From: Nemertoderma westbladi
Lineage: Eukaryota; Animalia; Xenacoelomorpha
Assembly: GCA_032718475.1 (NCBI GenBank)
Contig: JAUCBJ010005279.1
Location: 20,990 to 84,989, forward strand
Direction: 5' to 3'
DNA length: 64,000 nt
Shown: positions 1 through 64,000 of the stretch, piece after piece
How positions within the stretch are numbered: position 1 is the stretch's first letter
How the letters are laid out: every line of letters starts with the position of its first letter
Position numbers and translations under genes: made by a program
The notes under the pieces: model-generated
What the model saw: only the letters and a program-made list of their open reading frames with translations
What the model was told of the DNA's origin: nothing
The model's database searches: none

Positions 1-751
1 CTGAAGGAGTACCTGAAGCCAGAAGTATGGGTCTCAGACTCGATCATTGACGGTTTCTTAGGCCTTTTAGAGCGAGATATAGGAAATGTCTCAGCTGTAT
101 CCATCTTCCTGACAAACAAATTGAAATCAAATTCAGCAGAAAAGTGTGATTTCATGAGTGCTATGAAATATGTTGCTCCAAGGTATTTAAGGTCAAGCCA
201 TCATAAAGAATCTGAGTATATTTTCTTCCTAAATGTGATGAAGAACACTTCAAGTTGCATGTTGCCAACACAACCACGAAAGAAATGTTCTGCCTCGATT
301 CACTTTATGGTGCTGTAATATGCCAACCACAACCACATTTAAGCTAATAGACCTATTAAACATGATAGATAAGCATATCTCTGAATTGGAATCCTTATCC
401 TGCAACCAGAATAGATGCAGGGAGAATTGGACCCCCACTACATTAAACATCAAGCTACCAATACAAACAAACTCACATGATTGTGGGATATTCCTATGCT
501 TTTATGCAGCTGAATTGTCCCTAAACTGTTATACCATACAACCCATTTCTTATTTTTCAGACTCCATCCTAGCCCGAAACTGGATCCACAAATGCCTTGA
601 CATTTATAAAATTGCAGATAGCAATGAAATGGGCATTGATGGCTCTAATCAAATTCAACCAACAAAACCGATGTTGCCATCAAACAACAATCCATTGGGA
701 TCCACAGAGCATTCACATACTACTAACCTCTTTATTTGCAAACAACTATGA
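1..751 (+). pseudogene. Ulp1/SENP-like (C48) cysteine protease domain, frameshifted and 5'-truncated by the window; probably N-terminal part of the LINE ORF1
   Basis: Frame from base 1 reads WVSDSIIDGFL (WLxDxII-type motif); ORF 320-751 contains PIQTNSHDCGIFLCFYA (QxNxxDCG catalytic motif); frames are broken between the two. Confidence 0.6.
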
Positions 752-2058
752 GATCATATCGAAATGGATGCATCTTCCCCATAAGAATGCCAACCATAAA
801 ATATCAAACATGCCACTAGGTTCACTACTAACGTTCAGAGATCAAATCTACGAGCAAACAAAGATTCTTATGACACCAATCCAGGCTTTCACCCTCAAAC
901 TGAAACCAAGAAATTCACAACTTGAGGTTGCAACAGATATTTTCTAATTAATGAAATCTGTGATAGAGAACAAGCTGGTGGGATCATGCAGAAGAAGATT
1001 AAAATGTCAAGTATCCTCATCCTTATGTGATGAAGTCATTACCCTCGAATCTCTAAAGCAAGATTTCGTGTCAGCTTTATCAAGTCCCTTCAGTCTCGCC
1101 TTTGTCAAAAAGAACATGAGCTTCTGAAAGTAACACAGGAAAACAAAAAAATGCAAGAAGAACTTCAATACGAACACCATCAACGAATACTAATTCAAGC
1201 TAAGCTAGATAAATTACATGACAGTGCACACATCCAAAATAGCCAATAGTCCAACACCAGGTTAAGAGATGCAAATACCAATATCAATACGATGATTACA
1301 AAAACAGATAAAAGAAAGACTAATAAAACAAAGGCTCTAGAGGAAGAAGTTGAATATATAGTGACTGATGAATGGCCTATGCAAAGCAATCATGAAAAGA
1401 TTGGAAGAAAATATAATCAAACATCAAAATGTCCCAGGGTACCATCAAAACATATACACTCTCAATTACATTTATCTAACAAGTTCCATTTTCTAAACCA
1501 GGAATCAATGAATTCTATAAGCAGTCCTTCAGATGTAAGAAGAAACAGAACCCCTTCTAGAATCAGGTCACAAGCTTTTCAAAACTTAGGGCAGAACTAG
1601 ATTCAATCAAAGGAACCCACATCAATAAACCATCAACAATATAATAACTCCGCAAAGTTGCCATACAAATACAATAAAGACAGATCAAAGGATAAAAGAT
1701 ACCAGCTATTCTTTATCAATGGAATGAATAGCAATGGACATGAAACTGATGTGGAAAGTTATCTCAGTTCCAAGGGAATTAAAGCTCAGAGGATTACAAC
1801 AAGAATACGACAATAAAAAACATGACGTTTTCATTAGACCTCTCACATTCTAAACAGCTGTGCTCAAGTGACTTCTGGCCAGTAGGAGTAAGGGGTTGTT
1901 TAGGGAAAGATGGGGCCAGATGGGGATGAATCCTTAAAAGATGAAATAAACAAACGTTGCATTGCCAGTGAAGTACCAACATTATGTATTCCATGGATCA
2001 AAGCAGCGGTGGAATCTTTAAACCGGAATAAAGCACCAGATAAGAATAACTTAACAGC
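1..2058 (+). mobile_element. Decayed non-LTR retrotransposon, 5' part (ORF1-like region and start of RT), interrupted by LTR element A
   Basis: Coiled-coil-like region ~1020-1400, then DFWPVGV motif (~1870-1890) typical of LINE ORF1 C-termini. From ATG 1910: MGPDG...KAAVESLNRNKAPDKNNLTA, which continues in frame as EHLFHSDSD at 18597 once element A and one TSD copy are removed. Confidence 0.7.
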
Positions 2059-3947
2059 TATATGGAAGAGACGGTAACAATACCTGCAATATCTTACTGT
2101 AAAGTTTGTGAATCAAATCATAAATCCGACCTTCTCACCAAAACAGTAAACTCTAAGTAAGCGAATATATTGCAGTATCGATCTCTTATAACCGGTGAGG
2201 CAGAAAACAGTCTACGAGCAGACAAACTTCGATAAAACAAAACCCCGCGCAGCGAATCCTAAAATCAGGCTGACTCACTGACGGACTAAGGGGCTCGTAT
2301 ACTTTGCCGCGGTGTGATTTATATGGTTGGGCGAAAGGGACGCTAGCTAGGTACAGAGGCAGAGATTTGGAGATGTCTAACTAGCGGGCAAAGCACAGTA
2401 AGGACAAAAGTTAATTTTATATATATTTTGAGGTGTAAATAATTTCTAACGCGCGCGTGTTAATTCTGAACGGTCAAAAGCAGTTTTGCTCCTTCACATA
2501 TATAATTACTGGGTACGGTGTGCATTTTACGAATATTCTAATTTTGTAACTTGTAGGTCCAATACTCACGAATGATAAGGTTCCTTCCCCTCTTGCGTAT
2601 TTCCAGGACTCAAATTCAGGCATAAAGTTAATACTACGCCCAGAATTCGGCAATTTTAGGTACCAGGTCTCTAATACTGAGAAGAGATGTGTTAGTTTAC
2701 TACAGTAGGCGTACAGTTACTAATAGCTATCCTGGCGTCCTATCTAGAATTTTAGTCACCTAGGTAGGCTGGGTAACTTCCTATTAGGGCGTTGGCGGGG
2801 ACACGGTAGATGTTAGTATATCCCTAATAGCCTCAATTTATTTGCGCCTAGTTGTAAACTGCCCTACCGCCTGAACGGTACAATCCTAATTCAGGTGAAA
2901 ACACAACGACCCTCCTAGCCTACAAGTTCTAATGCAATGGACACCGTTGTACGGTAAATAGTCACAGACGCACCTGTACTTAGCAAGAGTTAAGCGTACA
3001 GTTTGCTGCACCCTAACCATTTGTATGCCTTGTACCGGTGTGCCTACGTCCTATTTGCGTACTAGTATCTCTGCTCTCTCCCTCCCCCGTAGGAATGTGA
3101 AGGTCTACTGTGGTTTTTTTCTGAATCAAGACAGTACAGTCCCTAAGATGTAATTTTAGGCTCACAGCGTGTCACTACTTCTACCTTTTGATCTTTGGTC
3201 TTACGCTTAGGTAGCAAGGCGTCGAACGCTGTCTAACCTTTCAGGCGATGGGCGAATAACTCAAGATGGTATTGCGGGTTGTCTCTTGTCTACATTCCCC
3301 TGATGTTCCCGTTCATTGCTGCGGCCCGATCTCTAGCTGGCCATCCTGTTCCTAAAGGTGTTCACCGTAGTGAATCATGGTGAAAAGAAAGGCAGATAGC
3401 GGTATTTCTGAATTTATTGCAGATAATAGTACAAAATGTAGTCTGAAAACTAATGACAGAATAAACAAGAAATATAGATTGAAATAATCTGTGTACGCTT
3501 GAATGATAACTAATGAACAAATCGCACCTTTATATAGCAAATTTGTGCTGCAATCAATCGAGAAAATTCTCGATTGTTCTATAGGTTCTAACAGGTTTTT
3601 AAAGATAGCTATTGGTCCAGCTAATATATAACTTGCACGACATTGGTTACAATCAAATAACTACAGTCTCATTGGTACAGACAAATGCAATTTAATTTGT
3701 AGCGGTCAATTTAAATGAGTTGAAATTCTGTACAAAAAATAATTCGCACTTACTAGGATTCGAACTCAATACCTACTACACATAAAATTTCCAACGCTCT
3801 ACCGACTGAGCTACTGAACCACTTGACCAATAGGCGTACAATAGATATAACAAATACAAATGAGGACTCAAAGCAATCTTTTACAAAGTTAATTCGAATA
3901 AAATAAAATTTTGAAAATCCACGGCATTTAGGGAATATAATTCTATA
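2059..3947 (-). repeat. 3' LTR of element A (sense ends TATAG...CCATATA)
   Basis: Near-identical to 16703-18591 (at least 7 substitutions seen by eye). Confidence 0.97.
3734..3820 (-). ncRNA. tRNA-derived Pol III cassette (A box, B box, T6) in U3 of LTR A; second copy 18378-18464
   Basis: Sense GGTTCAG-TAGCTCAGTCGG-TAGAGC (intact D arm GCTC/GAGC)...GAGTTCGAATCC...TTTTTT; no acceptor or anticodon stem. Confidence 0.7.
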
Positions 3948-3957
3948 CCGCTCCATG
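3948..3957 (-). promoter_or_regulatory. Short polypurine-tract-like site of A (CATGGAGCGG) abutting the 3' LTR
   Basis: Identical sequence abuts the 3' LTR of B (48667-48676). Confidence 0.6.
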
Positions 3958-4771
3958 AAAACAGGATATTATCGTGCATAAAATATACGGTTTTCACCAA
4001 TAATCAATCAAACTATAGAATACTTAGGGCGTACTTACATATTTACAATTAAATTTCAAATAATACTTCCTTTCTACGTAATGATTCGATACAAAAATAA
4101 TTACAAATTCAAACTTTACGTATTTAAGGCTTTACTAAGTAAGTACAATATAAATCTAAATTAAATTCACCAATATAAATCTATTGCATCTCAATATTGC
4201 ATAAATTCAAACAATTACAAATACAAATAAATGAAAACAATAAGAAAGGCTCGCGAGTCTTCCATCTACTATTGCATCTCAAATATTGCATAAATTCAAA
4301 TAATTACAAATACTTTCGTACCTAAATGTAGATTGCATAGGTTCGGAATAATTACAAATATGAGTCTTTCTAAGCACAAAACTTTCTAACTATAAAACTT
4401 TCTAAATACAAAATATAACACTTTACAAATGAAACTATAAGAAAGGCCCACGAGTCTTCCATCTACTCTTACTTTCTATTTCACTGTAAATACAAATACT
4501 GCTTATAAGATATAAATTGCATAATATTCGGAACAATATAAATTGCATAAGTTCGGAATAATTACAAATATAAAATATAAATTCTTACAAAATATAAATC
4601 TTTACTAAATATAAATCTTACTAAATATGAGTTCTTATTTCTAAATTTCATAAATTCGGAACAATACAAATTGCTTAAGTTCGGAATAAACACAAATATA
4701 AATATAAATTCAAATAAATCACAAAATCATAAGAAAGGCTCACGAGTCTTCCGTCCACCCTTGCCCTCCCT

Positions 4772-6625
4772 TTATCGCTTTGTTGATCGAGCCCTGCCGC
4801 GTCCTCGAAAACTGCGCACAGGTGACTTTGCTCGCGATATGGGACTAATGGGACGAGTCACTGGTTTACTTGGGACGTTGAGAGACGGTGCGACTATTTC
4901 CTCGCAAATTCGTCTATTTGGCATCCCAAAACCTCGACCGATTCCTCGTGACCGATCAGTTGTCACTACAGTTGGTAGAACGTCTGGGAACGCGCGAGAA
5001 GCGGACGACGCAGACCCAAGAGTAGCTTGCGCCCCCTTCTGATCAGCTGGTGTGTGTCCCGATCCTCCTGTTGGTTCTCTAGGAAGCGATACCGTATCCC
5101 GAGTAACTCGAATGGTCGGCTCAGCTCCCTTGCGTTCTTCTATATTAATAATTTTCTTTAATTGTTGGCCCACTTTCTGGACCCGTATGATCCTACCCTG
5201 TCCGTCCTCCCGAGGGTGACGTGCAGACGGCGCAACCGGAGTGGCTGGTATATTTGTCGCCTCTAGGACCTCCTCTTCCTCGAATACGCTCGCTCGTATA
5301 CGTTTGTGGTAAAACGCGGCTCGGTACGCCCATGCGACGGTTAACCAAGCTCCTTTATTCCGCTTTTCAGTTCGGAAACGATCGAATTCACCATACGTAA
5401 TGCGATTAACGACTTTCTGAAAATTCCACGTGTTTTTGTTATCCGGGTGAATCTGTAGTAGATACTCGCGCACTACTCGGAATCCACTGTCGTGGGGCAA
5501 AATATCGACTACCTCGATAAGTTCGTCGTATTGGGGCATAGCGGAGATGTATCCTTCCGACATCATCGTTTGGGGATTTACCGCCCAAAATCCAAGATGC
5601 GCCCTCATCGGAAACCGCCTTCTTTGTGCCGATACATGTTCGTCGGCTAAATCTTCCCACTCATCAAATAATTTCCTCACGAGTTTTACAGATTCGTGTT
5701 CATAAGGTATGTCTCTTAGTTGGCATTCAGATGCTCGATGCCCCTTTATATTGCAATAAGTACATTGAGCCATAAATCTCCAGCAAGTATAAAAGGTATG
5801 AGACCCTTGATCCCCACACCATCCACAGATTAGCTGAGTCGTAGTAATGTGCTTTCCACTGCACTTTGTCATATGATGTCCAGCGACGCCACATTTACCA
5901 CACATCGTATTGGCAGGGTACCACACTCGTTCGTATATAAGATCTCCAATCGGTCGAGCGCTTCCTCCCACACTATAATCGTAATCATCTGAGTCTATGG
6001 GTTGGTAGGTTTCTGAAGGTTGTATACAAACTATAGCATCTGTTGCTTCAAGTTGTCGAATCTCCGTCTGAGATTTCTTCGGGAGGTTCCTTTCTATCTC
6101 AAGAAGTTCCTCTAAAGGATCGTCAGTGATCGTAGTAGTTACTTCGAAATCATCACCAAGGTGACCGATAGGCGCACGCGTCTGCCGTGATTCGTTCGTA
6201 ACCTCCACGATACCGTCGTGTCATATTTAGTCTTTGCGAGTTTCGCTGTACTTTCTGATAATTCCTTTATTCCAAATATAGTGTAATCTTTAGCTCCAAA
6301 TCGTTCGAATGGCGCTGCTGCCTCCTCTTGGATATCATATCCCCATCTCGGCTCTCCTTGTATCCCTTTCTCCATAATTAGGGGTGTAGTTACATAATCA
6401 TTACTACTAGAGGGAATACAACAGAGTTTATTGTTAGTTGTGAGGAGACGTGAGAGTTTTCGTCTGCCCTTTTGGCTCGACAACGCTGTAACCTCCTACC
6501 CATAGCCTAAGATCTAGCGTTTCTTTAATGACACGCTGCTTCTTATCTAAAATTTTTTTGCCGAAATAAAAACGAATTTGGGCTAAACTGGCTGTGAGTC
6601 TAAAATACTCACTTTTTGATCCCAA
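4772..6625 (-). pseudogene. Accessory ORF3 of A: triple CCHC zinc-knuckle protein, disrupted upstream
   Basis: ORF 4772-6208 has CGKCGVAGHHMTKC, CGWCGDQGSHTFYTC, CTYCNIKGHRASEC; upstream pieces 6139-6483 and 6434-6625 are conserved in B; about 33 codons are missing relative to B. Confidence 0.8.
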
Positions 6626-7040
6626 ACTATTATCAGAAAATAAGCAGTCAAGAATTAGTAATAAATATAGGGGAGTCTATTTATTGACGTAACTTATTGA
6701 AACAAGACCGTGTAAAATTTAATTAAAAAATTTTTAAGAAAGGCTCGCAAGTCTTCCTCTCTTGTTTCTCTAATTTTTAAGTTCCACCCGACTGTACCCT
6801 GAAATCTATTCACTGGAGAAAATTTTAAAATTTTTCAAATCCAAATGGATTGTCTAAATTTTCGAAAATGTCTCAATATTGTGAGTTCCAAGTAGAATTC
6901 CATTTCTTATACCTACAAATCCCGCTCCTATGTGACACATAAGGGTACCACCCTCAATGTTCACATATAAAGACAATGGAATTCTACCGCTGTCCTTACT
7001 ACGGTGTACAGGTACGTGGAATCTATTTGTAAACTCCTAA

Positions 7041-10000
7041 TTATTTACTAATATTAGGTGGAGATTTGTAGTCTCCAGACTCGTTACGAGTCTCTTCAAG
7101 AAGTACGAGACGTTGAGTCGGTCTGTCTACTGTACGACCGTCAATTGTCCGTACCGTCACAGTTCTTGTCACTCAATCCATAGATGGATGTGTGGCTAAA
7201 ATTACACCTGTTATCCAGAAGCGTCTTTTTAGATTCACTTCCGCTAACAGCACGTGATCTCCCGGCTTTAATGCGCGGGTGTTATTGTACCAAGTTGTTC
7301 TGGCAGAAATAGAGGGCAAATAATGGTTTTGCCATATTTCCCAGAATTTGTTAGCCAGTAGTTGCGTGATTTTCCACGCTTTTCTACCGTAGCTATCGCC
7401 TTCTATTGGAATAGAAATAGGCATTAATGTAGTCGGTGCCTGCATAAGCAGGTGTGCAGGTGTTAATGCAAACTGGGATTGTTTGTCATCGGGTACTAAT
7501 ACTATTGGTCTAGTATTTAGTATTGCCTCGATTTCAACAAACAGTGTTGTCAGTTGGTCGTCTGTCAATATGTGGTTTACTGGAATGACCTTTGCCATGG
7601 CTGTCTTGATAGATCTAATCAATCTCTCCCAGACTCCGCCTCTCCATGGACTATCTGGAGGATTAAACTTCCAAATAATCTTGTGAGGTTGTAGTTCGTT
7701 CGAGATTTGATCATGATCTAATTTCTTAAAGGCTCTAGCAATCTCATTTCGAGCACCAACAAAGTTTGTCCCTTGGTCTGAGTACAAGCATTTTACTAGT
7801 CCGCGTCTAGCGATAAATCGCCGCAATGCTAGTATAAACGCATTGGTGGAAAGATCCATCACACGTTCAATATGAACTGCCCTACTGGACATACATGTGA
7901 AAATCAGTCCCCAGCGTTTTACTAGTATACGTCCACGTTTCGTATGTATGGGACCAAAGCAATCAATTCCAGTCTCTGTAAAATGTGGTCTGAATGCTTG
8001 AAGTCGTGCTTGTGGTAGTTCACTCATTTCTTGGGTACCTATTCTAGAATGTACCTTTTTACAAATAAATACACGTACGTGTCACTGAACTTAATGCTTT
8101 ACTGGGTCTAATTAATACAAATCTTGTACGTAAGTAGGAAAGACAGTGGTGTCTTCCAGCGTGTTTCAGATGTAAATGTGCGTCCAGTATCATTGCACGT
8201 TGTAGTTCGTGATGTTGCGGTATTATTATTGGGTACCTAAAGTTTGTGTTAAAGTCAATGTTTTGAAGCCGAGATTTATGACAAATTAAGCCATTATAAA
8301 TAATCGGACTCCAACTCAGTATTGGTGACGACTTGATTGGTTGACCTTGATTTATGGATGTGAATTCGCGCGCGAAATATCGCAGTTGGTAATGGCGAAT
8401 TAATTTAATCTCACACATGTCAATCTCAGCCAATGTAAGTCGACGTGTAAAGTCACGTTTGCCTTTAACGTATTGTACAAAACGTACAATCCACGCTAAT
8501 TTTCGGCAAGCGTTTGTCCAAGAGTCTGTTAAGTTTACAATACGGTCGACGTAGGTATTTGTGACGTCATCAGGTAAGTCAATGGAGATTTTGGAAGGTT
8601 TTGATTTACTAGAAGGGCCCACGGGTCCGCCGGTAGGTATTCCCTTGTTGACTGTTGATCCGTCCGGGTCTACAAGTAATTTGTCCTTCTTTGTCTTCTT
8701 ACCTTGATTGTCAGTACTTTGTAAGTCGATCGTTAATGGTGGTTTGAACTCTATGGGGTCACTTGGTTTCGGTAAACTTAATTTTCTGCCGATATTAATC
8801 CCGGGTCTCACCATAGGTTGCAAGTTTGGTATGTCTCTTGAGCGCAGAGTAACACCTGTATTTACATTAGCGTAGGTACTACCCACATCTGTAATACATG
8901 AGGTTTCACCGTGCTTATGGTTGCTCAAGTGTGTCAAAATTGGTAGTTTGTCAATACAAGGCCGCTCCAATAGGGAAACTGCGGCTTTACTATTTGTCAA
9001 TATGTTATTAGTGTCTGGTAGAACATTTTGTGACATGTCTGGTAAAATGTTTCGCGGAACATCCGGCGAAATATCTAGTGACGTGTCTGGCAAAACGTCT
9101 GGTTGACCGTCTAGTAACGTGTCTGGCGATACGTCTGGTAACGTATCTGGTTGTTTGTCAATAGAAGGCCGCTCCAATAGGGAAACTGCGGCTTTACTGT
9201 TTGTCAATATGTCACTAGTGTTTGGTAGAACATTTTGTGATATGTCTGGCAAAATGTCTGGTTGGCTGTCTAGTAACGTGTCTGTTTGACCGTCTGGCGA
9301 TATGTCTGGTGTAGAAAGGCTCGCAAGTCTTCCTCTCTTGACCTTTGAAGTTATATCCTTCCATTTCGCCTTCGGTTTCTTCTTAAGTTTGACCGCCGTC
9401 CTTTTCTTTGCTTTCCCCTTTTTTGGTTTCTTGATTTCGGCGTCCTTAGGGATAGTGTTAGACTTGTTGTCGTATAGTGGCGGCCAATGTAGTGTTGAAT
9501 CTTGTAAGAATTGTGGTCCGTGTTGCCAAAATTCTTTGTTCTCCGGTTTACAGAATTCCTCAGGCATCATTCCTCGCGACGCAATATCAGCTGGGTTTTG
9601 TGGTCCGGGACAATGTCGCCAATCCTATTTTATTGAACGGTCTAGAATTTCTGCGCGACGGTTAGCTACAAATGTCTTGAATTCAAGTGTGTCGTTGTTT
9701 ATGTAAAATAAAACCAACGTCGCGTCAGTCCAATAAAATATCTGTAAACTTGACTGTAGTTCTGTCTGTATGAGGTTCACGATTGTGGTTGACAGGGTTG
9801 CGGCTTGTAGCTCAGCTCGTGGTGTCGTCATATACTTAGTAGGCATTGTTTTTGCCTTAGAAGTAATGAGCGAAACATCGAATTCTTCTGAGTCTACTTG
9901 TCTGCGCAAGTACGCTGCCACACCAAAACCGTTGTCACTGGCGTCGGAAAAACAGTGTAATTCCAAGTTGTCAGGGAATGTTGTTTGTAATGGAAAGTAG

Positions 10001-13000
10001 ACTCTGGGTATGGAATAATCCTCTATCGAAGATAATTCCGCCTCCCAGGTCTTCCATAAGTCCACTTGGTCTGATGAGATTGGCTCGTCCCATGTCAGTC
10101 CATCCTTCCAAATACTGCGCATATAAATGCGGGCTTGCAGTATTACTGGACTGATGAATCCTAACGGATCGAACAATCGGCTCAATTTTGACAAGCATGA
10201 TCTCTTTGTCAGTGTGTTTTCTTGACTGTCCAGTCTCACCTTCACTCGAAAGTTGTCCGTGTTTGGGTCCCAAAAGAGCCCCAACACCTTGGTCGTCGGT
10301 AGTGGTTCGAACTCTAGGTCTATGTCACCACCTCCATGCTCAGTCGTTCCGAATGAGTTTACTAATTCGGCACTGTTTGAGGCGAATTTGGTGAGGTTAA
10401 AACCTCCGCCCGCTAAGCAGTCCCGTAATTGATGTGCTACTGTTGTAGCACGTTCTACTGTGTCGCAACTCTATAAGCCGTCGTCGACGTAAAAGTCACG
10501 CTCCACAATCCTAATTATCTCTGGGTCATACAGGTGTTTCTGATCCCTAGCGGCTTGTTTTAGGGCATACATTGTACAATTTGGGCTGTCCCTGGCACCG
10601 AAAACGCGAACTTGCATTTGGTAAGTCGCCGGTGGTAGACTTAAGTCTCCTTCCGGATACCAGAGGAACCTCAAACTGTCTTTGTCTTGCTCTAACGCTC
10701 TCACTTGGTGAAACATCGCTTCAACGTCGCAAGTAAAAGCTACTTGACGCTGACGGAAGCGCATAATCACCCCCATAAGATAATTATTCATGTTTGGTCC
10801 ATCCATCAACTCGCTATTGAGGGACATTCCCTCAAACAGAGCCGCACAGTCATTGACTACGCGTACTTTATCTGGTTTGTCGGGGTGTCTCACATAGTGA
10901 TGTGGCAAGTAGTACGTCTGGTCAGTCACTCGCTCCGGGTTAGTCATTCGGATAGCGTATCCCTTTGTCAAATACGTCTCCATCTGAGTGTTATACTGCA
11001 GATGGGCTTTCTCGTCCTTTAATAGACGTCGCCGTATTGAGTGTAGACGTCTTAGAGCTAGTGGATAGTTATTTATGAGTTTAGGACTTTGGCTACGCCA
11101 TAACATCCCTACCTCATAATGTCCGTCCTCCGTCTGTCGGATAGTATCTTCCATGATCTTCAGAGATTGTTTCTCCTGTTCCGACATACAAGGTTCGTAG
11201 CTACCAGGTTCAGCTGTATCTTGTTCTAACCACCTGATAGTCTTTTCCGTTAATTCTTTGTCCAGTGCAGCTTGTTCCATTTGATGATTTCTCAACGCGT
11301 CATCATCGATATCGACGGGCATTGTTGAGGTTGTTGGGGTAGGTAGACTCGCAAGCCTTCCGGCGTTATCATCTGTCGTCGATGGAATCTCTAGCTGACT
11401 CGTCTTCTCCCCAAGTTCTAAACTCCGCTGGTGAATTAGCTGCTCCTTGTGACTTATCATACTAGTTACACGTCTGTCATGTTTTGTATGTAAGGTAGTA
11501 TGGTCCACGTCGTGTGAAAAGGAATGAATTGAATTTGTAGTTAATAAACTACATGTACTTTGTACATCTTCCTCGTCACTTATGTCCAGTGTGCGCACAG
11601 GCGCTCGAGTATACCATCCTATCGGCGTTCTACAGGCGTATGCGTTTCCCGCTACGACTGCCGATGGTCTGGTTTCCCACACTTGATGTAGGTTGAATTG
11701 GTCTGTCCCGATCAGCATGGCTACCGATCTATAATTGACAGGACATTCAGGTACACCAAGGTGTCTGAAATACTTAAGGTCCTCCAAGGATTGTTCTGGG
11801 ACAGGACCTAGTAGGTTACTAAAGTCTTTGGTGGCCGCAAAAGTCAAATCCTTGAAGGGTAACAAAGACCTCTCCTTTTCGCTGTGTTGCGATTTCGGAA
11901 GAAGAGAGTCTAAGTTTAACTTAACTCGTGTCACTGGTATTGCACGTTGTCCGTGCATACTACTTACGGTGTAACTAACGCGCTTACCTTGTTTGAGATC
12001 TGTCACTACATCAGCTATCTTTTCATCCACGTAGCTGTGAGATGAGGCTGAATCCAGGATAGCGTAGATTCTCTTGCTCCCCTTTGTGCCAGTAATCTTA
12101 ATCGGAATTACACTGAATCCCTTTAGTTGGTCAGTAGTCAGAAGCGCGATCGATGGCTGTTCATCTCCATCAGAATATACGTCGTCGTCTTCTGACTCTT
12201 CGTCCGACGATCCGGATTGTTCTGAGAAGCAATCCTTTATATGTGTCACAAAGGTTGGAGTCGTTTTCGATTCTCGATTTCTGTAGGCCGCATCACATCT
12301 CGCTGCTGCCTCCGGGTGTTCCCTGGCGAAGCGTTTTGTCGGCGTGTGGCTGTCTGTGTGGAGCAGACCGTCGTGGTTGCGTCCACAGGATGGACAAGTG
12401 TCGGTATTTGGGCAATCCTTGCGAACGTGTCCGTGTCGCGTACACCGCCAACAAGAGTCCAGTGGCCGTATCTGCAGCCGCCGTTCTTCCGAGTTCAACT
12501 CGCGAAACTGTCGACAACCTCGCAACTTGTGACCGATATACCGCTTGCCTAAATGCTCGCAGTATTGGCAGCCGCTGAAGTCGGTACTGAGTTGTTGTCT
12601 CGTCTGTTTTGTCCCAATGGGCGCAGATACCCTACTACCGTCCGAGAATTGTCGTGATTCCGTCGGTGTGGCGTAAGTGGCCGTCTTAGTGGATGTTGTC
12701 TGGGGTTTTTGTCGGTTTGAGGATGGCAAGGTGATTCCTTCTGCCACGATGTGCTGGTCAGTGTAGTTGGATCGAGTTTCTACCACTGCCTCCCTGGATA
12801 TCAAAAGGTACACATCCTCCAGTTTTAAGAATCCACCCCGCTCTTCCCGCTGGTATTCGATCTTCCTCCACTCCTGACGAAGTCGATGGTGGAGTCGTCG
12901 TATGATCCTTAAAAGGACTGTAGGGGTATTCCCGTAGTCAAGTTGTCCAATGGATCTCAAAGTAGTGATAGCGTTCTTTATCTCGTCAGCCAGTTTTAAT

Positions 13001-15891
13001 AAGTCGACGGGTTTAGTGATAGCCCCTCCCTTACAGAGTTCCTCTATTACTGACCTGGCCATACTGACTGTACCTCCGTATATCGAAGTTAAACGATCGT
13101 ACGCTAGTTCAAAGGCGTCCGGTACACCGACGAAAGTCTCCGCCAAATGTTTAGGTTCTCCTGACAACGTTTGAAGCAGGTAATTAAACTTCTCCCGTGA
13201 TGTAAAGGCGCACACGGCGATCTGAGATTCGATATAGTCTACGAAAGTGTGCCAGTGTTTTGAGCTACCGGAAAACTTAGGTGGTTGTTGCACCGGTAGT
13301 CCTTGTCTAGCTGCGAATTTCGCTATCTCCTCGGCAACGTTCAGAGTTTCGCATCCTTGGTTGGTAATCTGGTTGATATCCCTTCTTGGCGCTTTTCCCT
13401 GATACGATGTGTGTTTTGAAGGTACCGGTCTTTGTGGTTCCTTCGGGTGTCTATTGTGTTCGAATTCAGTGTTCCTCGAACTATCGGTTTGAACTTCCTC
13501 CAGACGCTCCTCGATCTGAGCCAACTTGTTAACAACTGGTCGCAGGATGTCGGCGAACTGTTGTGTACTGATTGTGTCCGTTGGTTGTAACGCCTTCTGT
13601 GTTGGTGTATTCTGTGGAGGATTGTCTACAAAGGAGTTGTCTGAACGCTCGCGTTTATATTCATCGGCCGCCCCTGTTCTAAATACCTCGCGTTTCGGGT
13701 AATCCGATTCGCTCGAAGTACTACTATCATCTGGATATGGTGGTCGATGTGCTCGCGTCCGTTGTGCTGTCTGAATCCTAACATTGGTAGGCTCACAAGT
13801 CTTCCTCAAAGTTGTAGATTGCGATGTAAACTGGTTGAACGGTCGCGTATCCACTAGTCTCCGTTGTTCGGTAGGCTCACAAGTCTTCCTCGAAGTCGTA
13901 GATTGCGATGTAAACTGGTTGAACGGTCGCGTATCCACTAGTCTCCGTTGTTCGGTAGGCTCACAAGTCTTCCTCGAAGTCGTAGATTGCGATGTAAACT
14001 GGATCGGTGGTCGGACGACAGCGTTTGAATCAACCGGCCTTGTAGGTCGAAACGTCATTGGGTAAGCGTAGTGTGTAACGCGTTTAGGTGTCGACGGTGG
14101 ACTCACCTGTTTAGTCGTCAGTAGTGCAGGTCCGACTAATAAACTACTACGATCTGTAATCGGCTGGTTACTTACCTTGACTTTCGGAATAGGCGATGAC
14201 GTTGCTCTTGGCGGTGTAAACTTGTCCGGAATAACAAACCTGTGTTCCGTCGCACCATGGATAGGAGAAATATCACTACTACCCGCAATCGAAACAGGTT
14301 TCTTAGTTGTAACTGGTGCGAACATAGGGGTTACTTGAGGGAATCTTTGACATAAGTCTTTTACTAATTGTCGTTCCCGTCCGGGTGCTCCTACGCTTCC
14401 TTCCTTCTTCCGTTCCTGAATTTGGCAATGTCTTACCTCTAACTGGTCCAAATCATGTCCGTCACGAGATCTCATCGATCTATCGCGGGCTAGAAGATCC
14501 AGATTTTCCTTGGCTTCGGCTAATTCTCTCGCCTTCTTCTCGAGTTCGAAATGAAGTTTCACTGTCTTCTCTCTTTGTTCCGTTTGTTGTCGTTGCGCCT
14601 CAAACTCCGCTTGTCGTATAGTGGATTGAGCTTTTATTTGCCGTGTTTTCATTTCGGCCCGCGCTTCCGAAACTAACCGTTCTCGTTCTAATTCCGCCGC
14701 TGCCGTTTGTCGCTCTAGTTCGGCAGTTTGTCGCTCTAGTTCGGCCGCTGCCGTTTGTCGCTCTAATTCCGCCGCTGCCGTTTGTCGCTTTAATTCTGCC
14801 GTTTGTCGCTCTAATTCCGCCGCTGCCGTTTGTCGCTCTAGTTCGGCCGCTGCGTTTCGTTGCGCTAAATCAGCCGCTGCTGTTCGTTGAGCAATGTCTA
14901 CCTCTAACCTTTCTACTTCAGCTGCTTCTAATTCAGCTTGTTCCTGTAGATGAGAGATTCTCGCTACATTCGCAACGCGTAGCTTCTCTTCTTCTACTGC
15001 TGCCTGCATCACTAGAAGTTGAGCTTGTTCCTCCATTTCTCGTCGTTGTCGGTAGAATTCTTGCTGTTTTTGAGCAACTTCTGACGTAACCATACTTCCC
15101 TCGCCAATTTCGCTACGAATACTTACCAACGATTGATCCAATATTCCCGTTGCCGATTCGATTCGTACGGGTGAAGTTTCCCTCGTATACTCCGGCACGG
15201 TTTCCAAATCGCCGACGTCTTCGCCGCACATACGTAAGTGATCCGTCAGATGTTTCAATTGTCCATCCAGTCGGTACAGTTCCTGTTCTTCCTCGGGTTG
15301 TAATAATTCGTCCGACACTGACTCACCTAACAACTGGTCCGCTTGTTCCTGTTGTATCTGCCTAATCGTCGACTTAAACTGAATCAGTTTCTCTCTAGCG
15401 ATCATTACTTTCTCGAGGATTCTAAGTTGAGTATCCATGTCCTGTCTCTGTCTAGCTAGATCTTGTAGACCAATTAGGTTATCTACGGACTTGTGTACTC
15501 TACTTTGTACTCTAACCTGGAGGGTGTAGAACTCGAATCGAGACATCGGAGCGGTCAACTCGTTTAATATGCGTTGGCCTTCTCCAATACTCCTGGTTAT
15601 ATGCGCCATGTAACCTCCGACGCTTCTAACCACACTTTCTGTGCTTCCTGCTGAACTTACCAGGTCCGTTTCCCTGTATCTAGGTTGCGGAACAGTTAGA
15701 AAGTCCTCGGTCCTGCCGTCGCCTCGTACTACGGCATCCGGTACTCCCGTTGGATGTACTGGTGACGCACACGGTGTAGGTTCGGTAGGCTCGCGAGTCT
15801 TCCCCTGTTGTTCTTCCGCTGCTGACTTATCTCCGTCACATGAGTCATAGTCGGTTTGTGTATTCTTCGTATAGTCTTGTTTGTCACTCAT
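7041..15891 (-). pseudogene. gag-pol: gag-pol polyprotein of A (Gag, aspartic protease, RT, RNase H, integrase); 3 nonsense codons and 1 frameshift
   Basis: PR ILDSAS; RT FTCDVEAMFHQV and YVDD; RNase H FSDAS/PRAEL/WTDA/NPAD; IN HLHLKH..C, GIDCFGP, SDQGTNF, WERLI. Stops at 10471, 9625 and 7173; +1 frameshift near 8065 relative to B. Confidence 0.95.
13786..14000 (-). repeat. 84-bp in-frame tandem repeat (about 2.5 copies) in gag of A
   Basis: QFTSQSTTSRKTCEPTEQRRLVDTRPFN repeated; units start 84 bp apart (13786, 13870, 13954). Confidence 0.9.
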
Positions 15892-16691
15892 TTCGGTAGT
15901 TGTAAGTCAAGTAAAGTGAGTGTCAAAGTATCGAGTTTACCGTATTTATATCTAAACGGTACTAATTACAGTCATATAAAATTAGCCTACCGACCGATTT
16001 TATAGCAGATGGATAAAATTAGCCTAGACGGCCAATTTTACAGCAAATAAATGTCACGGAATAAGTATATAATAAAATTAGCCTAAACGGCCAATTTTAT
16101 AACAAATAAATCGGATAACGATATGCGTTATCAAAAGGTAAATTAAATACAATAATACGGACTAATTCAGCAATGAACAAAGAAATCATACGGAATGCAT
16201 AAATACTTGAGACAGTGGAACCCACAATAATTTTAACTAATACGGTAATGCCTAACTTATTTATGCAACTTTTCGAACTCACCCACTCCAATAATTCTCC
16301 AGAAAAACAGATTCCCAGATACAAACCGGACGTGAACCTTTCCGTTTTTAACGTTGCGGACGAAGCGCGATTTTCCCAACCAAAGTTGTTGAGTTATCTA
16401 TCTCCCAAACTTGCTAAACACGGTCTTGCTCCCGTTACAGTCTAGAAATGAGTTCTGAATCCTGAAAAACAAAAGAGTTAGGTTTTACTTTTACGAAAAA
16501 TTTTGTACCGGTACAATATGGTATTTAAACCCTTTTAAACACCGGTATTCAATTCCAAAAATATATTTACACGCGGTTCAAATCAAATTTTATTTCAAAA
16601 ATTAGCACTTAGCTAATCAAATACAAATTTTTACCTCAAAATACAAAATTTTCAAATAACTTTAGTCCTACCGAACCGTAGTTCAGTAAAA

Positions 16692-16702
16692 CACATTCCT
16701 AC
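16692..16702 (-). promoter_or_regulatory. Non-tRNA primer-binding site of A (GTAGGAATGTG)
   Basis: Abuts the 5' LTR; lacks TGG; perfect 11-nt complement at 17733-17743 within the LTR. Confidence 0.75.
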
Positions 16703-18591
16703 TATATGGAAGAGACGGTAACAATACCTGCAATATCTTACTGTAAAGTTTGTGAATCAAATCATAAATCCGACCTTCTCACCAAAACAGTAAACTCTAA
16801 GTAAGCGAATATATTGCAGTATCGATCTCTTATAACCGGTGAGGCAGAAAACAGTCTACGAGCAGACAAACTTCGATAAAACAAAACCCCGCGCAGCGAA
16901 TCCTAAAATCAGGCTGACTCACTCACGGACTAAGGGGCTCGTATACTTTGCCGCGGTGTGATTTATATGGTTGGGCGAAAGGGACGCTAGCTAGGTACAG
17001 AGGCAGAGATTTGGAGATGTCTAACTAGCGGGCAAAGCACAGTAAGGACAAAAGTTAATTTTATATATATTTTGAGGTGTAAATAATTTCTAACGCGCGC
17101 GTGTTAATTCTGAACGGTCAAAAGCAGTTTTGCTCCTTCACATATATAATTACTGGGTACGGTGTGCATTTTACGAATATTCTAATTTTGTAACTTGTAG
17201 GTCCAATACTCACGAATGATAAGGTTCCTTCCCCTCTTGCGTATTTCCAGGACTCAAATTCAGGCATAAAGTTAATACTACGCCCAGAATTCGGCAATTT
17301 TAGGTACCAGGTCCCTAATACTGAGAAGAGATGTGTTAGTTTACTACAGTAGGCGTACAGTTACTAATAGCTATCCTGGCGTCCTATCTAGAATTTTAGT
17401 CACCTAGGTAGGCTGGGTAACTTCCTATTAGGGCGTTGGCGGGGACACGGTAGATGTTAGTATATCCCTAATAGCCTCAATTTATTTGCGCCTAGTTGTA
17501 AACTGCCCTACCGCCTGAACGGTACAATCCTAATTCAGGTGAAAACACAATGACCCTCCTAGCCTACAAGTTCTAATGCAATGGACACCGTTGTACGGTA
17601 AATAGTCACAGACGCACCTGTACTTAGCAAGAGTTAAGCGTACAGTTTGCTGCACCCTAACCATTTGTATGCCTTGTACCGGTGTGCCTACGTCCTATTT
17701 GCGTACTAGTATCTCTGCTCTCTCCCTCCCCCGTAGGAATGTGAAGGTCTACTGTGGTTTTTTTCTGAATCAAGACAGTACAGTCCCTAAGATGTAATTT
17801 TAGGCTCACAGCATGTCACTACTTCTACCTTTTGATCTTTGGTCTTACGCTTAGGTAGCAAGGCGTCGAACGCTGTCTAACCTTTCAGGCGATGGGCGAA
17901 TAACTCAAGATGGTATTGCGGGTTGTCTCTTGTCTACATTCCCCTGATGTTCCCGTTCATTGCTGCGGCCCGATCTCTAGCTGGCCATCCTGTTCCTAAA
18001 GGTGTTCACCGTAGTGAATCATGGTGAAAAGAAAGGCAGATAGCGGTATTTCTGAATTTATTGCAGATAATAGTACAAAATGTAGTCTGAAAACTAATGA
18101 CAGAATAAACAAGAAATATAGATTGAAATAATCTGTGTACGCTTGAATGATAACTAATGAACAAATCGCACCTTTATATAGCAAATTTGTGCTGCAATCA
18201 ATCGAGAAAATTCTCGATTGTTCTATAGGTTCTAACAGGTTTTTAAAGATAGCTATTGGTCCAGCTAATATATAACTTGCACGACATTGGTTACAATCAA
18301 ATAACTACAGTCTCATTGGTGCAGACAAATGCAATTTAATTTGTAGCGGTCAATTTAAATGAGTTGAAATTCTGTACAAAAAATAATTCGCACTTACCAG
18401 GATTCGAACTCAATACCTACTACACATATAATTTCCAACGCTCTACCGACTGAGCTACTGAACCACTTGACCAATAGGCGTACAATAGATATAACAAATA
18501 CAAATGAGGACTCAAAGCAATCTTTTACAAAGTTAATTCGAATAAAATAAAATTTTGAAAATCCACGGCATTTAGGGAATATAATTCTATA
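16703..18591 (-). repeat. 5' LTR of element A
   Basis: Direct repeat of 2059-3947; TATATAAAGG near 18171-18180 (sense) with upstream CCAAT motifs. Confidence 0.97.
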
Positions 18592-18596
18592 ACAGC

Positions 18597-20010
18597 AGAG
18601 CACCTTTTTCACTCAGACTCAGACATGATTTGTTCCTCACTTTTCTGCATCTTTCAATGTTCACTTAATCTTGGAAAATGACATCAACTCTTTGGCCAAT
18701 CAGTACTCTTGCCTATTTACAATGGGAAACTCAAGGATCCAACTGTTCCAAATTCCTACAGACCAGTTTGTACCATAAACATATTCGCCAAGATTTTTGA
18801 GGCTACAGCTTTAGCAAATTTCGTTCATTGTATAAAATCCAGCAGTGCTCAGTTAGCATACCAGCCTCAGTTTGGGGCAGACATTATAGTTGGTGCAATT
18901 TTAGAACTGATCGGGTTTATGAGAGAATGTGGGTCAGACGTCTTCATATGTTAGATGGATATATCCCAGGCATTTGATCAAGTTCAACATGGAAACCTAT
19001 TTGAAATGCTATCTGATATAATTAATCCCATGTATGTAGAGTTCTAATGTACTACTATGATATCCATGATTTTCCTACGATTTGATGGCTACACTGATGC
19101 TGTTGGATTCAGAACAGAGATCGGTGTGAAACAAGGTTCCCTTATTGGTCCTACCCTCTTCAACTATTATATACGCCAAATCCACACTCATAAATCCAAA
19201 TATTGCAATCAAGACTCGGATATAAATAATGACATCTTATCTGAAGAAACACGTTGTTTCACAATATCGAATGCTGAGGATATTTTTATTATAAGCGGGT
19301 TTAAATCAATGATTCAGGATGAAATACACAGAATCAGCGCAAGTCTAATGGAACTGGGAATGGAAATCGACAGAGACAAATCAAGCTGGATCATGCTGAG
19401 TGGGAAGAAATCTGCTAATCAACATCCGCTTTTCCTTAACCTTTCGAAAGTACTAATTCCAGAAGCAACAGAGCGTTAAGTTCCTTGGCTACATTATCCC
19501 ACTAAAAAAAAGAAATACTAACCAAGGAATGTCTTACTCGGAATATCATACTCGTAGAGTGATTTCGATCTCTAGGTTGGGCATCAAAATGGATACCAAT
19601 AAAAAACCTGGCAAATCTATGGAAATCCTATGCAGTGACAGTTTTCCGTTACTTTATGCCCATATTGGATGGTTTACTGAGAGAGAAAAAGAAACTTTAT
19701 ATATAATGTACAGAAACGCTCTCCGGAAGCTCCTTCATCTTGATGGTTGAAAAATATGTTATATAAACTCTTTCATGTGGAATCTCTGATTAATGATACT
19801 TACCAACACATATTGCGATTGCTTCAACGATCGTCCCAGACTCCTTATCCACTCATTCAACAGATTATCTGCACCACTGGTTCATTGACTAAAGAAAAGT
19901 TGTATTTGGGACCCTGTGCAACTTATAAAGCATGTGTGGATACACATGGAGTGAGTGCCTTCATTCACGTCGATTTTCAGGCACAAATTTCATCTAAAAA
20001 CTTTATTTAA
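18597..20010 (+). pseudogene. Decayed LINE reverse transcriptase (continuation of 1910-2058)
   Basis: KDPTVPNSYRPVCTINIFAKIFE, DISQAFDQVQH, GVKQGSLIGPTLFNYY, degenerate NAED for YADD; multiple stops and frameshifts. Confidence 0.85.
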
Positions 20011-20137
20011 GGAAATCAGCTTGGGACCATTAGGATCTTGCGAACAAAGACACCTAGACTTTATCATATCAGCCTATAATTTGAAGATTAAGATCTCACA
20101 CAGAATCAACGTTATAAAAAAACAAGTTTGACAAACA

Positions 20138-20270
20138 AGAAAAAAAACAAGTTTGAAATTTCTAAATTAATTTATATGAATTCAATCTAATTGCAAACAC
20201 CAAAAAACCGGTGTAAATCAAAAATAGAGATATTACAAATCATATTTTATGAAATATAATTTTCAAAAAA
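20138..20270 (+). repeat. Fragment of the same family as the piggyBac-like element at 23166-24719
   Basis: Matches ~24376-24505 (aaaaaaacaagtttgaaatttctaaa...caccaaaaaaccggtgtaaa...taattttcaaaaaa). Confidence 0.75.
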
Positions 20271-22166
20271 TGCAGCACACAGCATAGGCTGTGTGTTTGG
20301 GGATGGCGCTCACCAGTCTCCAGTTTCCCTTTCCCTGCTTTAAAAGGTTTACAATATATAGACGAATGCATTTGTGTTTATTAATTAATTTGGTGTGTAT
20401 AGAATATAATATATATTTACGGTTTTTTTTGGTAACATAATTTTGTAGTTGGTTTCCACAGGTTTAATAATTCTTATGCCATTGTGCTGGTTAGTTTATT
20501 AATTTAAATATTTGTACACAAACGTTCCTGTAGTTGGCCAGACCTATCGGTTTGTTATTAATATAAGTAACGAATAGGATTTAATGTTTGTTTTATAAAC
20601 ACTAAACGCTTTCTACCCACAGGCCACAGCCGCTGCACATCACATTATTTGTAAATTATTGTTGAATGACATTGAATAAAGTTTATATGTTTATATACAA
20701 TGAATATAATTGTACTGGTACCGGTACAACCAAAACAGTAAAACAGCACCGCCTTTATTACCTCAATTCGCACAGGAAATAATGTTCGTTATAGTTTTTC
20801 CATTGGAAATTATTTTTCTCTTATACCCAAAACTGGTTCTAAAGTCTACCTTTAGGAGGCGAAATGTCAGAAAGTGAAAGTTCCCCCGTGTCTACCCGAC
20901 CCCCGTAGTCAGGGCGACTGATCGCTCGGAATATATCCGGGTTGGTATGACAGCTCCTGATTCCGGTTCATTTAGGACTCCTCTTCCCTCCCTCGCTTTG
21001 GCACAGGAACCGTTCCAGAAACCCAATAACTGGCGATATTCAAACAGACACGTAAAAATATAATAGGATTTATTTGTATAATATTAGGTAATAAAGAATT
21101 TTAATTAACAATTAATTTGTTTAATTATATGAAAAGATTTTGAATTTGAAAAGTCCAAATTTTGCTCTCGGACCTCCTCCGACGTTCTCAAAGATAAAAG
21201 ATATTAGGTAATAATATTAGTCAGACAACTGATACGGATGTTGAAATATTTAAGGCAACACTTATGAGTTAAGGTGCACCTTAGCTAAGGTTGATTTATA
21301 TGCAACCGGCCCCTCCTGGTCTAACAGCAAGTTAAGTAAATAAAGCTAAGTTATTGCAACTATAATTTATTAATATATTGTAAATATTAACCAAACATAA
21401 ACCAATAACCCATAACCATCACACATATAAACTGGTAACATATAGCAGAATAGCCAAGATTCAGTCTCTTCTAAAACTTATTGGGAATTCAAACTGCAAA
21501 ATAAATAATAAAAACGTTAAAATAAATAATTTTATAGTAAAAAACGATATTTATTCCGGAACTACAGTATTATTAATTGCTTACCGGTCTACCGAGATCC
21601 TGTTAAATAGAATACGACAATAAGATAACATTATTTTTAGGTGCTGTATACAATATTTGTAAACCTATCTCTCACGCATTCACAGATTTAATCCCCTGCG
21701 TACAGAGTAGGCCCCCTAAGTAGATTTTGTAGCAGATTGTTCGGTGTTTATACTGTACTATGTCTGTATGTAATATAATTTGTATCTAATATTTTGTGCT
21801 GTGCTATTTCGTTTTTACTATGGGCCCTTGCGGCGTGGAATAATAATAAATAACATTAATAATTATTATTAACTTTTCACCCAAATATATCATATCATAT
21901 ATTTTATTTATATTTATATAAATATTTTATTTAATATTTATTATTATATTAATTTATTATCATTTATTATTATTTGTTTAACATTTTAATGTTTTAAATT
22001 TATTATTATTATTTATTATTATTTTTTATAATAAATTTTTTATATTTTATTAATACAGTAATATTATATTAATATTATTTATATATTTTATAATTAAATA
22101 TAAAAGTTAGTTTCCAACGCTACTATTGAAATTATTTAGTAATTTTATATAAAACTTACAGTTTTA

Positions 22167-22886
22167 CTAAATCAAAATCTTCATTTCAACTCGAGAAGCC
22201 GGATTCCATCCAGTAAAACGATACCAATAAGGTCCTTTCTTCCAATTCCCACCATATTCTCCGTTCAAGTTACTCCACGCGCATCCCTTGTACCACCACG
22301 CCCCAGTACGCATTACGGCGCAGTTGCCGGCTTGCTTGTCATTATCGCGGTCCTTGGTAGAGAATGGGAAACCGTTTAAATACTCCAAATCGTCACGAGC
22401 AGTACCATGGTAACCGGATACATTTAGGGTGTAATTAGTTGCAGCTGATCCGATAGAGAAGTTGTTGTATTCCGCGTATCGGTGTTCGTTGTTGAAATTC
22501 TTTCCCTCACCAGTGAATTCATCATTGGGATAAGCCCTCCCCCATCCAGTAAACCACAAATCGACTCTCAACTTCACCCCGCCGTAACTCAGCTCGTGGA
22601 TCGTCTCCAACCCCAACCAGAAGTTGGTATTCGGGTCGCCAAATCCTCCAACATATTCATCCCAGTTTCGATAGAAGTCAACAGATCCATCAACTCTTTG
22701 TTGAATCTTTACTCCATCGTTATGCTTTAGGATAGGCGCTATCAGCTTATACAGTTTTAACCCTGTAAACTGGTCTTTCAACTCTGTAAACTGGTCTTTC
22801 AACTCTGTATTCTGTTCTTTCAACTCTGTATTCTGTTCTTTTATCAGTTCTTCCAACGCAGCAACCTGTTCTTGTATCTGTTGACC
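22167..22886 (-). CDS. Terminal exon of a fibrinogen-related domain (FReD) protein with a short coiled coil (ficolin/angiopoietin/tachylectin-like)
   Basis: IQQRVDGSVDFYRNW, GFGDPNTNFWLGLETIH, FSTKDRDND, GAWWYKGCAWSNLNG, VEMKI; in-frame acceptor ttttttttaacag ending at 22887; upstream exons not identified. Confidence 0.9.
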   Translation of the reverse strand, partial: GQQIQEQVAALEELIKEQNTELKEQNTELKDQFTELKDQFTGLKLYKLIAPILKHNDGVKIQQRVDGSVDFYRNWDEYVGGFGDPNTNFWLGLETIHELSYGGVKLRVDLWFTGWGRAYPNDEFTGEGKNFNNEHRYAEYNNFSIGSAATNYTLNVSGYHGTARDDLEYLNGFPFSTKDRDNDKQAGNCAVMRTGAWWYKGCAWSNLNGEYGGNWKKGPYWYRFTGWNPASRVEMKILI

Positions 22887-23165
22887 CTGTTAAAAAAAAT
22901 CATTTTATTTATATTTTATTTCATGTAAATCATAGGAAATAAAAGCACACAATGTAAGTTACAGTATGTGTAATTGTCATCCTTCTCCGGTGGAAAATAA
23001 CGCATATAATTACTCACAAAAAAATAAAAGTGCAACCTTTCTATTGATTTTCGTTTATTGTTTTGGTTGGAATACCGTAACGTGCCACTTTAACCTGCTC
23101 CTTTCTCTAAATTGGTAATTTAACATTTAACAATTTAACACAAAACATTAATTTCAAACGCTTAA

Positions 23166-24719
23166 CCCTATTAGTACCAGGCTATAAAATGTTGTACAAA
23201 TACCGGGGGGGGGTCATATTGACCCCCCCCTCTAAAATCTACAAATATTTACAAAAACGTCTGATTTTTTGTTTGTACGTAGGTAGCACTTGTCTGGATC
23301 CGACCGAAAAAAAAAATTTCGAAAAAAATGTACTGGGGTGTTTATATTGCAGCACCAAAATTACAAGTAGTGCAAAATTTTCACCAAATATGAAAGTTAC
23401 ATTTTCGGCTAATTATTTTTCAATACAGGTTTTCTGGGGTGCAAAATACATTGGAAAATATTAAAAAATGATATGATTACTATAAATGGCTGTTTAGTCC
23501 TCTCTGCGTAGGAAAAAAATGAAAAAAACAAGTAACCAGCACTTTTCAGTTAGAACACAAAATTTTTAATTCACTTATACGATGCTATAAATTCACATTT
23601 TCAGGTTTTTGAGGGCGCTGATTCTAATGGAATACATTTCTAATATGCCAAATCATTGCTATTTGTATTTTTCGGCGTTTTTTGGCAAATTTTGGTGCTA
23701 GCACCAAATTTCGTACCCATCACCAAAAAGTACAAGTTTGCGATGTCCAGTGCTGTTTTTATTGATTCCATCGGATTCAGGACCCTCACAAACCTGCATA
23801 ACGCAAGAAACAAGGTGATACTATCTACTTATCAATTTGCATATTTTCCAAAATTTGGTGCTGGCACAACAATTTTCACCCACCGTCGAGAAATACCATT
23901 TTGAATACTCCTATGAAATTTTTACTTATTCCATTGAATTCAGAACCATCAAAAACCCGTATAACGTAAGAAACAAGATGACACAATCAATTGATATATT
24001 TGAAGGTTTTCAAAATTTGGTGCTAGCACCACATTTTGCACCCACATCCGAAAAATACAAGTTTGAGATGTCTAGTTCGATAATTATATTTTCCATTGAA
24101 TTCAGAACAGCCATAAACCTCTAAAACGCAAGAAATAAGTTGTCACAAGCAATTGTATCTATTGAATGGATTTTCAAAATTTCGTGCTAGCACCAAAATT
24201 TGCACACAGCACCGAAAAATACAAGTTTGATACGCTTGGTGCAACTCGTATATATTTCATCGAATCTAGAAACCCAAAAAACCCCAATTGCATAAAAAAC
24301 AAGTTTCAAACGATCAATTTACAAAATTGACTTATTTCAAAATTTGGTGCTGGCACCAAAATTTGGCACCCACCGAAAAAAACAAGTTTGAAATTTCTAA
24401 ATCAATTTATATGAATTTCATCAAATTTCTAACACCAAAAAACCGGTGTAAATAATAAATAGAGATGTTACAATTCATATTTAATGAAATGTAATTTTCA
24501 AAAAACGTCTCAAAAAAAGTGCCAAAAGTAGGGTTAAAAAATGGTGCTATAACTCGAAAAGTACCCAATATTTTTGAAAACGGTTTTCGCTACTAGGAAG
24601 ACAATAGATTTTTAGGAAAAGTCATAAAATTTCAGATTCCCAACTGCGTTTATTTCAGAATTATAATAAAAAAACCACGGGGGGGGTCATATTGACCCCC
24701 CCCCCCGGGTTTAATAGGG
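23166..24719. mobile_element. Non-autonomous piggyBac-like DNA transposon with about five internal ~160-bp repeats
   Basis: TTAA at 23162-23165 and 24720-24723; ends CCCTATTA/TAATAGGG; subterminal palindrome GGGGGGGTCATATTGACCCCCCC at both ends; the empty site (aacgcTTAAgaac) is visible in the paralogous segment at ~56441-56453. Confidence 0.9.
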
Positions 24720-25129
24720 TTAAGAACTTTTGAAGGGCCCTTTTAAACGTTTTTAACAATAAGTTATACACATATATATATATATATAGGCCTACTGTAA
24801 TACAATAAATTATTGTCAATAATATTTTGCAGTTTCGCTATGTCTAATAGATATTTAAGATATTCTCACATATAGACTCTCGTGTTGCGCGAAGACCCAC
24901 CACAACGTTTAATTTGTAAAAGCCGAGGCCTTATATGTTCATTTCTACCACACCGCTACTTCTACGTAGTTCTTTCAGTTGTACACTAAATGTTAGAACT
25001 GCAGATTAATTAAACAATATTATCAGCTGTCCAATCATGTACACAGTGTCTACGGAGCCCCTAAATGGAAATTAAAAAAAAAAAAATATCTAAAGCGCTC
25101 TAGATAAATATTGATTTTATTGATTGGAC

Positions 25130-25571
25130 TACTACGTACTACTAGGATCGGCATGCTGCATTGCTGCTGCATATTATAAATGCTGTGCCGGCTGGTCGAC
25201 AAAATTGCACCGCCACAACTCCCTATCACACATGTCATTTACTAGATCATCCGCATTTTCATGGCCAGTTAAATTTGTTTAAGATGCGTCTTAAGAAAGT
25301 CATGGGCTGTCCACCATGCTTATTGACTCCATGAGGCCGCCAAAGTACAAGATTATGCACTGGCTGGTCCTCACGGCGAAAGCAATGTCCTGCAAAGCGG
25401 AGGCGGCTTTATTCTAGTGTCAAGCTTGAGGGAACCATTGAGATACCTCCAATGTTATATAGTGTCTGGTTGGAGATGTGTGCATTGTACTTGACACAAT
25501 GAACCCGGCGTAGCATTCTTTTGAATGTGCAATCCAGAGATTTGGTGTCCTCGGCAGTGAGGTTCCTTTGT
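25130..25571 (-). mobile_element. 3' fragment of RTE-like LINE, continues at 56215-56290 beyond element C
   Basis: Similar to 60570-60990; (TAG)n-like tail on the sense strand. Confidence 0.85.
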
Positions 25572-26127
25572 TGTGACGGGATCCAGGAAGGATCCCGATT
25601 TATCCGTTGTTTAATTCACTCGTCCCCGCCGTGTGTATGAAAGGTAAAATAGGGAATCCGTGTCGTTCGTTGTATATATTGACTGATATAGATATATAGG
25701 GTATATAGATATAGGTGTAACTGATATAATGTTGTCGTATACAGAAGGCGGGATACGGTAATTAAAGTCCCGGTCCTTCCCTAGCTAAACTATCTAACCT
25801 AAGCTAGCACCAATATTGCACTGAGATAACTGAATGGAAAGATTACTGCCAACTGGCTATATTGCACGGTTGGCCTTGTTACTCTACCTAATCGATGCCT
25901 TTCCCCCCCTGATTGGTTGATACCCTTGTTGGCGCCCCGTGGAGTGTTCCCGTTCACTCCTCCTGTTCTCTCTGGGTTAGGGGTTTGGCCCCTGACCCTT
26001 ATTGTGTGGTTCTCCTTCCCATTCTCATTGGGATGGCACGAGTTGGTTAATTACCCAATCTCGTGGCTCCCAATATTACTTATCGGCTTAACTTTATGGG
26101 GTGTTAGCGGGATTGAATAAGCTAACA
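25572..26127 (-). repeat. 3' LTR of element C
   Basis: Direct repeat of 55654-56209 (3 substitutions seen). Confidence 0.97.
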
Positions 26128-26835
26128 CTCCCCCCCATGCTATCTTCCCGGTAAGAAGATAGCATCAACCAAAAAGTGCGCTACAATCCCGCTGGATCCC
26201 GATCTAGTATCGGGTGTGGGGTGGAATTCTTTTCTCTCGGAGCCGGCTTTCCAGGCCGCTCCCTATGGGTATGATAACGCTACCCTAATGCCTGGCGTCT
26301 CATGTCGGGCTGATCGCGCTCACCTCTCACGCGACTTTTGTTTCCCCAACACTTTCGCCCTATTTCTTCTCCACTCTCACCCTAACTCTCTCATACCCTC
26401 GGACCTCCTCGTCCCTCACTCAGCCTGTTATTCTCCCCCCCGCACTAGAATTGCGTTCGCACTCTCTCCGCACTTCGCTCTATTACTCCGTCCCTCAACC
26501 CCACTTTGACTATTTCATCCCTCCTGACAAATCTCCCCCCCCCCCCTCTTGTGCCGTCGCACTCAAGAAGTGTGAAATTGTCTGGTGTCTCGTCCATAGT
26601 GCCATAGTCAGTTATCCCCCCAGTCCCAGTAGCTAATTGAGAAAGGTTGTATGACTATAGTACTTACTCCGAACGTATGTATTTTACTGCTAATTACTAC
26701 GTACGTACATACAAATTGCACTTATATGATTATTTGCATTAATTAAATTTGTACTTAATAGTTCGTACGTCCCACGCGGCGCCTTCCAGGCGTACCACGT
26801 CCAAGTCCCAGTTTCTCTCCCTCGGCTCTGGGAGC

Positions 26836-29382
26836 CTATCTGTTCCTCTGGGGATAGTTCCCCCTGGCGTCCCCTTCCCTGGGTCGTTTCTTGGTTACCA
26901 CCGCTCCTCTGGGATCCGCTTTCTGCTTTCGGACCTTCGCCGCCACCTCCCTGCTGATTCCGGTTGTTGGCTCCTTGGGCGCTGGTGTTATTAGTGCCGG
27001 ATACCGCTTCGCAGGTGGCCCCTCAGAGTGGCCCGGTTGTCTCCCTCTGGTGGCGTCCCATAGGATCATCTTTATTGCTTGCGGTACGTGCTCCGCCAAG
27101 AAATCCCTAAACTCCCTTCGGTTCTGTGGCGTCCACCTATCCAAATATCATTGTGTGTTCATCACTCCAGCGTATGATGCCGCCGTTGCTACCTCTTGGT
27201 AGGTAAACGGTAGCCTCCGCTTTATGATTTCCATGTGAGTCTCCTGATTGATAAGGAAGAAACCCCACTTGAACTCCTGGGCCTTCATGCGCTGGCGCGT
27301 CATAGCCCCGACGTCGGCCCACTCCTCGAATCTTGCGAACTTTTCCTCGTCGTCCATCCAATCGCACTGGCGTCCGTAGTGTCCTCGAAAGTGGCACTTT
27401 GGACATCGGTTATGTAACCGTGGACACGCCCCCATCCTGTGGCTCGGCTCTCAGCAGTAGAGACAAAAGGTTCCCTTCTGGAACCGGTACAAGCAGCTCC
27501 TTTCCTGGTGGGTCTGTCTCCCACAGTAGTCGCAGCCGAGTACCAATGTCTCCCGTCCCACCTCGTCCTTCGTCCCAAGCGATCTCCGCGGTCTGTGGAG
27601 TCGCTGGTAGGCAAACTTCTCCACATTAGTGTCTCTATCTACGTCGATCTCCCCGCCCCTCTCGGGCATCGTCTCCCCGAATACTATCCGTGGTGCCGTC
27701 CCCGGTTGCTCGCCCAACCTGATAGTGCTCCCCGCGAAATCCATCGCCGGCTCCTCGTGCACCCAGGTCCGCTTGCCGGATCTGTTCCAGAAGGCCCTCG
27801 CCCCACTGGCCGTCACCACCCTTCCGCCAACCCAGTCCGTGTCCGAGTGGCCTATCCTCTCGATGGGCGGCATCTCTCCGAACTCGTCGTCGTCCTCCTC
27901 CTCTTCTCGCAGTGGTTCCAACCTCGGTATCCTGGTGGACCCACTATGTCCCTTCCCGCCTTGGCTCTCGCCCGTAGCTCTCCATCCCTCTAGCTCCCTC
28001 AACTTCCTCGGCGGTTGTTCGCCCTCGGCGCCCGCTGGTATGGGCATCTCTTGCAACCCCGACGTCGACTGTTTCGGCGATCCCACCGTCCATCCCAATT
28101 CTCGCCCTAGAGACTCCCCCGAACTCCCTGACGAAGTCCAATAAAGTTCGTCTAGGCCCGCCTGTTCCTCGAAGCCGTAACTCTGCGTCCTCGCCTCCTC
28201 TTCCCTCTCCTCTGCTTCTATCCTCTCCCGTCTAGCGACTTCTTCCAGTCGCTTTGCTTCTCGTCTGTCCGTCTCTAGCTGCTTCCATCTCTGATACGGC
28301 GTATCTGTCTCCCCGTCTACCAGATGTCGGCTGTTGTAGTACACCGACTCGCCCTTCAGCCCCGGGTGGTCTACCAGACCGTCGAAGGCCGTTTTAAAGG
28401 CTCTCCTGTAGCTTAGGTGTGATCCCGATAACAGAAATGCCCCTGGTTCCCTCTCGATAACCACGGTCATAAATAAGTTAAGCAAACTTATCATCATCCA
28501 ATCTTCCTGCAAGATATATCGCTTCTGATATACCTTTATCGCTCCTCTGCGGAACTGATATACCTCTTGCTTTCCCGGTCTCGCTCCCCACTTTAGCGAG
28601 TTCGCTAGTTCTGCTCCGTATTCTTCCCTGAACTTCCCCCAGTCCATCGGTTTGTGGCATACGAGCCCCAATAGTTGGCCCATTGCCACCGCCCCGCACT
28701 GGCCTGTGTTTCCGACTACCCCCAACCCATCCGGTGCCGTCATAGCCATAAAGACCTTCTGCATGTCCAGGAGGTTGGTGGCGTCCGGACCGATGATTCT
28801 CTCCGCATCCTCGCAAATTGCCGATCCCACTTTCGTCGTCGACTTCTCTCTTACCAAGACTTGTACCGCTTTCGGTAACCGATTTAATTTCAGCCCGTCC
28901 TTCTTCCCATATGTTCCTAGATCGAATAAGAAAATGTCCCCATTTGGCGCGGCCAAATGTAGGAGTATGGTACTGGCCGACCCCGCTGATCCTCGTCTCG
29001 AACCCGCCTCGTCTTCCACGGTTCCCTCGTCGTCTAGGATCATATATCCTCCCCTGTTGACGGACTCTATGAATCTCTTCCAGTCCTTCCTCGGTGATTC
29101 CCTCGGGTACTTCGGAATCCCGAACCTAGCCTCGTCCCCTTTCACCACATTGTGGAAGTGTTGGAAGATCGCGTTGTCCACCGACGGCGTCCCATAGGTC
29201 CCAACCAGCCGCTGTTCGTGCATCTCTCGGAAGTGATCCTGCAGCGCACGTGCCGCGTGACCCCTTTCCAACCTCTCGTAGTATCCTCTCGTCTTCTCTT
29301 CCAGATGCCTCTCGGTGAAATCCACCAGTATCTCCTTTCCTCCCGACTCCGCCTTTCTCTTTCTGATCAACTTACTCGCCAT
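26836..29382 (-). pseudogene. Accessory ORF3 of C: DEDDy (WRN/RNase D/EXD-like) 3'-5' exonuclease + three CCHC knuckles; two premature TGA codons
   Basis: ExoI YMILDDEG, ILLHLA..IFLFDL, LPKAVQVLV..KVGSAICED (ExoII), QKRYILQED (ExoIII-like); CDYCGRQTHQERSC, CLYC*EPSHRMGAC, CPKCHFRGHYGRQC. ORFs 27451-29391, 27148-27435 and 26836-27144 share one frame (849 codons from ATG 29382). Confidence 0.8.
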
Positions 29383-29874
29383 TCCGAACACTACACTCGC
29401 TCACCTGCAAGGTGGTGCCTTACCAAGGCGCAATACAGATGAGTGATGTATCTAGGATGTTCTGTACGGTTCGATAATGGCCTATTTCTACTTAACTGCG
29501 CCTTTTAACCTAAATTTATTACTAATTAATCTTGAAGCTAGTAAATGAGCCTAATTTACAATTTCTGTCCGTTACATTTATTATGTTCTAGAACAACTTT
29601 CCTTGTGTTGCCATTATTTTGTAACTTTCAGCCCTATTCTATTTATTTATCTATTTATTTTAATTCTACTGTCCTACTACTTACTATTACCTATGGATTA
29701 TTCTATTCTTTAATCCACATTCTGGCCTACTCTGTGGGCCTGTGCAGTACAGCAGTATGCGTCGTGTGGCCACACGATTTACCCAGCTGTATTCATATGC
29801 CCCCCTCTCGCTACTAATGCTACTTACTGCTAACTAATATCTATATCTTATATACCCTTCTACCTCTTACTCTC

Positions 29875-30630
29875 TCTCTCTCTAACTAACGGTACTACGT
29901 ACCCTCTAACTCTTCTCTAACTAACTAGCGGTACTTACGTACCCTCTAACTCTAACTCTTCCCTAACTAACGGTACTACGTACCCTCTAACTCTTCTCTA
30001 ACTAACTAGCGGTACTTACGTACCCTCTAACTCTCCTCTAACTAACTAGCGGTACTTACGTACCCTCTAACTCTAACTCTTCTCTAACTAACGGTACTAC
30101 GTACCCTCTAACTCTAACTCTTCTCTAACTAACGGTACTACGTACCCTTTAACTCTAACTCTTCCCTAACTAACGGTACTACGTACCCTCTAACTCTTCT
30201 CTAACTAACTAGCGGTACTTACGTACCCTCTAACTCTCCTCTAACTAACTAGCGGTACTTACGTACCCTCTAACTCTAACTCTTCTCTAACTAACGGTAC
30301 TACGTACCCTCTAACTCTAACTCTTATCTAACTAACGGTACTACGTACCCTCTGACTCTAACTCTAACTAACTAGCGGTACTTACGTACCCTCTAACTCT
30401 AACTCTAACTAACTAGCGGTACTTACGTACCCTCTAACTCTCTAACTAACTAGCGGTACTACGTACCCTCTAGCTCTCTAACTAACTAGCGGTACTACGT
30501 ACCCTCTAACTCTCTAACTAACTAACTAACTAGGTACTACGTACCTCTTAACTAACTTCTCTAACTAGGTACTACGTACCTCTTAACTAACTAACTAACT
30601 AACTAGGTACTACGTACCTCTTAACTAACT
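29875..30630. repeat. Tandem array of 19 units (~35-42 bp), each with a GGTAC-(T)TAC-GTACC hairpin and CTAA runs
   Basis: Counted 19 cores from 29891 to 30606. Confidence 0.95.
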
Positions 30631-30768
30631 TCTGCCTATTAACTGCGTACCTACTATGTACTATTATTTTTATTTTATTTTTATTTATTTGTGTGGGAGG
30701 GGCCTCTCACCCTCAATCCCACCCCCCTCAGTCCAAACTTGGACGACTAAAAAACCTCTAACTCCAAT

Positions 30769-33700
30769 CTAAGGTGCCCCTTCTAATAGACAGCATTTCC
30801 CTACAGCTCTCCTGTAGGTTTTTCTGTCCTTCGCACCTATCTTTCCACCTATCCGCACTTCTACCGATCGGACTCTTCCGTCCTCATCGGAGTAAGTGCC
30901 TACAACTCTCGCCAACCGCCACTGGTTGTTGATGATAGTATCATCCGTAACGATTACGAGATCTCCTACTCTTAACTCCCTGTTCGGCTTCTTCCACTTG
31001 CTTCGCTTATGGAGCGTGGGTAGGTATTCTTCTACCCACCTCCTCCAATACTCTGCGCTTATTGCTTTAGCGACTTTCCAACTCTGGCGGGAGTGTATGT
31101 CATCTGGGTCTACACCCCGCATATCGATGGTCGCTGGCCTTTCCATCAGAAAGTGGCTAGGCGTCAGCACGTCTAATGACTCAGGGTCATCATTCTCTGG
31201 ATATAGCGGTCTGCTATTAATGATCCCCTCGCACTTCGCAAGCACTGTCCGTAAGACGTCTTCAGTGACCATGTGGGTGTTCATTAACTTCGTCATTAGA
31301 TGCTTTGAACTGCCCACCAGTCTCTCGACGCATCCTAGTGTATGTGGTGCATACGGCGTCCTTCTCTCCCACTTTACTTGTCGTCGTCTCATGGCCGCCC
31401 TGACTTCCTCCCCTTCCAAGATGTCCAAGGCCTCTGCCATCTCACTCTCTGCGCCCACAAAGTTGGTGCCGTTGTCGCTGTATATCACTGCGATCGTCCC
31501 ACCTTTGCGGTCTCTAAACCTTTCTAAGGCATTAATGAATGCTGATGCGGTTGCATCTTGGGCGAGTTCTATCCCTACCGCCCGTGTGTTGTTGCATACG
31601 AAGATAATGCCGTAGCGTTTCTCCGTGTGTCGCATCACTTTGATCTTTATCGGCCCGAACATGTCCACACCGCAATGCTTAAATGGCGGGTCGTGCTGTC
31701 TTACCCTACTCGCCGGTAGTGGTGCCATCTCCTGTACGGCTCGCTCCTTCTTCGCTCGTCGGCAGGTCTGGCACTGCCCCACTACCGCTTTTACCTTCTT
31801 TCTCAGTTGTTTGACCCAATAGGTCCTCCTTATCTCTGTGAGGGTTCGGTTGGTGCCCCCATGCAAAATCGATTTGTGGGAGTCCCAGATAATCTGGTGG
31901 ACTATTGGCGATCCTGTGGGAATGATGATGGGTTTCGGTGGTACGGCTATGCTATTGTTATATCCCACCCTAGAATTCATTACTAGAATCCCATCGTCAT
32001 TGAGTTGTGGCGACAGCGTAATCAGCTCGCTGTCCCGTCGGAGGTGCTGTTGGTTACCGACGCGTTCCACCTCGTCGCCGTAGTTCTTCCGTTGTTCATA
32101 GCGGATCACTGCCTTGGCCGCTCCTTCCAGATCTATGGTTGTCCTGATCTTCTTGTCCTTGCCAACACTCGCGAGGAAATTCCCGAAAGCTCTCCAGTAC
32201 GCCACTAGTTTCTTGGTCTTATACCAACTAGAACTGTAGCTGAGGAGTTTATCCGTCGGGTTATCGCACAGTTCTCGTCCTGGTTGCACGTCCCTAATCT
32301 CCCTCACCATCTGGGAGTACATCTCTTCTCCCTCTGAATCTCCCTCTTCTCCCTCCGAAACTACTTCTGAGCCCGGCTCCACTCTTCTCATCGGCGGCCA
32401 GGCCTCCTTATTGCTCAGAAATCGTGGCCCATGTTGCCACAATACTTCCTTCTTCAAGAAAGTGTGGCGTTCCACGCCCCTCGACAGCAAGTCCGCTGGG
32501 TTCTCGTCTGTTGGGCAGTAGTGCCACCTTTCCAGTTCTGTGGTCGCCCTTATTTCGTCCACTCTATTCGCGACAAATATCGGGTATCTTGTCCTTTCGT
32601 TATGTAGCCAACCAAGCACTACCATGGAGTCCGTCCAGTAGTGTGTCTCCACTATGTTGGGAATAGTATCCACTAGGTAGGCTGTGGCTCTAACTCCTAG
32701 TCTCGCAGCTGTTAATTCCAACTTGGGAACAGATGCTGAATCTGGCGGCGTCGACTTTGCTTTGCTAAAGGCTAGTCTGGGCTTGTGAGCCCCCCCTCGT
32801 TGTACTAAATAGAGTGCTGCTCCGTACGCCTCCAACGACGCGTCGGAGAACATGTGTAGGTCCAGATTCGTCATGTTCCCATCCGGGAAATACACTCGTG
32901 GCATGTTGTATGTTCCCATCTTCTCCAAGTCTCCTGTCCACTTGCTCCACTGTTTCTTGATTTCCTCTGGTACCTCTACGTCCCACTCATCCTTCAATTT
33001 GTATACTCTCTTAAGTATCTGTTTCCCTGTGACTAATAATGGGGATGCTAGGCCTAGGGGATCGTATATCCTTGCTATATACGATACATAGCCCCTCTTC
33101 ATATGGGTGTCTGCACCCTCCTGGCTCAGCTGATACTTCAGTTCGTCTGTCTCTCTATCCCACACGATTCCCAATGCCTTCTGTTGAGATTGTGTTCTCT
33201 TATTCGCCATGTCCTGCCCTTTGACTGTTGTTGGATTATCCATGGTCGATTCTGGCCTCTTGTCTTCTATTGCCTTGATAAATTCTTCCGAACTGGATTG
33301 GAATTTGGTCAGGTTAAAGCCGGATCCTTTTAGGATGTCGCGAACCTCGCGCCCTGTGTCCAGTATCTCCTTAACCGTATTCCCAGACTCCATTCCGTCA
33401 TCTACGTAGAAGCCGCGTCGAATCATATCGATGGCCCTACTGCTGTATCTATCTTCCTTCCCTTTCACTGTGTCTCTCACTGCCATAGTCGTCGTAAATG
33501 AAGACGACTTGGCCCCCATGTTTTGTACTACCATCTTGTATGCCGGTATTATCGACGGTTCTTCCTCGCCGTTATACCATAAGAAGCGTTGACTGTCGCT
33601 ATCTTCCTCCGTTACACGGACTTGGTTGAACATGCCTTCTATGTCACACGTGAAGGCGTGTTTCCCGTTTCTAAATCTAAGTAGCACCTCTATGCCCGAA

Positions 33701-34393
33701 TTGTATATGTTTGGGCCTTCTAACAGGTAGTCGTTTAAGCATTTTCTGACGGTCTTTGCCGATGCGTCGACTACCATCCTTAGTTTACCTTTCTTTGGGT
33801 CTAAAGCCACGTGGAGTGGCAGGTAATATGTCCTGTCCGTGTTCGGTTCGTCGACCGGTAACTCCACGGCCCATCCTTTCTCGACGTACTTCTTAATCGT
33901 TCTGTGGATGTACTCATTCTTCTCGGGGCTCCGTTTTAGTGTTTGTTTTAGCTTGCGGAGTCTCGTGAGTACCATCCCCGCCCTCTATTATCGGGCAGCG
34001 GCATCTTCGGTAGTTTCCATACCATTCCTATAGTATACCGCCCCTCATCGCATGTCATCGATTCCTCCACGCTTTGTAAAGCCTGCTTATCTTCTACCGA
34101 GGTCCCGACCCCGGTCTCTTTCAGTCCCTCGAAATCTTGTCTGAGCAGTCTTTTAAGCTGCTCCTCTGCTCCCTCATCACCCATTTCCTGCATTGTTCCT
34201 GCGAACATGCATCCTGATGTCTCCGACATCCTAAACTCAGCGTCCACCCGAATGGTGTCAATATCGCCACCGGGTCACACTGCTTGTCTTCGCCGAAGAC
34301 CGTTTGCATTATTTTGTGGGCCGTCGGGCAGTCCATTCCTACTATGATGGATATCTTCCTAACGTCCACATCTGGGATTGAGAAGTCAATGTC
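30769..34393 (-). pseudogene. pol: pol of C (end of protease, RT, RNase H, integrase); two frameshifts before the 1068-aa ORF 30769-33975
   Basis: FTCDIEGMFNQV, YVDD, FSDAS, PKLEL, WTDS, NPADL, HKSILH..CQTC, GVDMFGP, SDNGTNF, VERLV; frame rejoins gag across B (FLD-DI-DFSIPD). Confidence 0.95.
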
Positions 34394-34522
34394 TATAGAA
34401 TTATATCCTCATAAAAGCCGTGGATTTTCAAAATTTATTTTTGTTGGAATAAACTTGTTATAAAGATTACGTTAAGTTCTCATTTGTATTTACCATTGCT
34501 ATTTGTACAAGGTTACTCAAGT

Positions 34523-34606
34523 GGTTCAGTAGCTCAGTCGGTTATGTGTTGGAAATTTGTCCAGAAGGTATCGTGTTCAAATCCTAGAAGGTGCGAATTG
34601 TTTTTT
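34523..34606 (+). ncRNA. tRNA-derived A box / B box / T6 cassette in U3 of LTR B; second copy 48806-48889
   Basis: TAGCTCAGTCGG (34530-34541), GTGTTCAAATCC (34573-34584), TTTTTT (34601-34606). Confidence 0.65.
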
Positions 34607-34739
34607 GTGCTGAATTTTCAATTAATTCAAATTAACCTCTACGATTTAAATTGATAGTAACAATGTATGATTTGACTGAATCATTGTACGAATACATTAT
34701 ACAATGTACGATTTAAATTGCATTTACCCGAGTGATTAA

Positions 34740-34905
34740 CCAATATAATTGCAGTTATATGATAGTAACCAATGTCGTGCAAGTTGTGAGTTGTTGGACC
34801 AATGGTTATCTTTAAAAACCCAATATAATTATAGAATGTTCTCGATTGTTTGCAGCACAAATTTGCTATAAAAGGTGCAGTTTCGTTCATTAGTTATTCA
34901 ATCTC
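34740..34905 (+). promoter_or_regulatory. Probable Pol II promoter of LTR B (several CCAAT motifs + TATAAAAGG at 34867)
   Basis: Motifs are positionally conserved in A; transcription start inferred near 34890-34900. Confidence 0.55.
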
Positions 34906-36376
34906 AATCACACAAAAACACAATTATTCTGAGTTATCTGATATTTGTTTATTCTGTCATTAGTTATTTCAGATTACATTTTGTATTAGTATTAATCTGC
35001 AATAAAATTCAGAAATACCGCTATCAGCCTTTCTTTTCACTATGATTCACTACGGTGAACACCCTTAGGAACAGGATGGTCGGCTAAAGATCGGGCCGCA
35101 GCAGTGAACGAGAACATCGGGGGAATGTGACCAGGAGACCACCCACAACATCTATTAGAGTTATTCGCCCATCGCCTGAAGGTTAGACAGTGTTCGATGC
35201 TTTGCTACCTAAGTGTAAGACCTAAGATCGACGGTAGGAGCAGCGACACACTGTACGCCAAAAGTTAAATTAAGATCTGTATTATCCTGATTCTCGGAAA
35301 ACCAGCAGAACCCCTTCATATTCCTACGGGGGGAGAGGAGGACAGAGGAAAGTTAGAGATACCTGTACGCAGATAAGACATAGGCACACCAGTACATGGC
35401 ATGTAAATTGATAGGGTGCAGCAAAACTGTACGCCTAGCTCATTGTCAGGTATAGGTGCGCTGTGTGTCTTGTCAGCAGTACACGGTATTTGTTGCTTGC
35501 GTTGGAACTTGTAGGCTAGGAGAGGGTTGTTGTGTTTTCCCTGAATTGTGATTATACCATTCAGGCGGTAGGGCAGTTTACATGCTAGGCGAAAATAAAT
35601 TGAGGCTATTAGGGATACTAACATCTACCGTGTCCCCGCCAACGTCCTGATAGGAAGTTACCCGGACTACCTAGGTGACTAAAATTCCAGATAAGAGCCA
35701 GGATAGCTATTCGTAACTGTACGCCTACAGTAGTAAACTAACACATTTCTTCTTAGTATTAGGGACCTGGTACCTAAAATTGCCGAATTCTGGGCGTAGC
35801 ATTAACCCTGGAAATACACAAAAGGGGAAGGAGCCTTATCATTTGTAAGTATTGGACCTACAAGTTACCAAAATATTAGAATATTTGTAAAATAAACGCC
35901 GGACCCAGTAAATGAGATTATATGAAGGATTAAAACCAATTTTGATCCAAGAATTAACAAATTCGCGTGTTTAGGAATTATTTACACCTCAAAAAAATAT
36001 AAAATAATTTGTTCACTCTGCTGCTTTGCCTGCTAGTTATATTTGTAGCTAGCGTCTCTCTCACCCACCATATAAATCACACCGCGGCAAAGTATACGAG
36101 CGCCCTTAGTCCGTCAGTGAGTCAGCCCGATTTTAGGATTCGCTGCGCGGGATTTTTGTATTACCGAAGTTTGTCCGTTCGTAGACTGTTTTCTGCCTCA
36201 CCGGTTAAAAGAGACCAATACTGCGATAGTTTTGCTTACTTAGAGTTTACTGTTTTGGTGAGAAGGTCGGATTTATGCTTTGATTCACAGACTCTATAGT
36301 ATGATATTGCAGGATACGTATTTGGGTTTCTCACATCAATAGGAATGTGTACCTTTGTTCGTGTCTCTTCCATTTA

Positions 36377-36389
36377 GTAGGAATATGAA
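36377..36389 (+). promoter_or_regulatory. Non-tRNA primer-binding site of B (GTAGGAATATGAA)
   Basis: Abuts the 5' LTR; perfect 13-nt complement TTCATATTCCTAC at 35315-35327. Confidence 0.75.
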
Positions 36390-37180
36390 TTACTGAACTA
36401 CGGTTCAGTAGAACAAAATTATTTGAAAATTTTGTATTTTGAGGTAAAAATTTGTATTTGATTAGCTAAGTGCTAATTTTTTGAAATAAAATTTTGATTT
36501 GAAACGCGTAAAACATTTGGAATTAAATACCAGTGTTTAAAAGGGTTTAAATACCATATTGTACCGGTACAAAAAATTTTCGTAAAAGTAAAACCAAACT
36601 CTTTTGTTTTTCAGGATTCAGAGCTCATTTCTAGACTGTAACGAGAGCAAGACCGTGTTTCACGAGTTTGGGAGATAGATAACTCAACAATTTTGGTTGG
36701 GAAAATCGCACTTCGTCCGCAGCGTTGGAAACGGAAAGGTTCACGTTCGGTTTGTATGTGGGAATCTGTTTTTCTGGAGAATTATTGGAGTGGGTAAGTT
36801 CGAAAAGTTGCATTAATCAGTTAGGCATTACCGTATTAGTTAAAATTATTGTGGGTTCCACTGTCTCAAGTATTTATGCATTCCGTACGATTTCTTTGTT
36901 TATTGCTGAATTAGTCCGTAATTATTTGTGTTAATTTACATTTTGATAACGTATATCGTTATCCGATTTATTGTTATAAAATTGGCCGTTAGGCTAATTT
37001 TATTATATACTTATACCGTGACATTATTTGCTGTAAAATTGGCCGCTAGGCTAATTTTATCCATTTGCTATAAAATCGGCCGGTAGGCTAATTTTATATG
37101 ACTGTAATTAGTACCGTTAGATATAAATACGGTAAACTCGATACTTTAACACTCACTTTACTTGACTTACAACTACTGAA

Positions 37181-40100
37181 ATGAGTGACAAACAAGACTA
37201 TACGAAGAATACACCTACCGACTATGACTCATGTGACGCGAAGTCAGCAGCGGAAGAACAACAGGGGAAGACACGTGAGCCTACCGAACCTACACCGTGT
37301 GCGTCACCAGTACATCCAACGGGAGTACCGGATGCCGTAGTACGAGGTGACGGCAGGACCGAGGACTTTCTAACTGTTCCGCAACCTAGATATAGGGAAA
37401 CGGACATGGTAAGTTCAGCAGGAAGCCAGGACAGCGTAGTTAGAAGCGTCGGAGGATACATGGCGCATATTACCAAGAGTATTGGAGAAGGACAACGCAT
37501 ATTAGGCGAGTTGACCGCTCCGATGTCCCGATTCGAGTTCTACACTCTACAGGTAAGAGTACAAAGTAGAGTACATAAGTCCGTAGATAACTTAGTCAGC
37601 CTACAAGATCTAGCTAGACAAAGACAGGATGCGGACACGCAGTATCGAATCCTCGAGAAACTAATGATCGCTAGGGAGAAACTGATTCAGTTTAAGACGA
37701 CCGTTAGGCAGATACAACAAGAGCAAGCGGATCAGTTATTAGGTGAGTCGGTTTCCGACGAGTTGTTACAGCCCGAAGAGGAACAAGAACTGTATCGGCT
37801 GGATGGACAACTGAAACGCCTGACGGATCACTTACGTATGTGCGGCGAGGACGTTGGAGATTGGGAAACCGTACCGGAAGCTACGAAGGAAACTTCACTC
37901 GCACCAATCGAGCTGGCACCAGGAATACTGGATCAATCGCTGGTGAGTATTCGTAGCGAAATCGGCGAGGGAAGTATGGTCACGTCAGAAGTTGCTCGAC
38001 AACAGCAACAGTTCTACAGACAACGACGACAAATGGAGGAACAAGCTCAACTTCTAGTGATGCAGGCAGCAGTAGAGGAAGAGAAGCTACGCATTGCGAA
38101 TTTAGCGAGAATCTCTCATCTACAGGAACAAGCTGAATTAGAAGCAGCTGAAGTAGAACGGTTAGAGTTAGACATTGCCCAACAAGCGGCGGCAGCCGAG
38201 TTAGTGCAACGAACTGCAGCAGCCGAGTTAGAGCGACAAGCGGCAGCGGCAGCGTCAGAGTTAGAGCGACAAACGGCAGCGGCGGAGTTAGAAAGGAAAA
38301 GGTTAGTTTCAGAAGCACGAGCCGAAATGAAAACATGGCAAATAAAAGCCCAATCAGCTATACGACAAGCGGAGTTTGAGGCGCAACGACAACAAACGGA
38401 ACAACGAGAGAAGGGAGTTAAACTTCGTTTCGAACTCGAGAAGAAGGTGAGAGAATTAGCGAACGCCGAGGAAGATCTGGATCAAAAGGCCCGCGATCGA
38501 TCGATGAGATCTCGAGACGGACATGATTTGGACCAGATAGAGGTAAGACATCGCCAAATTCAGGAACGGAAGAAGGAAGGAAGCGTAGGAGCACCCGGAC
38601 GGGAACGACAATTAGTAAAAGACTTGTGTCAACGATTTCCACAAGTAACTCCTATGTTTGCACCGATTATGACTAAGGAACCTGTTTCGATTGCCGGTAG
38701 TAGTAATATTTCTCCTATCCATGGTGCGACGGAACACAGGTTGGTAATTCCGGACAAATTCATACCGCCAAGAGCAACGTCGTTGCCTATTTTAAAAGTC
38801 AAGGTAAGTAACCCACCGAATACCGATCGTAGTAGTTTATTGACCAGACCTGCGCTACTGACAACTAAACAGGTGAGTCCACCTTCGACACCGAAACCCG
38901 TTACGCACTACACTTACCCAATGACGTTTCGGCCTACAAGGCCAGTCGATTCAAACGCTACCACACGACCACCGTTTAAAAAGCGTACATCGCAATCTAC
39001 GACTTCGAGGAAGACTTGTGAGCCTACCGAACAACGGAGACCAGTGGATACGCGACCGTTTAACCAGATTACATCGCAATCTACGACTTCGAGGAAGACT
39101 TGTGAGCCTACCGAACGACGGAGACCAATAGACGATGTTCCGAAGCGGAACGTTAGAATTCGAACGACGCAATGGACGCGAGCACGTCGACCACCGTATC
39201 CAGGTGACAGTAGTACTTCGAGTGAATCGGATTACCCGAAACGCGAGGTATTTAGAACAGGGGCGGCCGATGAATACAAACGCGAGCGTTCAGACAACTC
39301 CTTTGTAGACAATCCTCCACGAAATACACCAACACAGAACGCGTTACAACCAACAGACGCAATTAGTACACAACAGTTCGCCAACATTCTGCGACCAGTT
39401 GTTAACAAGTTGGCTCAGATTGAGGAACGTCTGGAGGAAGTTCAAACGGATAGTTCAAGGAACACCGAATTCGAACACAATAGACACCCGAAGGATCAGC
39501 AAAGACCAATACCTTCGAGAAACACACCGTATCAGGGAAAAGCGCCAAGAAGGGACATCAACCAGATTACCAACCAAGGACGCGAAACTCTGAACGTTGC
39601 CGAGGAAATAGCGAAATTCGCAGCTAGACAAGGACTACCGGTGCAACAACCACCTAAGTTTTCCAGTAGCTCAAAACACTGGCACACTTACGTAGACTAT
39701 ATCGAATCTCAGATCGCTGTGTGCGCCTTTACATCACGGGAGAAGTTTAATTACCTGCTTCAAACGTTGTCGGGAGAACCCAAACGTTTGGCGGAGACCT
39801 TCGTTGGTGTACCGGACGCCTTCGAACTAGCGTACGATCGCTTAACTTCGATCTACGGAGGTACAGTCAGCATGGCCAGGTCAGTGATAGAGGAACTCTG
39901 TAAGGGAGGGGCTATTACTAAACCCGTCGACTTATTGAAACTAGCTGACGAAATAAAGAACGCTATCACTACATTAAGATCTATTGGACAGCTTGACTAC
40001 GGAAATACCCCTACAGTCCTATTAAAGATCATAGGACGACTCCACCATCGACTTCGTCGGGAGTGGAGGAAGATCGAATACCAGCGGGAAGAGCGAGGTG

Positions 40101-43100
40101 GATTCTTAAAACTGGAGGATGTATACCTTTTGATATTCAGGGAAGCAGTGGTAGAGACACGATCTAACTACACTGACCAACACATCGTAGCCGAAGGAAT
40201 CACCTTGCCATCCTCAAACCGACAAAAACCCCAGACAACATCCACCAAGACGGCCACTTACGCCACACCGACAGAAACACGACAATTCTCGGACGGTAGT
40301 AGGGTATCTGCGCCCATTGGAATAAAACAGACTAGACAGCAACTCAGTACAGACTTCAGCGGCTGCCAATACTGCGAGCATTTAGGCAAGCGGTATACCG
40401 GTCACAAGTTGAGAGGTTGTCGACAGTTTCGCGAGTTAAACTCGGAAGAACGACGGCTGCAGATACGGCCATTGGACTCTTGTTGGCGGTGTACGCGACA
40501 CGGACACGTCCGCAAAGATTGCCCAAATACCGACACTTGTCCATCCTGTGGACGCAACCACGACGGTCTGCTCCACACAGACAGCCACACGCCGACAAAA
40601 CGCTTCGCCAGGGAACACCCGGAAGCTGCAGCAAAATGCAACACCGCGTATAATAATCGAGAATCGAAAACGACTCCAACTTTCGTGACACATATTAAGG
40701 ATTGCTTCTCAGAACAATCCGGATCGTCGGACGAAGAGTCAGAAGACGACGACGTATATTCGGATGGAGACAAACAACCATCGATCGCGCTTCTGACAAC
40801 TGACCAACTAAAAGGTTTCAGTGTAATTCCGATTAAGATTACTGGCACAAAAGGGAGCAAGAGAATCTACGCTATTCTAGATTCAGCCTCATCTCACAGC
40901 TACGTGGATGAGAAGGTAGCTGATGTCGTCACCGATCTCAGACAAGGTAAGCATGTTAGTTACACCGTAAGTAGTATGCACGGACAACGTGCAATACCAG
41001 TGACGCGAGTTAAGTTAAACTTAGACACTCTTCTTCCGAAATCGCAACATAGCGAGAAGGAGAGGTCTTTGTTGCCCTTCAAGGATTTAACCTTTGCGGC
41101 CACAAAAGACTTTAGTATCTTACTAGGTCCAGTGCCGGAACAATCCTTGGAGGACCGTAAGTACTTCAGACACCTTGGTGTACCTGAATGTCCTGTCAAT
41201 TATAGATCGGTAGCAATGCTGATCGGGACAGATCAATTCAACCTACATCAAGTGTGGGAAACCAGACCATCGGTAGTCGTAGCAGGAAGTGCATACGCCT
41301 GCAGAACGCCGATAGGTTGGTTTACTCGAGCGCCTGTGCGCACACTAGACATAAGTGATGAAGAGGATGAAGTACAAAGTACATGTAGTTTATTAACTAC
41401 AAATTCAATTCATTCCTTTTCACACGACCGAGACTATACTACCTTGCGTACAAAACACAACAAAGTGACCAGTACGACGTGTGTAACAAATACCATAAGT
41501 CACAAGGAGCAGCAAATCCACCAGGTGAGTTTAGAACTTGGGGAGAAGACGAGTCAGCCAGAGATTCCATCGACGACAGATGATAACGCCGGAAGGCTTG
41601 CGAGTCTATCTACACCAATAACCTCAACAATGCCCGTCGATATAGATGACGACACGTTAAGAAATCATCAAGTGGAACAAGCTGCACTGGACAAAGAATT
41701 AACGGAGAAGACTATCAGGTGGTTAGAACAAGATACAGCTGAACCTGGTAGCTACGAACCGTGTATGTCGGAACAAGAGAAACAATCTTTAAAGATCATG
41801 GAAGATACTATCCGCCAGATGAAAGACGGACATTATGAGGTAGGGATGTTATGGCGCAGCCAAAGTCCCAAACTTATTAACAATTATCCGCTAGCTTTAA
41901 GACGCTTAAAATCAATATGGCAACGTCTATTATAGGACGAGAAAGCCCATCTGCAGTATAATACCCAGATGGAGACGTATTTGACCAAGGGGTACGCTAT
42001 CCGAATGACTAACCCAGAGATTGTAACAGACCAGACATACTACTTACCACATCACTACGTGAGACATCCCGACAAACCAGACAAAGTACGTGTAGTCAAT
42101 GACTGCGCGGCTCTGTTTGAGGGAATGTCCCTCAATAGTGAGTTAATGGATGGACCAAACATGAATAATTATCTTATGGGGGTGATTATGCGCTTCCGTC
42201 AGCGTCAAGTAGCCTTTACTTGTGACGTCGAAGCTATGTTTCACCAAGTGAGAGCGTTAGAGCAAGACAGAGACAGTTTGAGGTTCCTCTGGTACCCGGA
42301 AGGAGACTTGAGTCTACCACCGGCGACTTACCAAATGCAAGTTCGCGTTTTCGGTGCCAGGGACAGCCCAAACTGTACGATGTATGCCCTAAAACAAGCC
42401 GCTAGGGATCAGAAACATATATATGACCCAGAGATAATCAAGATCGTAGAACGTGACTTTTACGTAGACGACTGATTACAGAGTTGTGACACAGTAGAAC
42501 GTGCTATAACAGTAGCACAATTACGGGACTGTTTAGTGGGCGGAGGTTTTAACCTCACCAAATTCGCCTCAAACAGTGCCGAATTGGTAGACTCATTCGG
42601 AACGACTGAGCGTGGAGGTGGTGACATTGACCTAGAGTTCGAACCACTACCGACGACCAAGGTGTTGGGGCTCTTTTGGGACCCAAACACGGACAACTTT
42701 CGAGTGAAGGTGAGACTGGACACTCAAGAAAACACTCTGACAAAGAGGTCCTGCTTGTCAAAATTGAGTCGATTGTTCGATCCATTAGGATTCATCAGTC
42801 CAATAATACTGCAAGCTAGTATTTATATGCGCAGTATTTGGAAGGATGGACTGACATGGGACGAGCCGATCTCATTTGAACAAGTGGACTTATGGAAAAC
42901 CTGGGAGGCACAGTTATCTTCACTAGAGGATTATTCCATACCCAGAGTCTACTTTCCATTACAAACGACGTTTCCTGACAACTTGGAATTACATTGTTTT
43001 TCCGACGCCAGTGACAACGGCTTTGGTGTGGCAGCGTACTTGCGCAGACAAGTAGACTCAGACGAGTTCGATGTGTCGCTCATTACTTCTAAGGCTAAGA

Positions 43101-45883
43101 CCATGCCTACTAAGTACATGACGACACCACGCCATGAGCTACAAGCAGCAACTCTGTCAACTACCATTGTAAACCTCATACAGACTGAACTACAGTCAAG
43201 TTTACAGATATTTTATTGGACTGACGCGACGTTGGTTTTATTTTACATAAACAACGACACACTTGAATTCAAGACGTTCGTAGCTAACCGTCGCGCAGAA
43301 ATTCTAGACCGTTCAATAAAGGAAGATTGGCGACATTGTCCCGGACCACAAAATCCAGCTGATATTGCGTCGCGAAGAATGATGCCTGAGGAATTCTGTA
43401 AACCGGAGAACAAAGAATTTTGGCAACACGGACCACAATTCTTGCAGAAATAGACACAAGATTGGCCACCGTTATACGACAACAAGTCTAACACCATCCC
43501 TAAGGACGCCGAAATAAAGAAACCAAAAAAGGGGAAGGCAAAGAAAAGGACGACGGCTAAACTCAGGAAAAAACCGAAGGCGAAATGGAAAGCGATAACT
43601 TCCAAAGTCAAGAAGGGAAGACTTGCGAGCCTTTCTACACCAGACATATCGCCAGACGGTCGACCAGACACGTTACTAGAAGGTCAACCAGACGTTTTGC
43701 CAGACATGTCACAAGACGTTTCGCCGGATGTTCCGCGAAACATTTTACAAGACATATCACAAAATATTCTACCAGACACTAGTAACGTATTGACAGATAG
43801 TAAAGCCGCAGTTTCCCTATTGGAGCGGCCTTCTGTTGACAAACAACCAGACGCATTACTAGACAGTCGACTAGACATTTTGTCAGAAACATCACAAAAT
43901 GTTCTACCAGACATTAGTAACGCATTGACAAATAATAAAGCCGCAGTTTCCCTATTGGAGCGGCCTTGTATTGACGAACAACCAAACTTGACACTCTTGA
44001 GTAATCATAAGCACAGTGCAACCTCATGTATTACAGATGTGGGTAGTACCTACGATAATGTAAATACAGGTGTTACTTTGCGCTCAAGAGACATACCAAA
44101 CTTGCAACCTATGGTGAGACCTGGGATTAATATCGGCAGAAAAATAAGTTTACCGAAACCCAGTGACCCCATAGAGTTCAAACCACCATTAACGATCGAC
44201 TTACAAAGTACTGACAATCAAGGTAAGAAAACGAAGAAGGACAAATTACTCGTAGACCCGGACGGATCAACAGTCAACAAGGGAATACTTACCGGCGGAC
44301 CCGTGGGCCCTTCTAGTAAATCAAAACCTTTCAAATTCTCCATTGACTTACCTGATGACGTCACAAATACTTACGTCGACCGTATTGTAAACCTAACAGA
44401 TTCTTGGACAAACGCTTGCCGAAAATTAGCGTGGATTGTACGTTTTGTACAATACGTTAAAGGCAAACGCGACTTTACACGTCGACTTACATTGACTGAG
44501 ATTGACAGGTGTGAAATTAAATTAATTCGCCATTATCAATTGCGATATTTTACGCGCGAATTCACATCAATAAATCAAGGTCAACCAATCAAGTCGTCAC
44601 CAATATTGAGTTGGAGTCCGATAATTTATAATGGCTTAATTTGTCATAAATCTCGGCTTCAAAACATTGACCTTAACACAAACTTTAGATACCCAATAAT
44701 AATACCGCAGCATCACGAATTACAACGTGCAATGATACTGGACGCACATTTACATCTGAAACACGCTGGAAGACACCACTGTCTTTCTTACTTACGTACT
44801 AGATTTGTATTAATTAGACCCAGTAAAGCGTTAAGTTCAGTGATGCGTACGTGTATTATTTGTAAAAAGGTACACTCTAGAATAGGTACCCAAGAAATGA
44901 GTGAACTTCCACAAGCACGACTTCAAGCATTCAGACCACCTTTTACAGAGACTGGAATTGATTGCTTTGGTCCCATACATACGAAACGTGGACGTATACT
45001 AGTAAAACGCTGGGGACTGATTTTCACATGTATGTCCAGTAGGGCAGTTCATATTGAACGTGTGATGGATCTTTCCACCAACGCGTTTATACTAGCATTG
45101 CGGCGATTTATCGCTAGACGCGGACTAGTGAAATGCTTGTACTCAGACCAAGGTACAAACTTTGTTGGTGCTCGAAATGAAATTGCTAGAGCCTTCAAGA
45201 AATTAGATCATGATCAAATCTCAGACGAACTACATCCTTACAAGATTGTTTGGAAGTTCAATCCTCCAGACAGTCCATGGAGAGGCGGAGTCTGGGAGAG
45301 ACTGATAAGATCTATCAAAACGGCCATGGCAAAGGTCATTCCAGTAAACCACATTTTGACAGACGACCAACTGACTACATTGTTTGTTGAAATCGAGGCA
45401 ATACTAAATACTAGACCAATAGTATTAGTACCCGATGACAAACAATCCCAATTTGCTTTAACACCGGCACACCTGCTAATGCAGGCACCGACAATATTGA
45501 CGCCTATTTCTATTCCAATAGAAGGCAATAGCTATGGTAGAAAAGCGTGGAAAATCACGCAACTACTAGCTAACAAATTCTGGGAAATATGGCAAAACCA
45601 TTATTTGCCCTCTATTTCTGCCAGAACAACATGGTACAATAACACCCACGCATTAAAGCCGGGAGATCACGTGCTGTTAGCAGAAGTGAATCTAAAAAGA
45701 TGCTTTTGGATAACAGGTGTCATTTTAGCCACACATCCATCTATGGATGGAGTGACAAGAACTGAGACGGTACGGACAATTGACGGTCGTACAGTAGACA
45801 GACCGACTCAACGTCTCGTACTTCTTGAAGAGACTCGAAACGAGTCTGGAGATTACAAATCTCCAACGAATGTTAGTAAATAA
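37181..45883 (+). pseudogene. gag-pol: gag-pol polyprotein of B; nonsense codons ending at 41935 and 42475, frameshift near 43450
   Basis: Same PR, RT, RH and IN motifs as A; ORFs 37181-41935, 41969-42475, 42536-43453 and 43697-45883. Confidence 0.95.
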
Positions 45884-46294
45884 TTAGGAGTTTACAAATA
45901 GATTTCCACGTACCTGTACGCTGTAGTAAAGACAGCGGTAGAATTCCATTGTCTTTATATGTGAACATTGAGGGTAGTACCCTTATGTATCACATAGGAG
46001 CGGGATTTTGTAGGTATAAGAAATGGAATTCTACTTGGAACTCACAATATTGAGACATTTTCGAAATTTTAGACAATCCATTTGGATTTGAAAAATTTTT
46101 AAAATTTTCTCCAGTGAATAGATTTCAGGGTACAGTCGGGTGGAACTTAAAATTAGAGAAACAAGAAGGGAAGACTTGCGAGCCTTTCTTAAATTTTATT
46201 AAATTTTACACGGTCTTGTTTCAATAAGTTGCGTCAATAAATAGACTTCCCTATATTTATTACTAATTATTGACTGCTTATTTTCTGATAATAG

Positions 46295-48246
46295 TTTGGG
46301 ATCAAAAAGTGAGTATTTTAGACTCACAGCCAGTTTAGCCCAAAATCGTTTTTATTTTTGGCAAAAAATTTAAATAAGAAACAGTGTGTCGCTAAAGAAA
46401 CCTTAGATCTTAGGCTATGGGTAGGAGGTTAGAGCGCTGTCGAGCCCAAAGGGCAGACGAAACTCTCACGTCTCCTCACAACTAACCACAAACTCTGTTG
46501 TATTCCCTCTAGTAGCAATGATTATGTAACCATTACACCTCTAATTATGGAGAAGGAGATACATGGAGAGCCGAGATGGGGATATGATATCCAAGAGGAA
46601 GCGGCAGCGCCATTCGAACGATTTGGAGCTAAAGACTACACTATATTTGGTATAAAGGAATTATCAGAAAGTACAGCGAAGCTAGCAAAGATAGCAATGC
46701 CTTTACTCGAGCAGGATTTAGCATATTTCGAGACGTGTATCTTCGCTGTGCGGGATCTCTTATCGAAAGACCATCTATGTTTACATTGTTACCCTATGAA
46801 GGAGAACGTATCGTGGAGATTACTGAAGAATCACGGCAGACGCGCGCGCCTATCGGTCACCTTAGTGACGATTTCGAAGTAACGACGATCATTGGTGATC
46901 CTCTAGAGGAACTTCTTGAGATCGAAAGGAACCTCCCGAAGAAATCTCAGACGGAGATTTGACAACTTGAAGCAACAGATGCTGTAGTTTGCATACAACC
47001 TTCAGAAACCTATCAACCCATAGATCCAGATGATTATGACTATAGTGTGGGAGGAAGCGCTCGACCTATTGGAGATCTTATATATGAGCGAGTGTGGTAC
47101 CCTGCCAACACTATGTGTGGTAAATGTGGCGTCGCTGGACATCATTCGACGAAGTGCAGTGGAAAGCACATCACTACGACTCAACTAATCTGTGGATGGT
47201 GTGGAGATCAAGGGTCACATACATTTTATACTTGCTGGAGATTTATGGCTCAATGTACGTATTGCAATATCAAGGGACATCGAGCATCTGAATGCCAACT
47301 ACGAGACATACCTTATGAACACGAATCTGTAAAACTCGTAAGAAAGCTATTCGACGATTGGGAAGATTTGGCTGACGAACACGTATCGGCACAAAGGAGA
47401 AGATTCCCGATGAGAGCGCATCTTGGATTTTGGGCGGTAAATCCACAAACTATGATGTCTGAAGGATATATCTCAGCTATGCCTCAATATGACGAACTTA
47501 TAGAGGTAGTTGATATTTTGCCTCATGACAGCGGATTCCGAGTGGTGCGCGAGTATCTGTTACAGATTCACCCAGACAATAAGAACACATGGAATTTTCA
47601 GAAAGTCGTAAATCGTATCACGTATGGTGAGTTCGATCGTTTCCGAACGGAGAAGCGGAACAAGGGAGCTTGGTTAACCGTCGCATGGGCGTACCGAGCC
47701 GCGTTCTATCACAAACGTATACGAGCGAGCGTATTCGAGGAAGAGGAGATCCTAGAGGCGACAAATATACCAGCCACTCCGGTTGCGCCGTCTGCACGTC
47801 ACCCTCGGGAGGACGGACAGGGTAGGATCATAAAGGTTCAGAAAGTGAGCCAACAATTGAAGAAGTCTATTAATATAGAAGAACGCAAGGGAGTCAAGCC
47901 GACTATTCGAATTACTAGGGATACGGTATCGCTTCCTAGAGAACCAACAGGAGGATCGGGACATACACCAGCTGATCAAAAGGGGGCAAAAGTTTCTCTT
48001 GGGTCTGCGTCGTCCGCTTCTCGTGCATTCCCAGACGTTCTACCAACCGTAGTGACAACTGATCGGTCACGAGGAATTGGTCGAGGATTTGGGACGCCTA
48101 ATAGGCAAATTTGTGAGGAAACGGTAGTACCTCCTCTCAACGTCCCAAGTAAACCAGTGACTCGCCCCATTAGTCCCATATCGCGAGCAAAGTCACCTGT
48201 GCGCAGTTTTTGAGGACGCGGCAGGGCTCGATCTACAAAGCGGTAA
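46295..48246 (+). pseudogene. Accessory ORF3 of B: triple CCHC knuckle protein, disrupted
   Basis: ORFs 46547-46882, 46735-46962 and 47047-48213 are orthologous to ORF3 of A; TGA in place of Arg codons at 46960 and 48211. Confidence 0.8.
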
Positions 48247-48676
48247 AGGGAGGGCAAGGGTGGATGGAAGACTCGTGGGCCTTTCCTATTGTATTGTTCT
48301 AAATTTATGTAATTGTATTGTTCCAAATTCATTGCACAGAACTTATGCAATTTATATTTAGGCACGAAAGTATTTGTAATTTTTTGAATTTATGCAATAT
48401 TTGAGATGCAATAAATTTATGCAATATCGAGATGCAATCGATTTATATTGGTGAATTTAATTTAGATTTATATTGTGCCTACTTAATAAAGCCTTAAATA
48501 TGTAAAGTTTGAATTTGTAATTATTTTTGTACCGAATTATTACGTAGAAAGGAAGTATTATTGTTTGAAATTTAATTTGTAAATATGTAGGTACGCCCTA
48601 AGTATTCCATAATTCGATTGATTATTGGTGAAAACCGTATATTTATGTACGATAATATCCTGTTTTCATGGAGCGG

Positions 48677-50678
48677 TATAGAATTATATCCTCATAAAAG
48701 CCGTGGATTTTCAAAATTTATTTTTGTTGGAATAAACTTGTTATAAAGATTACGTTAAGTTCTCATTTGTATTTACCATTGCTATTTGTACGAGGTTACT
48801 CAAGTGGTTCAGTAGCTCAGTCGGTTATGCGTTGGAAATTTGTCCAGAAGGTATCGTGTTCAAATCCTAGAAGGTGTGAATTGTTTTTTGTGCTGAATTT
48901 TCAATTAATTCAAATTAACCTCTACGATTTAAATTGATAGTAACAATGTATGATTTGACTGAATCATTGTACGAATACATTATACAATGTACGATTTAAA
49001 TTGCATTTACCCGAGTGATTAACCAATATAATTGCAGTTATATGATAGTAACCAATGTCGTGCAAGTTGTGAGTTGTTGGACCAATGGTTATCTTTAAAA
49101 ACCCAATATAATTATAGAATGTTCTCGATTGTTTGCAGCACAAATTTGCTATAAAAGGTGCAGTTTCGTTCATTAGTTATTCAATCTCAATCACACAAAA
49201 ACACAATTATTCTGAGTTATCTGATATTTGTTTATTCTGTCATTAGTTATTTCAGATTACATTTTGTATTAGTATTAATCTGCAATAAAATTCAGAAATA
49301 CCGCTATCAGCCTTTCTTTTCACTATGATTCACTACGGTGAACACCCTTAGGAACAGGATGGTCGGCTAAAGATCGGGCCGCAGCAGTGAACGAGAACAT
49401 CGGGGGAATGTGACCAGGAGACCACCCACAACATCTATTAGAGTTATTCGCCCATCGCCTGAAGGTTAGACAGTGTTCGATGCTTTGCTACCTAAGTGTA
49501 AGACCTAAGATCGACGGTAGGAGCAGCGACACACTGTACGCCAAAAGTTAAATTAAGATCTGTATTATCCTGATTCTCGGAAAACCAGCAGAACCCCTTC
49601 ATATTCCTACGGGGGGAGAGGAGGACAGAGGAAAGTTAGAGATACCTGTACGCAGATAAGACATAGGCACACCAGTACATGGCATGTAAATTGATAGGGT
49701 GCAGCAAAACTGTACGCCTAGCTCATTGTCAGGTATAGGTGCGCTGTGTGTCTTGTCAGCAGTACACGGTATTTGTTGCTTGCGTTGGAACTTGTAGGCT
49801 AGGAGAGGGTTGTTGTGTTTTCCCTGAATTGTGATTATACCATTCAGGCGGTAGGGCAGTTTACATGCTAGGCGAAAATAAATTGAGGCTATTAGGGATA
49901 CTAACATCTACCGTGTCCCCGCCAACGTCCTGATAGGAAGTTACCCGGACTACCTAGGTGACTAAAATTCCAGATAAGAGCCAGGATAGCTATTCGTAAC
50001 TGTACGCCTACAGTAGTAAACTAACACATTTCTTCTTAGTATTAGGGACCTGGTACCTAAAATTGCCGAATTCTGGGCGTAGCATTAACCCTATGCCTGA
50101 ATTTGAGTCCTGGAAATACACAAAAGGGGAAGGAGCCTTATCATTTGTAAGTATTGGACCTACAAGTTACCAAAATATTAGAATATTTGTAAAATAAACG
50201 CCGGACCCAGTAAATGAGATTATATGAAGGATTAAAACCAATTTTGATCCAAGAATTAACAAATACGCGTGTTTAGGAATTATTTACACCTCAAAAAAAT
50301 ATAAAATAATTTGTTCACTCTGCTGCTTTGCCTGCTAGTTATATTTGTAGCTAGCGTCTCTCTCACCCACCATATAAATCTCACCGCGGCAAAGTATACG
50401 AGCGCCCTTAGTCCGTCAGTGAGTCAGCCCGATTTTAGGATTCGCTGCGCGGGATTTTTGTTTTACCGAAGTTTGTCCGTTCGTAGACTGTTTTCTGCCT
50501 CACCGGTTAAAAGAGACCAATACTGCGATAGTTTTGCTTACTTAGAGTTTACTGTTTTGGTGAGAAGGTCGGATTTATGCTTTGATTCACAGACTCTATA
50601 GTATGATATTGCAGGATACGTATTTGGGTTTCTCACATCAGTAGGAATGTGTACCTTTGTTCGTGTCTCTTCCATTTA
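48677..50678 (+). repeat. 3' LTR of element B
   Basis: Direct repeat of 34394-36376. Confidence 0.97.
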
Positions 50679-50683
50679 ATGTC

Positions 50684-53600
50684 GTCCAGGAATTTGTATT
50701 GCTCGACCTCGATGTTGGTTGGCCGCCTGGCATTGATATTAATTGACTCTATCACTTGGATGGGGTCGATGGTTGCCCCATAGTCGCATCCCGGTGCCAC
50801 TGCTGCAATTGCGCACCATCCTGTTCTCATCTCCAGGATCTCATCTTTGCTAGAGATGGTTGTTACCGCCATTCTGCTTGGCCTCGTTCTCAATCCTATC
50901 TCTTCGGCCACCCATTCCTCGACTAATGTGAAGGCAGCTCCACTATCGACCAGCATTAGTGTTGTTACCGATCGATTGCCTTCCCCAATCACTCGCACGG
51001 GTACTACTCCAAGTAACACCGTTCCTCTCTTCTTACGTACTACCGTGCTCATTGCCATCGTTTGGCCTCTCCTTTGGCCAAACTTGACCGGCTTCTCTTT
51101 GCATTCCCTGGCTCTGTGTCCGCTCATCACACATCGCGAGCAGATTTTATTGCTCGACGCATAATCTATCTGATCTTGCCTGGGTAGCGCCTGCCAGTAC
51201 CTGCAGTTCATGGTTTGATGAAGCGCATTTGCGTGTAACTGGCATTTGCTCTTTGGGTCGTAGCCCTCCTTATACAGCGCATTGCGTATCGCAGTTGCGT
51301 TCGTACCAAAGTCCCTACTATTCTTATTGTTTGGATTCGGCCTACTGGACGTACTGGGGTTATATTTATTCGTGTTGTTGTTGTTCCCCTGTCCGTTCCA
51401 TGGTGTGGTCTTATCTTCGGCTAGCTGTGGACTTGCAGTCCCCTGCGTCGCTGCATATGGCAATGATTGCCTGAGCCTCGGTAATGCGTTTGATGTATTG
51501 TGCTCTGGCTTCGGTCTATGGTAATCCGTCTTCGGTCCCTTTCCCAGGCTATCTTCACTATAGACTGGGTCAGTTATTAGTTCAGCCTCGTAGTTTAAGA
51601 AGTTTGACATTTCTTCTAAACCTGGTTCCGCACCCTTCTTGTCTCGAGTGGAGAAAGCAACTTTCCTCCACTTGTTGCGCAGCCAGTTCGGTAGTGCCTG
51701 CGCTATCGTGGTGATGTTATTGGACGCGTTGAGCTCGTATGGCGCGTCTAGCGTCTTCAGCACGATTAGCGCCTTTTTGACTTTGTTAGCGAACGTCTTA
51801 ATGCTAACGGGATTATCCTGTAGGCCACCCGATGTTATGCCTCTCAGCGTCTGCCTGATGATCTTGGCCGGGTGCCCGTATTCCCTATCCAGTGCCCGCC
51901 ATGCCGTCGTGAAGCCGCCTTCTATTCCTTGATATTGCCTCACGATATCGTATGCTGGGCCTCCCGTGTATACTTGCAGATACTTTAGGCACTCCGCCTG
52001 CGTCAAGTTTTTTGTTAGTATTTCGTTGCTATACATGCGCCGAAACTGTAGATATTCTTCCGGCCTACTTCCATCGAATTTGAATGGTTCCACGGGTGGT
52101 AGCTCGATACTCATTTTCAACGCATCGATCAACGTGGCCATCCCCATCGCCTGTGCTTCCAATGGGTTCGATGGATGCTGTATAGTTTCTCCTGTCTGGT
52201 GCGATCCGTCCGTCCTATTTCTTGACTTTCTCTGACTTGGATATGTCATTGGGGGTAGCGGCCCCCTCCATATTTCTGTGTCACACGACCTATTTTCATC
52301 CAAGGGTCTCATTGTTCTTACTCCTATCGGGGTATATTGTTGATATTGTGATGGGGGAATGTCACCCTGTCCCCCCCCCCCCCCCCACCGGTATGTTTGG
52401 CATTGGGGTTGATGTTAATATATTGGGGCCCATACACCTATCCGCAATAATTCCCCCCTCCCCTGGGTATATGTTATGTCCCTGCATGCTGTAGACATAC
52501 TGCTGTACTGGTACCGGTATAGGCCTATCAGCTTCTGTCCTACTCGCCGGTATGTATTCCACGACTTCCGGATTTAATCCCATTGTCTGCGCTATCCTAT
52601 CGCCTACATTGCCTCTCTCAGTATGGCCTATGGTATGTGCAGTAAGGCCTACAGTATGTCCTACAGTCTGCATGTGTCGCTCGGGATCGAAGTTTATTTT
52701 TCTCGAATAGTCCTCCCCGTGGCTACCGTACTCTCGATTGGTAGGTATATTCCGTCGGAAAGTTTCTCTTCGACCCCCTCCTCTACTGCTCTCGTCTTCG
52801 TACCGGTACATCGCGCACCCCTCCATCGGCGCGTAATGCACCTCACCGGGTCGCATCTCTCCGGGGCGACGGCAATCTCCCGGAGTCCGACCCCACTGAC
52901 TCTGCGTTCTCATCTCGACTACCGACGGCTCGCTATCCGTCCTCGCTCTTCTATCGTTCGCGGCGACACTTCTACTACTGTCTTCTCTTCTTCTCCTTTC
53001 AGTGGAATATTCCCGCTCGTGAGATCTCTCGTCGACCTCCCGGTTAAACCCCACTGTTCTTCTTCCCTCTTCTGATCGGGCTCGACGCTTCGTCCGCCCT
53101 CTTACGACGTCAACCTGTCTCTCTCTGCTCGGTCGCACGCCGCTGGGGATACTCGCAATCCCCCTATTGCTCTCCGTCGCTGGGTGTTGCGGTTTACCTA
53201 TTTCGGCCCGCGCACCATCCGCTGACGGCTGTGGGACACTCTCCGCCCCCCCCCCCCCCCCCCCCCTTTCGCTGCTAACTCGCTGTTGTGGGGCCCCTGT
53301 AGCCCCCCCCCCCCCCCCCCCCCCCCCCCCCCACTCGCCACATCTAACTTCGCTATTTCTCACCCCGCTACTATATCCCTCTCCAGTCGACACATCAACC
53401 CTACCGCGGTCGGGTCTATTCACCCCCGCCTCTCCCTCTGCTATTGCGTGGCCTACCAGGCCCTCTACTCCCTGCCTACCAACTACGTGGCCTACCAGGC
53501 CCTCGCTGGGTCTACCCGACCCAGCCACTCCCTGCCTATCAACTACGTGGCCTACCAGGCCCTCACTGGGTCTACCCAATCCAGCCGCTCCCTGCCTACC

Positions 53601-55559
53601 AACTATGTGGCCTACCAGGCCCTCTCTGGGTTGGCTCAACCCCGCCACTTCCGGCCTACCAATTATACGGCCCACCAGGCCCCCGTCTGCCTGGCCATAC
53701 ACGCCCGACGTGTTTACGTTAATAGCACCCATATTGGAAACGGAATTAATTTGTTCGTTTGAAACAAAATCATTTGAATTATTTTGCGCGACTACACTAT
53801 CTGAATTATTTTGTAAATTCAGGCTTGGATCATTATTTAAATTATTTGGGTTATTTTGCATAACTACGTTATTTGAATTATTTTGTAAATTCTGGTTTGG
53901 ATCGTTATTTAAATTATTTGGATTATATTGCGTAACTACATTGTTCGGATTATTTCCTACGTTAATATTAGAATCGTTCTGATTTAAATTTAAATTACTA
54001 CCACTAGGCAAAGTATTTCCTGCAATAAAGGTTTGGTTAGAGTTATCCCATACGGTACTATTAATATTAACAACGTCTACTGTAACATTATTATTACCCC
54101 CCCCGCCCGTACGGTCACACCAGTCTTGGGTCTGTCGTGCGGTCCCTGTAAGTGGGATATTAATAAATGTATCCACGGCCTCCGGCTCCTCAAAAATACT
54201 CAAGCCATCCCCGCTCTCAGACGCCCTCGCCCGCACCAGTTGCAGCTCGCGCGTGTGTCTAATCCTACGTTCCGCAAGCTCACTTTGGCGTCTCTTTAAT
54301 TCCTTTTGCTCTTGCTCAGCTTCTGCCATTCTCCTCTCATACTCCCGGGCGTCCCGGGCAGCCAACTCTGCTACACTCCAAGCGCTCTCCCTTCGCCTCG
54401 CTTCACGCTCCTTGCGTTCACTTTCCCCCTTTGCCTCACGCTCCTTGCGTTCCTGTTCCTCTCTCGCCTCATGCTCCTTGCGTTCCGCCTCACGCTCTTT
54501 GCGTTCCCTTTCTTCCCTTGCCTCACGCTCCTTGCGTTCCCTTTCCTCTCTCGCCTCACGCTCCCTACGCTCCTTTTCCTCTATTTCCTCACACTCTCTA
54601 AGGCTTCTCAAAGCCCTTTCGGCCCTCTCTCCGGTTTCTCTAATCAATGCCGCTTCCCTCTCTAGCCGCATTCTCCCCTCCTCTAGCCGTTTATCCATTA
54701 CCCTCTGTCCTTGCTCTATCAGGTCTAGACGGTACGCGGCACCTATCTCTCTCACCAGTCTTTCTTTTGCGGAGGATGTAGCAGACTTATCGGTTACGAC
54801 GGACTCCCTCCGCCTTCCCAACCTACTAACTTTCCCCCGCTTCCCGGAACTTTCTCCGACCGACGAGGCCGAATCCTCGGGGTTAACCTCGGATTCGCCC
54901 CCTTCAGGTCCCCTCCAACCCACTAATTTAACTCCCCGGGCATCGACCAAGTATGGCCCTATGTACACTGACGCTACGCTAGGTTCCATACTCCCACATT
55001 CCCATAGTTCAAACAGTTCGCTGGCAACCCCTTTTGCTCTCTCCTCGGCTAGTTCTCTCTGCCCAAAACGCATTAGGTAATTAAAGTGTCTATTCGACTC
55101 ACCTAGTCGTTTCCTCAGTCTCACCTTGTCTATCTTCGCCCCTTCCTTCTTAGCGTCCTTTAGTAGTCTCTGGGTCGCGTTGTAGGCCCGTCAAAGTCGT
55201 TCAGAAACCCCGACGTCCTCGTCGCCGACCTCTCTTCCGTCTCTCCGGGTCCGACGTCGTACCGGCGGCCCCACCATCGCCATTTCGGTGGGCCGTTCGT
55301 CGCCCTCGGCCTGTAGCTGGCCGGCGACATCGGTGCGTCGACCCCCGTCCCGTGTCGACTCGTCTCCTTCTCCCTCCATCTCGCTCTCTCTTCCTCTCGG
55401 CTCAACCTCGGGTTCCAGGCCCCCCTCGTCCTGAACTGCCGGATGACCCGTTACCGATGGGTCCGGCGTTGTGGGCCTGTATCGCCTGGTTGCGGCCTCG
55501 CGGATCGTTAGCTCTTCGTCCGGGGTCCGCGTCGGCGTTGTTTCTCCCGACTGACTCAT
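50684..55559 (-). pseudogene. gag: gag and protease of C; in-frame TGA at 55191-55193 and a frameshift at the G16 run (52371-52386)
   Basis: ATG 55559 MSQSGE; EREARE coiled coil; Asn-rich and GLVGHVVGRQG repeats; BEL gag core LPPVEPFKFDG; knuckles CQLH..H..C and CSRC..H..C; protease LVDSGA. Confidence 0.9.
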
Positions 55560-55644
55560 CTCGCTGGTGATTGGTGGAGTTCAGCTAGCTAGGGCAGCAG
55601 TTGGTTTTAGTTACTTTTACGGTTTAACTAGGGCGGCAGCTCGA

Positions 55645-55653
55645 TTTAATTAC
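55645..55653 (-). promoter_or_regulatory. Non-tRNA primer-binding site of C (GTAATTAAA)
   Basis: Abuts the 5' LTR; complement TTTAATTAC lies in the LTR at 55840-55848. Confidence 0.6.
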
Positions 55654-56209
55654 TGTGACGGGATCCAGGAAGGATCCCGATTTATCCGTTGTTTAATTCA
55701 CTCGTCCCCGCCGTGTGTATGAAAGGTAAAAAAGGGAATCCGTGTCGTTCGTTGTATATAATGACTGATATAGATATATAGGGTATATAGATATAGGTGT
55801 AACTGATATAATGTTGTCGTATACAGAAGGCGGGATACGGTAATTAAAGTCCCGGTCCTTCCCTAGCTAAACTATCTAACCTAAGCTAGCACCAATATTG
55901 CACTGAGATAACTGAATGGAAAGATTACTGCCAACTGGCTATATTGCACGGTTGGCCTTGTTACTCTACCTAATCGATGCCTTTCCCCCCCTGATTAGTT
56001 GATACCCTTGTTGGCGCCCCGTGGAGTGTTCCCGTTCACTCCTCCTGTTCTCTCTGGGTTAGGGGTTTGGCCCCTGACCCTTATTGTGTGGTTCTCCTTC
56101 CCATTCTCATTGGGATGGCACGAGTTGGTTAATTACCCAATCTCGTGGCTCCCAATATTACTTATCGGCTTAACTTTATGGGGTGTTAGCGGGATTGAAT
56201 AAGCTAACA
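55654..56209 (-). repeat. 5' LTR of element C
   Basis: Direct repeat of 25572-26127. Confidence 0.97.
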
Positions 56210-56874
56210 TTTGTCCTCGCCCATCTTGGACTCCCATAGAGGAGTAGTGGAACTACTGCTGCTCTAAATATTCGGACATTAATTTTCTGATTAATTCATA
56301 TAATTCATTATTAATTAATTCCGATAATTAAATGACATATACATATAGGCAGGCCTACATTTAACAGTAGGTTATAATTAATTATCCTAGATATTTAGGT
56401 AATTTAACATTTAACAATTTAACACAAAACATTAATTTCAAACGCTTAAGAACCTTTGAAGGGCCCTTTTAAACGTTTTTAACAATAAGTTATACACATA
56501 TATATATATAGGCCTACTGTAATACAATAAATTATTGTCAATATATTTTGCAGTTTCGCTATGTCTAATAGATATTTAAGATATTATCACATATAGACTC
56601 TCGTGTTGCCCGAAGGCCCATCACAACGAGTAATTTGTAAAAGCCGAGGCCTTATATGTTCATTTCTCTCACACCGCTGCTTCTACGTAGTTCTGTCAGT
56701 TGTACCACTATACACACATATATATTAGTGTATTACACACTAAATGTTAGAACTGCAGATTAATTAAACAATATTATCCGCTGTCCAATCATGTACAGTG
56801 TCTACGGAGCCCCTAAATGGCAATTAAAAAAAATATCTAGAGCGCTCTCGATAATTCTTGATTTTATTGATTGG

Positions 56875-58400
56875 ACTACTACTACTAGGATCGGCATGCT
56901 GCATTACTGCTGCATTATATATATATATATTATAAATGCTGTGCCGGCTTGTCGACAAAATTGCACCGCCACAACTCCCTACCATACATGCCATTTGCTA
57001 GATCATCCTCATTTTCATGTAAGGTGTCCTTTAAGATGCGTCTTAACCCTATTCCATCTGGGCTCTTTTGTCCGAGATTCCACCTGGGGTTGGGCATAAT
57101 ATGCCCAACAGTTTAATATACACTAAAAAGTAATGATAATTTTATAAAAACTTTCAAAATTTTCGCAGGTTTATAGAAAAATATATAATGCATCTGTTCT
57201 GAGTTTTATATATTCATAATTTAAAATAATATATCCTTATAAATTAATTATCATGAAGATAACCCATTATAGTAAAAAGATGAGATAATACTATACATAC
57301 TCCTCCCAACACCACTGTCAGCCTAACTCTGCCAGACATCCCAAGTGAAAATTTTGCTTGCAGGGGGTGCTGTTATTGAATAGATTTATTCACCTCTGTT
57401 TATGTCTGCTGTATTACATTAGGAATATACTGGTTTCAATGGTGGTTGTTGTTTTATCCTAGTAGACTTATTGCTTGCTTATCTGTCAGTTTAGTATTTT
57501 GTTATTAAAAAATAATGTGATTGATGTGTACTAATCCAAGCAGTAGACAATCTCGTGTTTGAATTTAACTTTACAACCCAGCCAAGTGAATGTCCTGGAC
57601 CGTAATTGGTTGTATTCTAGCTTGTTGACCAGGGGAACTATCCAACCACGGATTATCTTTTCTACCAGTTAGGCTAATAAAGATATTATAATAAAAAAAT
57701 GTGACTATGATATGAAAAACACACCATAGCAAAAAAAGTATAAATGATGAAAAAAATATTATGTAACCATCAGAAAGCCAATTAAATTCTAGGAAAAGTT
57801 AATGAATTTCATAATAATACATAAAAATCATCATCATGAATTTCTAAAAATAAAAAGTGTTGGGCAGATTCTGCCCAACCCCAGGTGGAATAGGGTTAAG
57901 AAAGACTGGACTGGGGGGAAGACTTAAGAAAGGGCTGTCCACCTTGCTTATTCACTCCATGAGGCCGCCAAATCACAAGATTATGCCCTGTTTGGTTCTC
58001 ACCGCGAAAGCAATGTCCTGCAAAGAGGAGGCGGCTATATTCTAGTGTCAAGCTTGGGGGAACCAATGAGACAGCTCCAATGTTATATAGTGTATGAACA
58101 GTGAACTCGGCGTAGCATTCTTGTGAAAGTGGCATCCAAATATTTGGTGTCCTCAGCAGTTAGATCCCAGCATGGACTCCCATAGAGGAGTACTGGAACT
58201 ACTGCTGCTCTAAATATTCGGACATTAAATTTCCGATGAATTCTCAGTGGCATCCAAACCCTGGAAAGCCTATTCAAGGCTGGTCAATCCTTTTCCTTAC
58301 GTTTTCGGAGGTCCCCACCTGAGTTCCGGATCCATGATCCCAGGTAACAGAAGTCGTTCACATGCTCAAGCATACCATCCTTTGAGCTTACGCATAGGAT
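56875..58400 (-). mobile_element. Decayed 3' fragment of RTE-like LINE, interrupted by a MITE
   Basis: RIFRAAVVPVLLYGSPCW matches the 60608-61681 protein. Confidence 0.85.
57047..57895. mobile_element. Non-autonomous piggyBac-like MITE (second family)
   Basis: TTAA at 57043-57046 and 57896-57899; 16-bp TIR CCCTATTCCAYCTGGG; subterminal palindromes TTGGGCA..TGCCCAA; empty site gcgtcTTAAgaaag at ~25286-25299. Confidence 0.92.
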
Positions 58401-59019
58401 TGATTTGGACTGATTTGGCCGGAAGTTCAAAATGCCTGATCTCATCATTATCTACACCGTCAGAACGGAAACAGATTTATAATTAATTATTTTAATTTCA
58501 ATTTTAATTTTCGACAATAATTAATTAAATTCAATATACATATAGGCCTACATATACAAGTAGGTTATAATTAATTATCCTAGATATAAATTAATCAATT
58601 ATTATTAGCTTCCACGAAGGGTGGAATCTAATAGCTAAGCTAGTGGTTGCTGCCGTAAGGAAAAATAATATATTAATGAATACTGATCACAATGTGAGGT
58701 AGGGGTCGCCTCCGGCTTCGGCCGACTGTTTGCTTTGCTTTTTGTTTTGATCACAATGTGAGAGGGGTGTGGGGGTGTAAAGGGAAGGGAGGCGGGGTGG
58801 TAATTGAGGGTGGATGTATGGATAGGAACTGGTAAGGGGTCTGATAGCCTGTCATTTATAAAATTTTGCAAGGATGTTCATGTATTTACTAATATGTATA
58901 TTAAATGAACTGCGCGGGTAGTTGATTTAAAGATATGAAGCGAGCGATTGATGATATGAACGTTGGAAGCTGCTGCTACTTTGGAGGCAGGGTTTAGTTA
59001 TTTATATTTTACATTTTTA

Positions 59020-60200
59020 GCGGCATTGCATGACCCCGCGTTCGGGTAGTTCTGTATGATATATTCCTAATAATTAGAAAATTAAAAGGTAGGAAATATG
59101 ATGGGTAAACATGGAGGGACTGCCTGACCCCACGCCAGGGTGATTCTGAAGAATATATATATTTAAAATATTAAAAAAAAGAACGAAATGGAGGGACTGC
59201 GTGGCCCCGCGCCCGGGTAGATCTGTAGTATATATTTAACAAAAGATAAAAAAAATAAAGGAAGGCGTGACCCGCGCCCAGGTAATGCTGCAAAATATAT
59301 ATATTTAAAATATTAAAAAAAAGAACGAAATGGAGGTACTGCGTGGCCCCGCGCCCGGGTAGATCTGTAGTATATATTTAACAAAAGATAAAAAAAATAA
59401 AGGAAGGCGTGACCCGCGCCCAGGTAATTCTGCAAAATATATATATTTAAAATATTAAAAAAAAGAACGAAATGGAGGGACTGCGTGGCCCCGCGCCCGG
59501 GTAGATCTGTAGTATATATTTAACAAAAGATAAAAAAAATAAAAGAAGGCGTGACCCGCGCCCAGGTAATTCTGCATAATATATATATTTGTAATATTAA
59601 AAAAATGAACGAAATGGAGGGACTGCGTGGCCCCGCGCCCGGGTGATTCTGAAGAATATATATATTTAAAATATTAAAAAAAAGAACGAAATGGAGGGAC
59701 TGCGTGGCCCCGCGCCCGGGTGATTCTGAAGAATATATATATTTAAAATATTAAAAAAAAGAACGAAATGGAGGGACTGCGTGGCCCCGCGCCCGGGTAG
59801 ATCTGTAGTATATATTTAACAAAAGATAAAAAAAATAAAGGAAGGCGTGACCCGCGCCCAGGTAATTCTGCAAAATATATATATTTAAAATATTAAAAAA
59901 AAGAACGAAATGGAGGGACTGCGTGGCCCCGCGCCCGGGTAGATCTGTAGTATATATTTAACAAAAGATAAAAAAAATAAAGGAAGGCGTGACCCGCGCC
60001 CAGGTAATTCTGCAAAATATATATATTTAAAATATTAAAAAAAAGAACGAAATGGAGGGACTGCGTGGCCCCGCGCCCGGGTAGATCTGTAGTATATATT
60101 TAACAAAAGATAAAAAAAATAAAAGAAGGCGTGACCCGCGCCCAGGTAATTCTGCAAAATATATATATTTGTAATATTAAAAAAAAGAACGAAATGGAGT
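59020..60200. repeat. Tandem repeat with a 142-bp dimeric unit, two 77-bp monomers and GC-rich CCCGCGCCCRGG cores
   Basis: AAATGGAG recurs at 59186, 59328, 59470, 59612, 59689, 59766, 59908, 60050 and 60192. Confidence 0.95.
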
Positions 60201-60275
60201 AGTTAGTCCGGGTAGTTAGTTTAGTGACAGAATGACAATAAAATTAGAAATCAGTAAGTAGTTATGTATATTTCA

Positions 60276-60540
60276 CTATAAACCATTGATTATTATTATT
60301 TTTATAGCGCATCTAAGAAATAGTTTTTTGAGATGCTTTGAAAAATTATTTTTATTTTTTATGTCTCTAATGTTTTTGGGCAAGTCGTTCCAGAGAAAAG
60401 GACCCATATATTTCACGGAATTCTGAGCCACGAGTAGTCCGGTGGATGGGATAAAGAAACATCCGGTATTAGAACCACGGGTTTTGTGTGAGTGAATTAA
60501 GCTCAACTTATTAAAATACTTTGTAAATATCCCTACTTCT
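60276..60540 (-). pseudogene. C-terminal fragment of a CR1-group (L2/Crack/Daphne-like) LINE ORF2
   Basis: HSHKTR...SVKYMGPFLWNDLPKNIR...FSKHLKKLFL motif. Confidence 0.75.
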
Positions 60541-60569
60541 GATCTATGTTCGCTTTTATTTATATGAAA

Positions 60570-62330
60570 TACTACTAGGATCGGCATGCTGCATTGCAGC
60601 TGCATTTTTAAGAATGCTGTGCCGGCTTGTCAACAAAATTGCACCGCCACAACTCCCTATCACCCATGACATTTGCTAGATCATCCGCATCTTTAAGGTC
60701 AGTGTCCTCTAAGATGCGTCTCAAGAATGTCATGGGCTGTCCACCATGCTTATTCACTCCATGAGGCTGCCAAAGTACAAGATTATGCACTGGCTGGTCC
60801 TCACGGCGAAAGCAATGTCCTGCAAAGCGGAGGCGATTTTGTTCTAGTGTCAAGCTTGGGGGAACCAATGAGACACCTCCAATGTTATATAGTGTCTGGT
60901 TGGAGATGTGTGCATTGTACTTGACACAATGAACCCGGCGTAGCATTCTTGTGAATGTGCCATCCAGAGATTTGGTGTCCTCAGCAGTTAGAGCCCAGCA
61001 TGGGCTCCCGTAGAGGAGTACTGGAACTACTGCTGCTCTAAATAATCGGACCTTAAGTTTCCGATTAATTCTCGGTGACTTCCAAATCCTGGAAAGCCTA
61101 TTCAAGGCTGCCCATGCCTTTACCTTACGTATTCGAAGGTCCTCACCTGACTTCCGGATCCATGATCCCAGGTAACAGAAGTCGTCCACATGCTCAAGCA
61201 TACCATCCTTTGAGCTTATGCTCATCCGATCAGAGACTTGCTGAGGACTTTCAAAGTTAACTGTCAGAATTTTGGTCTTTCTGGAGTTAATAAAAAGACC
61301 AACACTAGAAGCAGCATGTTCTAAAGAGCTGAGGAGCCGTTGGGCTCCCTCTAATGATTCTGAGAGTACTCCTAAGTCATCAGCAAAGTCTAGATCAGTT
61401 AGGTACTTGGCAGGATTTCCTCGACTTCTGGAGCCAGTAGGTGGAGTTATCATCACCCCATCATCATTATGATGATCTAAGGACATGCGTAGAACATAGT
61501 CAACCACAATAATGAACAAGAATGGTGCAAGTGTGTCTCCTTGGAGGACGCCCCACAACACTTCAAATGGTTCTGTGTCACCGTCAACAGTAGACACAAA
61601 TGTTGTCGAACCATCGTATACTGATCTGATAGCTGCAATAATTTCATCAGGAATCCCATATAATGAAAGTATGCTGAACATACGTGAGCGAGAGATTGAA
61701 TCAAAGGCCTTGAAGAAGTCAATAAGCTTTCTTTTTTGCTAATTCTTCAATTATCCTTCTAAGTGCCAAAATGGGCTTCATGGTCCCACGACCTTTACGG
61801 AACCCATTCTGATTTCCACGGAGCAGTCTCTCAATGGGATCCCTGATGCGATTTAATAGAATCCTATGGTATAGCTTTGCAGCAATCGAGATCAATGAGA
61901 TTCCCCGAAAAGAACCATAGAGTGTCAGGTTGCCCTTCTTGGGAACTGGCACCAACTTATTTGTTTTCATTTCTTGTGGGACTCTTGTTGTACGGTACAT
62001 GTCTACTATGATGGGATAGATAAGCTTTAAACACTCAGGTATTTTAAAGACCTCAGGGGGAACACCATCTACTCCACTGGCACGATTGGTCTTAATGCTC
62101 TTTGCAGCAGCCTTCACTTCTGCAAAGGAGATATCGCCAATGGGAATATCTGGGAGTAGAGACTCAGACACCTTTACTTCTATAAAGTTATCAGGCAATA
62201 CCCTGTCATTATTGAGGAGCTTTTCAAAGTGGGCTTTCCAACCATTGAGGCGATCGGCTGGTGATTCAGCCTTAACCTTGGTGGTTGGTTGGCTTTTCCG
62301 CCCAGTAAGCAGATTGATCGATTTCCATGC
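60570..62330 (-). mobile_element. 5'-truncated RTE-like LINE (RT domain; frameshift near 61725)
   Basis: ORFs 61719-62198 (KKGNL..FRGISL, NQNGFR) and 60608-61681 (GVLQGDTLAPFLF, LDFADD, FCYLGS, VLLYG, RLRFAGH). Confidence 0.92.
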
Positions 62331-62652
62331 CTATGTTATACTTATGTTTTACTTATATGAAATACATCGTGCATAAGCTTACACGTTCGTGGGGCCTTCG
62401 CGCAGCACGAGGCCCAGTTATGAGATACAAATTAAAATTGTGCGACTGTATCACAAAATCAGGTTATGAGAGATTAACCCACACCACCAATTAATCAAAG
62501 AAAGGGGGACAGTACGTGTTCAACCCTTTTAATCTGCACCCCCCCCCCCCCCTCCCCCCATCCACCAATACATAACCGCGACATCTACCACCCACGGAAG
62601 GGTAGCACGAACTTATTTCCAAACGCACGTTCAATATGCAAAGCCAGGTGGT

Positions 62653-63111
62653 TTATAGGAATATAATCAATTCAGTACTCGTCTTCATTATAAGACTCTT
62701 TGCGTTCGACCTGTTTTGTATTAAAATATATTTATTAAACGCAGGCTGACGCTCTTTATAATAATAATACCTAGGGATGCCAGCTTCCAGACTTTCAATC
62801 TTTACTGCCACGCAAACACCGCAGAGGAAGTTTTGGTTTGAGAGATCAAGCCCATCGGCAATTGGTGTTTCAATTTCGGTCCAGGAACTCTGACAATGGG
62901 AGCATTCAATCTTAGCTGTAATCCATTCCCGTGGTTTCGGCTTACTTTTCTTTGTCCCAATGACAGATTCTTCTGAAGACGTTCGATTCGCTTTCAGTTT
63001 ATTGTTGGCGTTTGTGTTTTGAAGTTGTATTCGAGTGGACAGTCGCGCCGGTTTCGAGGTAACCATACCGACCTGTGATAAGCGTTGGTTTTGTTGAGTG
63101 CCGGTATTCAT
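62653..63111 (-). CDS. Possible zinc-finger (PHD-like) ORF1 remnant of a LINE
   Basis: CSHC..W..(~20)..FLCGVC followed by a short heptad-like stretch; no link to the RT demonstrated. Confidence 0.35.
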   Translation of the reverse strand: MNTGTQQNQRLSQVGMVTSKPARLSTRIQLQNTNANNKLKANRTSSEESVIGTKKSKPKPREWITAKIECSHCQSSWTEIETPIADGLDLSNQNFLCGVCVAVKIESLEAGIPRYYYYKERQPAFNKYILIQNRSNAKSLIMKTSTELIIFL

Positions 63112-64000
63112 CTTCTCTCACCTCTTCAATGTCAGATGTTGCAAATACTGATAACATGAATAACGGTATATATTTCAATACTTGTTGTTCGCGCTTTCAG
63201 ACCTTTGGCAGTTTAACCCACCAAATTAAGATGTCTTCTAGATATTAAATCTGTTTTTTAGTCTATGACAAGTATTTGATTCACTACACTAGTCGAAACC
63301 AATCCGTGCGCGACCATTCACCCGCTGGATATTCCCGGGAGATTGGGTTCGACGGTTTAATTTTATTGCTATGTAAGCCTAATGTATTATTCGACTGACA
63401 GTACTATATAATCTCTGACAATATTATTCACCTTCGGTAATATTAACAGTTCCTTTAGGCGCTTTATCTATATAAACAGAGTTATGACTTAAACTACTCA
63501 CAACGATATGGCTTAATTATAATTCACATATATGGCGCATTCTTTAGGAATTGCTTCTTTAACAGACTCACTCATACACAATGCTGCACAATACTGCACA
63601 CTAATCTGCCAATCTTCACTGATTTTAGTCACATATAAAAGGAACACAGACTGACTCATGTAGGGTCTATCAAATAACATTAGATTCACTTCAAACCACT
63701 TTAACATAAGTCACAATCGTTTATCTGTAACCCTTCTCTCTTACCTTCGGTATATCAAGAATATTGGGTTTCGGGGTTGTTTATCGTTATTCCAAATATA
63801 ATAATTCATCAACCATATTATGAAGAACTGACGGTAAATAACAGTATAAAACAACAATGAAAACACTGATTGCTATGAGTTCGCAATGTTTCAGCAGTCA
63901 GCATGTATGATCAGTCAGCAGTGATTCCATGAGTTTGATCGGTATGTTAGTACCGGTATGTCAGCAGTGAGATATTTACAGTGAGATATTCAAGTAGTTT

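Follow-up and report, generated by a model that had tools for sequence, protein, structure and literature searches.

Beyond Ty1 and Ty3, the choice and pairing of genomic RNA by LTR retrotransposons are poorly resolved; in these two, the known signals are few and lie near the 5' end. According to the available portions of PMC6844567 and PMC4974528, the self-complementary PAL1 and PAL2 sequences of Ty1 RNA fold as hairpins when the RNA is monomeric and join in a duplex when it dimerizes, chaperoned by Gag; they comprise 6–7 nt at the 5' end, and PAL3, in gag, is dispensable. In HIV-1, NC binds the G at positions 2 and 4 of the SL2 and SL3 tetraloops, the DIS is a pseudopalindromic hairpin that may form an extended duplex, and retroviral signals are single-copy and clustered in the 5' leader (PMC7599994, in excerpt). 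Multiple dispersed packaging signals have been described for single-stranded RNA viruses (MS2, the HBV pregenome, picornaviruses), as several stem-loops along the genomic RNA with one common motif proposed for capsid-protein recognition (PMC6281560, in part). VANC proteins of the Arabidopsis VANDAL DNA transposons bind 8–9-nt words in double-stranded DNA, mostly non-coding (PMC5735166, in part).

We have analysed a 64-kb stretch of DNA (the window) in which two copies of one BEL/Pao LTR family, elements A and B, carry a repeated, near-palindromic 20-nt motif. As in the viruses, stem-loops sharing a motif are dispersed along a genomic RNA, but here the carrier is an LTR retrotransposon, the signals are about 12 sharply bounded, near-identical 20-nt words with constant wobble, and protein binding is only predicted. 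The motif has the loop G residues of SL2/SL3, the pseudopalindromic hairpin of the DIS and, like the Ty1 PALs, it is self-complementary; unlike the retroviral and Ty1 signals, it is repeated across coding and non-coding parts and spares the leader. Searches of open-access paper listings brought up no description of a hairpin repeated in this way in an LTR retrotransposon.

Elements A and B and their motif sites

The family shows a DUF1759 Gag, Peptidase_A17 and DUF5641 (all three matched by Pfam in A), the Gag-PR-RT-RH-IN order, direct LTRs and a 5-bp target site duplication (TSD), the latter present in A and also in B. Typical BEL/Pao elements have TG..CA termini and a primer-binding site (PBS) complementary to a tRNA. 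The A/B family has neither, its ends being TA..TA, and is thus an atypical BEL/Pao member by termini and PBS. Judging from the pairing of its primer-binding positions (Table 1), it looks self-priming, in a Tf1-like manner. The pol of A is broken by stops and one frame break according to the ORF list, and in B both pol and ORF3 are interrupted. B diverges from A by 7.6% in the A–B alignment, its LTRs are 98.7% identical, and in a tree of 39 rows picked from 122 its branch is long and its placement uncertain. Element C, which surrounds B, lacks the motif and any similar dispersed word and holds a tandem array alone.

Table 1. Positions in the window of the two elements, their candidate readers and the motif sites
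Feature	Position	Strand	Remarks
Element A, BEL/Pao LTR retrotransposon	2059..18591	-	16.5 kb
Element A LTRs	2059-3947 and 16703-18591	-	99.6% identity across 1890 nt
Element B, same BEL/Pao family as A	34394..50678	+	inserted within element C
Primer-binding position of A, self-priming candidate	16692..16702	-	no tRNA-type start; complements LTR 17733-17743
Primer-binding position of B	36377-36389	+	pairs with B 35315-35327
Gag-protease-RT frame, candidate reader	10471..15906	-	NC knuckles at residues 1113-1165
ORF3 frame, candidate reader	4772..6220	-	three CCHC knuckles, helical middle, Arg/Ser-rich tail
Site 1, Gag N-terminus, KTREP	15784..15803	-	B orthologue 37266-37285
Sites 2a-c, 84-nt gag tandem repeat, KTCEP	13786..13973	-	two in B, at 39009 and 39093
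Site 3, protease-RT linker, GRLASL	11342..11361	-	B 41591
Site 4, enlarged RNase H-integrase linker, GRLASL	9314..9333	-	B 43616
Site 5 (new), GGPVGPS	8612..8631	-	B 44294-44313, identical
Doubtful site, integrase HHCC finger	8138..8157	-	8-bp stem complete, loop CCAC; B 44768-44787
Site 6, non-coding, pol-ORF3 spacer	6738..6757	-	B 46169
Site 7 (new), near ORF3 frame start, RQTRAP	6167..6186	-	B 46835-46854
Sites 8a-c, AT-rich 3' UTR	4244..4752 (4733, 4441, 4244)	-	one in B, 48266

The first-pass annotation had listed 17 copies of the motif, and all 17 are exact pattern matches, 10 in A (minus strand) and seven in B (plus strand). The motif is always in the element-sense orientation, and every exact match within the 64 kb falls inside A or B. 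The sites outside coding sequence, and the two phases in which coding sites are read (KT[C/R]EP and GRLASL), also agreed with the description, and both duplications in A, the 84-nt triplication within gag and the one in the 3' UTR, were confirmed. The copies are, however, not independent, with those of B being orthologues of those of A and the ten in A reducing to six positions. The list, exact as far as it went, had also missed two A/B site pairs that emerged from a sequence-only profile scan (sites 5 and 7) and one doubtful pair. This gives 12 sites in A and nine in B, at eight independent positions, six of them within reading frames; the doubtful pair is outside these counts and the A–B test below and inside alignment A1. 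It may be a coding by-product, since the G, R, L and S that it encodes are frequent among 120 homologues.

Sites scored 30–35 bits in the motif profile, and 200 dinucleotide shuffles of A, scanned on both strands, yielded 0.005 matches above 20 bits per shuffle. Site 7 has a score of 19, attained in 0.2% of 3000 shuffles. The sites sit in protein linkers and spacers, with neighbours never more than ~2.5 kb apart. The first lies inside gag, and none was found in the LTRs or the leader.

Differences between A and B were fewer inside the sites (5/180) than outside (908/11936, p = 0.005), in a comparison with some circularity, since both copies had served to define the pattern. Four of the five in-site differences are wobble-neutral; the fifth is B 37273, with T in 4/4 runs. 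In public contigs, the single in-motif variant at 46169 was T to C at position 9; the 131-nt region around this site is conserved throughout, so the motif is not singled out there.

Pairing within the 20-mer

A nucleotide-level constraint and an 8-position stem with a YGYG loop had been proposed, and both are supported by the use of two frames, the profile scan and covariation. As for the folding of this stem, covariation backs it and energy does not. Compensatory double changes were found at pair 8/13 (U-A to G-C or C-G) and pair 4/17 (A-U to G-C). Pair 6/15 is constant in kind, being A·C or, at site 3 solely, G·U. The loop G residues at positions 2 and 4 are fixed across the 12 + 9 counted sites, and the stem bases G1, G2, G5, C7, G14, C16 and C20 are also invariant. 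Loop and stem changes are those tolerated by G·U wobble on the sense strand, and four variable positions are wobble-neutral on that strand only.

The double changes recurred in sites recovered by sequence alone. Ranks 11–13 of the scan run with no pairing rule each kept 6/6 pairs intact with position 8 altered; among shuffled matches with an altered position 8, a Watson-Crick 8/13 pair was present in 22/361 only. Site 5, at rank 12, carries double changes at both 4/17 and 8/13, and site 7 carries one at 8/13. The covariation score of 0.228, which related rows inflate, was reached in 0/500 column shuffles. Over the ten mirror positions, 86/100 cells pair in sense versus 78/100 in antisense, with the sense failures confined to 3/18 and 6/15.

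By energy, the search for a stable hairpin failed, with none of nine sense and nine antisense 40-mers beating z = -1.73 against shuffles. In a 160-nt context, the probability of pair 7/14 was at least 0.5 at 1/12 A and 1/9 B sites in sense and at 5/12 A and 6/9 B sites in antisense. Isolated hairpins averaged -4.4 kcal/mol in antisense versus -2.3 kcal/mol in sense, and DNA parameters also favoured antisense. Covariation thus points to the sense strand and folding energy to the antisense strand. The better folding of antisense hairpins, alone, in context and with DNA parameters, would suit a function of that strand, as a CRCR-loop hairpin in antisense RNA or minus-strand cDNA, for example a destruction mark on antisense transcripts or a reverse-transcription signal. 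There, 6/15 is G·U at 9/10 distinct A sites, but 2/19 pairs at only 3/10, the variants at 11361 and 4460 no longer form the antisense fold, and the wobble neutrality of the four variable positions holds in sense only. We consider this reading improbable.

Self-duplexes were computed at -8 to -25 kcal/mol versus -0.4 to -4.9 kcal/mol for the A hairpins (doubtful site omitted), with equal means for both strands (-16.8 vs -16.4). An extended self-duplex is possible by these energies, the mirror positions pairing save 3/18 and 6/15.

Other identities were tried and rejected. The shifted alternative stem present at sites 4 and 6 misfits the remaining sites, and a tRNA gene was discarded. Smaug-type hairpins carry CNGG and Roquin-type hairpins are triloops; both mismatch the loop and the 8/13 register. 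Also rejected was neutral decay of CpGs at a symmetric site. The CpG observed/expected ratios are 1.16 in A and 1.13 in B (undepleted), and changes in the CpG-like loop are TG and never CA, against an A–B background of 81 TG versus 96 CA.

The paired changes speak for pairing within a single strand more than for a site in double-stranded DNA, which weakens the VANC analogy drawn in the first-pass annotation. Under this analogy, the motif would be an inverted-repeat site in DNA for a dimeric element protein with an anti-silencing role. The free half-sites should then vary independently, but 8/13 and 4/17 co-change, and pairing covariation is not described for VANC words in the available part of PMC5735166. 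Like VANC targets as that part presents them, the near-palindrome is family-specific, one-way and tandem-amplified, forms same-orientation arrays from tandem duplication, and is carried by an element that has an additional, orphan ORF; the undepleted CpG also fits. Unlike those targets, it is neither as short nor mainly non-coding. With complementary mirror changes, TG-only loop changes, at least half of the positions coding, motif-free LTRs and CCHC knuckles that bind single strands, the DNA reading is disfavoured and seems to us quite improbable.

The pairing changes could instead stem from palindrome-templated mutation, in a functionless, recombination-prone quasi-palindrome spread by template switching. 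Such a by-product fits the tandemly amplified sites of gag and of the 3' UTR, and the linkers that hold five coding positions are enlarged or of low complexity. Sites 4 and 6 have 28 nt in common, and in B the same two-base swap is found just upstream of each. Templated correction should, however, have removed the mismatches, yet those at 2/19, 3/18 and 6/15 persist. The sharp boundaries at 20 nt, the lower in-site divergence and a spacing somewhat more regular than expected by chance (p = 0.037, post hoc) also speak against this origin, which we regard as very improbable.

Candidate role and candidate readers

Our tentative reading, given a little less than an even chance, is that the 20-mer is a dispersed cis assembly signal on the sense genomic RNA, predicted from sequence to be bound by the element's own zinc-knuckle protein. 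Binding at the 20-mers would load, compact and select the long element RNA for packaging. The weak hairpin would be stabilised by the protein, which may load cooperatively across the many sites. Tandem CCHC knuckles, in first place those of Gag NC and in second those of ORF3, could read both loop G residues in the manner of HIV NC at SL2 and SL3. The copies probably spread via tandem duplication and reverse-transcriptase template switching. Against an assembly signal, 4/12 sites of A fall within ORF3 or the 3' UTR and would thus be present on a subgenomic RNA too, the leader, where the Ty1 and retroviral signals are located, has no site, and template-switch copying alone also predicts one-way orientation.

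That ORF3 and the 3' UTR contain sites would also suit the same sense hairpin acting in RNA export or localisation, or as a shield against decay or small-RNA silencing, instead of as an assembly signal, with ORF3 (Rev-like) or a host RNA-binding protein as reader. The invariant stem bases suggest sequence-specific reading, and ORF3, with its three knuckles and Arg/Ser-rich tail, has so far come up only with the A/B family. The aromatic residue of a zinc knuckle stands, as a rule, right after the first Cys; Gag knuckle 2 has one there, but the ORF3 knuckles miss it. Rfam searches of the A region 2000-18700 also returned no family at threshold, with one match (E = 0.72) far under the gathering score. 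We hold this alternative to be distinctly unlikely. ORF3 is a possible reader of the motif, though no likelier one than Gag NC.

The assembly-signal reading can be extended to dimerization. Since YGYG pairs with any other YGYG via C-G or U·G, the hairpin could open into a duplex between two molecules, and such a duplex of 20-mers could link two packaged genomes. In the fullest form of this extension, a self-priming BEL/Pao family that packages no tRNA would carry a wobble-coded palindrome at intervals of about 2 kb on its ~15-kb RNA, and a knuckle protein would read the hairpins and zip two genomes lengthwise. We consider this fullest form unlikely, if somewhat less so than the export alternative. 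If true, a code for packaging and dimerization would span the whole genome, and our searches of open-access paper listings brought up none for LTR retroelements. The motif also shows an element fitting a putative RNA signal into its protein linkers, and, were ORF3 the reader, a BEL/Pao element would have an accessory RNA-binding system. The 20-nt unit, with a dozen repeats and natural compensatory variants, offers a small testable substrate.

Searches for relatives

ORF3 had no Pfam match and belongs to no recognised family, and its helical middle part shows no recognised fold. Homologue searches gave no true homologue, one being empty and another returning two knuckle-only matches, and comparison with the PDB gave nothing under E = 0.2. 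Its single-sequence fold was uninformative (pLDDT 34.6), and the comparison with the Atlas scored 0.87 at most, a lead only. Among the searched sequences, ORF3 is so far restricted to the A/B family.

The protein, viral and metagenome searches yielded no close or intermediate-distance relative of A/B. With the integrase, the best 120 of 255 matches were at most 40% identical, and the motif peptides occurred in 0/120 of them. The viral collection had no relative and no exact motif match. A single locus, L001, with 37% identity, came out of the metagenome scan, and it lacks both the motif and a comparable dispersed word. The window also contains an ORF with a fibrinogen domain, which has 41–44% identity to several animal phyla.

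Two related BEL/Pao elements and their neighbor

Three BEL/Pao LTR retrotransposons lie within the window, which comes from an animal genome. Two of them, A and B, belong to the same family (7.6% divergence across 12,116 aligned bases), and B is nested inside the third, C, a member of a distant family with an integrase identity of 33%. Both A and B show pol stops or frame breaks, and each carries one third reading frame (ORF3) with three CCHC knuckles. In public contigs from four runs, 28-30 of the 30 bins of B were covered, and variants were numerous. No protein relative above 40% identity was present among the matches listed, and A and B represent a new, atypical BEL/Pao family.

The LTRs of A and B are 1.9-2.0 kb long, and their target duplications are clean and of 5 bp. 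The frame difference near the ORF3 start, seen in both copies, could reflect a shared break, splicing or recoding. In homologues, the RNase H-integrase linker had a median of 205 and a maximum of 245 aa (46 of 120 homologues, where measurable).

Positions of the elements, candidate motif places and accompanying features
Feature	Position	Strand	Description
Element A	2059-18591	minus	LTR pair 99.6% identical
Element B	34394-50678	plus	LTR pair 98.7% identical
LTR termini, A and B	2059, 18591, 34394, 50678		TA..TA rather than TG..CA
Place 6186, A	6167-6186	minus	profile hit
Place 8631, A	8612-8631	minus	profile hit
Place 8157, A	8138-8157	minus	profile hit
RNase H-integrase linker, A	8059-9624	minus	473 aa; two motif sites inside
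Frame difference near ORF3 start, A	about 6400-6140		ATG-started upstream segment out of frame with knuckle-coding segment
Frame difference near ORF3 start, B	about 46550-46880		same
GA-to-AG swaps, B vs A	43614-43615, 46167-46168		immediately 5' of two motif sites
Match after 5' LTR/LTR interior, A	16692-16702/17733-17743		complementary, 11-13 nt in A and B
Match after 5' LTR/LTR interior, B	36377-36389/35315-35327		same
A-box and B-box words, A	18457 and 18409	minus	tRNA-like, near LTR start
A-box and B-box words, B	34530		same
Extra ORF, C	27451-29400	minus	knuckle at its end
Hairpin array, C	29891-30618		between pol and extra ORF; 19 perfect 5-bp hairpins, 3-4-nt loops
Fibrinogen-domain ORF	22167-22889		without introns
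Tandem array	59111-60274		142/77-nt
LINE fragments	60608-62330		bearing RT

Distribution and variation of the 20-nt motif

The 17 motif sites reported by the first-pass annotation were all exact matches (17/17), and no exact match was found elsewhere in the window; a chance origin of this recurrence is excluded. The listed copies collapse to six independent positions, namely the Gag N-terminus, the 84-nt gag repeat, the protease-RT linker, the RNase H-integrase linker (site 4), the pol-ORF3 spacer (site 6) and the 3' UTR. The occurrence in two coding phases and in non-coding sequence, as annotated, was also seen here. Neighboring sites were at most about 2.5 kb apart, with a post hoc p of 0.037 for evenness of spacing.

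Seven bases were invariant (G1, G2, G5, C7, G14, C16 and C20). Position 19, opposite G2, was C or U, position 13, opposite U8, was A or G, and pair 3/18 was free. Loop positions 9 and 11 were C or U, next to the fixed G10 and G12. Pair 6/15 was A·C, with G·U at one position; A·C and G·U pairs have equal geometry. If CpG decay had acted on a symmetric DNA site, CA would be expected as often as TG. This explanation was rejected, since CA forms were found neither among 21 sites nor in mismatch-tolerant scans (A-B background: CA 96 vs TG 81).

A and B differed at 5 of 180 bases within sites vs 7.6% elsewhere, a partly circular comparison; four of the five changes were wobble-neutral and the remaining one was private to B. 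At 46169 (site 6 in B), the only in-motif variant at a frequency of at least 1% was T to C at position 9, a weak test of conservation because the whole 131-nt stretch had just six substitution places.

Two motif sites 2.6 kb apart are preceded by the same GA-to-AG swap, these being 2 of only 4 swaps of their kind in 12.1 kb; the B form at 46167 accounted for about 1% of depth in two runs. The twin swaps suggest exchange between motif sites. Together with the flank common to sites 4 and 6, they agree with a copied palindrome devoid of function, but the persistent mismatches do not; we consider this reading very unlikely.

Additional sites, covariation and strand

A profile based on sequence alone, compared with 3000 shuffles, ranked next in A the places 6186 (19.1 bits), 8631 (11.2) and 8157 (9.2), followed by a rank at 5.0. 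These scores were reached by 0.2%, 7% and 15% of the shuffles, respectively, so that by score alone only 6186 was significant. All three kept 6/6 pairs despite an altered position 8, with pair 8/13 being G-C, C-G or A-U, and in 8631 pair 4/17 had changed to G-C as well. Six pairs were retained in 32 of 842 shuffle hits above 8 bits, and a Watson-Crick partner was found in 22 of 361 with position 8 altered. Since 6186 and 8631 retained the YGYG loop and the 6/15 A·C and have orthologues in B, they are added to the count, which gives 12 sites for A and 9 for B, spread over 8 positions. Place 8157 is doubtful as a motif site; its loop is CCAC and it lies in the integrase finger, where homologues commonly have G, R, L or S. 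Beyond the known sites, a covariance model (E < 1) retrieved only their reverse strands, with no extra sites in LTRs, C, host DNA or L001, a metagenome locus distantly related to the A/B family.

The complementary double changes point to pairing inside one strand, or between two like strands. They uphold the annotated stem with a YGYG loop, whereas folding did not, as no 40-mer was significantly more stable than shuffles. In context, the sense hairpin formed at 1/12 A and 1/9 B sites and the antisense hairpin at 5/12 and 6/9; the energy model penalizes the sense strand by counting A·C as a plain mismatch, but the in-context result nonetheless stands. With G·U allowed, 86/100 mirror cells were paired in sense and 78/100 in antisense. 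The functional strand is fairly probably the sense RNA. An antisense or minus-strand hairpin as the working form accords with the folding energies and appears quite unlikely. A VANC-like DNA site would agree with the orientation and tandem growth (PMC5735166), but not with the covariation, the coding placement or the absence from LTRs, and is clearly unlikely.

Candidate readers and accompanying features

The motif is real, structured and probably functional; its mechanism is what we infer. The fixed stem bases and retained wobble point to a protein that would read both shape and sequence. Two knuckle proteins are encoded by the element, the orphan ORF3 and Gag, in which a Trp follows the first Cys of the second knuckle. 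In the SL3 and SL2 tetraloops of HIV, NC knuckles contact G at positions 2 and 4 (PMC7599994), the loop positions where the motif has its fixed G's. By analogy, Gag or ORF3 knuckles may be the readers, gripping the loop G's, and the spacing of the sites would suit cooperative Gag loading, comparable to the packaging signals dispersed along RNA virus genomes (PMC6281560). An export, localization or stability role via ORF3 or a host protein, in accordance with the sites inside ORF3 and the 3' UTR, is possible but unlikely.

The word is also a palindrome through its center, tolerant of G·U, so two copies could pair as a duplex, computed to be far more stable than the hairpin. This dual capacity resembles HIV DIS (PMC7599994) and Ty1 PAL1/PAL2 (PMC6844567, PMC4974528). 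Dimer linkage by the word would be a possibility only, because the sense strand has no advantage over the antisense strand in modeled duplex energy. Listings of the open-access literature yielded no report of a repeated hairpin of this kind in an LTR retrotransposon. On our reading, it would act like known dispersed or dimer signals, from which it differs in location, copy number and uniformity.

A and B have no tRNA-type primer site. The complementarity between the segment after the 5' LTR and the LTR interior, within which A and B differ by a compensatory change, fits Tf1-like self-priming (PMC7175516) in BEL/Pao, of which listings of the open-access literature gave no plain report. Under priming of the kind described for Tf1 (PMC7175516), transcription would begin around LTR position 850-920 and yield an RNA of about 15 kb. 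C has a comparable 9-nt match. The A-box and B-box words, in LTR regions where ARAGORN found no tRNA, may represent the head of a SINE, a Pol III promoter or an insulator.

The extra ORF of C had no Pfam match; its similarity is to proteins with a 3'-5' exonuclease domain (Atlas 0.91), in a cluster of which 50% carries PF01612. As in A and B, an extra ORF stands next to repeated hairpins, which in C are clustered in a tandem array.

What the first reader, a model, noticed from the sequence alone, without database searches (positions are those of the whole stretch)
26836..29382. BEL element with a DEDDy 3'-5' exonuclease-zinc knuckle gene in the env position: candidate primer-maturation enzyme
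Seen: an 849-codon frame with ExoI/II/III-like motifs, an acidic linker and three CCHC knuckles. Established: DEDD-type exonucleases have been reported in some nematode and bdelloid rotifer LTR elements, so the capture itself has precedent. Inference: here it co-occurs with an internal self-complementary primer. In C, poly(A)-signal-like hexamers (AATATA 25675-25680, ATTAAA 25610-25615, sense) lie downstream of the primer, so the RNA's 3' R copy would contain it. A single-strand 3'-5' exonuclease could trim back to the duplex and leave a 3'-OH at the LTR edge. Alternative: degradation of host small RNAs.
Basis: partly seen in the sequence, partly recalled or inferred. Interest (0 to 1): 0.72.

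Follow-up and report, generated by a model that had tools for sequence, protein, structure and literature searches.

The report
Self-priming BEL retrotransposon with exonuclease gene
A young BEL/Pao jumping gene carries a third gene, broken by two stop codons in this copy, for a likely RNA-trimming enzyme joined to three zinc knuckles; it probably starts copying itself with its own RNA, but two neighbouring relatives show the same self-pairing with no detectable enzyme domain, so the enzyme is probably not what makes the primer.

Summary
Element C is a complete BEL/Pao retrotransposon (556-bp LTRs, 3 differences, 5-bp target duplication) with another BEL nested in its pol. The '849-codon frame' has two in-frame TGA stops (codons 644, 745). 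Many other copies differ at those codons, and differences in the N-terminal domain are 12 of 13 synonymous, so the gene is real and under selection. That domain is probably a divergent EXD2/WRN-like DEDDy exonuclease. Support is Atlas features, motif order and a glocal alignment; Pfam, HMMER and structure tests were blank or inconclusive. Its ExoIII motif is atypical. Self-priming is well supported: the PBS pairs with the element's own LTR in all three BELs here, with compensatory changes. The trimming model is not supported. A poly(A) signal downstream of the primer fits a Tf1-like cut equally well. The bases just 3' of the primer are predicted to be paired, and the 3' copy folds its primer into a hairpin. 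Elements A and B have the same primer architecture and a strongly conserved knuckle-only third gene with no detectable exonuclease. The scan earlier noted self-priming BELs, and exonuclease-knuckle third genes in gypsy elements, on other DNA.

The parts
55654..56209 (-). Element C 5' LTR, 556 bp, TG...CA; target-site duplication ACAAA outside both LTRs
   Evidence: 3 differences from the 3' LTR
55840..55848 (-). Self-primer segment TTTAATTAC (LTR nt 362-370); second copy in the 3' LTR at 25766-25758
   Evidence: compensatory change at 55844 among other copies
55645..55653 (-). PBS GTAATTAAA, directly abutting the LTR end, no TGG start
   Evidence: variant at 55649 restores pairing with the variant at 55844
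55829..55839 (-). Bases just 3' of the primer (LTR 371-381), predicted to pair with LTR 498-507 (55712-55703)
   Evidence: fold; no variant of 8% or more listed in either arm
55692..55701 (-). Second partner of the primer, overlapping the ATTAAA hexamer (3' LTR copy 25619-25610)
   Evidence: fold; 3 of 3 listed variants in it keep pairing with the primer or its variant
55856..55870 (-). Segment upstream of the primer (LTR 340-354), predicted to pair with 55636-55624 downstream of the PBS; suggests an internal primer
   Evidence: best of 540 LTR 16-mers; 2 of 2 listed post-PBS substitutions keep pairing
50633..55190 (-). gag and protease of C (frameshift near 52400; further stop near 55190)
   Evidence: DUF1759 and Asp_protease_2; frames
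34394..50678 (+). Element B, a second BEL nested in C's pol (TSD ATGTC); 13-nt self-complementary PBS 36377-36389 pairs with 35315-35327; knuckle-only third gene from about 46600 to 48213
30769..34393 (-). pol of C: RT (YVDD), RNase H region, integrase, DUF5641; frameshifted near its start
29863..30626 (.). Tandem array (41-nt unit, 19 copies) between pol and ORF3
26836..29382 (-). ORF3 of C, 848 codons plus stop, with two internal TGA stops
   Evidence: selection
28453..29100 (-). Probable EXD2/WRN-like DEDDy exonuclease domain (D117, E119, D192, Y289, E293/D294)
27364..27534 (-). Three CCHC knuckles; the following ~80-aa domain is also shared with ORF3 of A and B
   Evidence: tblastn E 1.4e-6 and 2.1e-6, 24% identity over 156 columns
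27451..27453 (-). In-frame TGA, codon 644
27148..27150 (-). In-frame TGA, codon 745
26128..26136 (-). Polypurine tract next to the 3' LTR
25572..26127 (-). Element C 3' LTR
2059..18591 (-). Element A, relative of B (about 91% identical); 11-nt self-complementary PBS 16702-16692 pairs with 17743-17733; knuckle-only third gene 6220-4772

Best explanation
This is a complete, recently inserted BEL/Pao retrotransposon whose third gene, broken by two stop codons in this copy but under selection in the family, encodes three zinc knuckles joined to a likely EXD2/WRN-type 3'-5' exonuclease, and which likely primes reverse transcription with its own RNA, probably freed by a Tf1-like internal cut rather than by this exonuclease. 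Shown: the element's anatomy, the stops, purifying selection, PBS-LTR complementarity with compensatory changes, and a knuckle module shared with A and B. Inferred: transcription starts upstream of the primer (candidate TATA-like AATATA at LTR 265 and TCAGT at 295). The 5' leader refolds so that nt 362-370 swap from the ATTAAA arm to the PBS, stacked on the 371-381:498-507 helix. RT RNase H would cut at 370/371 and leave a 3'-OH flush with the LTR edge. ORF3 would be a trans-acting accessory protein. Its knuckles would bind RNA and are the conserved core; the exonuclease is a lineage-specific addition that would act on RNA 3' ends. My single best guess for its target is host silencing RNAs (about 0.4), ahead of the element's own RNA or cDNA ends.
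For: Anatomy. Selection: 12 of 13 listed differences in residues 1-360 are synonymous against 0.34 expected (p 2e-5), 7 of 11 in the knuckle region, 3 of 9 in the linker (these are the 33 sense-codon ORF3 rows among the 40 shown, with 616 more not shown). Exonuclease identity: 24 of 30 Atlas hits carry PF01612, best such hit 0.92 with 165 shared features; glocal alignment to 17 bacterial EXD2-like proteins beat 150 of 150 shuffles (z 4.2) and 34 of 34 real-protein decoys at one gap setting; ExoII and ExoIII fall in register in MAFFT. Self-priming: anchored matches of 11, 13 and 9 nt, reached by 0, 0 and 17 of 2000 shuffles. A and B differ by a G-C/A-U compensatory pair. In C's family the only listed variants inside PBS and primer form one base pair (55649 in 83, 89 and 70% of depth, 55844 in 69, 83 and 100%, runs X1, X3, X5). 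The primed fold is only 1.8 kcal/mol above the free fold. In A and B the 20 nt after the primer pair with the U5 end better than all but 7 of 1829 and 4 of 1923 LTR 20-mers. RNase H motifs are present in C's pol. A and B: dN/dS 0.015 at dS 0.51 over 230 codons, and no frame over 149 aa between pol and the knuckles, against about 200 aa for the domain alone.
Against: The fold is not proven. Pfam, NCBIfam and PHROGs gave no exonuclease hit. HMMER gave E=2 and hhalign was at chance (95 of 214 shuffles). The glocal test fell to 7 of 150 shuffles at the stricter gap setting and gave no signal with an RNase D-type profile. The structure matches are circular and weak. ExoIII is atypical, so the domain may be inactive. 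The C duplex alone is weak (-5.0 kcal/mol), and the free fold gives primer:PBS a probability under 0.1. Two of 3 variants in the inner stem (LTR 385-389:490-494) break pairing. The compensatory variants were not shown on the same molecule. A and B carry stops in pol and could borrow an exonuclease in trans. A short stretch before B's knuckles looks faintly like ExoIII by eye but is not significant. No RNA ends were mapped, and nothing here tests the small-RNA target.
Confidence: 0.58

Rival explanations
1. One reading: the exonuclease trims the genomic RNA's 3' tail back to the primer:PBS duplex, and the 3' R copy becomes the primer.
For: The primer has a copy in the 3' LTR upstream of ATTAAA, and related families read AATAAA at that place (loose ends). 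Pairing upstream of the primer (LTR 340-354) fits an internal primer, which the 3' copy always is. Rodriguez et al. raised 3'-end processing of element RNA as a possible role (PMC5408684).
Against: The same layout is required by a 5'-copy cut. The 3' copy is predicted to be locked in the 362-381:498-518 hairpin, so a single-strand nuclease would stop near nt 510-518. A and B self-pair with no detectable exonuclease. Earlier scan notes put exonuclease-knuckle genes on gypsy elements and mention none on self-priming BELs (unchecked leads).
Confidence: 0.1
2. Self-priming by an internal cut, with ORF3 as helper: the knuckles chaperone the switch from the ATTAAA hairpin to the PBS, and in C the exonuclease polishes an imprecise cut.
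For: All 3 self-primed elements here keep a homologous knuckle module, under strong selection in A and B. C has the weakest duplex, a competing hairpin, and is the one with the nuclease.
Against: Gag already has knuckles (for A and B; C gag sequence). Three elements from two lineages are no correlation. Tf1 is reported to use RNase H cleavage (PMC7175516, passage).
Confidence: 0.17
3. The domain is a catalytically dead DEDD derivative that only binds RNA, like Exd1 or Maelstrom.
For: ExoIII reads YILQED rather than YxxxD. Rodriguez et al. cite inactive DEDD derivatives in the piRNA pathway. Dead retrotransposon nucleases appear in earlier scan notes (unchecked).
Against: Acidic residues stand at or beside all four catalytic positions, and rotifer ORF3s also carry an Asp-to-Glu change (DEED). 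This is compatible with the best explanation apart from catalysis.
Confidence: 0.25
4. The N-terminal domain is not a DEDD nuclease, and the motifs are chance.
For: No hit in 1.84 billion representatives, no Pfam hit, hhalign at chance. 4 to 10 in 100 shuffled proteins reach 0.9 in the Atlas.
Against: Atlas features, ordered motifs and the glocal alignment all point to the same family.
Confidence: 0.12

Closest known systems
DEDDy-exonuclease ORF3 of the bdelloid rotifer LTR retrotransposons Juno and Vesta (Rodriguez et al. 2017, PMC5408684; parts 2 and 3 of 5 read, plus passages)
   Same: Non-env ORF3 after pol with a DEDDy-type domain, an Asp-to-Glu change in the tetrad, and untested activity. 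The best PF01612-bearing Atlas cluster is mostly Rotifera (19% of members carry the family).
   Different: The host here is BEL/Pao (the rotifer elements are gypsy-like, recalled). ORF3 here is 848 aa with a charged linker, three CCHC knuckles and a further conserved domain. The change falls in ExoIII rather than giving DEED. The paper does not mention the PBS.
Tf1/Tf2/Tj1 and the Tf1/sushi group; plant Tcn1 and TAR lineages (PMC7175516, PMC4600332, PMC6317226; passages read)
   Same: No tRNA PBS; the PBS is complementary to the element's own LTR and the primer ends flush at the LTR edge.
   Different: These are gypsy or copia, not BEL. Tf1 uses the first 11 bases of its RNA, whereas here the primer appears internal (nt 362 of 556 in C; 849 and 922 of about 1900-2000 in A and B) and has a second partner over the poly(A)-like hexamer.
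Belpaoviridae / BEL-Pao (ICTV profile PMC8742986, whole text read)
   Same: gag-PR-RT-RH-IN order, Pao-specific Pfam families, YVDD, 5-bp TSD, PPT, third gene in the env position.
   Different: The profile describes an 18-nt PBS for tRNA-Arg or tRNA-Gly and an env-like third gene. Here the PBS is self-complementary and ORF3 shows no strongly hydrophobic segment (best 19-mer hydropathy 1.3).
EXD2/WRN-type DEDDy 3'-5' exonucleases
   Same: Strand-ExoI, LxLA...FLF, KVG...D and Q..Y...W order; 16-23% identity to 17 bacterial members.
   Different: Insertions of 10-20 residues, atypical ExoIII, and no significant HMM hit.

Membership tests
BEL/Pao (Belpaoviridae) | LTRs with TG...CA ends, 5-bp TSD and PPT | tested here: met
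BEL/Pao (Belpaoviridae) | PR-RT-RH-IN order with Pao-type domains (Peptidase_A17, DUF1759, DUF5641) and YVDD | tested here: met
BEL/Pao (Belpaoviridae) | 18-nt PBS for host tRNA-Arg or tRNA-Gly (ICTV description) | tested here: not met
   No TGG in the first 6 nt of any of 3 PBSs; self-complementary instead. The host tRNA set was not available. I treat this as a departure from the description: BEL-type by proteins, variant in priming.
BEL/Pao (Belpaoviridae) | Placement in the BEL clade of an RT tree | not tested
   No reference RTs were fetched
DEDDy exonuclease (PF01612; EXD2/WRN type) | ExoI D-x-E after a hydrophobic strand, and ExoII Asp after KVG | tested here: met
   D117-x-E119 and KVG...D192. 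ExoII aligns in every method; the ExoI register varies between aligners.
DEDDy exonuclease (PF01612; EXD2/WRN type) | ExoIII Y-x3-D | tested here: not met
   Y289-x3-E293, with D294 next
DEDDy exonuclease (PF01612; EXD2/WRN type) | Significant profile match or DEDD fold | tested here: inconclusive
   Atlas 0.92; glocal z 4.2 and 2.1; Pfam none; HMMER E=2. The model built with EXD2-like rows (pLDDT 51) matches DEDD domains at Z 3.7-4.5, rmsd 4.0-7.0, 139-172 aligned, but this is circular.
DEDDy exonuclease (PF01612; EXD2/WRN type) | 3'-5' exonuclease activity | not testable with these tools
   Needs an assay
Tf1-type self-priming | PBS complementary to the element's own LTR, flush with the LTR end, with covariation | tested here: met
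Tf1-type self-priming | Primer is the extreme 5' end of the RNA | tested here: inconclusive
   Start site not mapped; predicted pairing upstream of the primer argues for an internal primer
Tf1-type self-priming | Cleavage by the RNase H of RT | not testable with these tools
   RNase H motifs are present; cleavage needs an assay
Tf1/sushi group | Ty3/gypsy chromovirus pol | tested here: not met
   Pao-type Pfam families: works like Tf1, is not a member
Rotifer Juno/Vesta DEDDy ORF3 | Separate ORF3 between pol and the 3' LTR | tested here: met
Rotifer Juno/Vesta DEDDy ORF3 | DEED tetrad, and clustering with the rotifer transposon-borne exonucleases | tested here: inconclusive
   The tetrad here is D-E-D-E/D; rotifer sequences were not in hand for a tree; Atlas lead only

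The most novel reading that the evidence does not exclude
A BEL lineage has replaced both the tRNA primer and env. Its RNA holds an internal primer that switches between a poly(A)-signal hairpin and the PBS, and its third gene is a dedicated priming factor: knuckles that drive the switch in every member, with an exonuclease that finishes the primer's 3' end in the member with the weakest duplex.
Probability: 0.15. Interest if true: 0.85.

Novelty: new variant of a known kind. Interest (0 to 1): 0.55.

Why it matters
BEL/Pao elements are described as tRNA-primed with an env-like third gene (ICTV profile). Here three elements show covarying self-complementary primer sites, and their third genes share a knuckle module, with an exonuclease-like domain in one lineage only. 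This extends Tf1-like priming and rotifer-type DEDDy cargo to BEL. It also gives a natural comparison (C versus A/B) that separates the two traits and makes the open question of what retrotransposon exonucleases do testable. I found neither trait reported for BEL in the searchable library. I recall, unverified, that a C. elegans BEL-type element has a 3'-5' exonuclease domain; the paper I tried was not held. That would lower the novelty of the capture itself.

Tried and rejected
Homologue searches for ORF3 found nothing: word-index searches with 643 aa and 360 aa, phmmer over 1.84 billion representatives, PDB sequences, phage tblastn, metagenome and viral contig scans, and scan notes by sequence. 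A metagenome scan with C's RT also found nothing, so the exonuclease-versus-PBS correlation could be tested only on the 3 elements in the window. No whole genome is held. No RNA holder was listed, and only contigs could be laid, so start and poly(A) sites were not mapped; run X6 (RNA by guess) did not cover the leader. The single-sequence AlphaFold model was useless (pLDDT 34), and its fold search returned only helical bundles. Profiles from 29 short RNase D-type proteins, 11 mixed ones and all 40 gave no signal; the file named 'EXD2like' in those scripts turned out to hold the RNase D-type set, and the true EXD2-like set is the 17. One hhalign script timed out. In one search the R-helix probabilities printed as 0.0 came from wrong partner indices; the structures in that output show the helix. 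A splice-junction primer, suggested by earlier notes, was rejected here because the primers are contiguous in genomic DNA in A, B and C. TGA recoding was rejected: other breaks in these elements are TAG or frameshifts, and many copies differ at the two codons. An env role is unlikely because there is no strong hydrophobic segment. The Atlas search of A's knuckle module gave only leads under 0.9 (fungal DUF8363 and AIR2-like knuckles). The tRNA-like boxes in the A/B LTR gave no ARAGORN or Rfam hit. The primary Tf1 papers and a Tf1 review were not held, so details of Tf1's R-U5 pairing are recalled. No supplements were read.

Full report
The element. Self-comparison shows three BEL/Pao retrotransposons in the window. 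C runs on the minus strand from 56209 to 25572, with 556-bp TG...CA LTRs that differ at 3 positions and a target duplication ACAAA. B (34394-50678, plus strand) is inserted in C's pol. A (18591-2059) is about 91% identical to B. Pfam finds Peptidase_A17, DUF1759, DUF5641, RT and integrase families. C's pol is about 36% identical to A/B in the RT region, so the window holds two lineages.

The reading frame. Contigs from 4 public runs show that the family is high-copy and that many copies differ at both stop codons: 62, 62 and 100% of depth in X1, X3 and X5 for the first, 47, 67 and 100% for the second. Of the 40 difference rows shown (616 more were not), 35 lie in ORF3 and 25 of those are third positions. 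Among the 33 sense-codon rows, 12 of 13 in residues 1-360 are synonymous, 3 of 9 in the linker and 7 of 11 in the knuckle region. The gene is therefore kept by selection.

Is it a DEDDy exonuclease? Probably (about 0.85), but this is not proven. No homologue was found in any collection and no family model hit. The ESM Atlas gave 24 of 30 hits with PF01612; the best such hit scored 0.92 and was a mostly rotifer cluster in which 19% carry the family, while the three top hits had no family. I fetched bacterial PF01612 proteins as references. Against 17 EXD2-like ones, HMMER ranked ORF3 second among 728 targets but at E=2, and hhalign was at chance. A glocal profile alignment beat 150 of 150 shuffles (z 4.2) at one gap setting and 143 of 150 at another, and showed nothing with the RNase D-type profile. 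The alignments place KVG...D192 on ExoII and Q..Y289...W295 on ExoIII, with E293 at the catalytic Asp position and D294 beside it; D117-x-E119 follows a hydrophobic strand. A model folded with those references as alignment reached pLDDT 51. Its top 12 Foldseek rows were EXD2 (E 0.16-1.5) and its top 13 VIA rows were DEDD exonuclease domains (Z 3.7-4.5); this is circular and only shows compatibility.

The primer. All three elements have a PBS that starts GTA flush with the LTR and is complementary to a site inside the LTR: 11, 13 and 9 nt, reached by 0, 0 and 17 of 2000 shuffles and by 8 of 12725, 2 of 12270 and 28 of 13212 internal positions. A and B differ by a compensatory pair. Among other C-family copies, 19 variant rows were listed over 291 bases; the one in the PBS (55649) and the one in the primer (55844) are partners in the same base pair, and both are majority variants in 3 runs. 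Linkage on one molecule was not shown. This is what one expects if the PBS is copied from the primer in each cycle (inference). [quoted passage not shown]

The RNA context argues against trimming. In C the free leader folds the primer and the next 11 nt onto LTR 498-518, an arm that contains ATTAAA; forcing primer:PBS costs 1.8 kcal/mol and gives a junction with the 371-381:498-507 helix and a U5 hairpin. All 3 listed variants in the arm keep pairing, one being compensatory with 55844; 2 of 3 variants in an inner stem break it. LTR 340-354 pairs with bases after the PBS (best of 540 windows), which suggests the primer is internal rather than at the 5' end. In a 3' copy ending at nt 535-556, the primer is held in the hairpin, so a single-strand exonuclease coming from the tail would meet duplex near nt 510-518, not at 370. 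In A and B the purine run after the primer pairs with the U5 end.

The internal control. ORF3 of A and B matches C's knuckles and the domain after them (E about 1e-6, 24% identity) and is strongly conserved between A and B (55 synonymous and 4 non-synonymous differences in 230 codons). Pol stop to first knuckle is 1233 bp in B against 3235 bp in C, no frame there exceeds 149 aa, and no frame scores as exonuclease. So 2 of 3 self-primed elements lack a detectable nuclease.

Mechanism. Most likely the RNA starts upstream of the primer, the leader refolds to pair primer and PBS, and RT RNase H cuts at the junction (inferred by analogy with Tf1). ORF3 is an accessory RNA-binding protein whose constant part is the knuckle module; the exonuclease-like domain is an addition in C's lineage (or was lost in A/B's) and would act on RNA 3' ends in trans. 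Counter-silencing is my best guess for its job and is untested; a helper role in priming, or a dead binding domain, remain open.

Known and new. [quoted passage not shown] I found no BEL or nematode case in the library (passages in PMC3118150, PMC554778, PMC9094657, PMC11662393 and PMC13524379) and no self-priming BEL (listings, plus passages of PMC6317226 and PMC4600332). Most subscription papers are not searchable, and my recollection of a C. elegans case is unverified. Earlier scan notes, which are unchecked, report self-priming BELs in other genomes and Rrp6-like exonuclease-knuckle third genes in gypsy elements; none combines them. Verdict: a new variant of a known kind, interest 0.55; the specific primer-trimming claim about 0.1.

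Noticed in passing
window 18591/16703, 3947/2059 (A); 34394/36376, 48677/50678 (B): The LTRs of A and B are 1.9-2.0 kb and end TA...TA instead of TG...CA, with clean 5-bp TSDs.
   Followed up: partly
window about 18470-18390 (minus); 34520-34600 (plus): A tRNA-like A box and B box followed by a T run lie inside the A/B LTR; possibly a Pol III unit. No ARAGORN or Rfam hit.
   Followed up: partly
window 16689-16670 (minus); 36390-36409 (plus): A hairpin with a cUACGg loop follows the PBS of A and B, with a pairing-neutral change between them.
   Followed up: no
window about 36340-36350: B's U5 has an extra PBS-like stretch (TAGGAATGTG) that A lacks; C's ATTAAA arm is likewise a second PBS-like partner of the primer.
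   Followed up: partly
window 4772-6220 and 46600-48213: The knuckle-only third genes of A and B are under very strong purifying selection (dN/dS 0.015); no homologue was identified; A has a deletion of about 100 bp near the gene's start relative to B.
   Followed up: partly
window 29863-30626: A 41-nt tandem array with a near-palindromic core lies between pol and ORF3, with many length variants among copies.
   Followed up: no
window 27148-27150: About half of the depth in run X1 and a third in X3 do not show the listed difference at the codon-745 stop, so a sub-lineage with this stop may have spread.
   Followed up: no
window 25836-25902: Contigs in X5 and X6 skip 67 bp of the LTR upstream of the primer; the ends are not splice-like.
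   Followed up: no
window 22167-22889; 60608-62330; 59111-60274: A fibrinogen-C-domain ORF, an RT fragment with DUF6451 (probably non-LTR), and a 142/77-bp satellite.
   Followed up: no

Follow-up and report, generated by a model that had tools for sequence, protein, structure and literature searches.

BEL/Pao retrotransposons have been described as tRNA-primed elements whose replication is poorly understood (PMC8742986). The 64,000-nt stretch of DNA analysed here, which we call the window, contains three BEL/Pao LTR elements: A on the minus strand, B on the plus strand and C on the minus strand. The primer-binding site (PBS) of each begins with GT, not with the TGG of a tRNA-type site. The locus raises the question of what primes minus-strand DNA synthesis in such elements. 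A preliminary description of A and B had proposed that they prime themselves, independently of tRNA. Judging from sequence comparison, we reach the same reading for all three elements and their relatives, and put the probability of self-priming in some form at about 0.88.

Three elements and the match between PBS and LTR

The LTRs of the three elements and the coding region of B are located as follows:

16703..18591, minus strand: 5′ LTR of element A, 1889 nt, 99.6% identical to 2059-3947, with target-site duplication (TSD)
2059..3947, minus strand: 3′ LTR of element A, second member of the repeat pair, with TSD
34394..36376, plus strand: 5′ LTR of element B, 1983 nt, TA...TA ends, 98.7% identical to 48677-50678, 5-bp TSD
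48677..50678, plus strand: 3′ LTR of element B, with a second primer copy at 49598-49610
55654..56209, minus strand: 5′ LTR of element C, 556 nt, TG...CA ends, 99.5% identical to 25572-26127; element with Pfam matches
25572..26127, minus strand: 3′ LTR of element C, second member of the LTR repeat pair
37166..45883, plus strand: gag-pol frame of B, with three in-frame stops and matches to DUF1759, Peptidase_A17, Integrase_H2C2 and DUF5641

These four Pfam families occur in that order in A, B and C, and the top homologues of the window's Pol proteins all carry them. The integrase regions of C and B are 29% identical, and the best database relatives of B or C reach 31–40% identity. Duplications of 5 bp flank A and B. 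All three copies are defective: B by its three stops, A by stops and a frameshift, and C by the insertion of B, which splits it. The polypurine tract before the 3′ LTR is a clear G-run in C and is short and interrupted in A and B. Each element has an extra ORF after pol without a Pfam match (B 46963-48213, A 4772-6220, C 27451-29400); those of A and C have only a short Cys/His-rich stretch in common.

The LTRs of A and B end in TA...TA (34394, 36376, 18591, 16703) and not in TG...CA. Among the relatives described below, spacers of 0–6 nt separate the CA end from the PBS, and in L028 a TA spacer follows a purine tract. The TA...TA ends of A and B may perhaps be retained spacers of this kind.

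The PBS of each element and the LTR segment complementary to it are:

35315..35327, plus strand: predicted self-primer segment of B, 13 nt, contiguous and without intron, exact complement of the PBS
36377..36389, plus strand: PBS of B, starting with GT at the first base outside the LTR
17733..17743, minus strand: predicted self-primer segment of A, 11 nt, exact complement of the PBS
16692..16702, minus strand: PBS of A, exact complement of 17743-17733
55840..55848, minus strand: predicted self-primer segment of C, 9 nt, lying 67 nt after an Inr-like TCAGT
55645..55653, minus strand: PBS of C, starting with GT, complement of 55848-55840

In each case the match lies at offset 0 from the LTR end, with no extension to −1, and the helix is purely Watson-Crick from the first PBS base. 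It is terminated by a non-pair in 15 of the 16 elements considered in this study (A, B, C and 13 relatives). The preliminary description had reported the missing TGG, the exact complements of 13 nt in B and 11 nt in A, and the register required of a minus-strand primer; all of these, including every coordinate, were confirmed, and the 9-nt match of C and the intron-split form described below are added here. The compensatory change that it had noted is real (A36385:T35319 in B, G:C in A), but represents one single event.

When the LTRs were dinucleotide-shuffled 2000 times, the observed match length was reached in 0 cases for B, 1 for A and 9 for C. Complements of 11 nt also arise by chance elsewhere in the internal regions. 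We conclude that the complementarity between PBS and LTR is real and not a product of chance. ARAGORN and Rfam returned no intact tRNA and no known ribozyme over the window, and nothing at E up to 5 on the LTR region of A. Host DNA contigs from four runs of three samples, which are too fragmented to phase PBS with primer, listed no A/B primer joint or intron. One of them carries a PBS variant at position 7; in the table of variants, which also missed the known one of A, the primer shows no matching change.

Several further features of the window were recorded. The U3 of the A and B LTRs contains a degenerate tRNA-like stretch (34517-34614, 48800-48897, 18370-18470 and 3726-3826) that is 81% identical between A and B, confined to these four LTRs and called by neither ARAGORN nor Rfam. 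It holds what we take to be A-box- and B-box-like motifs, followed by a T run. As its first ten bases are identical to the 3′ arm of the hairpin behind the PBS of B, RNA from this stretch could pair just past the PBS. Near the end of the B LTR (36331-36349 and 50633-50651), an inserted second unit resembles an older LTR end joined to an A-type PBS. The unit in the 3′ LTR contains the exact A-type PBS 11-mer, and similar embedded copies are found in host contigs; it looks as if the B LTR had grown by capturing its own PBS. The window also contains a fibrinogen-domain ORF at 22167-22889, a LINE-type RT fragment with DUF6451 at 60608-62330, and two tandem arrays at 59111-60274 and 29815-30633 with units of 142 nt and ∼41 nt. 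The neighbours of the fibrinogen-domain ORF in a protein atlas are for the most part from arthropods, a weak pointer to the host taxon.

Relatives with a putative primer split by a predicted intron

A Pol alignment was used to fetch 79 metagenome loci, of which 57 were checked for LTR pairs and 50 for PBS motifs. These 50 were sorted by patterns that we take to be typical of tRNA-type sites. In a quick integrase tree, the 18 relatives with a TGG tRNA-type PBS all lie on the same side, and B lies on the opposite one, where no TGG site was found. One locus on the TGG side (L055:78-100) has a PBS region without TGG or a GT start. The 22 non-TGG loci were read; three of them have no upstream sequence and the other 19 were scanned. 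A search of viral contigs gave no locus for the Pol of C and one 3′-only locus for the Pol alignment.

The PBS matches the element's own LTR in 13 of the 19 scanned loci. Three of these matches are contiguous and 9–11 nt long (L010, L015 and L049, the last on a contig that may lack the first exon). The other ten, of 10–16 nt, are split across a GT-AG intron (L008, L021, L028, L032, L043, L046, L050, L053, L059 and L061). The invariance of GT and AC in the loci is by construction, as the scan demanded them. For L043 and L061 the second-ranked match was taken, as it sat at the LTR end. No acceptable match between PBS and LTR was obtained in the remaining 6 of the 19 loci. The top matches of L071 and L074 were rejected for want of LTR-end context.

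The predicted introns range from 37 to 423 nt and have the donors GTAAGT (five loci), GTGAG (three), GTATGT and GTTTGT, with pyrimidine-rich YAG acceptors. The acceptor lies 6–7 nt before the primer end in nine of the ten split loci. The predicted intron of L021 (180-217) is only 37 nt long and has a weak donor and an acceptor 3 nt before the primer end. When a small splice-site matrix was trained on these ten loci and applied to A, B and C, no strong conserved intron emerged within or upstream of their primers. As the PBS of the split loci matches a splice joint that is absent from the DNA, the most plausible reading is that it was copied from a spliced RNA primer.

Shuffling with the PBS held fixed attained the observed match in 0–8 of 1000 trials in the 13 loci, and 11 TGG control loci matched their own LTR over only 5–8 nt. 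When the PBS was left free (any GT near CA or TA), a split match of at least 10 nt was found in 11 of 19 loci, a count that includes the otherwise unaccepted L074; in 300 shuffles the mean was 0.59 and the maximum three loci. By the terminal inverted repeats, which are independent of the match, the PBS lies at the LTR end or 3–6 nt beyond it. The 16 elements have 15 different PBS sequences, and each is best matched by its own LTR, with a tie between L043 and L061, which share one PBS. The central claim of the preliminary description, tRNA-independent self-priming, thus gains support well past its single compensatory change, from 16 elements that match their own LTR, ten of them only across the predicted splice joint.

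In a tree of the RT-RH-IN region, one clade (90/91) contains the 13 loci as well as unresolved ones. B is a weak sister of this clade (82/51) and C is unplaced; a single clade with both B and C has a support of 82 and is neither established nor refuted. Contiguous and intron-bearing forms are interspersed, which fits repeated loss of the intron. Self-priming is likely to be a lineage trait of the non-TGG branch.

Three other uses of the match can be weighed on these data. A fragment of a host tRNA, or a small host RNA, could prime while the LTR match is secondary, and parts of PMC6317226 do report half-tRNA priming in some Ty1/copia lineages. It would then have to serve 15 PBS sequences in 16 elements, none with TGG and each matched by its own LTR, and the match across a splice joint would be left unexplained, so we consider it extremely improbable. 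Alternatively, the pairing could be a regulatory RNA structure that acts in PBS masking, packaging or translation while something else primes. The LTRs are indeed rich in predicted hairpins, and the chance 11-nt complements of the internal regions agree with such a role. It is nevertheless a very improbable reading of a Watson-Crick helix that starts at the first PBS base in A, B and C, is closed by a non-pair in nearly all elements and, in 10 relatives, spans a splice joint, with no tRNA site in its place. Finally, retron-like 2′-5′ branching from the G after the helix, an option raised in the preliminary description, agrees with the G that follows the primer in A and B. We give it next to no credence, as only 3 of the 16 elements have a G at this place (8 have C, 4 A and 1 T), and the Pol, which includes an RNase H, is that of a BEL/Pao element.

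Proposed priming mechanism, transcript start and RNA folding

In the mechanism that we favour, by a slight lean over even odds, a 9–13-nt segment of LTR RNA would fold back onto the PBS of the same molecule and prime minus-strand DNA synthesis. The RNA would be cut just after the final AC of the primer, probably by the element's RNase H, in analogy to Tf1. The primer segment would lie in R, a short or a long way behind the start. As the RNA would be cut after the primer, strong-stop DNA would end at the cut and jump to the 3′ R, and the stretch of R lying 5′ of the cut would be rebuilt from the 3′ copy. In the replication of LTR elements, a new PBS arises when the primer is copied during plus-strand synthesis, as set out in parts of PMC7175516 and PMC11042837. 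Here this step would copy the RNA primer into the new PBS, so that PBS and primer would change together and a spliced joint would be recorded in DNA.

In the relatives, the 5′ copy would be spliced and the primer thereby built, while the 3′ copy would keep its intron. This unspliced copy would preserve the intron and would be unable to prime. Trimming of the 3′ R copy, which the preliminary description had listed as a source of the primer, is thus disfavoured in intron-bearing relatives, where that copy would have to keep the intron for it to be inherited. A, B and C would be intron-less forms, as expected when a 3′ copy gets spliced. In the full account, a branch of animal BEL/Pao elements would have replaced the tRNA by a leader primer assembled by the spliceosome; splicing would license the 5′ copy only, the unspliced 3′ copy would regenerate the intron and the PBS would be a DNA record of spliced RNA. 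A, B and C would be intron-less descendants that have to distinguish their two copies by folding, and their primer may lie as far as 420 nt into the RNA. We rate the chances of this account as a whole as even.

The features that bear on folding and on the start of the RNA are:

35329..35348, plus strand: purine arm of B, can pair with the LTR end at 36352-36371, G-U pairs included; its sequence varies among host contigs
36352..36371, plus strand: pyrimidine arm at the 3′ end of the B LTR, partner of the purine arm 35329-35348
36391..36410, plus strand: UACG-tetraloop hairpin abutting the PBS helix, pair probabilities 0.89–0.99 in B
16692-16665, minus strand: counterpart of the UACG hairpin in A, G-U variant kept
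34867..34894, plus strand: presumed TATA box plus Inr-like motif, conserved between A and B, candidate for an upstream start
35001..35006, plus strand: AATAAA upstream of the B primer, conserved in A
35594..35599, plus strand: AATAAA downstream of the B primer, conserved in A
55857..55872, minus strand: segment 5′ of the C primer, pairs with 55622-55636 just past the PBS, pair probabilities 0.86–1.0

The two flanking helices of B comprise 8 and 9 bp with two G-U pairs each. Their stability exceeds that of 495 of 500 shuffles; in A the figure is 429 of 500, and none of the remaining 14 elements reaches the 5% level. The pairing past the bulge at the LTR end, as given in the preliminary description, is hence present in B, but it is weak in A and no general feature. 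In C and L046, pairing extends 25–30 nt on the 5′ side of the primer (matched in 5/500 and 1/500 shuffles, respectively; 2 of 16 tests, uncorrected). As this pairing lies 5′ of the primer, the RNA of these two elements probably starts upstream of it.

For A and B, the putative distance of ∼420 nt between start and primer is derived solely from the TATA/Inr-like motif. A predicted probability of 0.92–0.98 for the primer helix is obtained only with leaders of up to ∼120 nt (B) or 22 nt (A) before the primer; longer ones give 0.13 or less. With a start at the upstream Inr-like site the values are 0.05 for B, 0.00 for A and 0.08 for C; the low values of A and B arise from pairing of the purine arm with a pyrimidine tract upstream of it. 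In C the probability varies between 0.02 and 0.74 with the 3′ end chosen. Thus, in A and B the conserved motifs point to an upstream start and the folding to a start near the primer.

The folding would agree with A and B being literally Tf1-like: a second promoter without a TATA box would give an RNA that begins at the primer or immediately upstream of it, and the 420-nt leader would belong to another transcript. The primer start in both elements also fits YYANWYY, which we take to be the initiator pattern. The conserved upstream TATA/Inr pair and the pairing 5′ of the primer in C and L046 argue against such a start, as does the first exon of the intron-bearing relatives, which would measure only 4–9 nt if the RNA began at the primer. 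We consider this reading unlikely.

The poly(A) signals bear on a further alternative. The downstream AATAAA of B (35594..35599), if used, would place the primer in R. Use of the upstream one (35001..35006) would place it in U5, and a cut in cis would then lose R. Only 5 of the 16 elements have a canonical poly(A) hexamer in the 30 nt that follow the primer end. Self-priming could also occur in trans: a short LTR transcript, spliced and ended close to the promoter, or the second RNA of the particle, would anneal to the PBS of an uncut, unspliced genome and then be cut or trimmed back to AC. Inheritance of the intron would then need no selective splicing, and both the upstream AATAAA of A and B and their poor predicted folding in cis from the upstream start would be tolerated; the hexamers in five relatives, at most 22 nt beyond the primer end, point the same way. 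Such a route requires an extra processing step for which we found no precedent, and the flanking helices of B, C and L046 join LTR RNA to the neighbourhood of the PBS as in one molecule, although they could form in trans as well. We regard priming in trans as rather unlikely, and keep to folding in cis as the preferred mechanism.

Other conserved features lie in the same LTRs. A second UACG-loop hairpin occurs in the leader at 35046-35059 and is conserved in A. So is a second TATA-like motif near the LTR end, with an Inr-like site 35 nt later (36071-36110); contig cover of this part of the LTR is far deeper than over the primer region. Strong splice-donor-like sites 3′ of the primer, at 35845 and 36117 (B LTR 1452 and 1724; A 1379 and 1670), are conserved between A and B and possibly serve a subgenomic RNA.

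Implications and comparison with known systems

If self-priming holds in these elements, each of the three large LTR superfamilies would have evolved it. Building the primer by splicing would couple the onset of reverse transcription to RNA processing by the host, and would account for the persistence of an intron inside an LTR. The element would presumably also be freed from tRNA supply and from silencing by PBS-directed tRNA fragments. Annotation software that expects TGG at the PBS will overlook the non-TGG branch of BEL/Pao or set its boundaries wrongly. The proposed mechanism predicts both the joint and the cut to the base.

The main texts of the Sinbad paper and of a BEL/Pao survey make no mention of a PBS or tRNA (PMC554778, PMC3118150), and the portions of PMC3601003 and PMC8220671 consulted add nothing on BEL priming. 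Our literature search found no account of self-priming, or of a primer built by splicing, in BEL/Pao; an earlier description may exist in subscription journals, Repbase Reports, the primary Tf1 papers or supplements.

Retrons also have self-complementary RNA next to the priming point. The likeness ends there, as the elements described here have no conserved branching G and are LTR elements with an integrase.

The ICTV profile of the Belpaoviridae describes elements of 4.2–10 kb with LTRs of 0.2–1.2 kb and an 18-nt PBS that pairs with the 3′ end of host tRNA-Arg or tRNA-Gly (PMC8742986). The window elements share with that family the LTRs, the TSD, the Gag-PR-RT-RH-IN order and the Pao-specific Pfam families. 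Unlike the profile, they have no tRNA site, and A and B, at ∼16 kb with LTRs of 1.9–2.0 kb (1889–2002 nt), lie outside its ranges, whereas the 556-nt LTR of C lies within. A, B and C are thus BEL/Pao elements by protein lineage and a variant of the described replication type.

Self-priming has been shown for Tf1 and proposed for the Tf1/sushi group, Tcn1 and the TAR lineage of copia, according to parts of PMC7175516, PMC4600332, PMC6317226 and PMC6934838. The TAR lineage of Ty1/copia (Houba, Osr-1) resembles the present case in that self-priming was predicted from sequence, there in a second superfamily; TAR elements are plant copia, and the TAR passages of PMC6317226 describe no intron-split primer.

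The closest parallel is with Tf1/Tf2 of Schizosaccharomyces pombe, Tj1, Tf1/sushi and Tcn1 (Ty3/gypsy), which, as parts of PMC7175516, PMC4600332 and PMC6317226 describe, likewise have a PBS complementary to their own LTR over ∼11 nt and a proposed RNase H cut. The primer of Tf1 consists of the first 11 bases of its RNA, and RNase H cuts between bases 11 and 12 (PMC7175516, in part). The primer described here, in contrast, is possibly internal and is split by an intron in 10 relatives, and the Pol is of Pao type and not of the Ty3/gypsy chromovirus lineage. Members of the Tf1/sushi group have extended RNA structure around the PBS. Here such structure is strong on the 3′ side in B only, is found on the 5′ side in C and L046 and is absent in most elements. 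Taken together, A, B and C are not members of the Tf1/sushi group, yet they likely work alike.
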